32,000 nucleotides of DNA, taken from assembly GCA_942493095.1 (NCBI GenBank), contig OW818675.1, positions 1,860,001 to 1,892,000 on the forward strand, in the 5' to 3' direction. The notes under the pieces were generated by a model. That model made no database searches, was not told the DNA's origin, and saw nothing but the letters and a program-made list of their open reading frames with translations. Below are positions 1 to 32,000 of this stretch, piece after piece (position 1 is the first letter of the stretch; each line of letters begins with the position of its first letter). The stretch is from Candidatus Electronema halotolerans (GTDB lineage Bacteria > Desulfobacterota > Desulfobulbia > Desulfobulbales > Desulfobulbaceae). The position numbers were made by a program, and so were the translations under genes.

Positions 1-1
1 T

Positions 2-1213
2 TCAGCCTGCTCGCAGCACATTGACGACCGCCTGCCTCATTTCCGGGCGCATGGGATTGAGCCGATTCTACTCACCGGCCCGGCAGGGCGGAAATCCACG
101 CACTGGCAGCATCACCGCGCCCTGAGCATTGCGCCCTCTGGCATCCGCTTTGAGCTGCGCCATTTTCTCCGCCGTCATCTTCATAAACGCTGGCAGTTCA
201 AGACCGTGGAGACTCTGCTCCTCCTGCCGGTCCTGCCGTTCTATCTGCTGGAAAAAATCATTGTTAATCTGGAAAGCGAATGGTCGTGGTGCCTGCTTGC
301 CTCGCTGCGCGGCCTGCTCCTCTGCCGCCGCCTCCAGCCGGAAATGCTCTACTCCACAGGCGGTTCCGCTTCCGCCCATCTGGCCGCCCTGCTGATCAAA
401 AAATGGACCGGCACCAGCTGGGTGGCCGAAACCCAAGATCCGCTTGTGCATGATGAGGACTGGAGCCGCAGCCGGTTGGTCCTGCTGCTCTATAAAAATC
501 TGGAGCAACGGATTTGCCGACAGGCCGACTTGTTTGTCTTTCTGGTCCGGGCGGCAATGGAACATTGTCAGCAACGGACTGGAAGCTGCCAGGCAGCCAC
601 GGTCTATCCAGGGGCGGAGCTGTCTTGGTTTGGCCAGACCCAATATGTCAAAGGCGAACGCTGCCGCTTTGCTCATTTCGGCTCCTTGGCCGGAACCAGA
701 AATTTATCAGTCTTTTTTCAAGCCTTGGAGCAGGTGGTCAGCCGCAGGCCGGAGCTGCGCAGGCTTGTCCGGGTTGAGGTTTATGGCTCCTTTGACAGCC
801 TGTCTGCGTGGGAAATGAAACGGCTGCGCCTGTACGATCTTGCTGCCGTGCATGGCCCGGTGCCGAGGCAGGAAGCGGTCGCCAAGATGCAGCAGGCTGA
901 CTGCCTTCTGCTGATCCAGAACACTATTTATTTTTCCTGCGAGACCATTCCTTCCAAGGTCTATGAGTATCTGCTCACAGGCCGTCCGCTCCTCGGCCTC
1001 CTGCATCACAATCAGGAGCTGGAGGTCATGCTGACTGAAGACGGGCACCGGATTGTACCTGCGGATGACGTGCAGGCAACTGCGGCAGCCATTGAAGCTG
1101 TGCTGGATGACTGGGCTGCTGACCGGCTGCCAAGCAAAGCGGCAGTCAAGACGTGGACTGTTGCCGAGGCGGTGCAAAGGCTGCTTTGTCTGACTGAGCA
1201 CAGATGCAGTTAG
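2..1213 (+). CDS. glycosyltransferase, GT-B fold (group-1-like), 5' partial (enters from left edge)
   Basis: Reading frame 2 has no stop from nt 2 through the listed GTG at 206 to TAG 1211-1213, so the gene is longer than the track ORF. The C-terminal half has GT-B-like motifs (FGSLAGTRN, EVYGS, ETIPSKVYEYLLTGRPLL). It overlaps the next gene by 10 nt, which suggests an operon. Confidence 0.6.
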   Translation, partial: SACSQHIDDRLPHFRAHGIEPILLTGPAGRKSTHWQHHRALSIAPSGIRFELRHFLRRHLHKRWQFKTVETLLLLPVLPFYLLEKIIVNLESEWSWCLLASLRGLLLCRRLQPEMLYSTGGSASAHLAALLIKKWTGTSWVAETQDPLVHDEDWSRSRLVLLLYKNLEQRICRQADLFVFLVRAAMEHCQQRTGSCQAATVYPGAELSWFGQTQYVKGERCRFAHFGSLAGTRNLSVFFQALEQVVSRRPELRRLVRVEVYGSFDSLSAWEMKRLRLYDLAAVHGPVPRQEAVAKMQQADCLLLIQNTIYFSCETIPSKVYEYLLTGRPLLGLLHHNQELEVMLTEDGHRIVPADDVQATAAAIEAVLDDWAADRLPSKAAVKTWTVAEAVQRLLCLTEHRCS

Positions 1214-2271
1214 CCCAGAGCCGCATTCTGATTGTCAAACCCAGCTCGCTTGGTGACATTGTTCACACTCTGCCTGTGGTTCATGCCATCAAGCGCAGCC
1301 TTCCTGATTGCTGCATCGGCTGGATTGTTCAGCAGACGTTCGCCCCGCTGCTGGCGGCAGATGCAAGCATCAATCAGCTTTACCCAATTCAGATACCATC
1401 GACCAGCGAGCCGCAGGCAGGCCGTTTTGCTTGGCAGGCAGCCTTGCGGGCCACGCTGCATACGCTGAAGAAACTCCGGGCGCAGTTCCGGCAGGAGCCG
1501 TATGATTTTGTCCTTGATCTGCACGCCTCTTTCCGCAGCGGCCTGCTGGGACGCTGCAATCCCGGCGGCCTGCGCATCGGTTTCCGTGATGCCAAGGAAT
1601 TGAACACCTTGTTTCAGAATCAGCTCGTGGCCGTGCCAAAGACAGTGCAGCATGCGCAGGCGAAAAATTTGCTCTTTTGTGAGCAGCTCGGCATCAGTCC
1701 GGCAGACGAAGATTTTCATCTCCGCTGCCGCGAAGAAGACCAATCGGCGGCGCAGACCTTTTTGCGCGAACAAGGCGCAGCAGATAAACAAATCATCTAT
1801 GCCAATCCGGCAGCCCGCTGGCAGACGAAATTTTGGCCTGTCGAAAATTGGGCCGCGCTGGCTGATCACTTTGCCGCCCAAGGCAAGGTGCTGATCTTTG
1901 GCGGCAGCGATAAAGAGGCAGAGTATATCGCCGCCATTGCCCGCCTGATGCGCAGCCAGCCAGTGATTGCCGCTGGCCGCCTGAATCTGGCTCAATCCGC
2001 CGCTTTGATCAACAAAGCTGCTCTCTATATCGGCTTGGATTCCGGGCCGATGCACATCGCGGCCTTGGCCGGAGTGCCGGTCGTGGCCTTGTTTGGCCCC
2101 ACCCACCCGGAGCGGGTCGGGCCGTGGCGGGTGCGGCACCGGATTGTCAGAGCTGAAGGCTTGGCCTGCTTGGCCTGCCGCAAGCGGCATTGCGGCCATC
2201 TCTCCTGCATGAAAGGCATTTCTGTGCAAGCAGTTGCTGAGTCAGCCCTTGAGCTGCTGGCGGACTCATGA
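1204..2271 (+). CDS. glycosyltransferase family 9 (ADP-heptose:LPS heptosyltransferase-like)
   Basis: N-terminus RILIVKPSSLGDIVHTLPV and C-terminal GLDSGPMHIAAALAGVPVVALFGPT are classic GT9 signatures. ATG at 1204. ATGA overlap with the next gene at 2268-2271. Confidence 0.85.
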   Translation: MQLAQSRILIVKPSSLGDIVHTLPVVHAIKRSLPDCCIGWIVQQTFAPLLAADASINQLYPIQIPSTSEPQAGRFAWQAALRATLHTLKKLRAQFRQEPYDFVLDLHASFRSGLLGRCNPGGLRIGFRDAKELNTLFQNQLVAVPKTVQHAQAKNLLFCEQLGISPADEDFHLRCREEDQSAAQTFLREQGAADKQIIYANPAARWQTKFWPVENWAALADHFAAQGKVLIFGGSDKEAEYIAAIARLMRSQPVIAAGRLNLAQSAALINKAALYIGLDSGPMHIAALAGVPVVALFGPTHPERVGPWRVRHRIVRAEGLACLACRKRHCGHLSCMKGISVQAVAESALELLADS

Positions 2272-3059
2272 ACATCAGTCTGATCATCACCACCTACAAT
2301 TGGAAGGAAGCCTTGGGCTTGGCCCTGAAAAGCGCGCTCCAGCAGACCCGGCTGCCGCTGGAAATCATCATTGCAGATGACGGCTCCCGGCCTGACACCG
2401 GCGAGCTGATTTGCCGCATTGCCGCGACCGCGCCAGTGCCGGTGCTTCATTCTTGGCAGGAGGACAAGGGCTTCCGTTTGGCTGCCAGCCGCAACAAGGC
2501 CTTGGCCAAGACGCATGGGGACTACATCATTCTCATTGACGGCGACATCATCTTGGAGCGGCATTTTCTTTATGATCATGCCCGCTTTGCCAAGCCCGGC
2601 AGCTTTGTCCAAGGAACACGGGTCCTGCTGGGCGAGCAGTTGAGCCGGGAGGTGCTGGCTGGACGGAAAAATCTGCGTGAGCCGATCTGCCGCCGGGGCG
2701 TGGAGAACCGGAAAAACTGCCTGCGCTCAGACATTCTCTGCCGTCTTTTTTCCTACCGGGATTGGAGCATGAGCGGAGTGCGCACCTGCAATTTCGCCTT
2801 CTGGCGCAGCGACGCGCTGGCCGTGAACGGTTTTAATGAGGATTTTGTCGGCTGGGGCCGGGAGGACTCAGAATTCACCGCCCGGCTGCTCAACTGCGGC
2901 CTTGTCCGCCGGAACATCAAGTTCAATGCCTTGGCCTACCATCTCTATCATCCCCGCAACGACCGCAGTCATCTTGAGGACAACAATCAGCTGCTCAAGA
3001 ATACTATTGACAACAAGCTGATCTGGTGCGAGAAAGGGGTGAGCAGTCATCTTTCTTGA
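2268..3059 (+). CDS. glycosyltransferase family 2
   Basis: ISLIITTYNWKEAL...IIIADDGS...ILIDGD is the typical GT2 (GT-A fold) nucleotide-sugar binding and DxD region. Translationally coupled to the GT9 gene. Confidence 0.85.
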   Translation: MNISLIITTYNWKEALGLALKSALQQTRLPLEIIIADDGSRPDTGELICRIAATAPVPVLHSWQEDKGFRLAASRNKALAKTHGDYIILIDGDIILERHFLYDHARFAKPGSFVQGTRVLLGEQLSREVLAGRKNLREPICRRGVENRKNCLRSDILCRLFSYRDWSMSGVRTCNFAFWRSDALAVNGFNEDFVGWGREDSEFTARLLNCGLVRRNIKFNALAYHLYHPRNDRSHLEDNNQLLKNTIDNKLIWCEKGVSSHLS

Positions 3060-3155
3060 AGCTGATTTTGCTGTTTTCCCCTTGATGTCTCATGGGCGGA
3101 TGAAATATCTTGAGCAAAAGACATCCTTCTGAACTGAATAACCCCTCCTGAATTG

Positions 3156-4331
3156 ATGAAAAAAATCTCAGCCGCAGTGCTTCTGGTGCGCGTTGTGCTT
3201 TGCCTGCTGATTCTTGCCGCTGGCGTTGCAGGCATGAAACGGCTCAATGCTATGAAAAAGCCGCCTGTGCAGGTGGAGCAGCAGGAACGCGCCCTGCCTG
3301 TGCAAGTGCTGCGGGCGCAGACGGAAAGCGTGCCTGTGATCATTTCCGGGTATGGCGAAGTTGCCGCCCGCTCGGTCATCACTTTGCCTGCCGAAGTTTC
3401 TGGACGGATCACGACGGCTTATAAAAATCTCCATGTTGGCGCGGTGATCCAGCAGGGAGAAGTGCTCTACATGATCAATGATCAGGATTACCGCTTGGAG
3501 TTGGACAGCGCGCAGGCCCGTCTGAAAAGTCTGGCCCGCGACCTTGAGCTGACCCGCAAGGAACAGGCCCGCCTCAGCGGTCTGTATCAGAAAAATATCG
3601 GCAGCCAGTCGAATGTTGAGCAGGCGGAGCGGGCGGTCAACGCCATTCAAACCCAGATCATCCAGTTGGAGCAGGCCCAGAAGCAGGCCAAGCTGCATCT
3701 TGCCCGCTGTCTGATCCGTGCGCCATTCACCGGGCGAATCACCGAGCTGTTTGCCGAGCAGGATGAATACGTGACTCCGGGCAAGAACTTGGTCACGCTG
3801 ACAAATGACAGCGATCTTGAGGCGCAGGTGCCTTTGGACAGCCGCGAGGCCCTGAAATGGCTTCGTTTTCAGCAGAGTCAGGACGGTTCTTGGTTTGGCA
3901 GGCCGGAAAAGACCGCCTGCACCGTGACATGGACAGAGAATGCGGCAGTGCAGGCTGAGGGCAGCGTTGATCGGGCGGTTCGTTTTGATGCCAAGACCAG
4001 AAGCGTAGTTCTTGCAATCCGTATTAAACCGAAAAAAGGCGCAGCTATTCCACTGACCCAAGGCATGTTCTGCCGGGTTGACATTCAGGGCCATGCCATC
4101 AAGCGGGCCGTTGTCCTGCCCCGGCAGGCAGTGAGTTTTGAGAACACGGTTTATGTGGTCAAGGAAAATCGGCTGCAGACCCGCCCAGTGGAGGTGGCGA
4201 GAGTCCAAAACGGCAAGGCCATTGTAGTCAGCGGCTTGCAGGAAGGCGAGCAGGTGATTGTCACCCGGTTGGAAAATCCGCCAGAAAATTCATTGGTGCA
4301 GATTCAGAATCGAGATGCTGGATTCAAGTGA
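3156..4331 (+). CDS. efflux transporter periplasmic adaptor subunit (HlyD/MFP family)
   Basis: N-terminal membrane anchor MKKISAAVLLVRVVLCLLILAAGVAG. Lipoyl/hairpin region (coiled coil LELDSAQARL...IQTQIIQLEQAQKQAKLHLARCLIRAPFTGRI). Beta-barrel and MP domains ending in GLQEGEQVIV. Start moved to ATG 3156 (track start 3153 is TTG). Confidence 0.8.
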   Translation: MKKISAAVLLVRVVLCLLILAAGVAGMKRLNAMKKPPVQVEQQERALPVQVLRAQTESVPVIISGYGEVAARSVITLPAEVSGRITTAYKNLHVGAVIQQGEVLYMINDQDYRLELDSAQARLKSLARDLELTRKEQARLSGLYQKNIGSQSNVEQAERAVNAIQTQIIQLEQAQKQAKLHLARCLIRAPFTGRITELFAEQDEYVTPGKNLVTLTNDSDLEAQVPLDSREALKWLRFQQSQDGSWFGRPEKTACTVTWTENAAVQAEGSVDRAVRFDAKTRSVVLAIRIKPKKGAAIPLTQGMFCRVDIQGHAIKRAVVLPRQAVSFENTVYVVKENRLQTRPVEVARVQNGKAIVVSGLQEGEQVIVTRLENPPENSLVQIQNRDAGFK

Positions 4332-4755
4332 GTGCATAACTCGTGATTTTTCTATCAACAAAATTGAGCACCTGAAAATCAAAACGAAGATGAATCACTT
4401 CGCCCTGAAGTCCACGCTCTATCTGAAAGCCGTTCGCTCGGCTTTTAATCTACAGCAACTTCAGGCTGCGTAGCATCAGTTATTCAAATCATCCGGCAAG
4501 GCATCCGCAACGCCGTCACTGTCCGTATCCCTGCTCGTCAACCAAACAGGCCATGTTGTCGCCCTGAAAAACAATGGTCGCAGAGCGGCTGCCAAATTCA
4601 TCAGTGACCTGCGTGCTTGTATGCGTGACCACTGTTGCAGGATTGCCGTCAAAGGTGACTTTGCTCTTGACCGAAGCTTCAGCCAGCATCTGCCGCTGCG
4701 GCGGCAGCAGTTGCGCTTCTTCAGCATATTTCTTACCGCAGTCTGTCGTTTTTCT

Positions 4756-4783
4756 TTGACAAAAACAGGAAGTCGGCTATAGT
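4756..4783 (+). promoter_or_regulatory. sigma70-type promoter candidate (TTGACA-16 nt-TATAGT)
   Basis: Perfect -35 TTGACA at 4756-4761 and -10 TATAGT at 4778-4783 with a 16-nt spacer, about 70 nt upstream of ATG 4855 of the large DUF1566 gene. Confidence 0.45.
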
Positions 4784-4854
4784 GCGATTCTGTTGAGAAA
4801 GGCGGGTGCAATGTCCGCCATTTCTGTTTTTTATCTGCTTTGGATATCCTTGAA

Positions 4855-7227
4855 ATGAAAAAGATTCTCTCTCTTGCCTTGGCTGCGTCGCTCACGTCAA
4901 TTTTCTGCCCGCAGAGCAGCGCGTGGAGCAAGTCATCCTTGCTCTTGCAGATTCCAGCGATTTTGGCGAAGCCGCAAGGCGGAACCACAACGGTCAACGA
5001 CAATGTGACGGTCATTGATGAAAACAGCGCGGCTGAGATTGTCAGCTCGAATACCAGCGCGGAAGGAGACACAGAGCTTCAGTTATCTGGCAATTTGGCA
5101 AGTTCCACGCAGGACGGTTCCATTTTGTATTTGCTTTCCGGCGCGGATGACCGTTTTCCTTTTGGCATTGCTGGCAAAGTGGTCAGCACAACCAGCAATG
5201 CTGATGGAACAAAGACTGTTGTTTTGGGTGAAGCGACCTATGCGGACATCGTCAAAGAGGCATCTTTTAATCTGGACAACATCGTCTTGGATGCAAGCAA
5301 TTTTGTTGGCGTGATTGCTCCGGCTGCTGTTGAGGCGGCATCGCCAATGTCGGCAGCATTGGCAAAAAGCGTATCTGATGGCAGTGTTTATTCGTTCCGT
5401 GATGGTGCGGTTGTGGTCAGGCGGACTGTGGATAAAAGCAGGGCGATGTCTTCCGCATCGGAAAGCGGAACAATAGATGCTGGCACTGTGTCGCTTAATA
5501 TGAAGGTCGATCTTGGAAAAATTATTGACGGAGTTGAAGCAAGTACGATGAAACCGATCAACATTAACACTCCTGTTGGCTTTGTAATAAGCGGCTCCTT
5601 AAAAAATATTAAGATTACTAATGAGAATGAGTTCTCACTTCTTAAAGGCGGATTGAAATATCTCAATTTGCGTTTGGATGGTGATCTTGATTTTGACGTG
5701 AAATTTAACGGCAAGGGAGCGGTGAAGTTCGGCTATTTTTCCCAAGCATGGAATGAAGTAAAAGATGAGTCTTTTAAAATGCTTGGTGTCAAAGCAAAAC
5801 TTAATGGGCTGTCGTCAGATGACAAAATAGGTAAATATCCTCTTGCCGGTTTGGTTTGGTCGGTGCCATGTCCAGAGACTTGCCCTGTGCTGACAGGAAA
5901 AACTCAAACACCATTGCGGCAGGCTAAAGCATTGGGTGTCATTGTTTGGTTGTATCTAACAGCAGAAGGAGAATTCTCACTTGATGGAAATTTTACTCTC
6001 GCGCATCTGACTCCAGCCGGTTTGTCTGTTGGCATCAAGAAAACTTATGGAAATGATTTTAACATAATAAATTCATTAACAAAAAAGAGTGCTTCTGATT
6101 GTCTTATAGAGTCCCCTGAACTTGATGGAAAGGCTGGTTTGCAAGTTAAAGCTGGAATTACAACAGATTTAGATTTTCTTGCAGGTGGTGTACGAATTGC
6201 AAATGCTGGCATGGATGTCGTAGGCCTTTTTAAGGCGCAAGCAACTGGGAAAGCTGGCTATTGCATTAACAATCTTGGCGAATCAGGGAGCTGGAACGGT
6301 GAAATTTGTTTTTCAGGAGGCTTGGGAGCTGGTCTTATAGCTCGCGCTGCGGCAAAGGTTGGCATTGAGATTGATACTACGTGGAAAGATGTGTCTCTTA
6401 ACTTGGAATATTCAAAGCAAACTCCTGCTAAAGAAGATATTGATAAAGAGGGCAGGCACGGGCTGTGGTATTATAAATCTTTCACCTTGTTGTCAACATT
6501 AAATGACACCGGCATAACGTGGAGTGGCAATTATGAGTCCGGGAACAACACGGCCTGCATTGCTTCAAGCACCCCGGACGGCGACAACGTGGTTGCTGCG
6601 CAAGACTGCTCGCATGGACGGGATGCAACCCATAATGACGACAGTGACGGCGATGCCGGATTCAGTTACACCAAATTGAACAGCGATGGCAAACCGTTAG
6701 CTAATCAAAATGCGGATTACGCAACCACGCCTTGGGCCTGTGTGAAGGACAATGTTACCGGTCTGATTTGGGAGGTAAAAACTGATGACGGCGGTCTGCA
6801 TGATAAGGATGATGAATATACTTGGTACAATACTGACCCAAAAACCAATGGCGGCTCAAATGGTTATGATGCTGGAGATAACTGTTACGGATATGACAGC
6901 AGTGATTCGTCCACCTTCTGCAATACCCAAGCCTATGTGAACCGGGTGAATGCGGCAGGCTGGTGTGGGGCCTCTGATTGGCGGATGCCGACACGCAAAG
7001 AGCTGGAGAATCTTGTTCATCATGGCCGCATCGACCCAGCAATAGACATCGACTATTTTCCCAATACGAGGAGTTGGTATTATTGGTCTGGGGTGCCGAA
7101 TGCTTACGATAGGGATGGTCAAGAAAGAGTGTGGACAGGTGATTTCGTCGACGGCGATGGAGGCACCTTTAACCGCTTTGTTGACCTTCCGGTTCGGTTA
7201 GTACACAACGGACAGTGCAATAAATAA
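4855..7227 (+). CDS. large secreted protein with C-terminal DUF1566 (Lcl C-terminal domain)
   Basis: Signal peptide MKKILSLALAASLTSIFCPQSSA from ATG 4855 (track start 4840 is TTG). The C-terminal ~250 aa match the DUF1566 pattern: LNDTGITW...QDCSHGRDA...AGFSYTKL...CVKDNVTGLIWEVKTDDGG...YTWY...CNTQAYVNRVNAAGWCGASDWRMPTRKELENLV...YFPNT..YWS. The middle ~380 aa are not recognisable. Confidence 0.8.
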   Translation: MKKILSLALAASLTSIFCPQSSAWSKSSLLLQIPAILAKPQGGTTTVNDNVTVIDENSAAEIVSSNTSAEGDTELQLSGNLASSTQDGSILYLLSGADDRFPFGIAGKVVSTTSNADGTKTVVLGEATYADIVKEASFNLDNIVLDASNFVGVIAPAAVEAASPMSAALAKSVSDGSVYSFRDGAVVVRRTVDKSRAMSSASESGTIDAGTVSLNMKVDLGKIIDGVEASTMKPININTPVGFVISGSLKNIKITNENEFSLLKGGLKYLNLRLDGDLDFDVKFNGKGAVKFGYFSQAWNEVKDESFKMLGVKAKLNGLSSDDKIGKYPLAGLVWSVPCPETCPVLTGKTQTPLRQAKALGVIVWLYLTAEGEFSLDGNFTLAHLTPAGLSVGIKKTYGNDFNIINSLTKKSASDCLIESPELDGKAGLQVKAGITTDLDFLAGGVRIANAGMDVVGLFKAQATGKAGYCINNLGESGSWNGEICFSGGLGAGLIARAAAKVGIEIDTTWKDVSLNLEYSKQTPAKEDIDKEGRHGLWYYKSFTLLSTLNDTGITWSGNYESGNNTACIASSTPDGDNVVAAQDCSHGRDATHNDDSDGDAGFSYTKLNSDGKPLANQNADYATTPWACVKDNVTGLIWEVKTDDGGLHDKDDEYTWYNTDPKTNGGSNGYDAGDNCYGYDSSDSSTFCNTQAYVNRVNAAGWCGASDWRMPTRKELENLVHHGRIDPAIDIDYFPNTRSWYYWSGVPNAYDRDGQERVWTGDFVDGDGGTFNRFVDLPVRLVHNGQCNK

Positions 7228-7353
7228 TTTTTTGCCTTGATATGAGGAACACGGACAATTTTAACGGCAGCAGGATGTTCATGAGATATTCTGCGAAAAC
7301 CGCAACCATTATAGTAGCGAAAAAATTCTCGCAACTACCGACTTTCATTGACT

Positions 7354-7899
7354 ATGAAAATATATTTCCTGCTGCTCTGCTGCATCTTGCCAACAGCAAG
7401 CGTTCATGCCGAACAAATTTGCAAGCCTGATTCCATTCCCGCCTCAACCCCGGACAGCCAGCTTGTTGACAACGGCGACGGCACTGTCACGGACAGCGCA
7501 ACTGGCTTGATGTGGAAAAAATGTCTTGAAGGCCTTTCCGGGAATAATTGCGGAGACGGTTTTGAAGATTCCTTCACATGGCAGCAAGCTCTCCAAAAGC
7601 CCGATGCCGTCAATAATTCAGGAGGATTTGCAGGTTATAGAGACTGGAGATTGCCCAATATCAATGAACTTGTTTCTCTTGTTGAGGAGCAATGCAGTCT
7701 CCCCGCAATCAATCTGAACCTTTTTCCCAACACGCCAAGTTGGTATGTCTGGTCCGGGTCGCCGCATGCCCACAACTCAATCGCATGGAGCGTTAATTTT
7801 TTGGATGGCACTTCCGAGGGCTACAGCCGTAACATTCGCCACCCCGCAGTTCGGTTGGTGCGTGCGGCGGGAATTGAACAATCACGGAATTGTTTTTGA
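7354..7899 (+). CDS. small secreted DUF1566 domain protein
   Basis: Signal peptide MKIYFLLLCCILPTASVHA from ATG 7354 (track start 7348 is TTG). DUF1566 core: VTDSATGLMWKKC...FTWQQAL...GYRDWRLPNINELVSLV...LFPNTPSWYVWSGSP. Confidence 0.8.
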   Translation: MKIYFLLLCCILPTASVHAEQICKPDSIPASTPDSQLVDNGDGTVTDSATGLMWKKCLEGLSGNNCGDGFEDSFTWQQALQKPDAVNNSGGFAGYRDWRLPNINELVSLVEEQCSLPAINLNLFPNTPSWYVWSGSPHAHNSIAWSVNFLDGTSEGYSRNIRHPAVRLVRAAGIEQSRNCF

Positions 7900-7904
7900 T
7901 GAAA

Positions 7905-7925
7905 GAGCAATCGTCTTCATTGCTC
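7905..7925 (+). terminator. possible hairpin terminator after the DUF1566 pair
   Basis: GAGCAAT-cgtcttc-ATTGCTC is a perfect 7-bp stem starting 5 nt after stop 7897-7899. The downstream T-run is weak (cgttctc), so this is tentative. Confidence 0.3.
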
Positions 7926-8111
7926 CGTTCTCAATGACAATTCATAGTCACTTCATGTAGGAAGATATGGGGGAAGCCTCTGTTTCCGCCTGAACGAGAC
8001 GAGATGCGCACCTCCTTACCAGCGGCTTCCGCAGCTAAACTTGCCTTCAGATGTGCAAGGTTGTATTCTTCCAGCAGGAGAAAGATAACACGCAACAGGA
8101 TGGAGGCGGCA

Positions 8112-8312
8112 ATGGCCAAAACAGTCACACTGCGACTTGATGAACAACTGCACAGCAAATGCAGCCGCTTTGCCCAGCGCGACAACCGCACACTGGCAAA
8201 CTTCATTGAAACTGCGGTGCTCCGCTATATTGAAGGGCAGGAGCTGGCAGATGAATTTGAGATGGCTGAAATCAAAGGAAATGAAGAGCTGAATCAAAGC
8301 ATCATCGGATAG
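8112..8312 (+). CDS. ribbon-helix-helix (CopG/ParD-like) type II antitoxin
   Basis: GGAGG at 8102-8106, then ATG 8112. MAKTVTLRLDEQLHSKCSRFAQRDNRTLANFIETAVLRYI fits a beta-strand plus two helices RHH layout with an acidic C-terminal tail. Immediately followed by a toxin remnant. Confidence 0.6.
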   Translation: MAKTVTLRLDEQLHSKCSRFAQRDNRTLANFIETAVLRYIEGQELADEFEMAEIKGNEELNQSIIG

Positions 8313-8314
8313 GC

Positions 8315-8401
8315 AGATTCAGACTCATCTACACGGTCAGTCAAGAAGAAGAAATTGTTTACATTCTTACCATTGATCACCGGAAAGATGTGTACAGGTA
8401 A
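8315..8401 (+). pseudogene. RelE/ParE-family toxin remnant (C-terminal ~28 codons only)
   Basis: Starting 3 nt after the antitoxin stop, the frame reads RFRLIYTVSQEEEIVYILTIDHRKDVYR*. This matches the conserved C-terminal strand and tail of RelE/ParE toxins (yRiiY...vvyIL.i.HRkdvY). No start codon and no N-terminal ~60 aa are present. Confidence 0.55.
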
Positions 8402-8541
8402 TGTTCTGTCTTATTCCCAACAGCAGCAGCAGGTGCCTGTGCCTGCCGCTGCGCGTTTGGCTTGGAATCAGCCCGGTTATTGGGTATGATGATCAGGAAT
8501 TTGATTTTTTATGACTGACAACTCTTCACCCGGCCTGACTG

Positions 8542-9300
8542 ATGACCCACGTGACAGCCCTTGCAGGCAAAGGCGGCACCGGCAAGACCACCACAGCCGC
8601 CCTTCTGCTCAAATATCTCACCGCTCATGGCAAGACCCCGGTCTTGGCTGTGGATGCTGATGCCAACGCCAACCTGAACGAGCTGCTTGATCTCAAGATC
8701 AGCACCACCCTCGGCACGATCCGCAAGGAGCTGAAAGGCGATATTCCGCCCGGCATGAGCCGCGATCAGTATATGGAAATGAAAATCCATCAGGCCCTGC
8801 TTGAGGAAAAGGGTTTTGATCTGATGGTCATGGGCCAGCCGGACGGGCCGGGCTGCTACTGCGCCGCCAATCAGTATTTGGCCATGACCATGGACCGGCT
8901 GGCCGACAACTACAAGCACATCATTGTTGACAACGAGGCTGGCATGGAGCATCTCAGCCGCCTCAACCTGCGCCGAATTGATCAGCTCATTATTGTTTCT
9001 GATCCCTCAGCACGGGGCATTCTCACCGCCCGCCGGATTGCTGATCTGACCGGGCCGCTCCAGCTCGACATCCGGGCGCAGCACCTGATCGTCAACCGCG
9101 CTCCTGATCCCATCCCCCCTGCTCTTCAGGAAAAAATTGACGCGGCAGTGACCGAGAGCGGCTTGCGCTTGGCAGGCATCATTCCAGCCAGCGAAGAGCT
9201 GGTCGGCCAGGAACTGAGCGGCGCATCCTATTTGCAGCTCCCGGAAGACTCGAAAATTATCCAGCAGGCGTTCGCTGTCTTTGACCGGATTTTCGGATAA
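8542..9300 (+). CDS. CooC/MinD-superfamily P-loop NTPase
   Basis: Deviant Walker A LAGKGGTGKTTTAALL, followed by VLAVDADANANL and GCYCAAN (CooC-like Cys motif). Its stop TAA shares one nt with the ftsE ATG at 9300. Confidence 0.75.
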   Translation: MTHVTALAGKGGTGKTTTAALLLKYLTAHGKTPVLAVDADANANLNELLDLKISTTLGTIRKELKGDIPPGMSRDQYMEMKIHQALLEEKGFDLMVMGQPDGPGCYCAANQYLAMTMDRLADNYKHIIVDNEAGMEHLSRLNLRRIDQLIIVSDPSARGILTARRIADLTGPLQLDIRAQHLIVNRAPDPIPPALQEKIDAAVTESGLRLAGIIPASEELVGQELSGASYLQLPEDSKIIQQAFAVFDRIFG

Positions 9301-10016
9301 TGAGCGAAAAACGGCAGACCATAATTGACCTGGCCAGGGTCAGCAAGACCTTTCCGCCAGATGTTCATGCCTTGGATGACATTTCTTTGCGCATCCGCCA
9401 AGGCGAGATGATTTTTCTCACCGGGCAAAGCGGAGCTGGCAAGACCACCCTGCTGCGCCTGCTCTGCGGCATTGACAGGCCGGACAAGGGCTATGTCGAG
9501 ATTGTCGGCCAGGATCTGAGCCGGGCCACTGATGCGGAGCTGCAAGACTTGCGCCGCCGCATCGGCGTGGCTTATCAGGATTTCAAGCTCCTGCCGGACA
9601 AGACTGTGGCCCAGAACATCGCCTACTCAATGGAGGTTGCCTACCGGAGCAGGCAGTTCATCCGCAGCCAGACGGAAAAGCTGCTCACCGAGCTGCATCT
9701 GGCTGACAAGCAGGATGCGCTGGCTGGCTATTTGTCCAGAGGCGAGCAGCAGCGGGTGGCCATTGCCAGAGCAGCAGCCAATGAACCGGAGCTGATTCTC
9801 GCCGACGAGCCGACCGGCAATCTCGATAAGGAGACCACAGGGCTGGTCATGCAGCTTTTCCGCCACTGCAACGAGCAGGGCACCACTCTGCTCATAGCCA
9901 CCCATGATCATTCGATTTACGATTTTCCGGGGAGCAAGGTGGTTAAAATCGAGAACGGGCGGCTGGCGATTCAGAAGCCTGCGGCTGCGCTCAAAAAAGC
10001 GGAGGCCCGGACATGA
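9300..10016 (+). CDS. ftsE: cell division ATP-binding protein FtsE
   Basis: Walker [18 protein letters not shown] signature [14 protein letters not shown], Walker [13 protein letters not shown]. Followed by ftsX with an ATGA overlap. Confidence 0.9.
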
Positions 10017-10900
10017 TGAATTTTCTCCTTGCCGTGCTCAGTCAGACATGGCGCAGCATCATTGAGACGTGGCGCAGTCTGCTTCTTTCGCTGATGACCA
10101 TCACCTTGTCCGTGCTGATCTTCACCTTTTTTTATCTGGTCTATGTCAACACCCTGCAAGTCGGCAACCGCTTGGACAATGACCTCCGTTTAATCGTTTA
10201 CCTTGATGAGCAGCCGAACGAGGCCCTCCAGCAGGAATACCGCCGCAAGATTGAAAAATTTGAAGTGGAGCGGATTGTTTTTGTCTCCAGATTGGAAGCC
10301 TACGAGCGTTTCAGAGCACAGCTCAAGGACAGCAATGATGTGCTTGAAGACGTGCCCAAGGATTTTCTTCCGGCCTCCATTGAAATTTATCCGCGCCGCA
10401 CTCTGCGCAGCTTGTCCCAACTCAAGGATTTTTCCGCCTACTTGGAGCGTCTGCCCGGTGTGCTCAAAGTTCAGTACGGCAGGGAATGGGTCGAACGTTT
10501 CTACTCCTTTGTCAAGCTCTTGCGGGTGGTGGTCCTGCTCTCCGGCACCCTACTGATTCTGACCACCACCTTCATGATCGGTCATTCCATCCGCCTGACT
10601 GTGTTTTCCCGCAAAAAAGAGCTGGAGCTGCTCCGCTTGGTCGGCGCATCGAACAGTTACATCCGAGTGCCCTTTTTTCTGGAAGGCGCGCTGCTGGGCG
10701 CGCTTGGCTCGGCAGCAGGTCTGAGCGCGCTCTATCTGCTCTTCCGCTGGATTAAAGCCAGCTTTGCCGCCCAGGCCGCCCAGAGCATGTTTGTCTTCAG
10801 CTTCTTCAGCACTCCGACCCTGTTAGCCATTGTGATTCTTTCCACTCTGCTCTGCGCGGGCGGCAGTTTTGTCTCCATCCGCAAGATACTCAGTGTCTGA
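10013..10900 (+). CDS. ftsX: cell division permease-like protein FtsX
   Basis: TM1, then a ~110-aa periplasmic loop (LRLIVYLDE...IEIYP), then three C-terminal TMs. This is the FtsX architecture. Coupled to ftsE. Confidence 0.85.
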   Translation: MMNFLLAVLSQTWRSIIETWRSLLLSLMTITLSVLIFTFFYLVYVNTLQVGNRLDNDLRLIVYLDEQPNEALQQEYRRKIEKFEVERIVFVSRLEAYERFRAQLKDSNDVLEDVPKDFLPASIEIYPRRTLRSLSQLKDFSAYLERLPGVLKVQYGREWVERFYSFVKLLRVVVLLSGTLLILTTTFMIGHSIRLTVFSRKKELELLRLVGASNSYIRVPFFLEGALLGALGSAAGLSALYLLFRWIKASFAAQAAQSMFVFSFFSTPTLLAIVILSTLLCAGGSFVSIRKILSV

Positions 10901-10904
10901 GCGC

Positions 10905-12053
10905 ATGAAGCTGAAAACACTGCTTGCCGCGCTCCTGCCTGCTGTCCTCTTTTGCTGCTCCAGCAACTGTCTGGGCGCGGACACCCAGGCGATCAGAAGC
11001 AATATCAATCGGCTGCACGAGCAAATTGCGGCGCAGGAAGAGCAGCTCCAGCAGAGCGGCGCGCAGGAGCTGACCGTCTTGGACGAATTGGACCAGATCA
11101 GCAGCAACATGGAGGAGCAGCAGGAAAAAATCCTTGTCCTCCAGAATCATCTTCAGCGGCAGCAGCAGACCTTGGCTGCGACCAAGGAGGCACTCAACAA
11201 GACTATGCAGGCGCGGGATCAGGCCAAGGAGCAGATGCTCAAGCGGCTGCGGGCCTTTTACATGATGGGTCGGCTGGAGGTGCTCAATGTCACCTTTTCC
11301 AATAAGACCCTGCCGGAACTGCTGCTGATGATGGATTCCTTCCACAGTCTGGCGGGCTATGACCAGAGCGTGATTGACCGCTATAAAAAGAGTCTGGCCG
11401 TGCTGGAGCAGGCCAAGACCTCCTATGAGCTGGAGGAGTCGCTCCAAGAGGAGCTGGTGCGCCAAGCTGAGGAGCAGCAGAAAAAATTGCAAACGCTCCG
11501 GCAAGAGCGTGAAGACATGCTGACCCGGATTAAGGCCCAGCAGGGGCTGTACCGGCTTGCGGTTGAGGAAATGCGCCAGGCCGAGGCAAAAATGAAGCGC
11601 ACCTTGGTCGGAATCAAGGCCAGAAAGCGGAATCCGGGCCAAGGGCTGCTGGCTTTCAAAGGCAAACTTCCCTTTCCTGCTCAAGGCAGGGTGACGCTCC
11701 ATTTTGGCGAGGTGCTAAAAACTGGCCTGCGCAAAGGCGAGACGGTCAAGGGCATTCATATTGAGGTCAAGCCGGGCACAGCAGTTCGGGCCGTGGCCAA
11801 GGGCCGGGTGGCTTTTGCTGGCTGGCGGCGCGGTTATGGCAATGCAGTGATCATTGATCACGGCCAGAACTGGTTCACCATCACTTCCCGCTTGGACAGC
11901 ATTGTGGTCAGGGAAGGCGACATCATCCTTCGTCCTGGTCAGAAAATTGGAACCAGCGGCGATTTGGCCACCCTGTACGAGCCAGGCCTGTATTTTGAAA
12001 TCCGCCAAGACACAGAGCCGCAAGACCCTCTTCAGTGGCTCAAGGCGGACTGA
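10905..12053 (+). CDS. EnvC-like murein hydrolase activator (coiled coil + degenerate LytM/M23 domain)
   Basis: Signal peptide MKLKTLLAALLPAVLFCCSS from ATG 10905 and a long Q/E-rich coiled coil. The C-terminal M23 fold has its metal and catalytic residues replaced: KGIHIEV instead of HxGxD, TSRL instead of YxHL, and GLYFEI instead of HLHFE. Lies immediately after ftsEX. Confidence 0.8.
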   Translation: MKLKTLLAALLPAVLFCCSSNCLGADTQAIRSNINRLHEQIAAQEEQLQQSGAQELTVLDELDQISSNMEEQQEKILVLQNHLQRQQQTLAATKEALNKTMQARDQAKEQMLKRLRAFYMMGRLEVLNVTFSNKTLPELLLMMDSFHSLAGYDQSVIDRYKKSLAVLEQAKTSYELEESLQEELVRQAEEQQKKLQTLRQEREDMLTRIKAQQGLYRLAVEEMRQAEAKMKRTLVGIKARKRNPGQGLLAFKGKLPFPAQGRVTLHFGEVLKTGLRKGETVKGIHIEVKPGTAVRAVAKGRVAFAGWRRGYGNAVIIDHGQNWFTITSRLDSIVVREGDIILRPGQKIGTSGDLATLYEPGLYFEIRQDTEPQDPLQWLKAD

Positions 12054-12145
12054 GTGCTGGGAATGCGTTTTTTTTTGTTTGGCAGCCCGCTTTGCGGTAT
12101 AAAACAAAAAGAGGCTGTCAAAACGGCAAAAAAAATCATCCCGGA

Positions 12146-13399
12146 ATGCTTATGAAATCCACACGATTCTGTCTCGTCTTTCTTGCCGCCTGCGTCCTGC
12201 TCCTTGCCGCCCCGCTCTCGGCCAAGGAGGACCACGCCCGGCCAGAAGCGGAGATTTACAGCAATCTTGAGACCTTTGCCAACATTCTGGACCTGTTGGA
12301 AAAGCATTATGTTGACAAGGTCAGCAGCAGTGAGCTGCTTCTCGGCGCGGTCAACGGGATGCTCGGCACCTTGGATCCGCATTCCGCCTATCTCTCCCCC
12401 AAGGATTTCAAAGAACTGCAAGAAGACACCAGCGGCAATTTCAGCGGCGTGGGCATTGAAGTGACGGTGCGGGACGGTGTCCTGACCGTGGTCTCGGCCA
12501 TTGCCGGAACCCCGGCCTTTGCTCAGGGCGTGAAAGCGGGCGACCGGGTTCTTGGCATCAATGGCCAGCCAGCCCAAGACATGACTCTGAACGAGGCAGT
12601 CCGGCTGCTGCGCGGCAAGATCGGCGACAAGGTGACGCTCTCGTTGAGCAGGGACGGGCAGGTGCAGGATATTGTTCTGACTCGCAGCCTGATTCCTCAG
12701 CATTCCATTGCCAGCACAGAACTGGAGCCGGGTCTGCTTCATGTCCAGATCAGCAGCTTTCAGTCGGCCACGGCCCGCGACTTTAAAGAGGCTCTGAGCA
12801 AGGCCGCGAAAAAGCATCCGCTCAAAGGGCTGCTTCTTGACCTGCGCAACAATCCGGGCGGCCTGCTGGAACAGGCGGTCAAGGTAGCTGATCTGTTCAT
12901 CAAAAAAGGGGTGCTGGTCTCGACCAAAGGCCGGGACAAGGAGCATGACATGCTCTTTGCGGCCCATCCGGGCGCAGAAAAATACAATGTGCCAATGGTG
13001 GTCTTGGTCAATGCCGGTTCAGCGAGTGCTGCGGAAATCGTCGCAGGTGCCCTGCAAGACCACAAGCGGGCACTGATTCTCGGCACCAAAACCTTTGGCA
13101 AAGGTTCGGTGCAGACTGTGGTGCCCCTGCCGGACGGAGCCGGGCTGCGCCTGACCACAGCCCGCTACTGCACGCCCAGCGGCAGGTCGATTCAGGAGAC
13201 CGGCATCAGCCCGGACATTGTCGTGCCCTTAGAAGAAAAAGGCAGTGCGGAGCGGAGCAGCATCCGCGAGAAGGACCTGCTCCATCATTTTGAAAACACA
13301 GATCAAAATGAACAGAAAAACAGCAGTCTGAAGAACGGGCTGCTGGCTGAGGACAATCAGCTCCAAGCTGCGCTCTTCATTCTCAAGCATCTCCGCTGA
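12146..13399 (+). CDS. S41 family carboxy-terminal processing peptidase
   Basis: Signal/anchor MLMKSTRFCLVFLAACVLLLAAPLSA, PDZ region GIEV...GTPAFAQGVKAGDRVLGING, and S41 core LDLRNNPGGLL...SASAAEIVAGALQD...TFGKGSVQ. Start at 12146 or 12152. Confidence 0.9.
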   Translation: MLMKSTRFCLVFLAACVLLLAAPLSAKEDHARPEAEIYSNLETFANILDLLEKHYVDKVSSSELLLGAVNGMLGTLDPHSAYLSPKDFKELQEDTSGNFSGVGIEVTVRDGVLTVVSAIAGTPAFAQGVKAGDRVLGINGQPAQDMTLNEAVRLLRGKIGDKVTLSLSRDGQVQDIVLTRSLIPQHSIASTELEPGLLHVQISSFQSATARDFKEALSKAAKKHPLKGLLLDLRNNPGGLLEQAVKVADLFIKKGVLVSTKGRDKEHDMLFAAHPGAEKYNVPMVVLVNAGSASAAEIVAGALQDHKRALILGTKTFGKGSVQTVVPLPDGAGLRLTTARYCTPSGRSIQETGISPDIVVPLEEKGSAERSSIREKDLLHHFENTDQNEQKNSSLKNGLLAEDNQLQAALFILKHLR

Positions 13400-14327
13400 C
13401 CGCTGTTCCGTGGCCTGCCGCTTTGGGATGGGCCTTGTCATAGACCCGGCTCAGATGCTCCATGTCCAAGTGGGTGTATATCTGGGTCGTGGAGAGGCTG
13501 GCGTGACCAAGCAGCTCCTGCACCATGCGCAGGTCCATGCCCATTTCCACTAAATGGGTGGCAAAGGAATGGCGCAGGGCATGCGGCGTGACCTGCGGCC
13601 CGATGCCAGCCCGCTGCCCATAGGCGGCCACCATGCGCTCGATGCTGCGCGCTGTCAGGCGGGTTCCCCGGCTGTTGAGAAACAGGGCCTCCTGTTCCGG
13701 CCTGTCGCCCCGCGTGATCCGGGCGGCAATAAGCTGTCCGCGCAGCGGCAGCCAAGCGCGGAGGGCTTCCCCAGCCGCCCTGCCAAAAGGCACCAGCCGC
13801 TCCTTGCCCCCCTTGCCCCTGATTTTGATCATGCCAGCGGCAAAATCCACGTCCGCCACATTGCCAGCCACTGCCTCGGAAACCCGCATTCCTGTGGCAT
13901 AAATCAGTTCCATCACCGCCCGATCCCGCTGCTGCAATGTATCCTGCGGCTTTGGCTCCTCCAGCAGGCTGAAGACTTCATCCACAGTCAGATAAACAGG
14001 AATATGCTTGGGCAGCTTTGGCCCGGCCAGCCCGGCTAAAGGATCAGCGGCAAGATGCTTCTCTCTGAGGCAGTGGCGGATGAACACGCGCAGCGAAGAC
14101 ATCTTGCGGGCCACTGACGAGGCTGAATGGCTCAAATAAAGCGAGGCGAGATGCTGCTGCAGATGCAGGGCCTTGAGGTCGGTAAGATCAATCCCGTTGC
14201 CGAGGCTGCGGAGGAAATCCTCAACATCCCGGCTGTAGCTCTTCACCGTGTTGGCTGAATAGCCCCGTTCAACTTTCAACCAGTCAATAAAGGTGGCCAC
14301 AGCAGGCCATGCCTCTTCTGGACGCAT
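13383..14327 (-). CDS. xerC: tyrosine recombinase XerC-like
   Basis: N-terminal SAM-like domain FIDWLKVERGYSANTVKSYSRDVEDFL. Catalytic region GMRVSE...RGKGGKERLVPFG...HALRHSFATHLVEMGMDLRMVQELLGHASLSTTQIYTHLDMEHLSRVYDKAHP is very close to the XerC C-terminus. Start chosen at MRPEEAW (GGTGA 5 nt upstream); the track ORF extends to 14384. Confidence 0.8.
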   Translation of the reverse strand: MRPEEAWPAVATFIDWLKVERGYSANTVKSYSRDVEDFLRSLGNGIDLTDLKALHLQQHLASLYLSHSASSVARKMSSLRVFIRHCLREKHLAADPLAGLAGPKLPKHIPVYLTVDEVFSLLEEPKPQDTLQQRDRAVMELIYATGMRVSEAVAGNVADVDFAAGMIKIRGKGGKERLVPFGRAAGEALRAWLPLRGQLIAARITRGDRPEQEALFLNSRGTRLTARSIERMVAAYGQRAGIGPQVTPHALRHSFATHLVEMGMDLRMVQELLGHASLSTTQIYTHLDMEHLSRVYDKAHPKAAGHGTAVSGDA

Positions 14328-14504
14328 TTTTTCACCATAAATGCCTGTTTTTGCGCATTTGACAAAATTGTTCATCGCGTTCATCTGGTGTTCATTCCGC
14401 TGCTGTTACAGTAACCATGCAACAAGCCGGAAGCGGCTCAATCGCTTTCGGTTGATCATGGCGTAACGTGCAACAGCGGGAAATGTCCCGCAGGAGAGGA
14501 GAGA

Positions 14505-14924
14505 ATGAAGAATGCAAGAACACAGGCAGGAAGATTTTTACTCGCAATGTCCGCAGCAGGCGTTTTGCTGGCAGGTGTCAGTCCGGCCTCAGCAGTGGAA
14601 ATCACCCCGCAGCTCCGGGCAGCGACGCTTCAGGTGATCCCTGAAGCCGGGGCAAACAACACGGCCATGCAACACTGCGGCTGTGACAGCAAAGAGGGCA
14701 TTGAGATGTATGTGCAGAACCTGATCAATGATGCGGAGAAACGCGGCCTGAACTGCCAGACTTCCTACCACATTCCAGCCTGCATCACCACCTACTGCTC
14801 AATTTGCAGGGGACATGCCGGATTAGTGGAGAACTGCATCCAAACAGGCATTGCCTATTTCACCAGCACGGCCAATTTCTGTTCGCAGCAGGCAAATGTC
14901 ACCGCTTATGCAGCTCCATTCTGA
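14505..14924 (+). CDS. secreted cysteine-rich hypothetical protein
   Basis: Strong SD (caGGAGAGGAGAgaATG), Sec-type signal peptide ...LLAGVSPASA/VE, and 9 Cys in the ~105-aa mature part. No family recognised. Confidence 0.6.
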   Translation: MKNARTQAGRFLLAMSAAGVLLAGVSPASAVEITPQLRAATLQVIPEAGANNTAMQHCGCDSKEGIEMYVQNLINDAEKRGLNCQTSYHIPACITTYCSICRGHAGLVENCIQTGIAYFTSTANFCSQQANVTAYAAPF

Positions 14925-14940
14925 AAATGGAATTTTTTTG

Positions 14941-14969
14941 CAGGACGTGAAACAGCTGTCCACGTCCTG
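14941..14969. repeat. perfect 9-bp inverted repeat (CAGGACGTG-11 nt-CACGTCCTG) between convergent genes
   Basis: Read directly from the sequence. Flanked by TTTTTTTG on the left and TAAAAAAG on the right. Confidence 0.5.
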
Positions 14970-15007
14970 TAAAAAAGCGATGCAAATTCGCCCGCATCAT
15001 GCGTGTG

Positions 15008-15700
15008 CTATTTCCTTATTTTTCTTTGCAAATTAACCTCCGCCTCCGAAGGCCGGACATAGAGTGGAACAGTCAGGGCTGGATCAGACAACTCACCTCG
15101 CGCCAAACGTTCAGCAGCAAGAAAACCAATCAGGGAGGCTTTGGGACTGCTCAAAGCAGGCGGAATGAGCCACAGGTCATCAATTGCCGTAAAAACAGCA
15201 TGATATTCAGCCAGCCCCGGCCCGGCGACCGCCGCAGGAGCTTTTATCCGTTGCGCCAGCAATTCTGGGCGGACAGCCTCTGCCGGACTGATCTGGCCGC
15301 TGCCATCATAGCAGGCCGCATAGACTTCCTGCTTGCGGGCATCCAACAGGCACCAAAGGGGCATGTCGAGAAGCGGACAGGACAGGGCAACTGCATCCAA
15401 GGTCGGCACAGCCAGCAGCGGTTTGCCAGTGGCAAAGACAATCCCCTTGGCCGCTGCCAGACCAATGCGCAGGCCAGTGAAGGAGCCGGGGCCAATGCTG
15501 ACCGCGACTGCATCCACGTCCTGCCATGTCAGGCCCGCCGCCTTCATTATCCATTCGACCGAGCCGAGAAGCTGGCGGGAATGCGTTTGTTCCGGCTGGG
15601 CAATGGCCTCGGCCAGCAGTTTGCCGTTCGCCACACCGCCGCGAGTCAGGGCGACACTGCCGCAGCCAGCAGCGGTTTCAAGGGAAAGGATGAGGGGCAT
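15008..15700 (-). CDS. tsaB: tRNA N6-threonylcarbamoyladenosine biosynthesis protein TsaB
   Basis: [18 protein letters not shown]...[20 protein letters not shown] is the YeaZ/TsaB signature. Its ATG at 15700 shares one nt with the rseP stop (TGATG). Confidence 0.85.
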
Positions 15701-16791
15701 CAGGATGCGCCCAGCCACCGCTGCACCAGCCGGGCAATGTCATTGTAAAAAACAAAAATCATCAGCGCGCCGAGCAGGGCTATGCCGACCTGCTGCGCCC
15801 GAATCATGGCTGACTCGGCCAGCGGTTTGCGGCGGATGGCTTCAATAGTGAGAAAGGTGAGGTGGCCGCCGTCCAGAACCGGGATGGGCAGCAGATTGAG
15901 GATGCCAAGATTGACCGAGAGCAGGCCGGTGAAATGCACTAAATGCAGCCAGCCAGCCCGGAACTGCTCACCAGTGATTTCGGCAATGCGGATCGGGCCG
16001 CCCAGCTCAGAAGCCGGAATCACTTGCTGAATCATCTTGACCAAGCCCATGATCGTGACCACGATCAGATTCCACGTATAGACAAAGGCCAGACTGACTG
16101 ATTCTGGCAGGGAAATCTTGGTGTAGGTCAGTTCCTCGCTCCGGGTCATGCCGAGCAGATAACGCGCTTCGCCCGTCTCCTCGCCAAAAATATCTTTCAC
16201 CTTGTCCAAGACTGGAACCGCTGCAAGCGTCACTGGTTCCCTATCCCGCTGCACGACCAGCTCCAGCGGCTTGCCGCCAGAATCTCGGACAGCCTCGGAA
16301 ACCTGCTGCCACGAGGTCATCTCCTGCCCGTTGATCGACAGCACCACATCGCCCGGCTTCACCCCGGCTTGTTCCGCAGGTGAACCGGAATTGACCTGGC
16401 CGATCTTGGTGCTGTCAACCAGATCGGGCCGTCCAGCGAGCAGGAACATGAGCCAGAAGACCATCAGGGCAAAAAGCAGATTGAAGAGCGGGCCGCCAAA
16501 GACTATCCAGAAGCGCTGGCCCACGCTTTTATGGGAAAAGGAGACGGCTTTGTCTTCTTCGGCAATTTCCTCGCCCGGCTGCTCGCCGTACATTTTCACA
16601 TAGCCGCCCAAAGGAAAGGCGGAGATCAGGTATTCGGTCTCACCCCACTTTCTGCCGATGAGCTTATTGCCAAAGCCAAGGGAAAATTTCAGCACCCGCA
16701 CACCAAAGAGCTTGGCAAAGAGAAAATGGCCCAGCTCATGCACAAAAATCAGGATGCCGAGAATGACTATGAAAGAGATGATGGCGTTCAT
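15700..16791 (-). CDS. rseP: RIP (site-2) zinc metalloprotease RseP
   Basis: HELGHF (HExxH) in TM1, a PDZ domain ([21 protein letters not shown]), and C-terminal [12 protein letters not shown]. Confidence 0.9.
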
Positions 16792-16807
16792 TGCGTTTAT
16801 TGTAATT

Positions 16808-17155
16808 TCACGAAAGAATGGTTCTTCTTTCCAAGGATTCGGCTATCATTGCTGTGACTAAGGTGTTCATGCTCACTCCTTCCTGCCGGGCGCAGGCGGC
16901 AAGTTTTGCATACAAACTTTTTGGAAGACGCTGAACCAGACGGCTGCTGCTCTCCGGCTCAGGGATAGGATCATTAAATTCTTCAGCCGTTGCCAGCCAT
17001 GAATGAACTGCGTCCAAGCCATTCATGACAGCTTCTTCCAAGGTTTCTCCATCTGCAATGCAGCCTGGCAAATCTGGGAATAAAATCAAAAAACCACCGC
17101 CTTCCTCTGCTGTCAGCGGACGAACTTCAAAAGGATAGTTGACTTTTCTGCCCAT
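16808..17155 (-). CDS. hicB: HicB-family type II antitoxin
   Basis: YPFEVRPLTAEEGGGFLILFPDLPGCIADGETLEEAVMNGLDAVHSWL is the HicB/UPF0150 N-terminal fold. The C-terminal part is RHH-like (RLPKSLYAKLAACARQEGVSMNTLVTAMIAESL). ATG 17155 lies 4 nt after the hicA stop. Confidence 0.8.
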   Translation of the reverse strand: MGRKVNYPFEVRPLTAEEGGGFLILFPDLPGCIADGETLEEAVMNGLDAVHSWLATAEEFNDPIPEPESSSRLVQRLPKSLYAKLAACARQEGVSMNTLVTAMIAESLERRTILS

Positions 17156-17159
17156 AAAA

Positions 17160-17420
17160 TTATGCCTGATCGCCTTCCCCTTCAATCAGAAAGCGAAGGA
17201 ATTTTTTGATATAAATTGGTTTGATGGGCCGATGCGCTGGAACAGTGATTTTTGCTTCATTTGGATGACGGAAGGTGACGTGACTTGTGCCGGGTTGTCT
17301 CCATGCAATACCAAATCTTTTGGCAAGATATTGTAGCTCATCAATCTGCCAGTCCTGCGGATTATTCTGCATCCTGAGCAGCATCTTTTCAATTTTACTC
17401 ATGATGCTGGAAGATTTCAA
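17160..17420 (-). CDS. hicA: HicA-family mRNA interferase toxin
   Basis: GTSHVTFRHPNEAKITVPAHRPIKPIYIKKFL matches the HicA/YcfA core (G-S-H...vP.H). TTG 17420 is preceded by AGGAG with a 4-nt spacer. The alternative ATG 17402 has no SD. Confidence 0.75.
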   Translation of the reverse strand: MKSSSIMSKIEKMLLRMQNNPQDWQIDELQYLAKRFGIAWRQPGTSHVTFRHPNEAKITVPAHRPIKPIYIKKFLRFLIEGEGDQA

Positions 17421-17450
17421 GCAGCTCCTGCGCTTAGATGGAGAAACGCT

Positions 17451-19193
17451 CTACAAACGGCCCAGCAGAGGCGAATTGCTGACAACCGCATCAAATTCGC
17501 GGCGGAAAGCCGGGTACCTTTTGTACTCCTGATTTCTTTTCAGTTCAAGAAATGCAGCCGCTTTGTCCTGCTGTTCATGCAGGATCAGGCATTCCATATA
17601 TCCGCCCAAAGCTTCCGCACCTCTGGCATATCCTTTCCGATACTGGTTGGAGACAATATGCTCGGCACGGTCGGAGGAAATTCGTTCAACAAACTTGAGC
17701 CATTGTTTTTGCTGCGAATCTGAAACAGCGGTTTGCAGCAGCCGCTTCTTGATTTCATCAGCGATAAAGCCATTGCCGTCGCGCCTGCGCATGTATCTTT
17801 CAAACAGAGCCTGAATCGTTTTGGCCTCAGCGTTTCCTTTGCACAGAACAAACAGGATGCTGACATAAACAGCACCTGTCGTTCTTTTCTCGTTTGACCA
17901 GCCAATTGCCGCCTCTTGATCAATTGCTGCATAGCTTTCCTGTAATTGGCCCAACAGCAGCATGATTTTGATGCGCAGGAAAAAATCCGACTGGCTGAAA
18001 AAATGAGGCTGTTTGACCTTGGCAGGCATTGATTCCAGAAAGGAAATAGCCTTGTCCAATTCTGCCTCGCGGACTTGTTGCTTGTCCGCCTCCCGCAGCA
18101 GATCAGCTAAGTACTCCTCCTGCGGATATGAAAAAAATTGTTCCCGTTTGCCCTGCAAAACAAGAATGTTGTCGCCTGTCTGCTCGCCTGCTGCGTACAA
18201 CTGCGCTGCCGCATAAGCCCGCAGACTATCATAGGGCATGGCACGCAATGCCTCCTGCGCAGCGGCAGCCAGTTCGCCCCATGCCTCCGCTTCCCGCAGT
18301 CGATCCAACCAATAGAGATAACCGGTCGGATTGTTGCGTTGACGCACTGCCGCCGCCAGCCCTTGCAGGCCGTCTAACCGCTGCACCGCCTCCAGATGCA
18401 GAAGCACAGCCCGGCTGCTGTCGATGGAGCGCAGCTCTTTTTGCAATTTTTTCAGGAAATCGTCCCAATCTGCCAGTTCACCGGGCCGTGCGTTAAACAC
18501 ATCTTTAAGTGAGGGTAAAATTTCATTTACCGGATCATACCCAAGGCCAAAAAGTTGCCTTCCAAAAGGATGTTGTTCTGCCTCTGTTTTCCGCTCTGCT
18601 TCCATTGCCACACACATCAGTTTGGGCCGCTCTGCTTCAGAGGAAGTTTCATAGACACAACGGCAATACCGGGCCAAGGTCTCCCGCCAGTTGATATCTA
18701 TCTCGTTATATTCAATTGAGTAATCCAACCCTCTGCCGTGCAGAGACAGATCAATTAGTTGCTGATAGGCCTTTTGGGCAAGCTCCAGCTTCCCATCAAG
18801 AAAGAGCCTGTCCGCCTCAGCAAACAAGGCTTCGAGAGACTCCTGCTGTTCTTTGGACATGCTGGGGAATTCTTCATCATAATAATAATCATCTTCTTCA
18901 TAACGCTCTTCGTAATACGAGCCATCTTCAACAGATTTCTGCCAATCCGCAATATCCTCAAGGAGCTTTTCTTTTCTGGCTAAGATGCTGCTATCTTCTG
19001 GCGCAGCTATTTCCTCAAAATCAACAGGATGAGAAATGATTGACAGTCTTTCGAGGAATGACGTTCGTTCCGCAGCAGGAACATCGAGAGCTGCCTGACA
19101 AAGCAAGTCAATTAGCTCGGCTTTGGTCAGTTTGGCGCAATGTTTTTTGATCTTCTCAAGATAGGGCTTCAGAGCCAATGTTTCTGTAGTCAT
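17451..19193 (-). CDS. 580-aa hypothetical protein (all-helical, no TM, no recognised domain)
   Basis: Long uninterrupted ORF with protein-like composition. ATG lies 6 nt after the dxr stop. Contains an acidic, Tyr-rich linker YYEERYEEDDYYYDEEF. The antisense ORFs over it are short and low-complexity. Confidence 0.7.
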   Translation of the reverse strand: MTTETLALKPYLEKIKKHCAKLTKAELIDLLCQAALDVPAAERTSFLERLSIISHPVDFEEIAAPEDSSILARKEKLLEDIADWQKSVEDGSYYEERYEEDDYYYDEEFPSMSKEQQESLEALFAEADRLFLDGKLELAQKAYQQLIDLSLHGRGLDYSIEYNEIDINWRETLARYCRCVYETSSEAERPKLMCVAMEAERKTEAEQHPFGRQLFGLGYDPVNEILPSLKDVFNARPGELADWDDFLKKLQKELRSIDSSRAVLLHLEAVQRLDGLQGLAAAVRQRNNPTGYLYWLDRLREAEAWGELAAAAQEALRAMPYDSLRAYAAAQLYAAGEQTGDNILVLQGKREQFFSYPQEEYLADLLREADKQQVREAELDKAISFLESMPAKVKQPHFFSQSDFFLRIKIMLLLGQLQESYAAIDQEAAIGWSNEKRTTGAVYVSILFVLCKGNAEAKTIQALFERYMRRRDGNGFIADEIKKRLLQTAVSDSQQKQWLKFVERISSDRAEHIVSNQYRKGYARGAEALGGYMECLILHEQQDKAAAFLELKRNQEYKRYPAFRREFDAVVSNSPLLGRL

Positions 19194-19199
19194 TTTGTT

Positions 19200-20360
19200 T
19201 TAGTGCAATTCTTTTATCTCTTGCTGCGTCAGTTCCCGCGCCTTTTGATCCGCAGCCAGAATCGCGGCCAGATCAAGATCATCACCCGCAGCAAACTGCG
19301 TCAGCACTGATGCTGCCACTTTTGCAATATCTGTGAAGCCGATTTCCTGTTCCAGAAAGGCAGCAACCGCAATTTCGTTGGCAGCATTGAGCACCGCAGG
19401 TTTGACTCCGCCTTCCTTGAGCACGGCAAAGGCCAAATTCAGGGCCGGAAAACGCTCGTAATCCGGTTTCTCGAAACTGAGATTGCCGCAGGCGGAAAGA
19501 CTGAGCGGCGACAGGCCAAGGTTGAGCCGTTCAGGATAGGACAGGGCATAAGCAATGGGAATGCGCATGTCAGGAATGCCGAGCTGGGCCATCACTGAGC
19601 CGTCAATGTACTCAACCAAGGAATGGACAATAGACTGCGGATGCACCACCACCCGGATTCTCTCTGCTGGAATGTCAAAAAGCCAGCAGGCCTCGATCAC
19701 CTCCAGCCCCTTGTTCATCAGTGTGGCGGAATCAATGGAAATCTTCCGGCCCATGTTCCAGTTGGGATGGGCCAGAGCTTGGTCAGGCGTGACCTGCGCA
19801 AGCTGCTCTTTCGCCAAAGTGCGGAACGGCCCGCCGGAAGCAGTGAGAATAAGCATGGCCACGTCGTCGCGGCGGCCTGCTTCAAGGGCTTGAAAAATCG
19901 CGGAATGCTCGGAATCTATCGGCAGCAGGGCGACTTTGTGTTTTTGCACAGCCTCCATGACCAAGCGTCCGGCCATGACCAAGGTTTCCTTGTTGGCCAA
20001 GCCAATGTCCTTGCCTGCGGCAATGGCCGCCAAGGTCGGCAGCAGGCCAACAGAGCCGACCATTGCTGAAACCACCATTGCGGCGGATGGCACGGTGGCA
20101 ATCTTGCTGCTGCCCTCTTCGCCGTGGAAAATTTTATCCTGCCAGACCGCAGGCAGCAGCTCGGCCAACTGCGCTGCGGCTTGTTCGTCTGCCACAGAAA
20201 CGCATTCTGGCTGAAACTCCAGCACCTGCTTGGCCAGCTCCGTGACATTGCGTCCGGCAGCCAGCCCGACGATGTGGAAACGGTCAGGAAAGGCCCGCAC
20301 TACATTGAGGACATTGTTGCCGATGGAACCGGTCGAGCCGAGCAGAGAAAGATTTTTCAT
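19200..20360 (-). CDS. dxr: 1-deoxy-D-xylulose 5-phosphate reductoisomerase
   Basis: [18 protein letters not shown] (NADPH site), [18 protein letters not shown] and [23 protein letters not shown] are canonical Dxr motifs. Confidence 0.95.
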
Positions 20361-21154
20361 GCAAAAAATCCTGCTGTGATGAGCAGATGCAGCAAGGGCG
20401 CGGCAAAAAGCAGGCTGTCGGTCCGGTCGAGCAGGCCGCCATGCCCGCCGAGCATGGTGCCGGAATCTTTGCGGCTGGAGCCGCGCTTGATCACTGATTC
20501 TGTCAAATCACCGACTATGCCTGCGACAGTGAGCAGCACAGCGGCAAGGGCGATTTTCAGGCTGCTGATTTCCGGCAGGAGAAAACAGGCAAGCGCAACA
20601 GCCGCTCCGCTTGCGGCTACTATTCCGCCAATCGCGCCGTTGATCGTTTTGCCCGGACTGACTGATGCACAAAGTTTGCGTTTGCCAAAGGCCCGGCCTG
20701 AGTAATAGGCTCCGGTGTCAGAACCAGCGGTGATGACGGTGAGAAGAAGCAACCATCTGCTGCCTTCCGGCTGACCGTGCAGGAGAATGATAAAGCCGCA
20801 GCAAAGGGAGATGTAGAATACGGAAAAACCGGCGTGGAGAAGAAAGTCCAAAGGGGCGGCAAAGCGGCTGTAAAAAAAGATGACCAGCAGGGCCACGCCC
20901 AGCAGAGCGAGATAGACACCAGTCAGCACTGCCGCTGCTGTGCCGACAGAGGCGGCCAAAACTGGCAGCAGACAGGCGGCAATGGCCAGCGTCCAGGTGC
21001 CGGAGCCGGGAGTCTTGACTGCCATGCGGAAGAACTCGCGCAGGGCTGCTGCGGCTGCGACTGTCATCACCAGCCAGAAAAGAAATGGCGACGCGAAAAA
21101 GAGCAGTAGCACCCACAGCGCAGCCATGAGCAGACCGGGGATTATGCGTTCCAT
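20357..21154 (-). CDS. cdsA: phosphatidate cytidylyltransferase
   Basis: Multi-TM protein with the C-terminal CTP-transferase signature [34 protein letters not shown]. Start set at MERIIPGLL (21154). The track ORF's extra 41 codons are AT-rich insert DNA. Confidence 0.85.
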
Positions 21155-21185
21155 GTTATTGCCTGTTCGCAGCGTTGCGACGGTT

Positions 21186-21386
21186 TCATACAAGAACTTT
21201 TCCTTTTGCAAGGATTTCTTTAGTGAATGAGTTGTCTGTCTCGATGAACTCTTCCCATTCACGTTTGGTATAGACAATCAAGTCCATCGGAACTTTAGTT
21301 TTCAAAATATCGAAATATTTTTTCACTAATGAATAATTTTCACTTCGTTCGGCGAAACTCTTTGGCAGTTCGTCCTTATTCAGCAA
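21186..21386 (-). pseudogene. nucleotidyltransferase (Pol-beta/MNT-like) C-terminal remnant
   Basis: ...YFDILKTKVPMDLIVYTKREWEEFIETDNSFTKEILAKGKVLV resembles the C-terminal half of small MNT-type nucleotidyltransferases. The N-terminal GS...D.D catalytic motif is absent. It has only a TTG start and overlaps the upstream ORF by 11 nt in another frame. Confidence 0.4.
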
Positions 21387-21603
21387 GGTCTGATTCTAAT
21401 TCAGAAATTAACTCTGATGTTTCTTTTAGAGAAGCAGCGGCCTGTTCAACCTTTTTATCTAAAGATGTTCTTGACCTTCTAAGTTCATCAAATATATAAT
21501 AAAGTTCAGGCCCAGGCAGCAACGGAATAGAACGTAACAACGCTCTTGTCATCTGTTTAAGCAATTTTCCTGTTATGATCTTTTTGTTTTCAATATCAGA
21601 CAT
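21376..21603 (-). CDS. 75-aa hypothetical helical protein
   Basis: ATG lies 5 nt after the uppS stop, with GGAGAG 13 nt upstream. AT-rich (23 of 60 nt G+C in the one line I counted). The C-terminal half is coiled-coil-like (KKVEQAAASLKETSELISELESDLAE). No family recognised. Confidence 0.45.
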   Translation of the reverse strand: MSDIENKKIITGKLLKQMTRALLRSIPLLPGPELYYIFDELRRSRTSLDKKVEQAAASLKETSELISELESDLAE

Positions 21604-21608
21604 TATGA

Positions 21609-22345
<737 letters not shown>

Positions 22346-22349
<4 letters not shown>

Positions 22350-22903
22350 ACTTCCATGACCTCTTTTTCTTTGCCAGCGGCTATTGAATCGATCTCTTTG
22401 ACAAAATCGTCGGTCAGCTTCTGCACCTCATCCTGCTGCCGGGCCATCTCGTCTTCCGAGATTTCCTTGTCATTCTTCTGCGTTTTCAGCGTGTCATTGG
22501 CCTCGCGGCGGTCGTTGCGGATGCCGACTTTGAACTCTTCCGCAATCTTCTTGACCTGCTTGACCAGCTCCTTGCGCCGCTCCTCAGTGAGCTGGGGAAT
22601 GGGCAGGCGGATGATCTTGCCGTCGCTGGTCGGAGTCAGGCCAATGTCTGAACCGAGAATTGCCTTTTCAATAATCGGCAGCATCTGCGGGTCCCACGGC
22701 TGAATGGAAATCAAGCGGGGTTCCGGGATGGTCAGGGCAGCCACTTGATTGAGGGGCATTTTGGAGCCGTAGGCATCCACCTTGATGCTGTCCAACAGGG
22801 ACAGCGAGGCCCGGCCTGTGCGGATTTTGGTCAGGTCACGCTTGAGAGCCTCAATCCGGGCCGCCATTTTTAATTCAGCTTCATCAACAACAGGATTTGC
22901 CAT
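22346..22903 (-). CDS. frr: ribosome recycling factor
   Basis: Full-length RRF-like sequence (...LKRDLTKIRTGRASLSLLDSIKVDAYGS..PLNQVA...LTEERRKELVKQVKK...). SD GGAGA lies 7 nt upstream of ATG 22903. Confidence 0.95.
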
Positions 22904-23534
22904 GATCTTTCTCCATATACGCTGAGATGGATGAGCGGACTATTGTCAAAAAAATGCTCATAAGTTTTTCAATCTCATTCAAATAGTATTCATCAATGTC
23001 AATACAGGCTTTTTTTTCTGACAATTTTATAAATTTCCAAGCAGTTCCTGTGGTGACGCAGCCATACACATCACGCAGCGAATTTCCTTCCCGTTTATTG
23101 TATAGATCAGCCGCATACATTGTCGCAATGCACTGCCCCAATCCTTGAACGATATTCTCTTTTTTCGCCTCAACTATTGCAACCACAGGAGCTGTGATAT
23201 AAAATTGCTCTGAATTCAGACTGATGATGTAATCACATTGCCCATCCAGTTCCTTTGCTTCATCTACCGTGAATGTTGAGCCTGAAAAAAGACTTATCGT
23301 GTTATTTAATGTCCGGCGCAGCTCCGCCATGATTGGCGCGATAATCCATTCTGATCTGGATTTTTCTGTATTGATGGATAACGCTAAGGGAGCAAATTCG
23401 TCCAAAGTGGTCTTTAAATAATCGCTTATTGACACCGCCTCAATGCTCGAACTTGAAAATAAATGATCAGTTTCAATAACATCAATGCCAAGTTTCTGCT
23501 TCACATCTTTTAAGGTGAATTTGCTGTAGGCCAT
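22884..23534 (-). CDS. PD-(D/E)xK nuclease-fold protein, HsdR-N-terminal-domain-like (paralogue B)
   Basis: Motif series: E62 (SEWIIAPI), D101 (CDYIIS), E122-A-K124 (VAIVEAKKEN), Q134 (GLGQC), then VTTGTAWKFIKL. Collinear with the upstream paralogue. AT-rich. The last 20 nt overlap frr. Confidence 0.75.
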   Translation of the reverse strand: MAYSKFTLKDVKQKLGIDVIETDHLFSSSSIEAVSISDYLKTTLDEFAPLALSINTEKSRSEWIIAPIMAELRRTLNNTISLFSGSTFTVDEAKELDGQCDYIISLNSEQFYITAPVVAIVEAKKENIVQGLGQCIATMYAADLYNKREGNSLRDVYGCVTTGTAWKFIKLSEKKACIDIDEYYLNEIEKLMSIFLTIVRSSISAYMEKDHGKSCC

Positions 23535-23543
23535 TTCAGAAAA

Positions 23544-24152
23544 TCACTGCGTTATGTTTTTCTTAGCCTCAATGACAATCCAATTGAGCACATCAAACAA
23601 CTGCTGCAAATTTTCCGCTGCTGAATAGGAAACAACTTCCATTGTCAGAATATTCCTGCACAGCTTGCCAAACTGCCAAAAGTTGCCTGTGGTCACAATG
23701 CCGAATATTTCCTGCTCCATAGTATTGTTAAATTTCTGAGCAGCAATCATTTCAGCCAGCACCTGCGCCCACCCTTCGTTAAAATTTTCTTTCTTCGCTT
23801 CAGCGATGCAAACAATTGGATTTTTAAAGGTTGTTCCGATATCTGACGCAGGGGCAATGATAAAATCAGGCACACCAACCAAGCCTTCTTCTTCCGCAAC
23901 ATCAAATCTGACATGTGACCAGACAGGCAGCCCGTTGTTCTTGGCAACTATGTTCAATATCGGAAATATGATTGATTCACATATCGCATTCTCACTGACA
24001 TAACTTCGTTTTGTTCGTAGATTATCGCTGATAAGATCAAATAAGACCTTGTCAACGACAAGGCTTGTTTCTTGCACGAAAGACTGCTCAACAAGTTTGA
24101 TTTTAAATTTGGTCGCTACTTGTTCATAAGTAGCAAAACTTCCATAAGGCAT
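23544..24152 (-). CDS. PD-(D/E)xK nuclease-fold protein, HsdR-N-terminal-domain-like (paralogue A)
   Basis: Numbered from MPYGSF (ATG 24152): E59 (CESIIFPI), D96 (PDFIIA), E118-A-K120 (VCIAEAKKEN), Q130 (WAQV), VTTGNFWQFGKL. The track start 24185 is a TTG that overlaps pyrH. The N-terminus MPYGSF..YEQV parallels MAYSKF..KDV of paralogue B. Confidence 0.75.
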   Translation of the reverse strand: MPYGSFATYEQVATKFKIKLVEQSFVQETSLVVDKVLFDLISDNLRTKRSYVSENAICESIIFPILNIVAKNNGLPVWSHVRFDVAEEEGLVGVPDFIIAPASDIGTTFKNPIVCIAEAKKENFNEGWAQVLAEMIAAQKFNNTMEQEIFGIVTTGNFWQFGKLCRNILTMEVVSYSAAENLQQLFDVLNWIVIEAKKNITQ

Positions 24153-24174
24153 ATCTACGCCATCAAAGTGAGAT

Positions 24175-24882
24175 TCACGCCACAATCAGCGTCCCCATCT
24201 GCTCGCCTGCAGCAGCACGGGCAATGTTGCCTTGCTTCTTCATGTTGAAGACCAGCACTGGCAGGTTGTTGTCACGGGCAAGAGAAATGCCGGCAGCATC
24301 CATGACCCGAAGCTGATCCTGCAGCACCTTGGTGTAGGTGAGGCGGTCAAAGCGGACAGCATTTGTATCCTTTTCCGGGTCGCGGTCATACACGCCATCC
24401 ACCCGCGTGGCCTTCATCATCACATCCGCGCTGATCTCCAAGGCGCGCAGCACGCCGCCGGTGTCAGTGGTGAAATAGGGATTGCCCGTGCCTGCGGCAA
24501 AGATCACCGCCCTGCCCTGCTCCAGATGCGCCAGTGCCCCGGCGCGGGTGTATGGCTCGCAGACATTCTGCATGGCAATGGCCGAGAGCACCCGGCACGG
24601 CACTCCGACCCGCTCCAGCCCGTCCTGCATGGCCAAGGCATTAAGCACGGTGGCCAACATGCCCATGTTGTCGGCCACAGCCCGGTTCATGCCGCCCGCA
24701 GCTCCGGCCACGCCCCGGAAAATATTGCCCGCGCCGATCACCAGCCCGATCTGCACCCCTTGCTCATGCACGGTCTTGATTTCCTGAGCGACAAACTGAA
24801 TCATGGCCGGGCTGATGCCGTAAGCCCCATCGCCCATCAGGGCCTCGCCGCTGATCTTGAGAAGGATGCGCTGATATGACAT
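24175..24882 (-). CDS. pyrH: UMP kinase
   Basis: [13 protein letters not shown]...[12 protein letters not shown]...[22 protein letters not shown] are canonical PyrH motifs. Confidence 0.95.
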
Positions 24883-24936
24883 GAAAAATGCTCCGTCAAA
24901 GAGGGAAAAAAGGAAAAAGGCGCGGGCGGCAACGAT

Positions 24937-25548
24937 TTACGCGCCGAGCTGGAAGCGGCTGAAACGCTTGATGGAAATGTTCTCGCCCATCTTGACGATC
25001 AGCTCATTGAGCAGGTCTTGAATCGAGACATCAGGATTCTTGACAAACTTCTGCTCCAGCAGGCAGTTTTCAGCCACAAACTTGTCGATTTTGCCATCAA
25101 CAATCTTGGCAACTATGTTCTCAGGCTTGCTTTTGCCAGTTTTTTCAGCTTCCTCTTTGACCTGACTGAGATAGACTTCCCGCTCGCGGGCAATCATTTC
25201 TGCTGGCATGTCCTCCCGGCGGACGGCCACCGGATTGGTGGCAGCGATGTGCATGGCCACATCTTTGGCAAAGGCCTTGAACTGATCGGTCTTGGCGACA
25301 AAGTCAGTTTCGCAGCCAACCTCGACCATCACGCCCAGCTTGCTGTTGCTGTGAATATAGCATTCAACCACACCCTCGGAAGTGGCGCGGTCGGCCCGCT
25401 TGGCCGCCACGGCCAGACCCTTCTGGCGCAGGTAGTCAACCGCCTTCTCCATATCACCCTGGGTTTCCGTCAGGGCCTTTTTGCAGTCCATCATGCCTGC
25501 ATTGGTCGCATCGCGCAGCTCTTTGACCATCTGGCTGGTGATTTGCAT
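24937..25548 (-). CDS. tsf: translation elongation factor Ts (short form)
   Basis: MQITSQMVKELRDATNAGMMDCKKALTET (UBA-like N-terminus). SD AAGGAG upstream of ATG 25548. The track ORF's first 21 codons were discarded. Confidence 0.9.
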   Translation of the reverse strand: MQITSQMVKELRDATNAGMMDCKKALTETQGDMEKAVDYLRQKGLAVAAKRADRATSEGVVECYIHSNSKLGVMVEVGCETDFVAKTDQFKAFAKDVAMHIAATNPVAVRREDMPAEMIAREREVYLSQVKEEAEKTGKSKPENIVAKIVDGKIDKFVAENCLLEQKFVKNPDVSIQDLLNELIVKMGENISIKRFSRFQLGA

Positions 25549-25667
25549 TCGTATCTCCTTTCTCTGCAAGAAAAAATAATCAGCCGGGCTGACCCGGCAG
25601 AATTGTCGCAAAAAGAAGGGGCCTGCCTAAGCCCCTTTCTGAATCGCCGTCCTCAGCCTTGTTCCGT

Positions 25668-26435
25668 TCAGACTTCGGTTGGCTCCACAAAAGCCTTGGC
25701 ACTCATCTCGGCTTCCAGCTCGTCAATATTGGTTGGAACCGCCTCGCCTGCCGCTCCCCGGCCTTCCAAGATGGCATCGGCAATCTGGGAGGTGATCAGC
25801 TTCACGGCCCGGATTGCGTCGTCATTGCCAGGAATAATGTAATCAACGCCGTCCGGGTTGCAGTTGCTGTCAGTCAGGGCGACCACCGGAATGCCGAGCT
25901 TCTTGGCCTCATCCACAGCAATGTCCTCCTTGCGGGGATCGATGACCAACAGCACATCCGGCAGCTTGCGCATTTCTTTGATGCCGCCGACATTGCGCTC
26001 CAGCTTGACCCGCTCCTTCTCCATCTTAAGAATTTCATGCTTGGGAAAGCGGTTGATGCTGCCGTCCTTCTGCATGGCCTCAATCCGCTTCAGCCGATCC
26101 ACGGAATTCTTGATGGTCTGAAAATTGGTCATCATGCCGCCCAGCCAGCGGTGATTGACATAGAACATGCCGCAGCGCTGGGCCTGCTCTTTAATCACTG
26201 CTTGGCTTTGCCGCTTGGTGCCGACAAAGAGAATGGTGCCGCCATTGGCCGCCACGTCGGTCAGGTAGGCGCAGGCTTTGCGGAACATGCGCATGGTGGC
26301 ATCCAAGTTGATAATATGGATGCCGTTGCGCGGCCCATAGATGTAGGGCTTCATTTTCGGGTTCCAGCGTCTGGTCTGATGTCCGAAATGCAGACCGGCC
26401 TCAAGCATCTGCCGCATGGTGACTGTCACTGCCAT
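25668..26435 (-). CDS. rpsB: 30S ribosomal protein S2
   Basis: [34 protein letters not shown]..., with SD AAGGAG upstream of ATG 26435. Confidence 0.95.
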
Positions 26436-26649
26436 TATTGCTCCTTTTCTGCTTTATGGTTGTTCCTCCACTCCTAAGCCCGATTCCCGCAACGGGAACA
26501 CCAAAGGGCGGCGAGGGAGTGTGTGTGATGGGATGCCTGATTCATTTCAGGCGGTGCTGAAGAAATCTTCTTTATTACCACAAACAAGGCCGGACAGCAA
26601 GCAGTTCCTGCCTGAATGCGGAAAAGTCAGCGGAAATTCAGGGAACAGA

Positions 26650-26669
26650 GGCTGCCGGGACGGGCAGCC
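26650..26669 (-). terminator. possible hairpin terminator after the GGDEF-EAL gene
   Basis: GGCTGCC-6 nt-GGCAGCC (7-bp GC stem) about 80 nt downstream of stop 26749 on the - strand. Followed by a moderately T-containing stretch (tctgttccctgaatttcc), not a clean U-tract. Confidence 0.3.
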
Positions 26670-26748
26670 TTGCCCGCTCCAGTGTGAATTCTTTCTGCCG
26701 CCCTTACGGGAGAGAGACAGATGGCAAAGTCGTTTCATCCTGCTTCAG

Positions 26749-29514
26749 CTATATAAGGCTGGCGCGGATTTTCTCGGCAAAGGCTTCGGCAGAAAGCGGC
26801 TTGCTGAAAAAATAGCCCTGCACCTCCTTGCACTGCCGCTGTTTGAAAAAATCGAGCTGCTCTTGCGTCTCCACGCCCTCGGCCACCACATCCAATTTCA
26901 AGCCCGCAGCCATGCGGATGATGGAGTCAACAATGGCCTGGTCCTCTGAGTCCTTGGTCAGATCAGCGACAAAGGATTGATCAATTTTCAGCGTGTTGAC
27001 CGGGAATTTCTTCAGATAAGCCAGCGAGGAATAGCCGGTGCCAAAGTCATCAATGGCGATCCGCACCCCCATATCCCGGATTTCCCGGAGCAGTTCCGCT
27101 GTCTGCAGCGGCTGCTCCATCACCGTGCTTTCGGTGATTTCCAGCTCCAGTTGTTCGGCAGCCAAGGCAGTTTCCTCCAAGGTCGCCTTGATGAACTGGA
27201 GCAGCTTCCGGTCTTGAAACTGCTTGGAGGAGAGATTGACTGCAATCCGCAGCTGGCCGAGGCCTTCTTCCTCCCATGTTTTCACTTGGCGGCAGGCGGT
27301 GCGCAGCACCCATTTGCCCAGCGCGATGATCATGCTGCTTGCCTCAGCCACAGGAATGAATTCCTCTGGCGAGATCATGCCTTCCTTGGGATGGTGCCAG
27401 CGGACCAAGGCTTCAGCACCGACAATCCGGTCTTCCACCAGCGAATACTTGGGCTGATAATGGAGCAGGAACTCCTCCTGCTCCAAGGCGTGGCGGAGAT
27501 CATGCTCCAAATTAAGCCGCTGGAGCAGCCGCTCATTCATCTGCGAGCGGAAATGCTGGAAGCTGCCCCGCGCCTGTTCTTTGGCAAAGTGCATGGCTGT
27601 GTCCGCATTCTTCAGCAGGCTGTCCGCTGTCTTGGCATCATCAGGATAGATGCTGATGCCGATGCTGGCATCAATGAAAACCTCCTGATCGGCAATGTAA
27701 AAAGGCTGTTGGAGCAGATGAATCAGCCGCATGGCTAAGAGGCCGACAGACTCCCGCAGTTTGATTTCCGAAAGAATGACGCAGAATTCATCGCCGCAGA
27801 GCCGGGCGACAATGTCGCTTTTGCGCAGCCCGTTGCGGATGCGTTTGGCCGCTTGGACCAGCAGCTCATCGCCGGCTTTGTGCCCCAAGGTGTCGTTGAT
27901 GTCCTTGAACCGGTCCAAGTCAATGCAGAACAGGGCCAGCGGCATGTCCCGGTCCTGACTGTTGAGCAGAGCCTGCTCCAGCCGCTCTTGAAACAAAGTG
28001 CGGTTGGGCAGCTTGGTCAGCGAGTCATAGAAGAGCAAGTTGCGCAGCTTGCGCTCGGCATTCTTTTTCTCAGTGATGTCGGTGAACACGCCGACATAGC
28101 TGACAGTTGCGCCGCCGCTGTCCCGGATGGCGTTGATGGTCAGCCATTTTTCAAAAATTTCACCATGCTTGCGCCGGTCCCAAATTGCGCCTGACCAGAA
28201 GCCGTTCTCACTCAGCTGCCGCCACATTTCCTTGTAAAAAAGCTGGTCATGACGGCCTGACTGGCAGAAGCGCGGATTCTGGCCCACTGCCTCTTGCCGG
28301 GTGTAACCAGTGATTTCGGTATAGGCATCATTGACATCAAGAATCATGGCCTCGCTGTCCGTGATCACAACCGCCTCTTCGGTGTTTTCAATAATTTTCT
28401 CATCCAATCTGAGCTGATGCTCAAGCTGCTTGCGGTCCGTGATGTCAGTCTGCATACAGCCCACGCAGCATCTGTTCTCCGCGTCCGGCGACAGGGTGAA
28501 GCAGGAGGTGCTGAAGGTTCTGACCCCGTTCTGCAAGGCCATGCTCTCCTCATATTCGGCGGCAGTGTCGCTGCGGCTCTCCTGCAAACGGCGGGTGAGA
28601 CAGGGCAGCAGTTCGCCCGCAGCCCTGCCGACCGCCTCCTGTTTTTTGATGCCGAACAGCTCCTCAAAGCGTTTGTTGACCAAGAGAAACCGCCCGGATA
28701 AATCTTTCATGGTCACAGCGGCGGGCGCGTTTTCAATCAAATCAGCAAGCAGCCGGTGCGCGGCACTCTGCTCGTCCCGGCTGCGGCGCAGCTTGCTGAC
28801 CGTATCCCGGCTGTTGCGGAAAAAGAAGTCAAACAGAACAAAGAGGGCGGCCAGACGCAGGGCCTGCCAAAGCTGCCAGACTGGGCTGTGCGGTTGGAGA
28901 AAGGGAAAGAAAAAGGCGGTCAAGGCGAAGAAGAGACTGCATCCGGCCAGAAGCCGCCGCGCCGGTCTGCCCTTCTGCTGTTTTTGCAGGAAAAAGAACA
29001 GACTGGCGTAAAGAAAGCCAATCCCGCCTGCCCAGCTCATCACCAAGGCGGCTGAACTGGTTTCCGGCAGGATATCCGGGACGAGCATAAAGGTCAGACC
29101 GGGCACAGCGCAGGCCGCAGCGGTCATGCAGGGCAGCCATTCAAAAATCGCAATTTGCGACAGCGATTCCGGGAGGATGACAAGGGCGAAGAGCAGGCCG
29201 CCGACCAAAGCGGCAAGGCTGTGCAGCCAGATTTCCGACAAGGGCAGAGAGCTGGCGGCATTGAAGCCGTCCATAACCCCCATGCCAGCTAACGAGGCGG
29301 CGATCCAGATCGTGCGGACATCAGTGTTTTCAACCTTGTGCATCATGGTGATGAACAGAGAAGTGAGCACAGCGGCCACCGCGCTCCAGCCCAGCAGCAT
29401 GGCTGACAATGGTTCCTGCGCAAGACCCCATGTCCCGCCTGCCGCCGCCTGCGTAGGCAGCAACATGAGTCCTGCCGCCGCAGCCAGCAGCCTGTGGAAT
29501 GCGTGCATGATCAC
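26749..29514 (-). CDS. membrane-bound PAS-PAS-GGDEF-EAL cyclic-di-GMP signalling protein
   Basis: About 240-aa multi-TM N-terminus and two PAS-like segments. GGDEF domain with variant motif CGDEF preceded by RKSD (RxxD I-site). EAL domain with EALVRW, DDFGTGYSSL and QGYFFSKP. Confidence 0.9.
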   Translation of the reverse strand: MIMHAFHRLLAAAAGLMLLPTQAAAGGTWGLAQEPLSAMLLGWSAVAAVLTSLFITMMHKVENTDVRTIWIAASLAGMGVMDGFNAASSLPLSEIWLHSLAALVGGLLFALVILPESLSQIAIFEWLPCMTAAACAVPGLTFMLVPDILPETSSAALVMSWAGGIGFLYASLFFFLQKQQKGRPARRLLAGCSLFFALTAFFFPFLQPHSPVWQLWQALRLAALFVLFDFFFRNSRDTVSKLRRSRDEQSAAHRLLADLIENAPAAVTMKDLSGRFLLVNKRFEELFGIKKQEAVGRAAGELLPCLTRRLQESRSDTAAEYEESMALQNGVRTFSTSCFTLSPDAENRCCVGCMQTDITDRKQLEHQLRLDEKIIENTEEAVVITDSEAMILDVNDAYTEITGYTRQEAVGQNPRFCQSGRHDQLFYKEMWRQLSENGFWSGAIWDRRKHGEIFEKWLTINAIRDSGGATVSYVGVFTDITEKKNAERKLRNLLFYDSLTKLPNRTLFQERLEQALLNSQDRDMPLALFCIDLDRFKDINDTLGHKAGDELLVQAAKRIRNGLRKSDIVARLCGDEFCVILSEIKLRESVGLLAMRLIHLLQQPFYIADQEVFIDASIGISIYPDDAKTADSLLKNADTAMHFAKEQARGSFQHFRSQMNERLLQRLNLEHDLRHALEQEEFLLHYQPKYSLVEDRIVGAEALVRWHHPKEGMISPEEFIPVAEASSMIIALGKWVLRTACRQVKTWEEEGLGQLRIAVNLSSKQFQDRKLLQFIKATLEETALAAEQLELEITESTVMEQPLQTAELLREIRDMGVRIAIDDFGTGYSSLAYLKKFPVNTLKIDQSFVADLTKDSEDQAIVDSIIRMAAGLKLDVVAEGVETQEQLDFFKQRQCKEVQGYFFSKPLSAEAFAEKIRASLI

Positions 29515-29882
29515 CTTCAGGGCTTCGGCCCTTGCCGACGCAGTCCCTCTGCCTGCCGGGCAAATGCGTGCCTGCGCCCGGCGCAGGAAAAAATGAAAAG
29601 GAATGGCAGCATCTTTCTGGATCGTTGCATGGCTATGGACTCCTTGGCCTTGTTGCAGCAGTCTGGCTTCTGGTGAAAATTATACCGTAACAGCCAGAAG
29701 AAGAAAGCGCAAATAAGACGCTTTTCTGACATTTTTCTGTTTCCATCGTAATATTTTCCGAACATTCATCTTTTCAAGTATGGCCCTGACAAGAGGCCAG
29801 ATGCAATTGGGCTGGGCAAAAAAATCGTCGGGCTGTCTGCTGTCTTGGCTGAATTTGAGAACCTTTTTTTCAGGAGGAGAAA

Positions 29883-30083
29883 ATGATGCGGACTCAAGCC
29901 ATGCCGGAACAAAACGAAAGCGCAGTGGAAAAAGCTCTGGAAAAGGCGGCCAAAATAATCTGCACCCTGAAGTGCGGACGCTGCCCGATGCAGGAGGAGA
30001 ATTTTCCCGGCTGTCCCTGTGTCTGCCATGAAGATATTGTCCCGTGGCAGTGCTGGATATCCTATCTGCGGGCAACAGCATGA
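29883..30083 (+). CDS. 66-aa cysteine-rich small protein
   Basis: Strong SD (cAGGAGGAGaaaATG). 8 Cys clustered as CTLKCGRCP...PGCPCVCHEDIVPWQCW. Its stop TGA overlaps ATG 30080 of the next ORF (ATGA). Confidence 0.5.
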   Translation: MMRTQAMPEQNESAVEKALEKAAKIICTLKCGRCPMQEENFPGCPCVCHEDIVPWQCWISYLRATA

Positions 30084-30484
30084 GCAATTTCACAATCAGG
30101 AGGCGCAGGAAACGAATGAGTGATTTTTTGCAGCTCCGGCTGCTGCCGGGCGGTCAGGCGGTTCCGGCCAGCCCGGAAGGCAAGTTGAACTGCTGGGAAT
30201 TCAGAAAGTGCGGTCGCGAGCCGGGCGGCGCAAACGCCTCTCATGCCGGAACCTGTCCGGCGGCAGTTGAAGCGCGGGCGGACGGCATTCACAGCGGCAT
30301 GAACGGCGGACGCTGCTGCTGGGCTGTGACCGCCGCCCTGCGGCAGCAGGGTATCTGTTTGGACCAGTGTGGCGGCGACTGTGATGGCTGTGATTTTTAT
30401 CGCTTGGTCAGGAACGAGGAGGAGCAGCGGCTGGTGCTCAGGCATATCCGGCCTGCCGCCCTGCTCAGAAGCAAGATGTTCTGA
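30080..30484 (+). CDS. stand-alone two-CW-domain-like protein
   Basis: NCWEFRKCGREPGG...GTCPA...NGGRCCWAV...C..C.FYRLV has two Cys-Trp dipeptides in the arrangement I recall for the two-CW sensor domain family. The start is either ATG 30080 (ATGA coupling) or ATG 30116 (AGGAGG 12 nt upstream). Confidence 0.6.
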   Translation: MSNFTIRRRRKRMSDFLQLRLLPGGQAVPASPEGKLNCWEFRKCGREPGGANASHAGTCPAAVEARADGIHSGMNGGRCCWAVTAALRQQGICLDQCGGDCDGCDFYRLVRNEEEQRLVLRHIRPAALLRSKMF

Positions 30485-30512
30485 GGCAAGTCAGCAGAAG
30501 GCCGGACCGCTC

Positions 30513-31583
30513 TCAGAGCTTCAGCACCAGCACGTCCGCCAGCCAGCCTGCGTAGCTGCTCCTGATCATCTCGGTCAGGGCGGCATGGTTGTTGACCGTG
30601 ATGTTCAGGCTGCTGACAGCGGAACCGGCAAAGCCGGGCAGGGTGTATTCTCCGTCAGCAGTTGCGGTGACGACATCGCCTGCCGCGCCGTCCTCCTGCA
30701 TATCCAGCAGACCGAGGCGCAGGCGGCTGTCCGCCGGATCCAGCCCCGCCTGAACACGCAAGGTCTCATCCGCAGTCAAGCTGCCGCCGGTGACAGTCAC
30801 ATAAGGGGCGGTCGCGTTGTTGGTCAGGATGCCGACCTCCATATTCGGATGGTCAAAACCGGTCACAGTCAGGGGCGAGCGCAGCTTGCGGCGGCAAGTG
30901 CCGGTGCGGAGTGTGCCATGCGCGGTGTAGCGGGTGCTGAGGGAAAGGATGTATTCATTGTTCCACGGCGCATCTTGGGCCGGGATGTGCGGCACCAGCA
31001 AGACTTCACTGTTGCTGACAGAGGCGAACTGGCTCTGCACCGCCCTGCCGCTGCGGGTCCCTTCGATCACGCAGCCGCAGTCCGGGGCAGTCCGATCAAA
31101 GTCGAGATTGCTGCCGGTCAGCCGGAGCACGCCGTCCGGGTTGAGAACATTGTTCAGCTTGAGCACCGTGTCTTCCGCCGAACTGATCACGGGCAGTTTT
31201 TCTTCGGCAGACACACGTTCTATGTGAACTTGCCGCCCAACCTCTTTGACAAGGGTGCGCGAAGCCGAGACCTTGACCCGCAGCATGTCCTCAACCGGCG
31301 GCAGCGGGTCGTCCGGCTCGTCCAGACGGACATTGAAGGAAAGGCTGTAGCTGAAGGCATTTTTCAGCGTGACCTTATTGCCGTTGACAAGCTGCTTCAT
31401 GATCATCTTGTCCCGCGCCATCAGCACTGCTTTGATCATTTCCTCGTCCCAGAGCGGATTGTCCCGCGCCATTTCCGCAGCCAGTTCATCATAGCCGAGG
31501 ACATTCCGCGCTATGAAGCGCAAGTTGTAGGACGGAGGCACGGTCATGGCGTTCGGTTCGGGCCGGCATAGGATAGTGTTCAT
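30513..31583 (-). CDS. HU-like (HU_HIG-type) DNA-binding domain + DUF4469-like Ig-fold protein
   Basis: The N-terminal ~110 aa (YNLRFIARNVLGYDELAAEMARDNP..EEMIKAVLMARDKMIMKQLVNGNKVTLKNAFSYSLSFNVRLDEPDDPLP) follow the HU-fused-to-Ig family pattern. The next segment (PVISSAEDTVLKLNNVLNPDGVLRLTGSNLDFD...) resembles DUF4469. ATG 31583 has GGAGA upstream. The track's 29 extra codons were dropped. Confidence 0.55.
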   Translation of the reverse strand: MNTILCRPEPNAMTVPPSYNLRFIARNVLGYDELAAEMARDNPLWDEEMIKAVLMARDKMIMKQLVNGNKVTLKNAFSYSLSFNVRLDEPDDPLPPVEDMLRVKVSASRTLVKEVGRQVHIERVSAEEKLPVISSAEDTVLKLNNVLNPDGVLRLTGSNLDFDRTAPDCGCVIEGTRSGRAVQSQFASVSNSEVLLVPHIPAQDAPWNNEYILSLSTRYTAHGTLRTGTCRRKLRSPLTVTGFDHPNMEVGILTNNATAPYVTVTGGSLTADETLRVQAGLDPADSRLRLGLLDMQEDGAAGDVVTATADGEYTLPGFAGSAVSSLNITVNNHAALTEMIRSSYAGWLADVLVLKL

Positions 31584-31641
31584 AGCGATTCTCCAATTGA
31601 ATTCAACTGCTTGATACTTCCGACAATATTCCTGACTCAGC

Positions 31642-31670
31642 AGCTTACGGAGGCGGCGGGGTTTTGTCAA
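31642..31670 (-). promoter_or_regulatory. sigma70-type promoter candidate (TTGACA-17 nt-TAAGCT) for the HU-like gene
   Basis: On the - strand there is a perfect -35 TTGACA (31670-31665), a 17-nt spacer and TAAGCT (31647-31642), about 60 nt upstream of ATG 31583. On the + strand the -35 reads TTGTCAAG, which is the same as the start of repeat unit 2 in the adjacent array. Confidence 0.35.
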
Positions 31671-31702
31671 GCCTATTTTTTTCCGTCCTGGCAGCCAGTG
31701 TC

Positions 31703-31840
31703 TTGTCAGACAAGTCCCAAGGCAGTTGTCAAGAAACTCCTTTGGGAGTTATCAGAGAACTGACTAAGGAGTTGTGAAGAAACTGCCAAGGGACTTGTCA
31801 GACAACTTGCCGGGCAGTTGCCAAGCAACTCGCTGGTGAG
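31703..31840. repeat. six tandem degenerate 23-bp direct repeats (iteron-like), consensus ~TTGTCAGAnAACTnnCnAAGGnAG
   Basis: Units read head-to-tail:
- ttgtcagacaagtcccaaggcag
- ttgtcaagaaactcctttgggag
- ttatcagagaactgactaaggag
- ttgtgaagaaactgccaagggac
- ttgtcagacaacttgccgggcag
- ttgccaagcaactcgctggtgag
A weaker seventh unit lies at 31841-31863. Units 1 and 5 contain the palindrome CTTGTC-A-GACAAG/C. Confidence 0.8.
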
Positions 31841-32000
31841 TTCCGCAGCAGAATCCTTGCTGTGTCCGCGTCTTTCAGCCAGCTATAAACACAGGAACTC
31901 TCTTCCCAGAAAAAGCGTAAAAAAGCGTTGATCTTTCCGCCTGTCAGTGCTTGTCTTATCGCAGGAGCTTGTATTTTCATCAACAAATGGAGGAGAACCA

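Follow-up and report, generated by a model that had tools for sequence, protein, structure and literature searches.

Accessory genes at three fixed junctions of an essential gene cluster in Candidatus Electronema

[quoted passage not shown] 2026, PMC13617665). A TA-type module may also lie inside a housekeeping operon; the lysine operon of T. thermophilus HB8, but not that of HB27, contains an inserted MNT-HEPN module (2009, PMC2701414). Expression from the native promoter has been described for newly acquired genes located downstream of native genes (PMC1480536). The Uma2 (DUF820) 'solo toxin' PD-(D/E)xK genes form paralogue cassettes in cyanobacteria (PMC2701414; PMC3424549) and the core defence hotspots of Pseudomonas aeruginosa are fixed, core-flanked positions with diverse defence-type cargo (PMC10250203).

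The window analysed here is a 32,000 nucleotide stretch of the Candidatus Electronema halotolerans genome (contig OW818675.1, 1,860,001 bp-1,892,000 bp); its dxr product showed 100% identity to a Ca. Electronema halotolerans protein. The minus strand of the window encoded rpsB-tsf-pyrH-frr-uppS-cdsA-dxr-rseP, the identities of the genes being assigned by Pfam (Table 1). A sequence-only reading of the window had described this canonical cluster as carrying extra genes at three junctions, which was confirmed by gene calls and by Pfam and PADLOC matches. These same-strand extra genes were found at pyrH/frr, uppS/cdsA and dxr/rseP, which we have designated slots 1, 2 and 3. The junction distances it gave were exact: 5 nt between the uppS stop and the 75-aa ORF, 6 nt between the dxr stop and orf580, 16 nt between the end of hicB and the rseP ATG, and a 20-nt overlap between PD2 and frr. 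Additionally, the pyrH stop was 22 nt from the start of PD1. An assembly artefact does not account for the arrangement, as dxr-orf580-hicA-hicB-rseP was recovered at 100% identity in an independent Logan assembly (L081).

Table 1. Positions of the core genes, the cargo and a nearby recombinase gene in the window
Feature	Position (bp)	Strand	Basis of assignment
rpsB	25668-26435	-	Pfam
tsf	24937-25548	-	Pfam
pyrH (UMP kinase), upstream core boundary of slot 1	24175-24882	-	Pfam AA_kinase, 6.4e-31
PD1, stand-alone PD-(D/E)xK nuclease-fold protein, 202 aa, first slot 1 gene	23544-24152	-	PADLOC PDLC01472 'PD_DExK', 7.6e-48
PD2, PD1 paralogue (31% identity), second slot 1 gene	22884-23534	-	PADLOC PDLC01472 'PD_DExK', 9e-51
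frr (ribosome recycling factor), downstream boundary of slot 1	22346-22903	-	Pfam RRF, 1.4e-68
uppS, upstream boundary of slot 2	21609-22349	-	Pfam Prenyltransf, 3.3e-84
75-aa ORF, truncated 5' part of a family gene	21376-21603	-	83% identity over 52 aa to L090 7616-8011
MNT-type nucleotidyltransferase remnant, C-terminal 66 aa	21186-21386	-	Comparison with JC and PJ copies
cdsA, downstream boundary of slot 2	20357-21154	-	Pfam CTP_transf_1, 1.8e-52
dxr, upstream boundary of slot 3	19200-20360	-	Three DXP reductoisomerase domains
orf580, 580 aa, all-alpha, TPR-like	17451-19193	-	AlphaFold2 pLDDT 85; TPR matches generic only
hicA, toxin of HicAB type II TA pair	17160-17402	-	Pfam HicA_toxin, 27.0 bits (cut-off 27.0)
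hicB, antitoxin with C-terminal ribbon-helix-helix	16808-17155	-	Pfam HicB_lk_antitox, 1e-09; HicB, 2.6e-05; Arc/RHH
rseP (site-2 protease), downstream boundary of slot 3	15700-16791	-	Pfam Peptidase_M50 and PDZ
tsaB, next after rseP	15008-15718		TsaD family
XerC/XerD-family tyrosine recombinase gene, 2.4 kb from nearest insert	13383-14384

The same reading had proposed that the cluster is repeatedly used as a landing pad for TA or defence-type cargo that would be hard to lose, an interpretation which was partly supported overall. Comparison of eight genomes of this one genus (pyrH of the window 93-98% identical in the relatives) revealed cargo at the same three junctions in every genome, except that dxr/rseP of the closest relative, L082, was clean with a 28-nt gap and pyrH/frr of JC was not seen (Table 2). 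The cargo differed by genome, the breakpoints were gene-precise and outgroups were contiguous, in agreement with a landing pad. Part of the cargo was indeed of TA or nuclease type, but RpiB, an MBL hydrolase, GNAT, radical SAM, methyltransferases and unknowns were also encoded, and the only strong PADLOC match among the cargo was to the 'CAS-associated' PD_DExK profile.

Table 2. Cargo at the three junctions in the relatives
Genome	pyrH/frr	uppS/cdsA	dxr/rseP
L082	PD1 + Excalibur	RpiB + MBL	empty
L084	radical SAM + GNAT + Excalibur	184 aa	orf579
JM	HNH	methyltransferase	hicAB + orf570
V4	MazE-PIN	REase-like	DUF4365
JC	not seen	MNT + 168 aa	orf557 + 434 aa
PJ	methyltransferase + PD	MNT + 168 aa	orf564 + hicAB
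aureum	110 aa	131 aa	orf579

When a junction with a gap of >300 nt was called filled, pyrH/frr was filled in 7/7 Electronema and 3/40 non-Electronema loci (Fisher p 2e-6), uppS/cdsA in 8/8 and 1/69 (p 4e-10) and dxr/rseP in 5/6 and 0/47 (p 2e-6). The Electronema genomes are mutually related, which makes these p-values descriptive only. The median gap at the three junctions was 13-17 nt in the 40-69 non-Electronema loci. The inserts were absent from Desulforhopalus, Desulfatitalea, other Desulfobacterota and two closer Desulfobulbaceae contigs (L096 and L098) and, unlike in Electronema, the slots were not opened in the sister genus Electrothrix. Judged from these gene orders, the contiguous cluster is the ancestral state. 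The control junctions frr/uppS and cdsA/dxr (4-nt overlaps, ATGA in the case of frr/uppS), rpsB/tsf and tsf/pyrH were never filled.

Three fixed gaps holding genome-variable accessory genes indicate that this essential gene cluster acts as a gene-turnover hotspot, and we consider it likely that pyrH/frr, uppS/cdsA and dxr/rseP are long-standing permissive "spots" in the Electronema core-gene string. Small modules (TA pairs, stand-alone nucleases, methyltransferases and ORFans) would be repeatedly gained, swapped singly, truncated and deleted, with no dedicated recombinase involved. Gain and exchange would most probably follow DNA uptake, with homologous recombination in the conserved genes on either side, and illegitimate recombination and deletion may also contribute. 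The principle of accessory islets between core genes is already known; their setting within an essential gene cluster is unusual. As in accessory 'spots' and TA islets (Oliveira et al. [quoted passage not shown] Electronema differs in having three consecutive spots within one tight co-directional essential-gene string, with spacers of 2-30 nt and co-oriented cargo apparently lacking promoters and terminators, so that the downstream host genes must be transcribed through the cargo. The T. thermophilus MNT-HEPN module is likewise intercalated in a housekeeping operon and polymorphic between close relatives, and an MNT gene (degraded in the window) is present in the Electronema uppS/cdsA slot; that case, however, is a single event in one operon, whereas the Electronema slots are reused genus-wide by many unrelated cargo families. 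The P. aeruginosa hotspots share the core-flanked fixed chromosomal positions and diverse defence-type cargo but consist of large islands with multi-gene defence systems, located between separate transcription units, whereas the Electronema cargo consists of 1-3 small genes that are only partly defence-like.

The inserts had also been read as AT-richer than their neighbours and foreign-looking, and their composition agreed with this: GC was 0.36-0.48 compared to ~0.57 in host genes, and GC3 was 0.25-0.51 in cargo (0.43 in PD1, 0.25 in the 75-aa ORF) compared to 0.62-0.77 in housekeeping genes. A reading as recent foreign cargo did not hold for orf580, which was present at dxr/rseP in six of the eight genomes (the window, L084, JM, JC, PJ and aureum) with 59-71% identity between the window copy and the others, a divergence that keeps pace with the housekeeping genes. 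Only 44 orf580 homologues were found, all in cable bacteria, Desulfobulbaceae or Desulfococcaceae; in Electrothrix AW1 the gene lies at another location. On this distribution orf580 is best regarded as a genus-wide, cable-bacteria-specific long-term resident and not as recent cargo. It is conceivable, though unlikely, that all the extra genes have long been lineage-specific operon members, passed on vertically and functionally co-opted, the genomes differing by differential loss only. Besides orf580, both Electronema clades share the hicAB, MNT and PD-DExK families, whose 70-81% identity is close to that of rseP, cdsA and dxr (hicA homologues in slot 3 of JM and PJ showed 71-81%), and the PD1 similarity between the window and L082 equals that of the flanks. 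Part of the pattern is therefore old vertical inheritance and differential loss instead of repeated insertion. Loss only does not, however, agree with the unrelated slot genes of V4, JM, L084 and L082 (MazE-PIN, HNH, radical SAM with GNAT, and RpiB with MBL), nor with the REase-like gene, DUF4365 and two mutually unrelated methyltransferases also found in those slots. Additionally, hicAB lay on the opposite side of orf580 in JM compared to the window and PJ, cargo GC3 is still far below the host value, and PD1-family proteins are 60-80% identical across phyla (Thioploca, Marithrix, Ectothiorhodospiraceae), which points to horizontal spread.

In slot 1, the PD1 copy of L082 occupied the same position and was 98% identical, and the PJ homologue showed 78% identity. 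D96, E118 and K120 were nearly invariant in the PD1 family alignment, and an AlphaFold2 model (pLDDT 91) resembled the DrdV nuclease, lambda exonuclease and Cas4, with weak matches only. Homology between the window and L082 broke at 23,542 bp and restarted at 22,915 bp of the window; where the window has PD2, L082 encodes a 306-aa Excalibur-domain gene. PD2 of the window has taken the place of this Excalibur-domain gene, which two relatives have. The last ~10 codons and the stop of PD2 are supplied by the ribosome-binding site and 5' coding sequence of the host frr, and the conserved 'GGAGAAAGATC' ahead of the frr ATG falls within the PD2 reading frame. PD1 and PD2 matched no Pfam model at E < 0.01, the Uma2 model included. 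They resemble Uma2 in being stand-alone PD-(D/E)xK genes of ~200 aa with tandem paralogues, plentiful in filamentous bacteria and transferred across phyla, but constitute a separate uncurated family of ~2,300 clusters at 50% identity. PD1 relatives adjoin Uma2 genes on cyanobacterial plasmids.

Such nucleases (PD-(D/E)xK, HNH, REase-like and DUF4365) could be putative free-standing homing endonucleases that cut the empty junction and are copied in by repair, the remaining cargo being captured at breaks. Nuclease-fold genes were found in slot 1 of four of seven genomes (the window, L082, JM and PJ), and slot 1 of V4 contained an RNase-type PIN toxin, with nuclease-fold genes in the other two slots of that genome. 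The PD1 family (2,340 clusters at 50% identity, with very few exceptions stand-alone proteins of ~200 aa) is spread across phyla, and on a Planktothrix plasmid three small co-oriented PD-(D/E)xK genes lie between DUF1156 and DUF499 (7-nt gap, 11-nt overlap). The seg and mob genes of T4 are likewise placed between conserved genes. We nevertheless regard homing as improbable, as nuclease-free slots (slot 1 of L084 and aureum, most of slot 2) hold TA pairs, methyltransferases and metabolic-type genes, PD1 homologues are not bound to one target, that of Electrothrix Rat3 being located away from frr, and phage and viral collections yielded no relatives of PD1.

The permissive-spot reading agrees with the erosion seen in the window, where slot 2 contained two truncated genes and PD2 is fused to host sequence. 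The 75-aa ORF matched no family in Pfam, PADLOC or other profile searches; a full-length 131-aa member of its family is present in the same slot of Ca. Electronema aureum. The nucleotidyltransferase stub, from which the catalytic N-terminal part is deleted, was 79% identical to the C-terminal two-thirds of an NTP_transf_2 protein of 100 aa that JC (L087) encodes at this junction, and PJ holds an intact 108-aa copy. These remnants, the empty slot 3 of L082 and the replacement of the Excalibur-domain gene contradict the suggestion that the cargo is hard to lose; TA addiction would provide short-term retention only.

Divergence between genomes began directly past the upstream stop and ended 12-25 nt ahead of the next ATG. 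No flanking repeats or att-like sequences were found at the insert ends in the window, and no tRNA genes or Rfam families were present there. Across the window and six other loci no motif or repeat was shared by the cassette ends, with the single exception of PJ, where 90 nt of the orf564 3' end recur as a direct repeat (94% identity) flanking hicAB. The absence of a recombinase next to the inserts had been noted before, but the Xer gene 2.4 kb away was overlooked. It scored 303 bits against a cut-off of 279 for the general 'tyrosine recombinase' subfamily of NCBIfam, fell slightly short of the XerC and XerD equivalog cut-offs, and looks like a chromosomal dimer-resolution enzyme. We consider it very improbable that the three junctions contain defined att sites into which an integron-like or Xer-dependent system inserts cassettes. 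Swaps are cassette-like, one gene at a time, and the PJ repeat is the footprint expected of single-crossover integration of a circular piece; yet spacers of 5-30 nt are too small for attC-like sites, the ends share no common motif, and none of seven relatives had an integrase-family gene less than 10 kb from the cluster. Integron arrays resemble the slots in having promoterless, co-oriented single-gene cassettes of variable content behind an upstream promoter, but the slots have no IntI, attI or attC and no space for recombination sites, and essential genes alternate with the cargo along their array. Comparison of the window with L082 revealed no recombination tracts (identity ~0.9-0.95 throughout), so exchange by homologous recombination is without direct support in this comparison.

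Of the 40 cargo genes, 39 were on the cluster strand (gene tables and relatives' loci; binomial test), as the earlier reading had stated for the window. No terminator-like hairpin was found at the cargo ends in the window, where hairpins totalled 21 against a shuffle expectation of 15.0 +/- 4.5; promoter-like matches in the region were twice the shuffle mean (15 compared to 7.1 +/- 2.5), and the AT-rich cargo itself could be a promoter source. The spacing leaves no room for promoters or terminators that would isolate the inserts from the operon, and the conserved stretch upstream of frr, cdsA and rseP was only ~12-25 nt, which makes read-through the likely mode of expression. From these features we infer that the cargo is co-transcribed with the host cluster, and its constitutive co-expression is plausible. 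As the downstream genes frr, uppS, cdsA, dxr and rseP are all essential, only co-oriented, terminator-free and tightly spaced inserts would persist, and under such a survivorship filter the cargo would be transcribed by read-through. Cargo genes starting 2-30 nt past a host stop, often without a Shine-Dalgarno sequence of their own, probably depend in part on coupling for their translation. In the sister genus, Electrothrix scaldis encoded HEPN and MNT genes between pheS and pheT, a position at which they were absent in Electrothrix Rat3.

Analysis of the window revealed the rpsB-tsf-pyrH-frr-uppS-cdsA-dxr-rseP gene string with extra genes (cargo) at three junctions: pyrH-frr (slot 1), uppS-cdsA (slot 2) and dxr-rseP (slot 3). 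The gene map bore out the sequence-only reading, which had described co-stranded extra genes at these places, and its junction distances (5 nt after uppS, 6 nt after dxr, 16 nt before rseP and a 20-nt overlap with frr) were exact on the sequence. Spacers in the cargo region were of operon type, from -20 to 48 nt, with all genes on the same strand, and a 4-nt ATGA overlap was present at both frr/uppS and cdsA/dxr. The dxr-orf580-hicAB-rseP section was recovered at 100% identity in an independent Logan assembly, which excludes an assembly artefact as the source of the arrangement. Scans of the window found no tRNA genes and no Rfam families.

Genes of the cluster, its three slots and its surroundings (window positions)
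Feature	Position	Strand	Match	Remark
rpsB	25668-26435	-	Pfam	
tsf	24937-25548	-	Pfam	
pyrH	24175-24882	-	Pfam	
PD1	23544-24152	-	PADLOC PD_DExK	slot 1
PD2	22884-23534	-	PADLOC PD_DExK	slot 1
frr	22346-22903	-	Pfam	
uppS	21609-22349	-	Pfam	
75-aa ORF	21376-21603	-		slot 2
Nucleotidyltransferase C-terminal stub (MNT stub)	21186-21386	-		slot 2
cdsA	20357-21154	-	Pfam	
dxr	19200-20360	-	Pfam	
orf580	17451-19193	-		slot 3
hicA	17160-17402	-		slot 3
hicB	16808-17155	-		slot 3
rseP	15700-16791	-	Pfam	
tsaB	15008-15718			after rseP
XerC/XerD-family tyrosine recombinase	13383-14384	-		2.4 kb from nearest insert

The slot flanks were located by tblastn in 6-8 Electronema loci. Outside Electronema, the median gap was 17 nt at pyrH-frr, 13 nt at uppS-cdsA and 13 nt at dxr-rseP and exceeded 300 nt in 3/40, 1/69 and 0/47 of the loci fetched respectively, a baseline that includes distant relatives among the matches listed in a genome-contig scan with uppS. 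The same junctions were filled in 7/7, 8/8 and 5/6 Electronema loci respectively, and Fisher p-values on these gap counts serve as description only, given the relatedness of the Electronema genomes. The uppS scan was unsuited to close synteny, as IMDGNGRW-type peptides are universal; a metagenome-contig scan with cdsA yielded about eight close relatives on contigs mostly of 1-2 kb. The cluster was contiguous in the outgroups Desulforhopalus (L002), Desulfatitalea (L003) and other Desulfobacterota (L004, L011 and L058), and also in two closer Desulfobulbaceae contigs (L096 and L098). The control junctions rpsB-tsf, tsf-pyrH, frr-uppS and cdsA-dxr were at most 100 nt in every Electronema genome. 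Upstream of rpsB, each Electronema genome examined had a different gene set, so that the left flank of the cluster is also often rearranged. Further out in the window, beyond a PAS-GGDEF-EAL gene, lay a 137-aa ORF (29680-30093, - strand) with a GC3 of 0.46 and no Pfam hit.

Content of the three slots in Electronema
Locus	Slot 1 (pyrH-frr)	Slot 2 (uppS-cdsA)	Slot 3 (dxr-rseP)
Window	PD1 + PD2	75-aa ORF + MNT stub	orf580 + hicAB
L082 (dxr 91%)	PD1 (98% identity) + 306-aa Excalibur protein	RpiB + MBL hydrolase	empty, 28 nt
L084	radical SAM + GNAT + Excalibur	184-aa ORF	orf579
JM (L085)	HNH	methyltransferase	hicA-hicB-orf570
V4 (L086)	MazE-PIN	REase-like, 349 aa	DUF4365
JC (L087)	outside contig	MNT + 168 aa	orf557 + 434 aa
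E. aureum (L090)	110 aa	131 aa	orf579
PJ (L146)	methyltransferase + PD-DExK (78% to PD1)	MNT + 168 aa	orf564 + hicAB

About 20 unrelated cargo families were found over eight Electronema genomes, with a single slot empty (in L082), and 39/40 cargo genes lay on the cluster strand, the exception being a doubtful ORF of PJ that lies in a spacer rich in repeats. A further Electronema fragment (L093) had the 168-aa gene between uppS and cdsA without the MNT. Sharing of one methyltransferase by two slots was considered and rejected, as the PJ slot-1 and JM slot-2 enzymes were unrelated. All three junctions had the same two flanking core-gene families and differing accessory content, which is what defines a spot; such spots, lying between core genes and subject to fast turnover and erosion, are already an established concept (PMC13617665). 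The earlier proposal that the cluster is a recurrent landing pad is thus supported by the differing cargo at the same three junctions and by the contiguous outgroups. Its description of the cargo as toxin-antitoxin (TA) or defence-type held in part: the cargo was enriched for TA and nuclease genes but was a mixed accessory set overall. The sole strong PADLOC match in the window cargo was to the accessory 'PD_DExK, CAS-associated' profile; the relatives' cargo gave weak, partial PADLOC matches (pVip-like rSAM, PtuB-like HNH and Aga_REase-like DUF4365) and only sub-threshold NCBIfam matches.

A neighbour-joining tree of cdsA and dxr placed Electronema in two clades, one with the window, L082 and L084 and the other with JM, PJ, JC, aureum and V4. 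Homologues of orf580, hicAB, MNT and PD-DExK were found in both clades, and the slots were therefore already open in the ancestor of the genus. Judged from these distributions, the present slot content is a mixture of old residents with later gains, swaps and losses.

The cargo was, as first noted, AT-richer than its neighbours, with an insert GC of 0.36-0.48 compared to about 0.57 in host genes; GC3 was 0.25-0.51 in cargo and 0.62-0.77 in host genes. The absence of terminator-like hairpins at cargo ends was likewise confirmed, the total for the region fitting the shuffle expectation. The only convincing terminator- or attenuator-like structures of the cluster were two GC-rich hairpins, each followed by a T-run, in the rpsB-tsf spacer and just beyond (25583-25637, - strand); cargo was present at rpsB-tsf in none of the Electronema genomes. 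Conservation between genomes upstream of frr, cdsA and rseP was limited to 12-25 nt, so transcription of these essential genes must pass through the cargo or start within it. The parsimonious inference is that the host genes downstream would be expressed by read-through across the cargo. Newly acquired genes downstream of native genes are known to use native promoters (PMC1480536). Promoter-like matches were somewhat enriched within the AT-rich cargo. One of these, a 10/12 promoter-like site (17420-17392), was dismissed as a promoter of hicAB's own because its -10 element falls inside the conserved hicA coding start.

Alignment of the Electronema loci showed that similarity between genomes ended directly past the upstream stop codon and returned 12-25 nt before the next start codon, the retained stretch being the ribosome-binding region of the downstream gene (e.g. 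GGAGAAAGATC ahead of frr). Between the window and L082, homology ran through PD1 to 23542 and resumed from 22915; PD2 is therefore a single-gene swap for the Excalibur gene of L082 and L084. PD2 had no stop codon of its own, and its last ~10 codons came from host sequence, namely the frr ribosome-binding site and the start of the frr coding region. The 75-aa ORF of slot 2 corresponded to the 5′ part of the 131-aa E. aureum gene family (83% identity) and the MNT stub to the C-terminal two-thirds of the MNT that is intact in JC and PJ (79% identity); the two decaying genes have been fused by a deletion. The stub retained 66 C-terminal amino acids, aligning to residues ~35-100 of the JC homologue, had no Pfam hit and lacked the catalytic 'GSYAEG...DSDIDL' (GS...DxD) segment of an intact NTP_transf_2 domain. 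It is, to judge by what is left of it, a remnant and not a functional member of the MNT-type antitoxins. The cargo had been expected to be hard to lose; this was contradicted by L082, from which orf580 was cleanly lost. A sliding-window comparison of the window with L082 revealed an even identity of about 0.9-0.95 along the cluster, with PD1 the same as its flanks, and no recent transfer or recombination tracts.

PD1 and PD2 were paralogues of about 200 aa each that matched the PADLOC 'PD_DExK, CAS-associated' profile (7.6e-48 and 9e-51 respectively) and no Pfam model at E < 0.01. P95-D96, E118 and K120 were nearly invariant in the PD1 family alignment, and the AlphaFold2 model of PD1 was confident (pLDDT 91) with a mixed alpha/beta core. 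Foldseek analysis of this model gave weak matches to the DrdV nuclease domain, lambda exonuclease and Cas4 (TM 0.3-0.5); a sequence search of the PDB with the PD1 and orf580 profiles gave nothing useful. The motif and the modelled restriction-endonuclease-like core place both proteins in the PD-(D/E)xK superfamily as predicted nucleases. Close homologues of PD1 (60-80% identity) were found in cable bacteria and also in large sulfur gammaproteobacteria (Thioploca, Marithrix, Ca. Venteria and Ectothiorhodospiraceae), with relatives at 28-36% identity on plasmids of filamentous cyanobacteria and none in the phage and viral contigs of INPHARED and IMG/VR. A HMMER search recovered 2,340 clusters at 50% identity, nearly all stand-alone and about 200 aa; the PD1 type is thus an uncurated PD-(D/E)xK family of about 2,300 clusters at this level. 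Plasmid p3 of Planktothrix agardhii (L148, 2778-4603) encoded three small nuclease genes in one orientation between DUF1156 and DUF499, which matches the intercalation of PD1 and PD2 in the window. These were a ~200-aa gene annotated 'type I restriction endonuclease', Uma2 and a PD1-like gene, with a gap of 7 nt between the first two and an overlap of 11 nt between the last two. The trio recalls a published account in which Uma2 is a likely solo toxin found in cassettes of paralogues (PMC2701414). On an Allocoleopsis locus (L147), a PD1-like gene and Uma2 adjoined an apparently split cas3.

The orf580 product gave a well-folded, all-alpha, TPR-like model. Its homologues numbered only 44, all in cable bacteria and close relatives. 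On this distribution orf580, which the sequence-only reading had counted as foreign-looking cargo, is a lineage-specific resident gene and not recent cargo, and its product represents an uncurated TPR-like protein family specific to cable bacteria. In Electrothrix AW1 (L091, 8001-10590), an orf580 homologue was present elsewhere, followed by a co-oriented PDDEXK_2 (Rpn-like) gene and then pyrF. The HicA_toxin match of hicA (27.0 bits) was at the Pfam cut-off and hicB matched HicB_lk_antitox (39 bits) as well as HicB and RHH/Arc models. The two genes were 4 nt apart and the pair was kept in JM and PJ, on the opposite side of orf580 in JM to that in the window and PJ. By these gene features hicAB is a predicted intact HicAB type II toxin-antitoxin pair.

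No recombinase adjoined any insert, in agreement with the sequence-only reading, but a XerC/XerD-family gene was present in the window. Its score passed the general tyrosine-recombinase cut-off but fell slightly short of those for the XerC and XerD equivalogs. No such gene was found near the cluster in relatives, and it is therefore probably a housekeeping chromosomal dimer-resolution enzyme. In seven relatives, no integrase-family gene was found at up to 10 kb from the cluster, the IntI, attI and attC set of an integron was not found, and the Xer-like gene scored far below the integron models. No att-like motif or repeat was shared at cassette ends in the window and six relatives; direct repeats, target-site duplications and att-like sites in the window were chance-level matches only. 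Among the six relatives, the sole extra besides a repeat in PJ was one 18-nt inverted match in JC, also at chance level. The PJ repeat, the sole insertion footprint among the loci examined, was a 90-nt direct repeat (94% identity) of the orf564 3′-end that flanked hicA-hicB (L146, 16797-16886 and 17535-17624). Either local duplication or the single-crossover integration of a circular piece could have produced it. The 378-nt dxr-orf564 spacer of PJ held short tandem and inverted repeats (L146, 14917-15159; 48-58 nt, 74-77% identity) and the doubtful antisense ORF, of 108 aa, and may contain a small repeat element.

The best-supported reading is that the three junctions are permissive spots. Exchange would proceed by homologous recombination in the conserved flanks together with illegitimate recombination and deletion, and purifying selection on the essential downstream genes would leave inserts that are co-oriented, terminator-free and tightly packed. 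Homologous recombination in flanking core genes has been proposed for the spread of TA islets (PMC13617665). An alternative, which we regard as improbable, is an unrecognised means by which Electronema loads promoterless cassettes of 1-2 genes, a recombinase-free "operon cassette array". Insertion would then be stop-codon-proximal, between translationally uncoupled gene pairs of the essential cluster. The stand-alone PD-(D/E)xK or HNH nucleases may seed the array as free-standing homing endonucleases, or small circular intermediates may integrate by short homology, for which the PJ repeat is a hint. If this were true, the PD1-type family would be widespread operon-intercalating selfish genes of cable bacteria, large sulfur bacteria and filamentous cyanobacteria. 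If the junctions are merely permissive spots under purifying selection, they add one neat, incremental case to the pangenome dynamics already known.

The usual picture of integration hotspots places them between transcription units. Electronema are uncultured, multicellular and electrically conductive, and E. halotolerans, whose Dxr protein is 100% identical to that of the window, is a cable bacterium of fresh or brackish water within the Desulfobulbaceae. By title and abstract, none of the papers listed on cable bacteria with toxin-antitoxins or mobile elements concerned this cluster. What is unusual is that one tightly packed string of essential genes has three slots in succession, combined with the genus-wide diversity of unrelated cargo, strict co-orientation and near-zero spacers. 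Throughout the genus, foreign genes are continually gained, exchanged and eroded in three consecutive intervals among essential genes, and these tolerant intervals offer a natural test of the load of foreign transcription and translation that such a cluster can absorb. They are also a test case for whether TA and nuclease genes exploit read-through expression and whether small PD-(D/E)xK genes are themselves mobile. Insertions inside pre-existing operons are much rarer in E. coli than additions at operon ends (PMC1480536).

A TA module in a housekeeping operon has been documented in Thermus thermophilus HB8, where MNT-HEPN lies in the lysine operon (PMC2701414). In the related genus Electrothrix, E. 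scaldis encoded a HEPN (NTase_sub_bind) and MNT pair between pheS and pheT (L089, 3928-4718) that was missing from this junction in Electrothrix Rat3 (L088). Rat3 in turn encoded RelB/YafQ (L088, 13934-14472) within a string of transporter and two-component genes, where another gene was present in E. scaldis; the placing of TA modules inside operons thus extends beyond this cluster. The ribosomal-protein/rpoA operon of PJ and aureum was clean. Elsewhere in the window, two low-GC genes encoding Lcl C-terminal domain proteins (4840-7227 and 7348-7899, + strand; GC3 0.45 and 0.52) were located between a HlyD-like gene and a ParA-like/ftsE-ftsX-M23-ctpA string of normal composition, and this pair may be another foreign block.

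Follow-up and report, generated by a model that had tools for sequence, protein, structure and literature searches.

Free-standing homing endonuclease genes are exemplified by seg and mob of phage T4 and, among PD-(D/E)xK enzymes, by I-Ssp6803I. The PD-(D/E)xK core runs alpha-beta-beta-beta-alpha-beta, with E placed on helix 1, D on strand 2 and ExK on strand 3. Stand-alone HsdR N-terminal proteins (HSDR_N, PF04313; HSDR_N_2, PF13588; Mrr-like) are single-domain proteins of ~200 aa, and the Uma2 genes of cyanobacteria (DUF820, PF05685), which encode putative restriction endonucleases, are small, solitary PD-(D/E)xK genes without a partner. Shah et al. (PMC6546367) include a cluster named 'PD-DExK', with the example Marme_0670, among the type III accessories, and Marme_0670 has been described as being of unknown function (PMC5576922). 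We analysed a 32,000-nt stretch of Candidatus Electronema halotolerans DNA (the window) in which two genes, here called A and B, are wedged between pyrH and frr. We consider it probable that A and B were acquired separately, function separately and both belong to a large, uncharacterised family of stand-alone ~200-aa PD-(D/E)xK endonucleases. Judged from sequence profiles, this family would be a remote, divergent branch of the HsdR-N-terminal/Mrr-like nuclease domain.

All genes of the locus are on the minus strand. The UMP kinase gene pyrH (24175-24882) forms the upstream boundary of a cargo slot, and frr, encoding ribosome recycling factor (22346-22903), forms the downstream boundary. Gene A (23544-24152; 202 aa) starts with an ATG behind a 22-nt spacer without a clear Shine-Dalgarno (SD) sequence (24153-24174). 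We preferred this ATG over a TTG at 24185 because Met-1 is invariant among homologues. The 9 nt that follow the A stop and precede the B start (TTTTCTGAA, 23535-23543) have no SD and mark the left edge of the B cassette. Gene B (22884-23534; 216 aa) shares its last 20 nt with frr, whose SD (GGAG, 22911-22914) falls within the B reading frame. G+C content was 40.9% in A and 39.6% in B versus 61.6% in pyrH, 54.7% in frr and 60.9% in uppS, which places both genes 15-20 points under the flanking genes. These coordinates and G+C values agree with an earlier note on this DNA, which had described two tandem, co-oriented, AT-rich ORFs in extreme packing (spacers of 22, 9 and −20 nt), with the frr SD inside B and with no methyltransferase, ATPase or specificity gene in the island; A and B are the only genes there. 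The 9-nt SD-less junction implies translational coupling of B to A. Translational coupling is typical of co-functioning genes.

A promoter and terminator scan of the minus strand from pyrH to frr gave weak, AT-driven matches, none of them convincing. With no space for such signals, transcription would be tied to the host operon, as had been suggested. An Rfam search of the window gave zero matches.

A and B share 31% identity over ~200 residues (E = 9e-19), which is far above chance and in keeping with paralogues of low overall identity. The motif series of A consists of E59 (codon at 23976-23978), D96 (23865-23867), E118-x-K120 (23799-23801 and 23793-23795), Q130 and VTTGxxWxF. The collinear series in B is E62 (23349-23351), D101 (23232-23234), E122-x-K124 (23169-23171 and 23163-23165), Q134 and VTTGxxWxF. 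In alignments of 66-77 sequences, the catalytic residues of both proteins were invariant or at least 90% conserved, and their positions fit the predicted structural elements. AF2 monomer models (pLDDT 92.5 and 91.8) showed the canonical element order helix-strand-strand-strand-helix-strand. Every Foldseek PDB match with a probability of at least 0.95 was a PD-(D/E)xK protein, the matches including the DrdV nuclease domain, lambda exonuclease, Cas4-like proteins, R2 RLE and mL37/mS30. The top matches were mitoribosomal chains '5' and 's' (7l08, 6zm5; TM 0.45-0.58, query-normalised; E 6e-5 to 1e-3), which we take to be mL37 and mS30/mL65. At 8-14% identity to these eukaryotic ribosomal proteins, the likeness is at the level of the fold only and has no functional implication. 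Both proteins also matched the PADLOC profile of a CRISPR-associated PD-DExK accessory family (PDLC01472) over its full length (A, E 8.3e-48, profile positions 2-145 of 146; B, E 9e-51, positions 2-141 of 146); the link from this profile to Marme_0670 is a shared name only. These data bear out the nuclease fold, the shared motif series and the conservation of D and ExK on which the earlier note had built.

The relationship to HsdR is more distant. A and B have the helix E, D, ExK, Q and T(T/N)G..(W/F).F strand in common with stand-alone HsdR N-terminal proteins, in the same order, and on a Planktothrix plasmid an HSDR_N-type and an A/B-type gene lie side by side, wedged in one operon. Unlike HSDR_N proteins, A and B carry an N-terminal extension of 55 residues (M-x-Y-S/G-x-F...) that is conserved and specific to the family. 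Alignment of the family profile with the Planktothrix protein, a Pfam-verified HSDR_N protein, gave a probability of 95.7% (hhalign; E 9.7e-9, 142 columns). Scanning A and B against Pfam and NCBIfam returned nothing at E<=1, and the Pfam HSDR_N models matched neither A, B nor 120+120 homologues even at this threshold. The HsdR-N/Mrr-like kinship proposed earlier is thus supported by profile alignment and not by direct Pfam search, and the family appears to be a remote relative of the HsdR-N-terminal domain, beyond the reach of the Pfam model. NCBI labels A as type I restriction enzyme HsdR N-terminal domain-containing. Two distant family members gave sub-threshold matches to PDDEXK_12 (E 5e-4 and 3e-3). 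PHROGs gave nothing meaningful for A or B, profile searches of PDB sequences gave chance matches only (E>0.3), and the longer family members that we checked had no fused domains.

We compared the locus and 144 immediate neighbours of family members with other described systems. Unlike type I restriction-modification enzymes, A and B have no fused SF2 helicase/translocase and no hsdM or hsdS nearby, and none of these recurs among the 144 neighbours. Unlike type II systems, the island has no cognate DNA methyltransferase; MTase_II occurred once among the neighbours. As to a CRISPR setting, we found no array in the window and noticed no cas genes in the ORF lists, and cas models matched one or two neighbours each (Cas3d 2, Cas3 2, Cas6d 1). 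Uma2 genes resemble the family in host range here (cyanobacteria and a cable-bacterium-related contig) and accounted for 6 of the 144 neighbours, one directly adjoining a family member on a plasmid, but they have no detectable sequence relationship to A and B (no Pfam Uma2 match). Toxin-antitoxin cassettes (HicAB, DUF4258/MqsA-like) are likewise AT-rich, tightly packed and operon-riding, and they occur in the same pyrH-frr slot in two sister genomes (L085 and L177) and at other operon junctions in the window. In contrast to toxin-antitoxin genes, A and B are paralogues with both catalytic sites intact, and there is neither an antitoxin-like partner nor space for one. We rejected a toxin-antitoxin module because A and B are same-fold paralogues with catalytic residues, each found alone elsewhere.

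Of 73 related Desulfobulbales-type loci, 72 had an empty pyrH-frr junction (gap 1-198 nt). This, together with the AT-richness of A and B relative to their flanks, supports the horizontal acquisition that had been proposed. All six slot versions in the Electronema clade were occupied, with no empty allele among them, and all were different: A and B; A and an Excalibur-domain gene; a methyltransferase and A; an HNH nuclease (Electronema sp. JM); and two toxin-antitoxin sets. Slot genes other than nucleases comprised toxin-antitoxin pairs, a methyltransferase, and Excalibur and DUF2511 genes. Junction sequences part right after the pyrH stop and meet again at the frr SD, and homology between Electronema-clade loci stops at the pyrH stop codon or within ~13 nt of it; the slot boundaries are almost exactly the pyrH stop codon and the frr SD. 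The exchangeable unit is essentially one ORF. A search for direct or inverted repeats flanking the island, as a transposon signature, gave short chance-level matches only, and there is no transposase or integrase gene in the island.

Two apparent recurrences near family members were set aside. Site specificity from pyrH/frr in Nostocales was rejected, since what recurs there is a single syntenic lineage in which the gene lies 1.5-4.5 kb from frr, and two "pyrH" matches there were actually proB-like kinases. A recurring glyA neighbour traced to the glyA-nrdR-ribD-ribE operon in Competibacteraceae and to a separate Poribacteria synteny.

The downstream edge of B falls within host sequence. Homology of the window to five related loci without B picks up again at 22904-22929, so B from residue 207 on (MEKDHGKSCC and stop, 22884-22916) consists of frr leader and the first frr codons, as had been noted. 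B homologues elsewhere terminate around residue 205-208, and B's own final codons and stop are lost.

The family comprises 3,527 clusters at 50% identity (E<=1e-3), or 1,842 at E<=1e-10, and has no Pfam model. B belongs to a large subfamily (>4,200 clusters at 90% identity) and A to a rarer one (143 clusters at 90% identity). Hosts include cyanobacteria, Beggiatoa, Thiomargarita, Achromatium, cable bacteria, Chloroflexi and Poribacteria, with several copies per assembly and further copies on cyanobacterial plasmids. G+C was below that of the flanks in 83 of 85 family loci. Purifying selection is strong in the family, and both A and B evolve under it. Median gaps to the neighbours were 70 and 56 nt, and 70-76% of the neighbours were co-oriented. 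Most copies lie within housekeeping operons, for example between ribD and ribE, between lpdA and a DUF188 gene, or upstream of ispDF. Clustering of 895 neighbouring ORFs and Pfam and PADLOC scans of the 144 immediate neighbours revealed no recurrent partner gene. We found no family relatives in two scans of viral contigs, in the phage GenBank collection or in the BFVD fold library.

It is possible, though we hold it somewhat unlikely, that A and B are solitary defence nucleases, either Type IV-like (modification-dependent) or self-sparing, or accessory nucleases recruitable by CRISPR adaptation modules, with the many paralogues serving as a specificity repertoire. The strong match to the PADLOC CRISPR-associated profile points this way, as do the published 'PD-DExK' type III accessory cluster and the several copies per assembly. 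The catalytic residues are conserved and under selection even though a cognate DNA methyltransferase is missing. Family members are also found together with toxin-antitoxin genes and further solitary nucleases, and on a Planktothrix plasmid one is inserted within an Hma-like DUF1156/DUF499 operon. The defence label derives mainly from the profile name and from co-location with toxin-antitoxin and HNH genes. Against this reading, no defence family occurred more than four times among the 144 neighbours, with cas families found only once or twice, and most copies sit in housekeeping operons, not in defence islands. The earlier note had asked whether homologues lie in defence islands; in this neighbourhood census most did not.

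Free-standing homing-endonuclease-like genes, which would cut an unoccupied or alternative allele and be copied in by recombinational repair, are a more doubtful explanation. Homing would explain ORF-precise wedging at conserved operon junctions, especially in polyploid filamentous bacteria, and the hosts include cyanobacteria, Beggiatoa, Thiomargarita, Achromatium and cable bacteria. Like homing endonuclease genes, A and B are AT-rich, patchily distributed nuclease ORFs wedged precisely between conserved genes, with neither repeats nor a recombinase gene. The family has spread across phyla at high identity (72% between Desulfobulbaceae and Ectothiorhodospiraceae members) and onto cyanobacterial plasmids, degraded copies adjoin intact ones, and in Electronema sp. 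JM the same slot holds an HNH nuclease. B and the Excalibur gene, each between identical boundaries in the window and in the related locus L176, form a presence/absence polymorphism at one site. However, the same target site was not found across hosts: A-type relatives (60-79% identity) and B-type relatives sit at unrelated loci that differ between hosts. Strong purifying selection (dN/dS 0.06-0.09) in apparently vertical descent (dN/dS 0.06; dS equal to that of the flanks) also argues against homing, as do the occupied state of all six Electronema-clade slots, the acceptance of cargo other than nucleases, and the lack of an intron or intein link and of phage copies. We judge it about as improbable that these nucleases make up a very large and new family of gene-drive-like PD-(D/E)xK homing endonucleases, chromosomal and intron-less, that copy themselves as ORF-sized cassettes into conserved-operon junctions. 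If the homing reading were true, polyploid bacteria of filamentous or giant form would be favourable hosts, since sister chromosome copies would be cut and converted there, and the Electronema pyrH-frr slot would be a battleground of PD-(D/E)xK, HNH and toxin-antitoxin elements.

The earlier note had favoured a two-gene module, and we regard it as very unlikely that A and B are an obligate heteromeric nuclease pair in which a defence or addiction function would require both proteins. The two genes lie in tandem and in the same orientation, 9 nt apart with no SD in between, and they are diverged paralogues (31% identity). The best structural matches for both models are mitoribosomal mL37 and mS30/mL65, which form a heterodimer. 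Tandem heterotypic pairs were seen again at five other loci (L025, L067, L080, L039, L077). This reading is already largely refuted by L176. We observed 91-93% identity (blastn) between L176 and the window from tsf to 2 nt beyond the A stop (23542), where homology breaks, to return 12 nt ahead of the frr ATG. L176 carries A at 98% identity, followed by an unrelated 306-aa Excalibur-domain gene exactly in the B slot. A 109-aa gene call had made A a candidate pseudogene in L176, but tblastn found an intact 200-residue frame, so this call is a gene-caller artefact.

Relatives elsewhere are likewise mostly solitary. A-type relatives stand alone at five loci (L001, L003, L171, L172, L173), and at L002 the partner is not B but a methyltransferase, a generic class I SAM-MTase (Methyltransf_11) without a DNA-MTase model match. 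B-type relatives stand alone at ~90% of 84 loci, and those in L005, L166 and L167/168 (75-80% identity) are among the solitary ones. A single family copy was present in 76 of 84 census loci, and at ~90% of 90+ loci the relatives of A and of B were solitary; the homologues are therefore not always paired, and no partner recurs. The A and B arrangement itself was seen only in E. halotolerans-level relatives (the window and L165). Tandem family pairs occurred in ~6 of 84 loci, far above the expectation from random placement, and this excess could mean optional cooperation instead of accumulation at hotspots. Tandem partners elsewhere came from inconsistent subfamilies, some being only fragments, and the ribD-ribE slot of Competibacteraceae holds type 1 alone, type 2 alone or both.

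That A and B are host-adapted housekeeping genes, passed on vertically as fixed parts of the pyrH-frr operon, is highly improbable: dS of A versus L176 (0.28) equals that of pyrH and frr, and dN/dS is as low as in the housekeeping neighbours, but 72 of 73 relatives have an empty junction, the cargo varies over all six Electronema-clade versions, G+C is 15-20 points beneath the flanks, and the closest relatives lie at unrelated loci and in other phyla. As a general statement it is refuted; the dS values indicate that A has been inherited vertically at least recently, and this short-term inheritance is what stands.

We thus favour independent, single-protein nucleases. Each protein would be a self-sufficient, metal-dependent DNA endonuclease, probably a homo-oligomer, although we infer cleavage, substrate and oligomeric state. 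A and B may be transcribed via read-through from the rpsB-tsf-pyrH operon, with translation of B coupled to that of A and frr presumably translated from the SD embedded in the B tail. Cassettes would arrive and swap by recombination in the conserved flanking genes. A and B may be kept as nucleases of a defence-like or selfish kind, aimed at foreign, modified or structure-specific DNA that is not presented by the host, and they would not be part of a multi-subunit system.

The family spans cyanobacteria, giant sulfur bacteria, cable bacteria, Chloroflexi and Poribacteria. Because A and B are independent cassettes in a hypervariable slot, experiments are redirected to the single proteins, and for genome annotation our data argue against naming such tandem paralogues a "system". 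The pyrH-frr junction holds at least six alternative cargos in one genus, with ORF-precise exchange and with neither repeats nor a recombinase gene in the island. It offers a clean natural system in which the entry of small selfish or defence genes into essential operons could be studied.

Exact protein look-up retrieved Frr, PyrH, A and B from the cable bacterium Candidatus Electronema halotolerans, with A deposited under an HsdR N-terminal-domain name (CAK8718831.1) and B as CAK8718826.1 ("Restriction endonuclease domain-containing protein"). The minus-strand gene order was rpsB, tsf, pyrH, A, B, frr, uppS, cdsA, dxr, where pyrH spans 24175-24882, A 23544-24152 (202 aa), B 22884-23534 (216 aa) and frr 22346-22903. 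The A start follows the pyrH stop after 22 nt, and the B start follows the A stop after 9 nt (TTTTCTGAA), a spacer that lacks an SD. B overlapped frr by 20 nt, and the frr GGAG (22911-22914) lay inside B. G+C content was 40.9% in A and 39.6% in B, compared to 61.6% in pyrH, 54.7% in frr and 60.9% in uppS. Along their full length, A and B shared 31% identity (E = 9e-19). All that the earlier note had observed from the sequence alone was confirmed. No Rfam family matched anywhere in the window, and a scan gave no convincing internal promoter or terminator on the minus strand between pyrH and frr. Because of the latter, expression of A and B must, as judged from the sequence, depend on the host operon, and the previously proposed operon coupling stands.

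Pfam and NCBIfam scans of A and B gave no match even at E ≤ 1. The CRISPR-associated "PD_DExK" profile of PADLOC was matched from end to end by A (E = 8e-48) as well as by B (E = 9e-51). AlphaFold2 models, built on alignments of 66-67 sequences, were confident (pLDDT 91.8 and 92.5, pTM 0.90) and support the fold, the element order being canonical: a helix (E), three strands with D on the second and ExK on the third, a helix (Q) and more strands. High-probability Foldseek matches in the PDB were restriction-endonuclease-fold proteins only, with modest E-values (6e-5 to 1e-2). They comprised the DrdV nuclease domain, lambda exonuclease, Cas4-like proteins, the R2 endonuclease and two recurring mitoribosomal chains, which we take to be mL37 and mS30/mL65. 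The catalytic residues (E59, D96, E118-x-K120 and Q130 in A; E62, D101, E122-x-K124 and Q134 in B) were invariant or at least 90% conserved in the alignments of both subfamilies. The combined-family profile aligned with a Planktothrix HSDR_N protein, which itself passes Pfam HSDR_N (E = 2.6e-7), at 95.7% probability (E = 9.7e-9, 142 columns) with all motifs in register. This supports placing A and B, as the earlier note proposed, among the HsdR-N/Mrr-like members of the PD-(D/E)xK fold, and the family is predicted to be a divergent, Pfam-invisible relative of these nucleases.

To assess whether A and B form the two-gene nuclease module proposed in the earlier note, the key comparison was a relative with 91-93% nucleotide identity in the flanks (L176). 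Homology to the window ran from tsf through pyrH and A, ended 2 nt beyond the A stop (window 23542) and restarted 12 nt upstream of the frr ATG (window 22915). A was intact in L176 (97.5% identical), and a 306-aa Excalibur-domain gene lay at the position of B. One slot thus takes either B or the Excalibur gene as alternative cassettes. The last ten codons of B consist of frr-leader DNA, which confirms the suggestion of the earlier note. The A + B arrangement was found on one other contig only, that of a near-identical strain (L165). A-type relatives (60-79% identity) had no B-type neighbor, being solitary in L001, L003/L004, L171, L172 and L173 and accompanied by a methyltransferase in L002. 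B-type relatives (75-80% identity) were solitary in L005, L166 and L167/168. A census found a single family copy in 76 of 84 loci. In the Competibacteraceae, the ribD-ribE junction of the riboflavin operon (~5350-6640) was occupied by type 1 only in L023, by type 2 only in L024 and by the two in tandem in L025, the same pattern as in the window slot. Rare tandem pairs combined subfamilies inconsistently, and some partners were truncated fragments (L077, 3278-3601; L039, 5580-5975; L006, 1976-2266). With B replaced in L176, relatives mostly solitary and no recurrent partner, the module was not borne out, and A and B are independent. A few members carried substitutions at catalytic positions (alignment A5: ExK E to A in P0004, K to N in P0113 and D to H in P0181). 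These substitutions and the truncated partners suggest occasional decay of copies.

We surveyed the slot by scanning metagenome contigs with the window Frr, which gave 80 related loci, 73 of them also with pyrH. The pyrH-frr gap was 1-198 nt in 72 of these 73 (median ~40). This near-empty junction and a G+C content below the flanks support the foreign origin suggested for A and B. In the Electronema clade the slot was occupied in every version seen, each time by different cargo: A + B in the window and L165; A + the Excalibur-domain gene in L176; a class I SAM methyltransferase + A in L002 (E. sp. PJ); HicB/HicA, a DUF4258/MqsA-like pair and DUF2511 in L085; and a HicB-like gene with a 105-aa ORF in L177. 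The sole cargo of L175 (Electronema sp. JM; 4735-5544) was a 269-aa HNH endonuclease (PF01844, HNH_5), so that the slot also serves an unrelated, second class of nuclease. Junctions were conserved to the pyrH stop codon, divergent right after it and alike again from the frr SD. We found no flanking repeats around the slot and no transposase or integrase gene in the island. These data show that cassettes the size of an ORF are exchanged at a hotspot specific to this lineage.

Selection on A and B-type genes is strongly purifying, with a dN/dS for A of 0.06 (window and L176) and 0.09 (window and L002), and of 0.08 for one B-type pair. Between the window and L176, dS was 0.28 for A, similar to pyrH (0.23) and frr (0.28). 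A and its flanks have therefore descended vertically together, and over the same time the second slot position was swapped.

A profile search over 1.84 billion representatives gave 3,527 family clusters at E ≤ 1e-3; with the threshold tightened to E ≤ 1e-10, the number was 1,842. Most of the 150 best matches were ~200 aa long and aligned from residue 1, and the 10 longer members scanned carried no fused Pfam domain. Named hosts were cable bacteria, Beggiatoa, Thioploca, Thiomargarita, Achromatium, Competibacteraceae, many filamentous cyanobacteria, Chloroflexi, Poribacteria and others. A copy was also present in 18 plasmid records, every one of them from cyanobacteria; scans of phage and viral collections found none. 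In 83 of 85 loci the G+C content of the family gene fell below that of the flanks (median −6.7 points). The gene was co-oriented with its neighbors in 70-76% of cases, and the median distance to them was 70 nt on the upstream side and 56 nt on the downstream side. Sites in housekeeping operons were frequent (ribD-ribE, lpdA-DUF188, directly upstream of ispDF, after rlmE, before ilvD). Clustering of 895 neighboring ORFs and Pfam and PADLOC scans of 144 immediate neighbors revealed no recurrent partner gene, and few of these 144 were defense genes. A Planktothrix agardhii plasmid (NZ_LR882956.1; L178, 2778-4603) held three different solitary PD-(D/E)xK genes in tandem, encoding an HSDR_N protein, a Uma2 protein and an A/B-family member, spaced 7 and −11 nt apart and bounded by DUF1156 and DUF499 genes. 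In four further Planktothrix plasmid matches, a Uma2 gene is likewise listed at the matched position.

Other features were observed in the window. A second AT-rich cargo slot of the operon, between uppS and cdsA (21186-21603, minus strand, G+C ~36-43%), held two small ORFs of 75 and 66 aa, neither with a Pfam match; by eye, the latter resembles a C-terminal nucleotidyltransferase remnant. This slot held NTP_transf_2 + 168 aa in L002, a methyltransferase in L175, rpiB + an MBL-fold protein in L176 and a 153-aa ORF in L177. The same string of genes contains a third small insertion of accessory genes, an AT-rich stretch (16808-17420, minus strand) that encodes a HicA toxin (86 aa) and a HicB-like antitoxin (125 aa), wedged at the junction of an rseP-like gene and a 580-aa gene downstream of dxr. 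On the plus strand, a 795-aa ORF (4840-7227) had an AT-rich middle (G+C ~40% at 5501-6500), and its C-terminal region is resembled, by eye, by the following 183-aa ORF (7348-7899). An imperfect tandem repeat at 31702-31831 was rejected as a CRISPR-like array (46-nt unit, 2.8 copies, 69% matches).

Each protein would be a self-sufficient, metal-dependent DNA endonuclease, probably homo-oligomeric, and translation of B may be coupled to that of A. Recombination within the conserved genes on either side may bring cassettes into the slot, and A/B-type genes may be maintained as defense-like or selfish nucleases. A solitary defense nuclease, Type IV-like or otherwise self-sparing, is the likeliest function, which we put forward tentatively. 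Homing-endonuclease-like behavior is rated lower and is rather unlikely, because the sites of related members differ from host to host, cargo other than nucleases is also found in the slot, and vertical descent goes with strong selection. We consider an obligate A-B heteromer unlikely, and a housekeeping fixture of the pyrH-frr operon is excluded.

A and B are not a new system. Stand-alone HsdR-N-terminal-domain proteins are the closest family as tested by remote homology, although the Pfam model itself gave no match. The PADLOC PD_DExK profile matches A and B, which lack a CRISPR context. A cluster named PD-DExK, with Marme_0670 as an example, belongs to the accessories of type III CRISPR systems and has no known function (PMC6546367, PMC5576922); we liken it to the PADLOC profile by the shared name. 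Uma2 endonucleases share the lifestyle of the A/B family but not its sequence. The value of the finding lies in the size of this uncharacterized family and in an unusually clean hypervariable slot, rather than in a novel two-component nuclease.

Follow-up and report, generated by a model that had tools for sequence, protein, structure and literature searches.

Tandem 23-bp dyad repeats upstream of a family of HU-like genes in cable-bacteria-type genomes

Introduction

Near the right-hand end of the window, by which we mean the whole 32,000-nucleotide stretch of Candidatus Electronema halotolerans DNA analyzed here, a gene for an HU-like protein is preceded by an array of 23-bp repeats. The locus raises the question of what recognizes this array and to what end. 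HU-family proteins are, in the textbook description, non-specific or weakly specific nucleoid proteins, and canonical HU binds DNA without sequence specificity. Cable bacteria are multicellular, electrically conductive and hard to grow. The initial annotation of the window offered three readings of the array: a cooperative protein-binding platform tied to the HU-like gene, a centromere-like site, or the origin of an integrated element. We compared the window with loci from Candidatus Electronema, Candidatus Electrothrix and Desulfobulbaceae genomes, of which 79 were kept and 77 were testable. Orthologues of the window gene were reached via homologues, and the exact window protein is not on record in the assemblies. 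The features of the locus are collected in Table 1.

Table 1. Features of the HU-like gene and its upstream region (window coordinates; L080-L082 are orthologous loci)
Feature	Position	Strand	Remarks
HU-like gene, 356-aa protein	30513..31583	-	Predicted N-terminal HU/IHF-fold domain (about residues 1-125), DUF4469 Ig-like domain, further beta-rich C-terminal region
5' leader, roughly 50 nt	31584..31641	-	Length constant across paralogs; GGAG ribosome-binding site at 31594..31591
-10 hexamer TAAGCT	31642..31647	-	17-bp spacer; family consensus TAnnnT, then G
-35 hexamer TTGACA	31665..31670	-	Perfect; stands where the arm (k = 4-9) falls in a virtual lattice site shifted from dyad element 1 by two periods (46 bp) towards the promoter
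A/T-rich element, AAAAAAATAGGC on the gene strand	31671..31682	-	Directly upstream of the -35 hexamer; family consensus A-N-A-A-T-T-y-T-C
Tandem array, 6.4 head-to-tail 23-bp units	31703..31850	.	Self-match segment at period 23; Tandem Repeats Finder, repeat search, z = 15.2; 46-bp super-period from alternating linker types; kept in orthologues L080-L082
Dyad element 1, core AAGTCCCAAGGCAGTT	31711..31728	.	Axis at 31719.5, at a distance of 49.5 bp from the start of the -35 hexamer
Dyad element 2, core AACTCCTTTGGGAGTT	31734..31751	.	Perfect 6-bp arms
Dyad element 3, core AACTGACTAAGGAGTT	31757..31774	.	Unit missing in orthologues L080-L082
Dyad element 4, core AACTGCCAAGGGACTT	31780..31797	.	
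Dyad element 5, core AACTTGCCGGGCAGTT	31803..31820	.	
Dyad element 6, core AACTCGCTGGTGAGTT	31826..31843	.	Distal edge of the conserved module; L082 diverges just past this element

Results

Structure of the window array

The head-to-tail 23-bp repeats described in the initial annotation are real. Tandem Repeats Finder reports a period of 23 at 31703-31807 (4.5 copies, 69% matches, score 74) together with a period of 46 at 31702-31831 (score 125), and a separate repeat search of the window returns five in-register copies with spacings of 23, 23, 23 and 23. Among periods 12 to 40, the best for this array is 23, with the z score of Table 1 calculated against 100 shuffles. The 16-mers AACTNNNNNNNNAGTT begin at 31712, 31735, 31758, 31781, 31804 and 31827, and the palindromes earlier assigned to units 1 and 5 are present as CTTGTCAGACAAG at 31702-31714 and CTTGTCAGACAAC at 31794-31806. 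A further, weaker unit (31841-31863) had been proposed to follow; it is real in part, and conservation among orthologues ends near 31848. Unit motifs in the 32-kb window are restricted to the array, where 5 and 8 matches compare with expectations of 0.24 and 0.47. Successive units adjoin directly, without the unique spacers of a CRISPR array. The array is non-coding, as had been assumed when its open reading frame was called spurious: only short reading frames cross it, and the 23-bp indels found in orthologues would break any of them. The initial annotation overlooked that each unit is a dyad of two half-sites. One window unit consists of an 18-bp dyad, with an AACTCC-N4-GGAGTT core, and a 5-bp linker; half-sites therefore alternate in orientation every 11-12 bp.

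Dyad geometry and base frame

The same geometry of 6-bp arms, 6-bp centre and 5-bp linker is common to all of the arrays. At the best axis, a mean of 7.16 out of 11 positions pair (5.68 ± 0.91 in shuffles), and 18 of 45 arrays reach eight or more pairs, compared with 2.3% of shuffles; in about a third of the arrays the dyad symmetry is weak. Complementarity follows the distance from the axis in the same register everywhere, with values of 76-100% at positions 4-9, 41-69% in the centre and 41-48% in the linker. The arms are also the best conserved part within an array (0.84-0.91, compared with 0.66-0.69 for the linker), and in related arrays both arms change symmetrically, as in ACATAC..GTATGT, ACATGC..GCATGT and ACATCC..GGATGT. 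Some bases are independent of the sequence class. Of 58 half-sites, 52 have A/T at position 4 and 45 at position 8; G/C stands at position 9 in 47 of them and at position 2 in 46. This base frame is replicated in 14 independent orphan arrays, and the window's own class departs from it at position 4, where C stands instead of A/T.

Dyads of this kind could also belong to a transcript, in which case the array would work as a string of RNA hairpins, either a protein-sponge small RNA or a leader. Each unit could form a 6-bp stem with a 6-nt loop, and the region folds far better than its shuffles (z about -6). However, the folding is equal on both strands (z = -5.7 and -6.2), and wobble-type mismatches (of 488, 64 are G·T and 106 are A·C) stay on either strand at the level given by base composition. 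Palindromy often continues through the centre, which makes the loops too small, and a strict 23-nt period phased to the -35 hexamer would be pointless for hairpins. The array also lies upstream of a conserved promoter, its upstream context varies between loci, and Rfam has no match that reaches the gathering score, while a cut-off of E <= 10 brings up only noise. The hairpin reading is very improbable, and we rejected it on the lack of wobble excess, the strand-symmetric folding and the position of the array upstream of the promoter. Since wobble pairs are not in excess, folding is symmetric and Rfam gives no match, the arrays would act at the level of DNA and not of RNA.

Promoter and phase of the array

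A candidate promoter had been proposed for the HU-like gene, and the comparative data bear it out. The family shares a near-invariant promoter, TTGACA-17-TAnnnT, with a perfect TTGACA in 68 of 77 loci and a 17-bp spacer in 74 of 77; the median distance from the start of the -35 hexamer down to the ATG is 87 bp (77 loci). On the strength of this cross-locus conservation, TTGACA-17-TAAGCT is the predicted promoter of the window gene. A simple promoter scan does not call the site, because its -10 hexamer agrees with TATAAT at only three of six positions.

The phase between promoter and array is also conserved. Taken modulo 23, the distance from dyad axis to -35 hexamer falls at 2.5-4.5 for 24 out of 30 arrays (Rayleigh R = 0.67), and the nearest axis lies 25.5 + n × 23 bp upstream of the hexamer. 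We estimate that this axis sits at about -61.5 relative to the inferred start site. In the window, the half-site TTGTCAAG (31664-31671) overlaps the perfect minus-strand TTGACA (31670..31665), as first noted. This likeness is peculiar to the window's sequence class, and the general rule is that the -35 hexamer is in register with the 23-bp lattice. The initial annotation took up the class-specific resemblance and overlooked the register.

Conservation across paralogs and orthologues

A period of 23 bp is the best upstream of the family gene in 61 of 77 loci (z > 4) and is detected by Tandem Repeats Finder in 49 of 77; loci scored as array-less still show relics or 46-bp alternating arrays. Identity among the family paralogs is about 50%. 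In a second subfamily, about 27% identical, the cable-bacterial members again have the 23-bp array upstream. The non-cable relatives examined (L094, L097/L098) are without it. The unit sequence is completely different between paralogs. For example, the top unit similarity among 87 same-genome pairs is 14/23, which equals background, and the 11 pairs that reach 16/23 or more are all between genomes, i.e. orthologues. Loci orthologous to the window gene, at 77-98% identity, retain the AACTCC..GGAGTT core, and the indels between them measure exactly 23 bp. The initial annotation had allowed for a repeat conserved in no relative; L080-L082 do keep the array, with gains or losses of whole units. 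A pattern scan of metagenomes for window-class arrays gave 11 matches, all in unrelated organisms without the family gene. Copies of an HU-like gene, each with its own 23-bp array, are conserved in cable-bacteria-type genomes, an arrangement that apparently has not been described before; a literature search of incomplete coverage, and hence weak as evidence of novelty, found no relevant paper on cable-bacterial repeats or on histone-like or DNA-binding proteins of these organisms.

Two readings make the array a sequence with no function in gene control, or with one tied to replication or partition. The first is a functionless minisatellite produced by replication slippage, for which the polymorphism of orthologues in unit number would speak. 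We give it next to no credence, as the same period, dyad register, base frame and promoter phase are found across the paralogs, and the array appears again in the second subfamily. The second takes the units for iterons of a replication origin, or for the centromere of a plasmid-like element that has integrated. With a period of 23 and 6.4 units, the array has the direct repeats of an iteron-type origin, which are about 17-23 bp long and spaced by some two helical turns. Iterons typically come as tandem repeats of about 22-23 bp, an array beside the gene of its binding protein is typical of parC/ParR, and copy number changes by whole units; the architecture fits a partition site, with a putative binder. 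However, the neighbouring gene encodes HU/IHF-fold and Ig-like domains and not a Rep initiator, and the other neighbours in the window, a two-CW protein and a GGDEF/EAL protein, do not provide the ParA or ParM NTPase that would share a partition operon. Across 83 loci, no rep, par or integrase gene, the neighbours first suggested as a check, and no other gene except the family gene is conserved beside the module; a divergent neighbour seen in orthologues has no NCBIfam match. The surrounding chromosome is of the housekeeping type (rpsB, a pyrH-type kinase, uppS, cdsA and dxr), DnaA-box matches are at chance level with none within 5 kb, and no A+T-rich stretch occurs (regional GC 0.475-0.52). 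Up to 15 modules come from one genome among the 79 loci kept, compared with one origin per replicon, and no relatives of the family were found on plasmids and phages (tblastn) or on the viral contigs of IMG/VR. These data largely refute an origin or centromere, which we consider exceedingly improbable. The proposed origin of an integrated element fails on all of these points, and because a partner NTPase is absent, the array can be called centromere-like only by analogy.

The adjacent HU-like protein

The window protein falls below all Pfam cut-offs, with 17.3 bits against 30 for PF14848 and 20.4 bits against 22.6 for PF14734 (DUF4469), a domain recorded for many of its close homologues. TIGR01201 scores 11.8 bits against a cut-off of 68.6, and scans of PHROGs and NCBIfam give nothing except a sub-threshold HU_rel match. 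Distant relatives of 25-30% identity do pass the cut-offs of HU-DNA_bdg (PF14848), HU-HIG (PF18291) and PF00216. The AlphaFold2 model of the window protein (pLDDT 88) has the two helices, the beta-sheet with extended arm and the C-terminal helix of the HU/IHF fold, followed by the DUF4469 Ig-like domain. The best Foldseek match is 4FMR (E = 4e-13), at 14% identity over about 250 columns that span the HU and Ig-like domains, and HU/IHF chains are matched with target-normalised TM values of 0.6-0.8. The predicted structure confirms the HU/IHF fold of the N-terminal domain. The arm tip is conserved and contains prolines (PDDPLPP). Variability between paralogs is greatest in the helices of the HU domain, and the C-terminal domains are the most conserved. 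In the literature, as far as it was covered, we found no function or DNA target for the HU-DNA_bdg, HU-HIG and DUF4469/BVU_2165 families.

Orphan arrays

In 889 kb of sequence examined, 24 arrays have no family gene beside them (24 of 83 arrays overall) and adjoin unrelated genes in the same genomes. Thirteen of them match a gene-linked class at 16/23 or better, and in two clear same-genome cases (L037 with L073, and L023 with L051) the similarity is confined to the array. Most orphan arrays are without a family-type promoter; one is in phase at L010, another lies at a larger in-phase distance at L065, and the candidate at L027 is out of phase.

Arrays away from any family gene would be expected if other factors, or recognition of DNA shape or of cruciforms, lay behind the lattice. 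The HU-fold genes would then be merely the commonest target, and the locus-specific sequences would arise by concerted evolution under geometric constraint. Paralog pairs with an 85-92% identical hypervariable helix can have clearly different units (e.g. L031/L032 and L035/L043), and therefore this helix alone cannot encode specificity. With column entropy controlled for, residues of the HU domain share no more mutual information with the half-site bases than do those of the C-terminal domains (p = 0.8), and the signal follows column entropy. Unit similarity is weakly correlated with domain identity (rho about 0.1), and this does not discriminate. For the cruciform variant, palindromy and compensatory arm changes would also suit extrusion. 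However, one sequence class is kept at unlinked loci, within a genome and across species, between unrelated flanks, and this needs sequence-specific selection. The arms are conserved above the centre and the linker, the arrays of one genome are all mutually distinct, which suggests avoidance of cross-talk, and the sole gene family systematically linked to the arrays has a DNA-binding fold. We regard recognition by other factors as unlikely.

Discussion

Proposed lattice

The observed anatomy, conservation, phasing and within-genome distinctness of the arrays, and the orphan arrays, would be explained together if the window array is a lattice of double-stranded DNA to which dimers of the cognate HU-fold protein bind cooperatively, with a role in autoregulation and with further targets in trans. 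We consider this probable and infer the identity of the binder from linkage and parsimony. Several findings count against it: the weak dyad symmetry of about a third of the arrays, the C at position 4 in the window's class, the different units that can accompany a nearly identical hypervariable helix, the mutual information shared equally by HU and C-terminal domains, the lack of sequence specificity in canonical HU, and the many orphan arrays without a family-type promoter. Since the copies of the HU-like gene each have their own promoter-registered array, the array is most likely the protein's own docking platform. The cooperative platform tied to the HU-like gene, as first proposed, has strong if indirect comparative support, in that the array travels with the gene and keeps its period, dyad register and promoter phase while its sequence is paralog-specific; the binding itself we infer.

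In the proposed lattice, a homodimer of the adjacent protein would sit on each 18-bp dyad. The proline-tipped arms would engage the class-independent A/T positions about 4 bp to either side of the axis, and recognition of those outer arm bases that are paralog-specific would fall to the hypervariable helices (residues 41-64 and 110-120). The A/T steps are about 8 bp apart, which matches the 9-bp kink spacing of IHF/HU complexes only approximately. Four to nine dimers, spaced at 23 bp, would polymerise to give a nucleoprotein filament that is bent or superhelical. Given the register between the lattice and the strong promoter of the gene itself, we propose that the filament sets the expression of the gene, either by repression through spreading over the -35 hexamer or by activation from a fixed face. 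A private sequence for each paralog would allow many such proteins to coexist in one cell without cross-talk, and each of them would have trans targets in the orphan arrays of its class elsewhere in the genome.

A wider proposal is possible rather than probable. Cable-bacteria-type Desulfobulbaceae may carry at least a dozen mutually orthogonal HU-fold proteins, each with a private 18-bp dyad in 23-bp lattices at its own promoter and in orphan arrays. The HU domains would serve as the address and the conserved Ig-like domains would have a function shared by all, for instance contacting RNA polymerase, one another or some structure of the cell, in a sequence-addressed organization of the nucleoid or control of genes. 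If this is true, the HU fold can be diversified into many orthogonal specificities, each paralog owning a symmetric tandem site, and the family would be a natural example of the HU/IHF fold re-targeted to many sequences. Dozens of natural protein/site pairs would provide a data set for how the fold reads sequence. Both gene-linked and orphan arrays are easily found by computation and offer testable targets for a regulatory or architectural layer in cable bacteria. The module may also be the first functional lead for the DUF4469/HU-HIG/BVU_2165 group, of which a structure has been solved and no function found.

Comparison with known systems

Plasmid iterons (RK2, R6K, pPS10 and P1) are direct repeats spaced at about 22-23 bp beside the gene of their binder, which autoregulates through them. 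The present arrays are similar as direct repeats at this spacing beside the gene of a DNA-binding protein. However, they are without the Rep initiator, DnaA box and A+T-rich unwinding element, their units are dyads instead of asymmetric sites, and many arrays occur on one chromosome.

In the partition systems ParR-parC type II (plasmids R1, pSK41), omega/heptad and SopB-sopC, short repeats form a tandem array that either immediately precedes or surrounds the promoter of the binder's gene. Cooperative dimers on successive repeats form a helical filament that also autoregulates, and each system has a private repeat; the units of sopC are direct repeats that each contain an inverted repeat. By analogy, the cable-bacterial module would share the repeat array at the promoter of a putative binder and, with sopC, direct repeats containing inverted repeats. 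It differs in having no partner ATPase (ParM or ParA), in an HU/IHF fold with Ig-like domains in place of a ribbon-helix-helix or ParB fold, and in being chromosomal, with up to 15 modules of one genome among the loci kept and no family members in the plasmid collection.

As for the protein, the HU-DNA_bdg (PF14848), HU-HIG (PF18291), DUF4469 (PF14734) and BVU_2165 families are mostly from Bacteroidota. BVU_2165 (PDB entry 4FMR) is the best structural match over the HU and Ig-like domains; the group differs in its distant sequence (14% identity) and in the non-cable relatives examined, which have no 23-bp array. Finally, IHF and Hbb (DNABII) resemble the family in the fold of the N-terminal domain, the conserved proline-containing arm tip and dyad-like sites with A/T preferences a few bp to either side of the centre. 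IHF sites are single and asymmetric with one consensus, whereas here 4-9 symmetric sites follow each other at a strict 23-bp spacing. Unlike IHF and Hbb, the present family has many paralogs with a distinct sequence for each, and the window protein adds about 230 residues of beta-sandwich domains.

Repeat array upstream of the HU-fold gene

The head-to-tail repeats that the initial annotation described upstream of the HU-fold gene are confirmed over 31700–31863 by TRF, by in-register copies and by a period scan (see the table). A repeat search of the window finds five in-register copies at 23 bp steps, and the self-match segment at this period covers 6.4 units. Among periods of 12–40 bp, 23 ranks first at this array, with z = 15 against shuffles. 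Searching the whole 32 kb window reveals no unit motifs outside the array. Only short ORFs span it, and a coding role is ruled out because orthologous arrays differ by 23 bp indels; the earlier view of the array as non-coding is therefore upheld.

The 46 bp super-period, with two alternating unit types, is also seen in the upstream regions of two other loci (L034 and L007), and the linkers in the window alternate between GTCAGAC-like and GTCAAGA-like sequences. This super-period could represent dimer-of-dimer binding or a 46 bp duplication unit. The palindrome CTGGCAGCCAG, flanked by the array on one side and the A/T element on the other, is partly kept in orthologues and is out of register with the 23 bp lattice.

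Features of the window and of comparison loci (L-numbers)
Feature	Position	Strand	Basis or remark
HU-fold gene, 356 aa	30513–31583	-	
Promoter -35	31670..31665	-	cross-locus conservation
Promoter -10	31647..31642	-	cross-locus conservation
Unit frame AACT-N8-AGTT, starts	31712, 31735, 31758, 31781, 31804, 31827		sequence and motif search
Period-23 array	31703–31807		TRF
Period-46 array	31702–31831		TRF
Self-match segment, period 23	31703–31850		
Palindrome CTGGCAGCCAG	31688–31698		
Two-CW domain protein, Cys-rich, 146 aa	30044–30484	+	NF045718, E = 1e-22
Low-GC stretch	29600–29900		
Second-subfamily arrays, Candidatus Electrothrix	L095/L096:1741–1842; L099:1785–1845		HU-fold/DUF4469 genes
Orphan array, Candidatus Electronema aureum	L037:12885–12996		same class as L073
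Orphan array, S01.Bin068	L023:2827–2990		same class as L051
Orphan array with family-type promoter	L010:2400–2513		
Small ORF pair	L010:2520–3292		
Orphan arrays of one class	L068:705–801; L068:9226–9311		
HU-fold gene without its own array	L068:6001–7065		
Orphan arrays resembling the L099 unit	L044:337–447; L024:12046–12128		

Conservation of the period and divergence of the unit

Scanning one genome per species gave 107 copies of the HU-fold/DUF4469 family, of which 79 loci were retained, up to 15 from a single genome. The best upstream period is exactly 23 bp in 61 of the 77 testable copies (z > 4), and TRF recovers a period-23 array at 49 of the 77 loci; several of the remaining loci carry relics or 46 bp alternating arrays. 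The unit sequence itself is wholly different between paralogs. Arrays within the same genome reach a maximum unit similarity of 14/23, which equals background, and all 11 similar unit pairs are between genomes, i.e. orthologues. The core AACTCC..GGAGTT persists in orthologues from metagenomes (77%, 80% and 98% identity to the window gene), and their arrays are longer or shorter by exactly one 23 bp unit. The closest of them (L082, 98%) has the array, promoter and downstream ORF in common with the window. Just past the distal array edge, L082:1–140 diverges completely from window 31848–32000, which places a breakpoint, from either rearrangement or assembly, at the edge of the module.

Anatomy of the unit and its register with the promoter

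Consensus units pair about a dyad at a mean of 7.16 of 11 positions, compared with 5.68 ± 0.91 in shuffles, and at least eight pairs are formed in 18 of 45 arrays versus 2.3% of shuffles. The symmetric register is identical in all arrays: positions 4–9 from the axis are 76–100% complementary, compared with 41–69% for the central three positions and 41–48% for the linker. Therefore, the unit consists of a 6 bp arm, a 6 bp centre, a second 6 bp arm and a 5 bp linker, and the half-site orientation alternates every 11–12 bp. Conservation within arrays is highest in the arms (0.84–0.91 versus 0.66–0.69 in the linker), and related arrays show symmetric changes in both arms (ACATAC/GTATGT, ACATGC/GCATGT, ACATCC/GGATGT). 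Beneath the classes, each defined by a common unit sequence, lies a class-independent frame: position 4 (in 52 of 58 half-sites) and position 8 are A/T, and positions 2 and 9 are G/C. The window class departs from this frame with C at position 4.

The promoter is near-invariant, with a perfect TTGACA at 68 of 77 loci, a 17 bp spacer at 74 of 77 and a -10 of TAnnnT with G as the next base. A short A/T element adjoins the -35 on its upstream side, and the median distance from the start of the -35 down to the ATG is 87 bp (77 loci). The dyad axis lies 25.5, 48.5–49.5, 71.5–74.5 bp and so on from the first -35 base (49.5 in the window). Taken modulo 23, this distance falls at 2.5–4.5 for 24 of the 30 arrays, with a Rayleigh R of 0.67. 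Thus, the -35 hexamer takes the place of an arm in a virtual next site; in the arrays that come nearest, the first real axis is estimated to lie about 61.5 bp upstream of the inferred start site (-61.5). The coincidence of TTGTCAAG with the -35, pointed out in the initial annotation, is present, but only as a class-specific echo of this general register.

Several observations bear on whether the array acts as DNA or RNA. It is located upstream of the promoter, its region folds equally well on both strands, wobble-type mismatches match the base-composition prediction for either strand, and an Rfam search of the region gives no match. The strict period points to a constraint of helical geometry on duplex DNA.

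The HU-fold protein

The window protein itself gives only sub-threshold Pfam matches, to HU-DNA_bdg and DUF4469. Its AlphaFold2 model (pLDDT 88) best matches BVU_2165 (4FMR), a Bacteroides structural-genomics protein (E = 4e-13), the N-domain matches HU and IHF chains with TM 0.6–0.8, and relatives at 25–30% identity exceed the Pfam cut-offs for HU-DNA_bdg, HU-HIG and Bac_DNA_binding. Therefore, the "HU-like" label given earlier is correct at the level of the fold. Among 82 paralogs, variability is greatest in residues 41–64, the long HU-domain helix, followed by 110–120; PDDPLPP, the putative arm tip, hardly changes, and conservation is highest at residues 171–260. This pattern agrees with DNA reading that varies between paralogs and a C-terminal function common to all, and is not proof of it. 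Two results speak against a simple view in which the helix reads the site: residue/base mutual information does not set the HU domain apart from the C-terminal domains after correction for column entropy, and some paralog pairs have near-identical hypervariable helices yet different array units.

Orphan arrays

In 889 kb of scanned sequence, we found 59 gene-linked arrays and 24 orphans, defined as having no family gene within 600 bp. All 24 orphans are intergenic and, where positions were compared, the nearest ORF begins a few tens to a few hundred bp downstream of the array; the inspected neighbours resemble, by sequence appearance, an epimerase, a phosphate-transport permease, an ABC transporter and similar proteins. 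The orphans have the same dyad register and independently reproduce the base frame, and 13 of them match a gene-linked class at 16/23 or more. Two clear pairs each lie within a single genome (L037/L073 and L023/L051), with the likeness restricted to the array itself. These are the features expected of sites bound in trans by a sequence-specific factor.

At L010, the family-type promoter stands in the correct phase to an orphan array (25.5 bp) and drives, in place of an HU-fold gene, a small ORF pair that by eye is ribbon-helix-helix antitoxin-like and RelE/ParE-type toxin-like. The two L068 orphans are 8.4 kb apart, with an HU-fold gene between them, and their units resemble by eye the gene-linked array of L059 from another genome. 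Marine metagenome contigs (L087, L090, L091, L093) carry a 24 bp period array with AACT..AGTT-like units, a chance find of the metagenome pattern scan, from a low-GC organism without a family gene.

Family distribution and genomic surroundings

Homologues are found in Candidatus Electrothrix, Candidatus Electronema and Desulfobulbaceae MAGs and in metagenomes. The family is globally small, accounting for 284 of the 1.84 billion cluster representatives at 50% identity. A second subfamily, ~27% identical to the window protein, has 23 bp arrays in cable bacteria (L095/L096, L099), with a promoter in Candidatus Electrothrix that differs from that of the main family; the array is absent at the non-cable members examined (L094, L097/L098). 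The L099 unit, GAATGCATGCATTCG, resembles two orphan arrays. At L097:2001–4164, two second-subfamily paralogs stand in tandem directly behind an 837-aa gene, with no 23 bp array.

The conserved unit is array, promoter and gene; no conserved neighbouring gene was found beside the family loci, and plasmid, phage and IMG/VR collections hold no relatives. The window surroundings are housekeeping chromosome (rpsB, a pyrH-type kinase, uppS, cdsA, dxr). On this evidence, we reject a replication origin or integrated element, which the initial annotation had offered as one option.

The two-CW ORF is convergent with the HU-fold gene, which it also follows in L082. Between the GGDEF/EAL and two-CW genes, GC falls to 0.43–0.44 versus ~0.6 in the flanks. 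A multi-copy TPR family (L042:4086–5711 and nine other loci) lies ~1.9 kb (median) upstream of several different HU-fold paralogs, mostly co-directionally.

Interpretation and comparison with known systems

The array is very probably a protein-binding lattice of some kind, and we lean towards the adjacent HU-fold protein as its binder. In the most economical reading, cognate HU-fold dimers would form a cooperative lattice on duplex DNA that would control the strong promoter of the protein's own gene and, via orphan arrays, possibly other promoters. The centromere-like role proposed earlier is kept as an analogy only, because no NTPase partner exists. We found no description of this array and gene arrangement in the searchable literature, itself incomplete. 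The arrangement falls within a known kind, in which a tandem array, operator or centromere-like, adjoins the gene of a DNA-binding protein; the HU fold, the orthogonal expansion of paralogs, the orphan arrays and the strict 23 bp dyad lattice phased to the promoter are unusual here.
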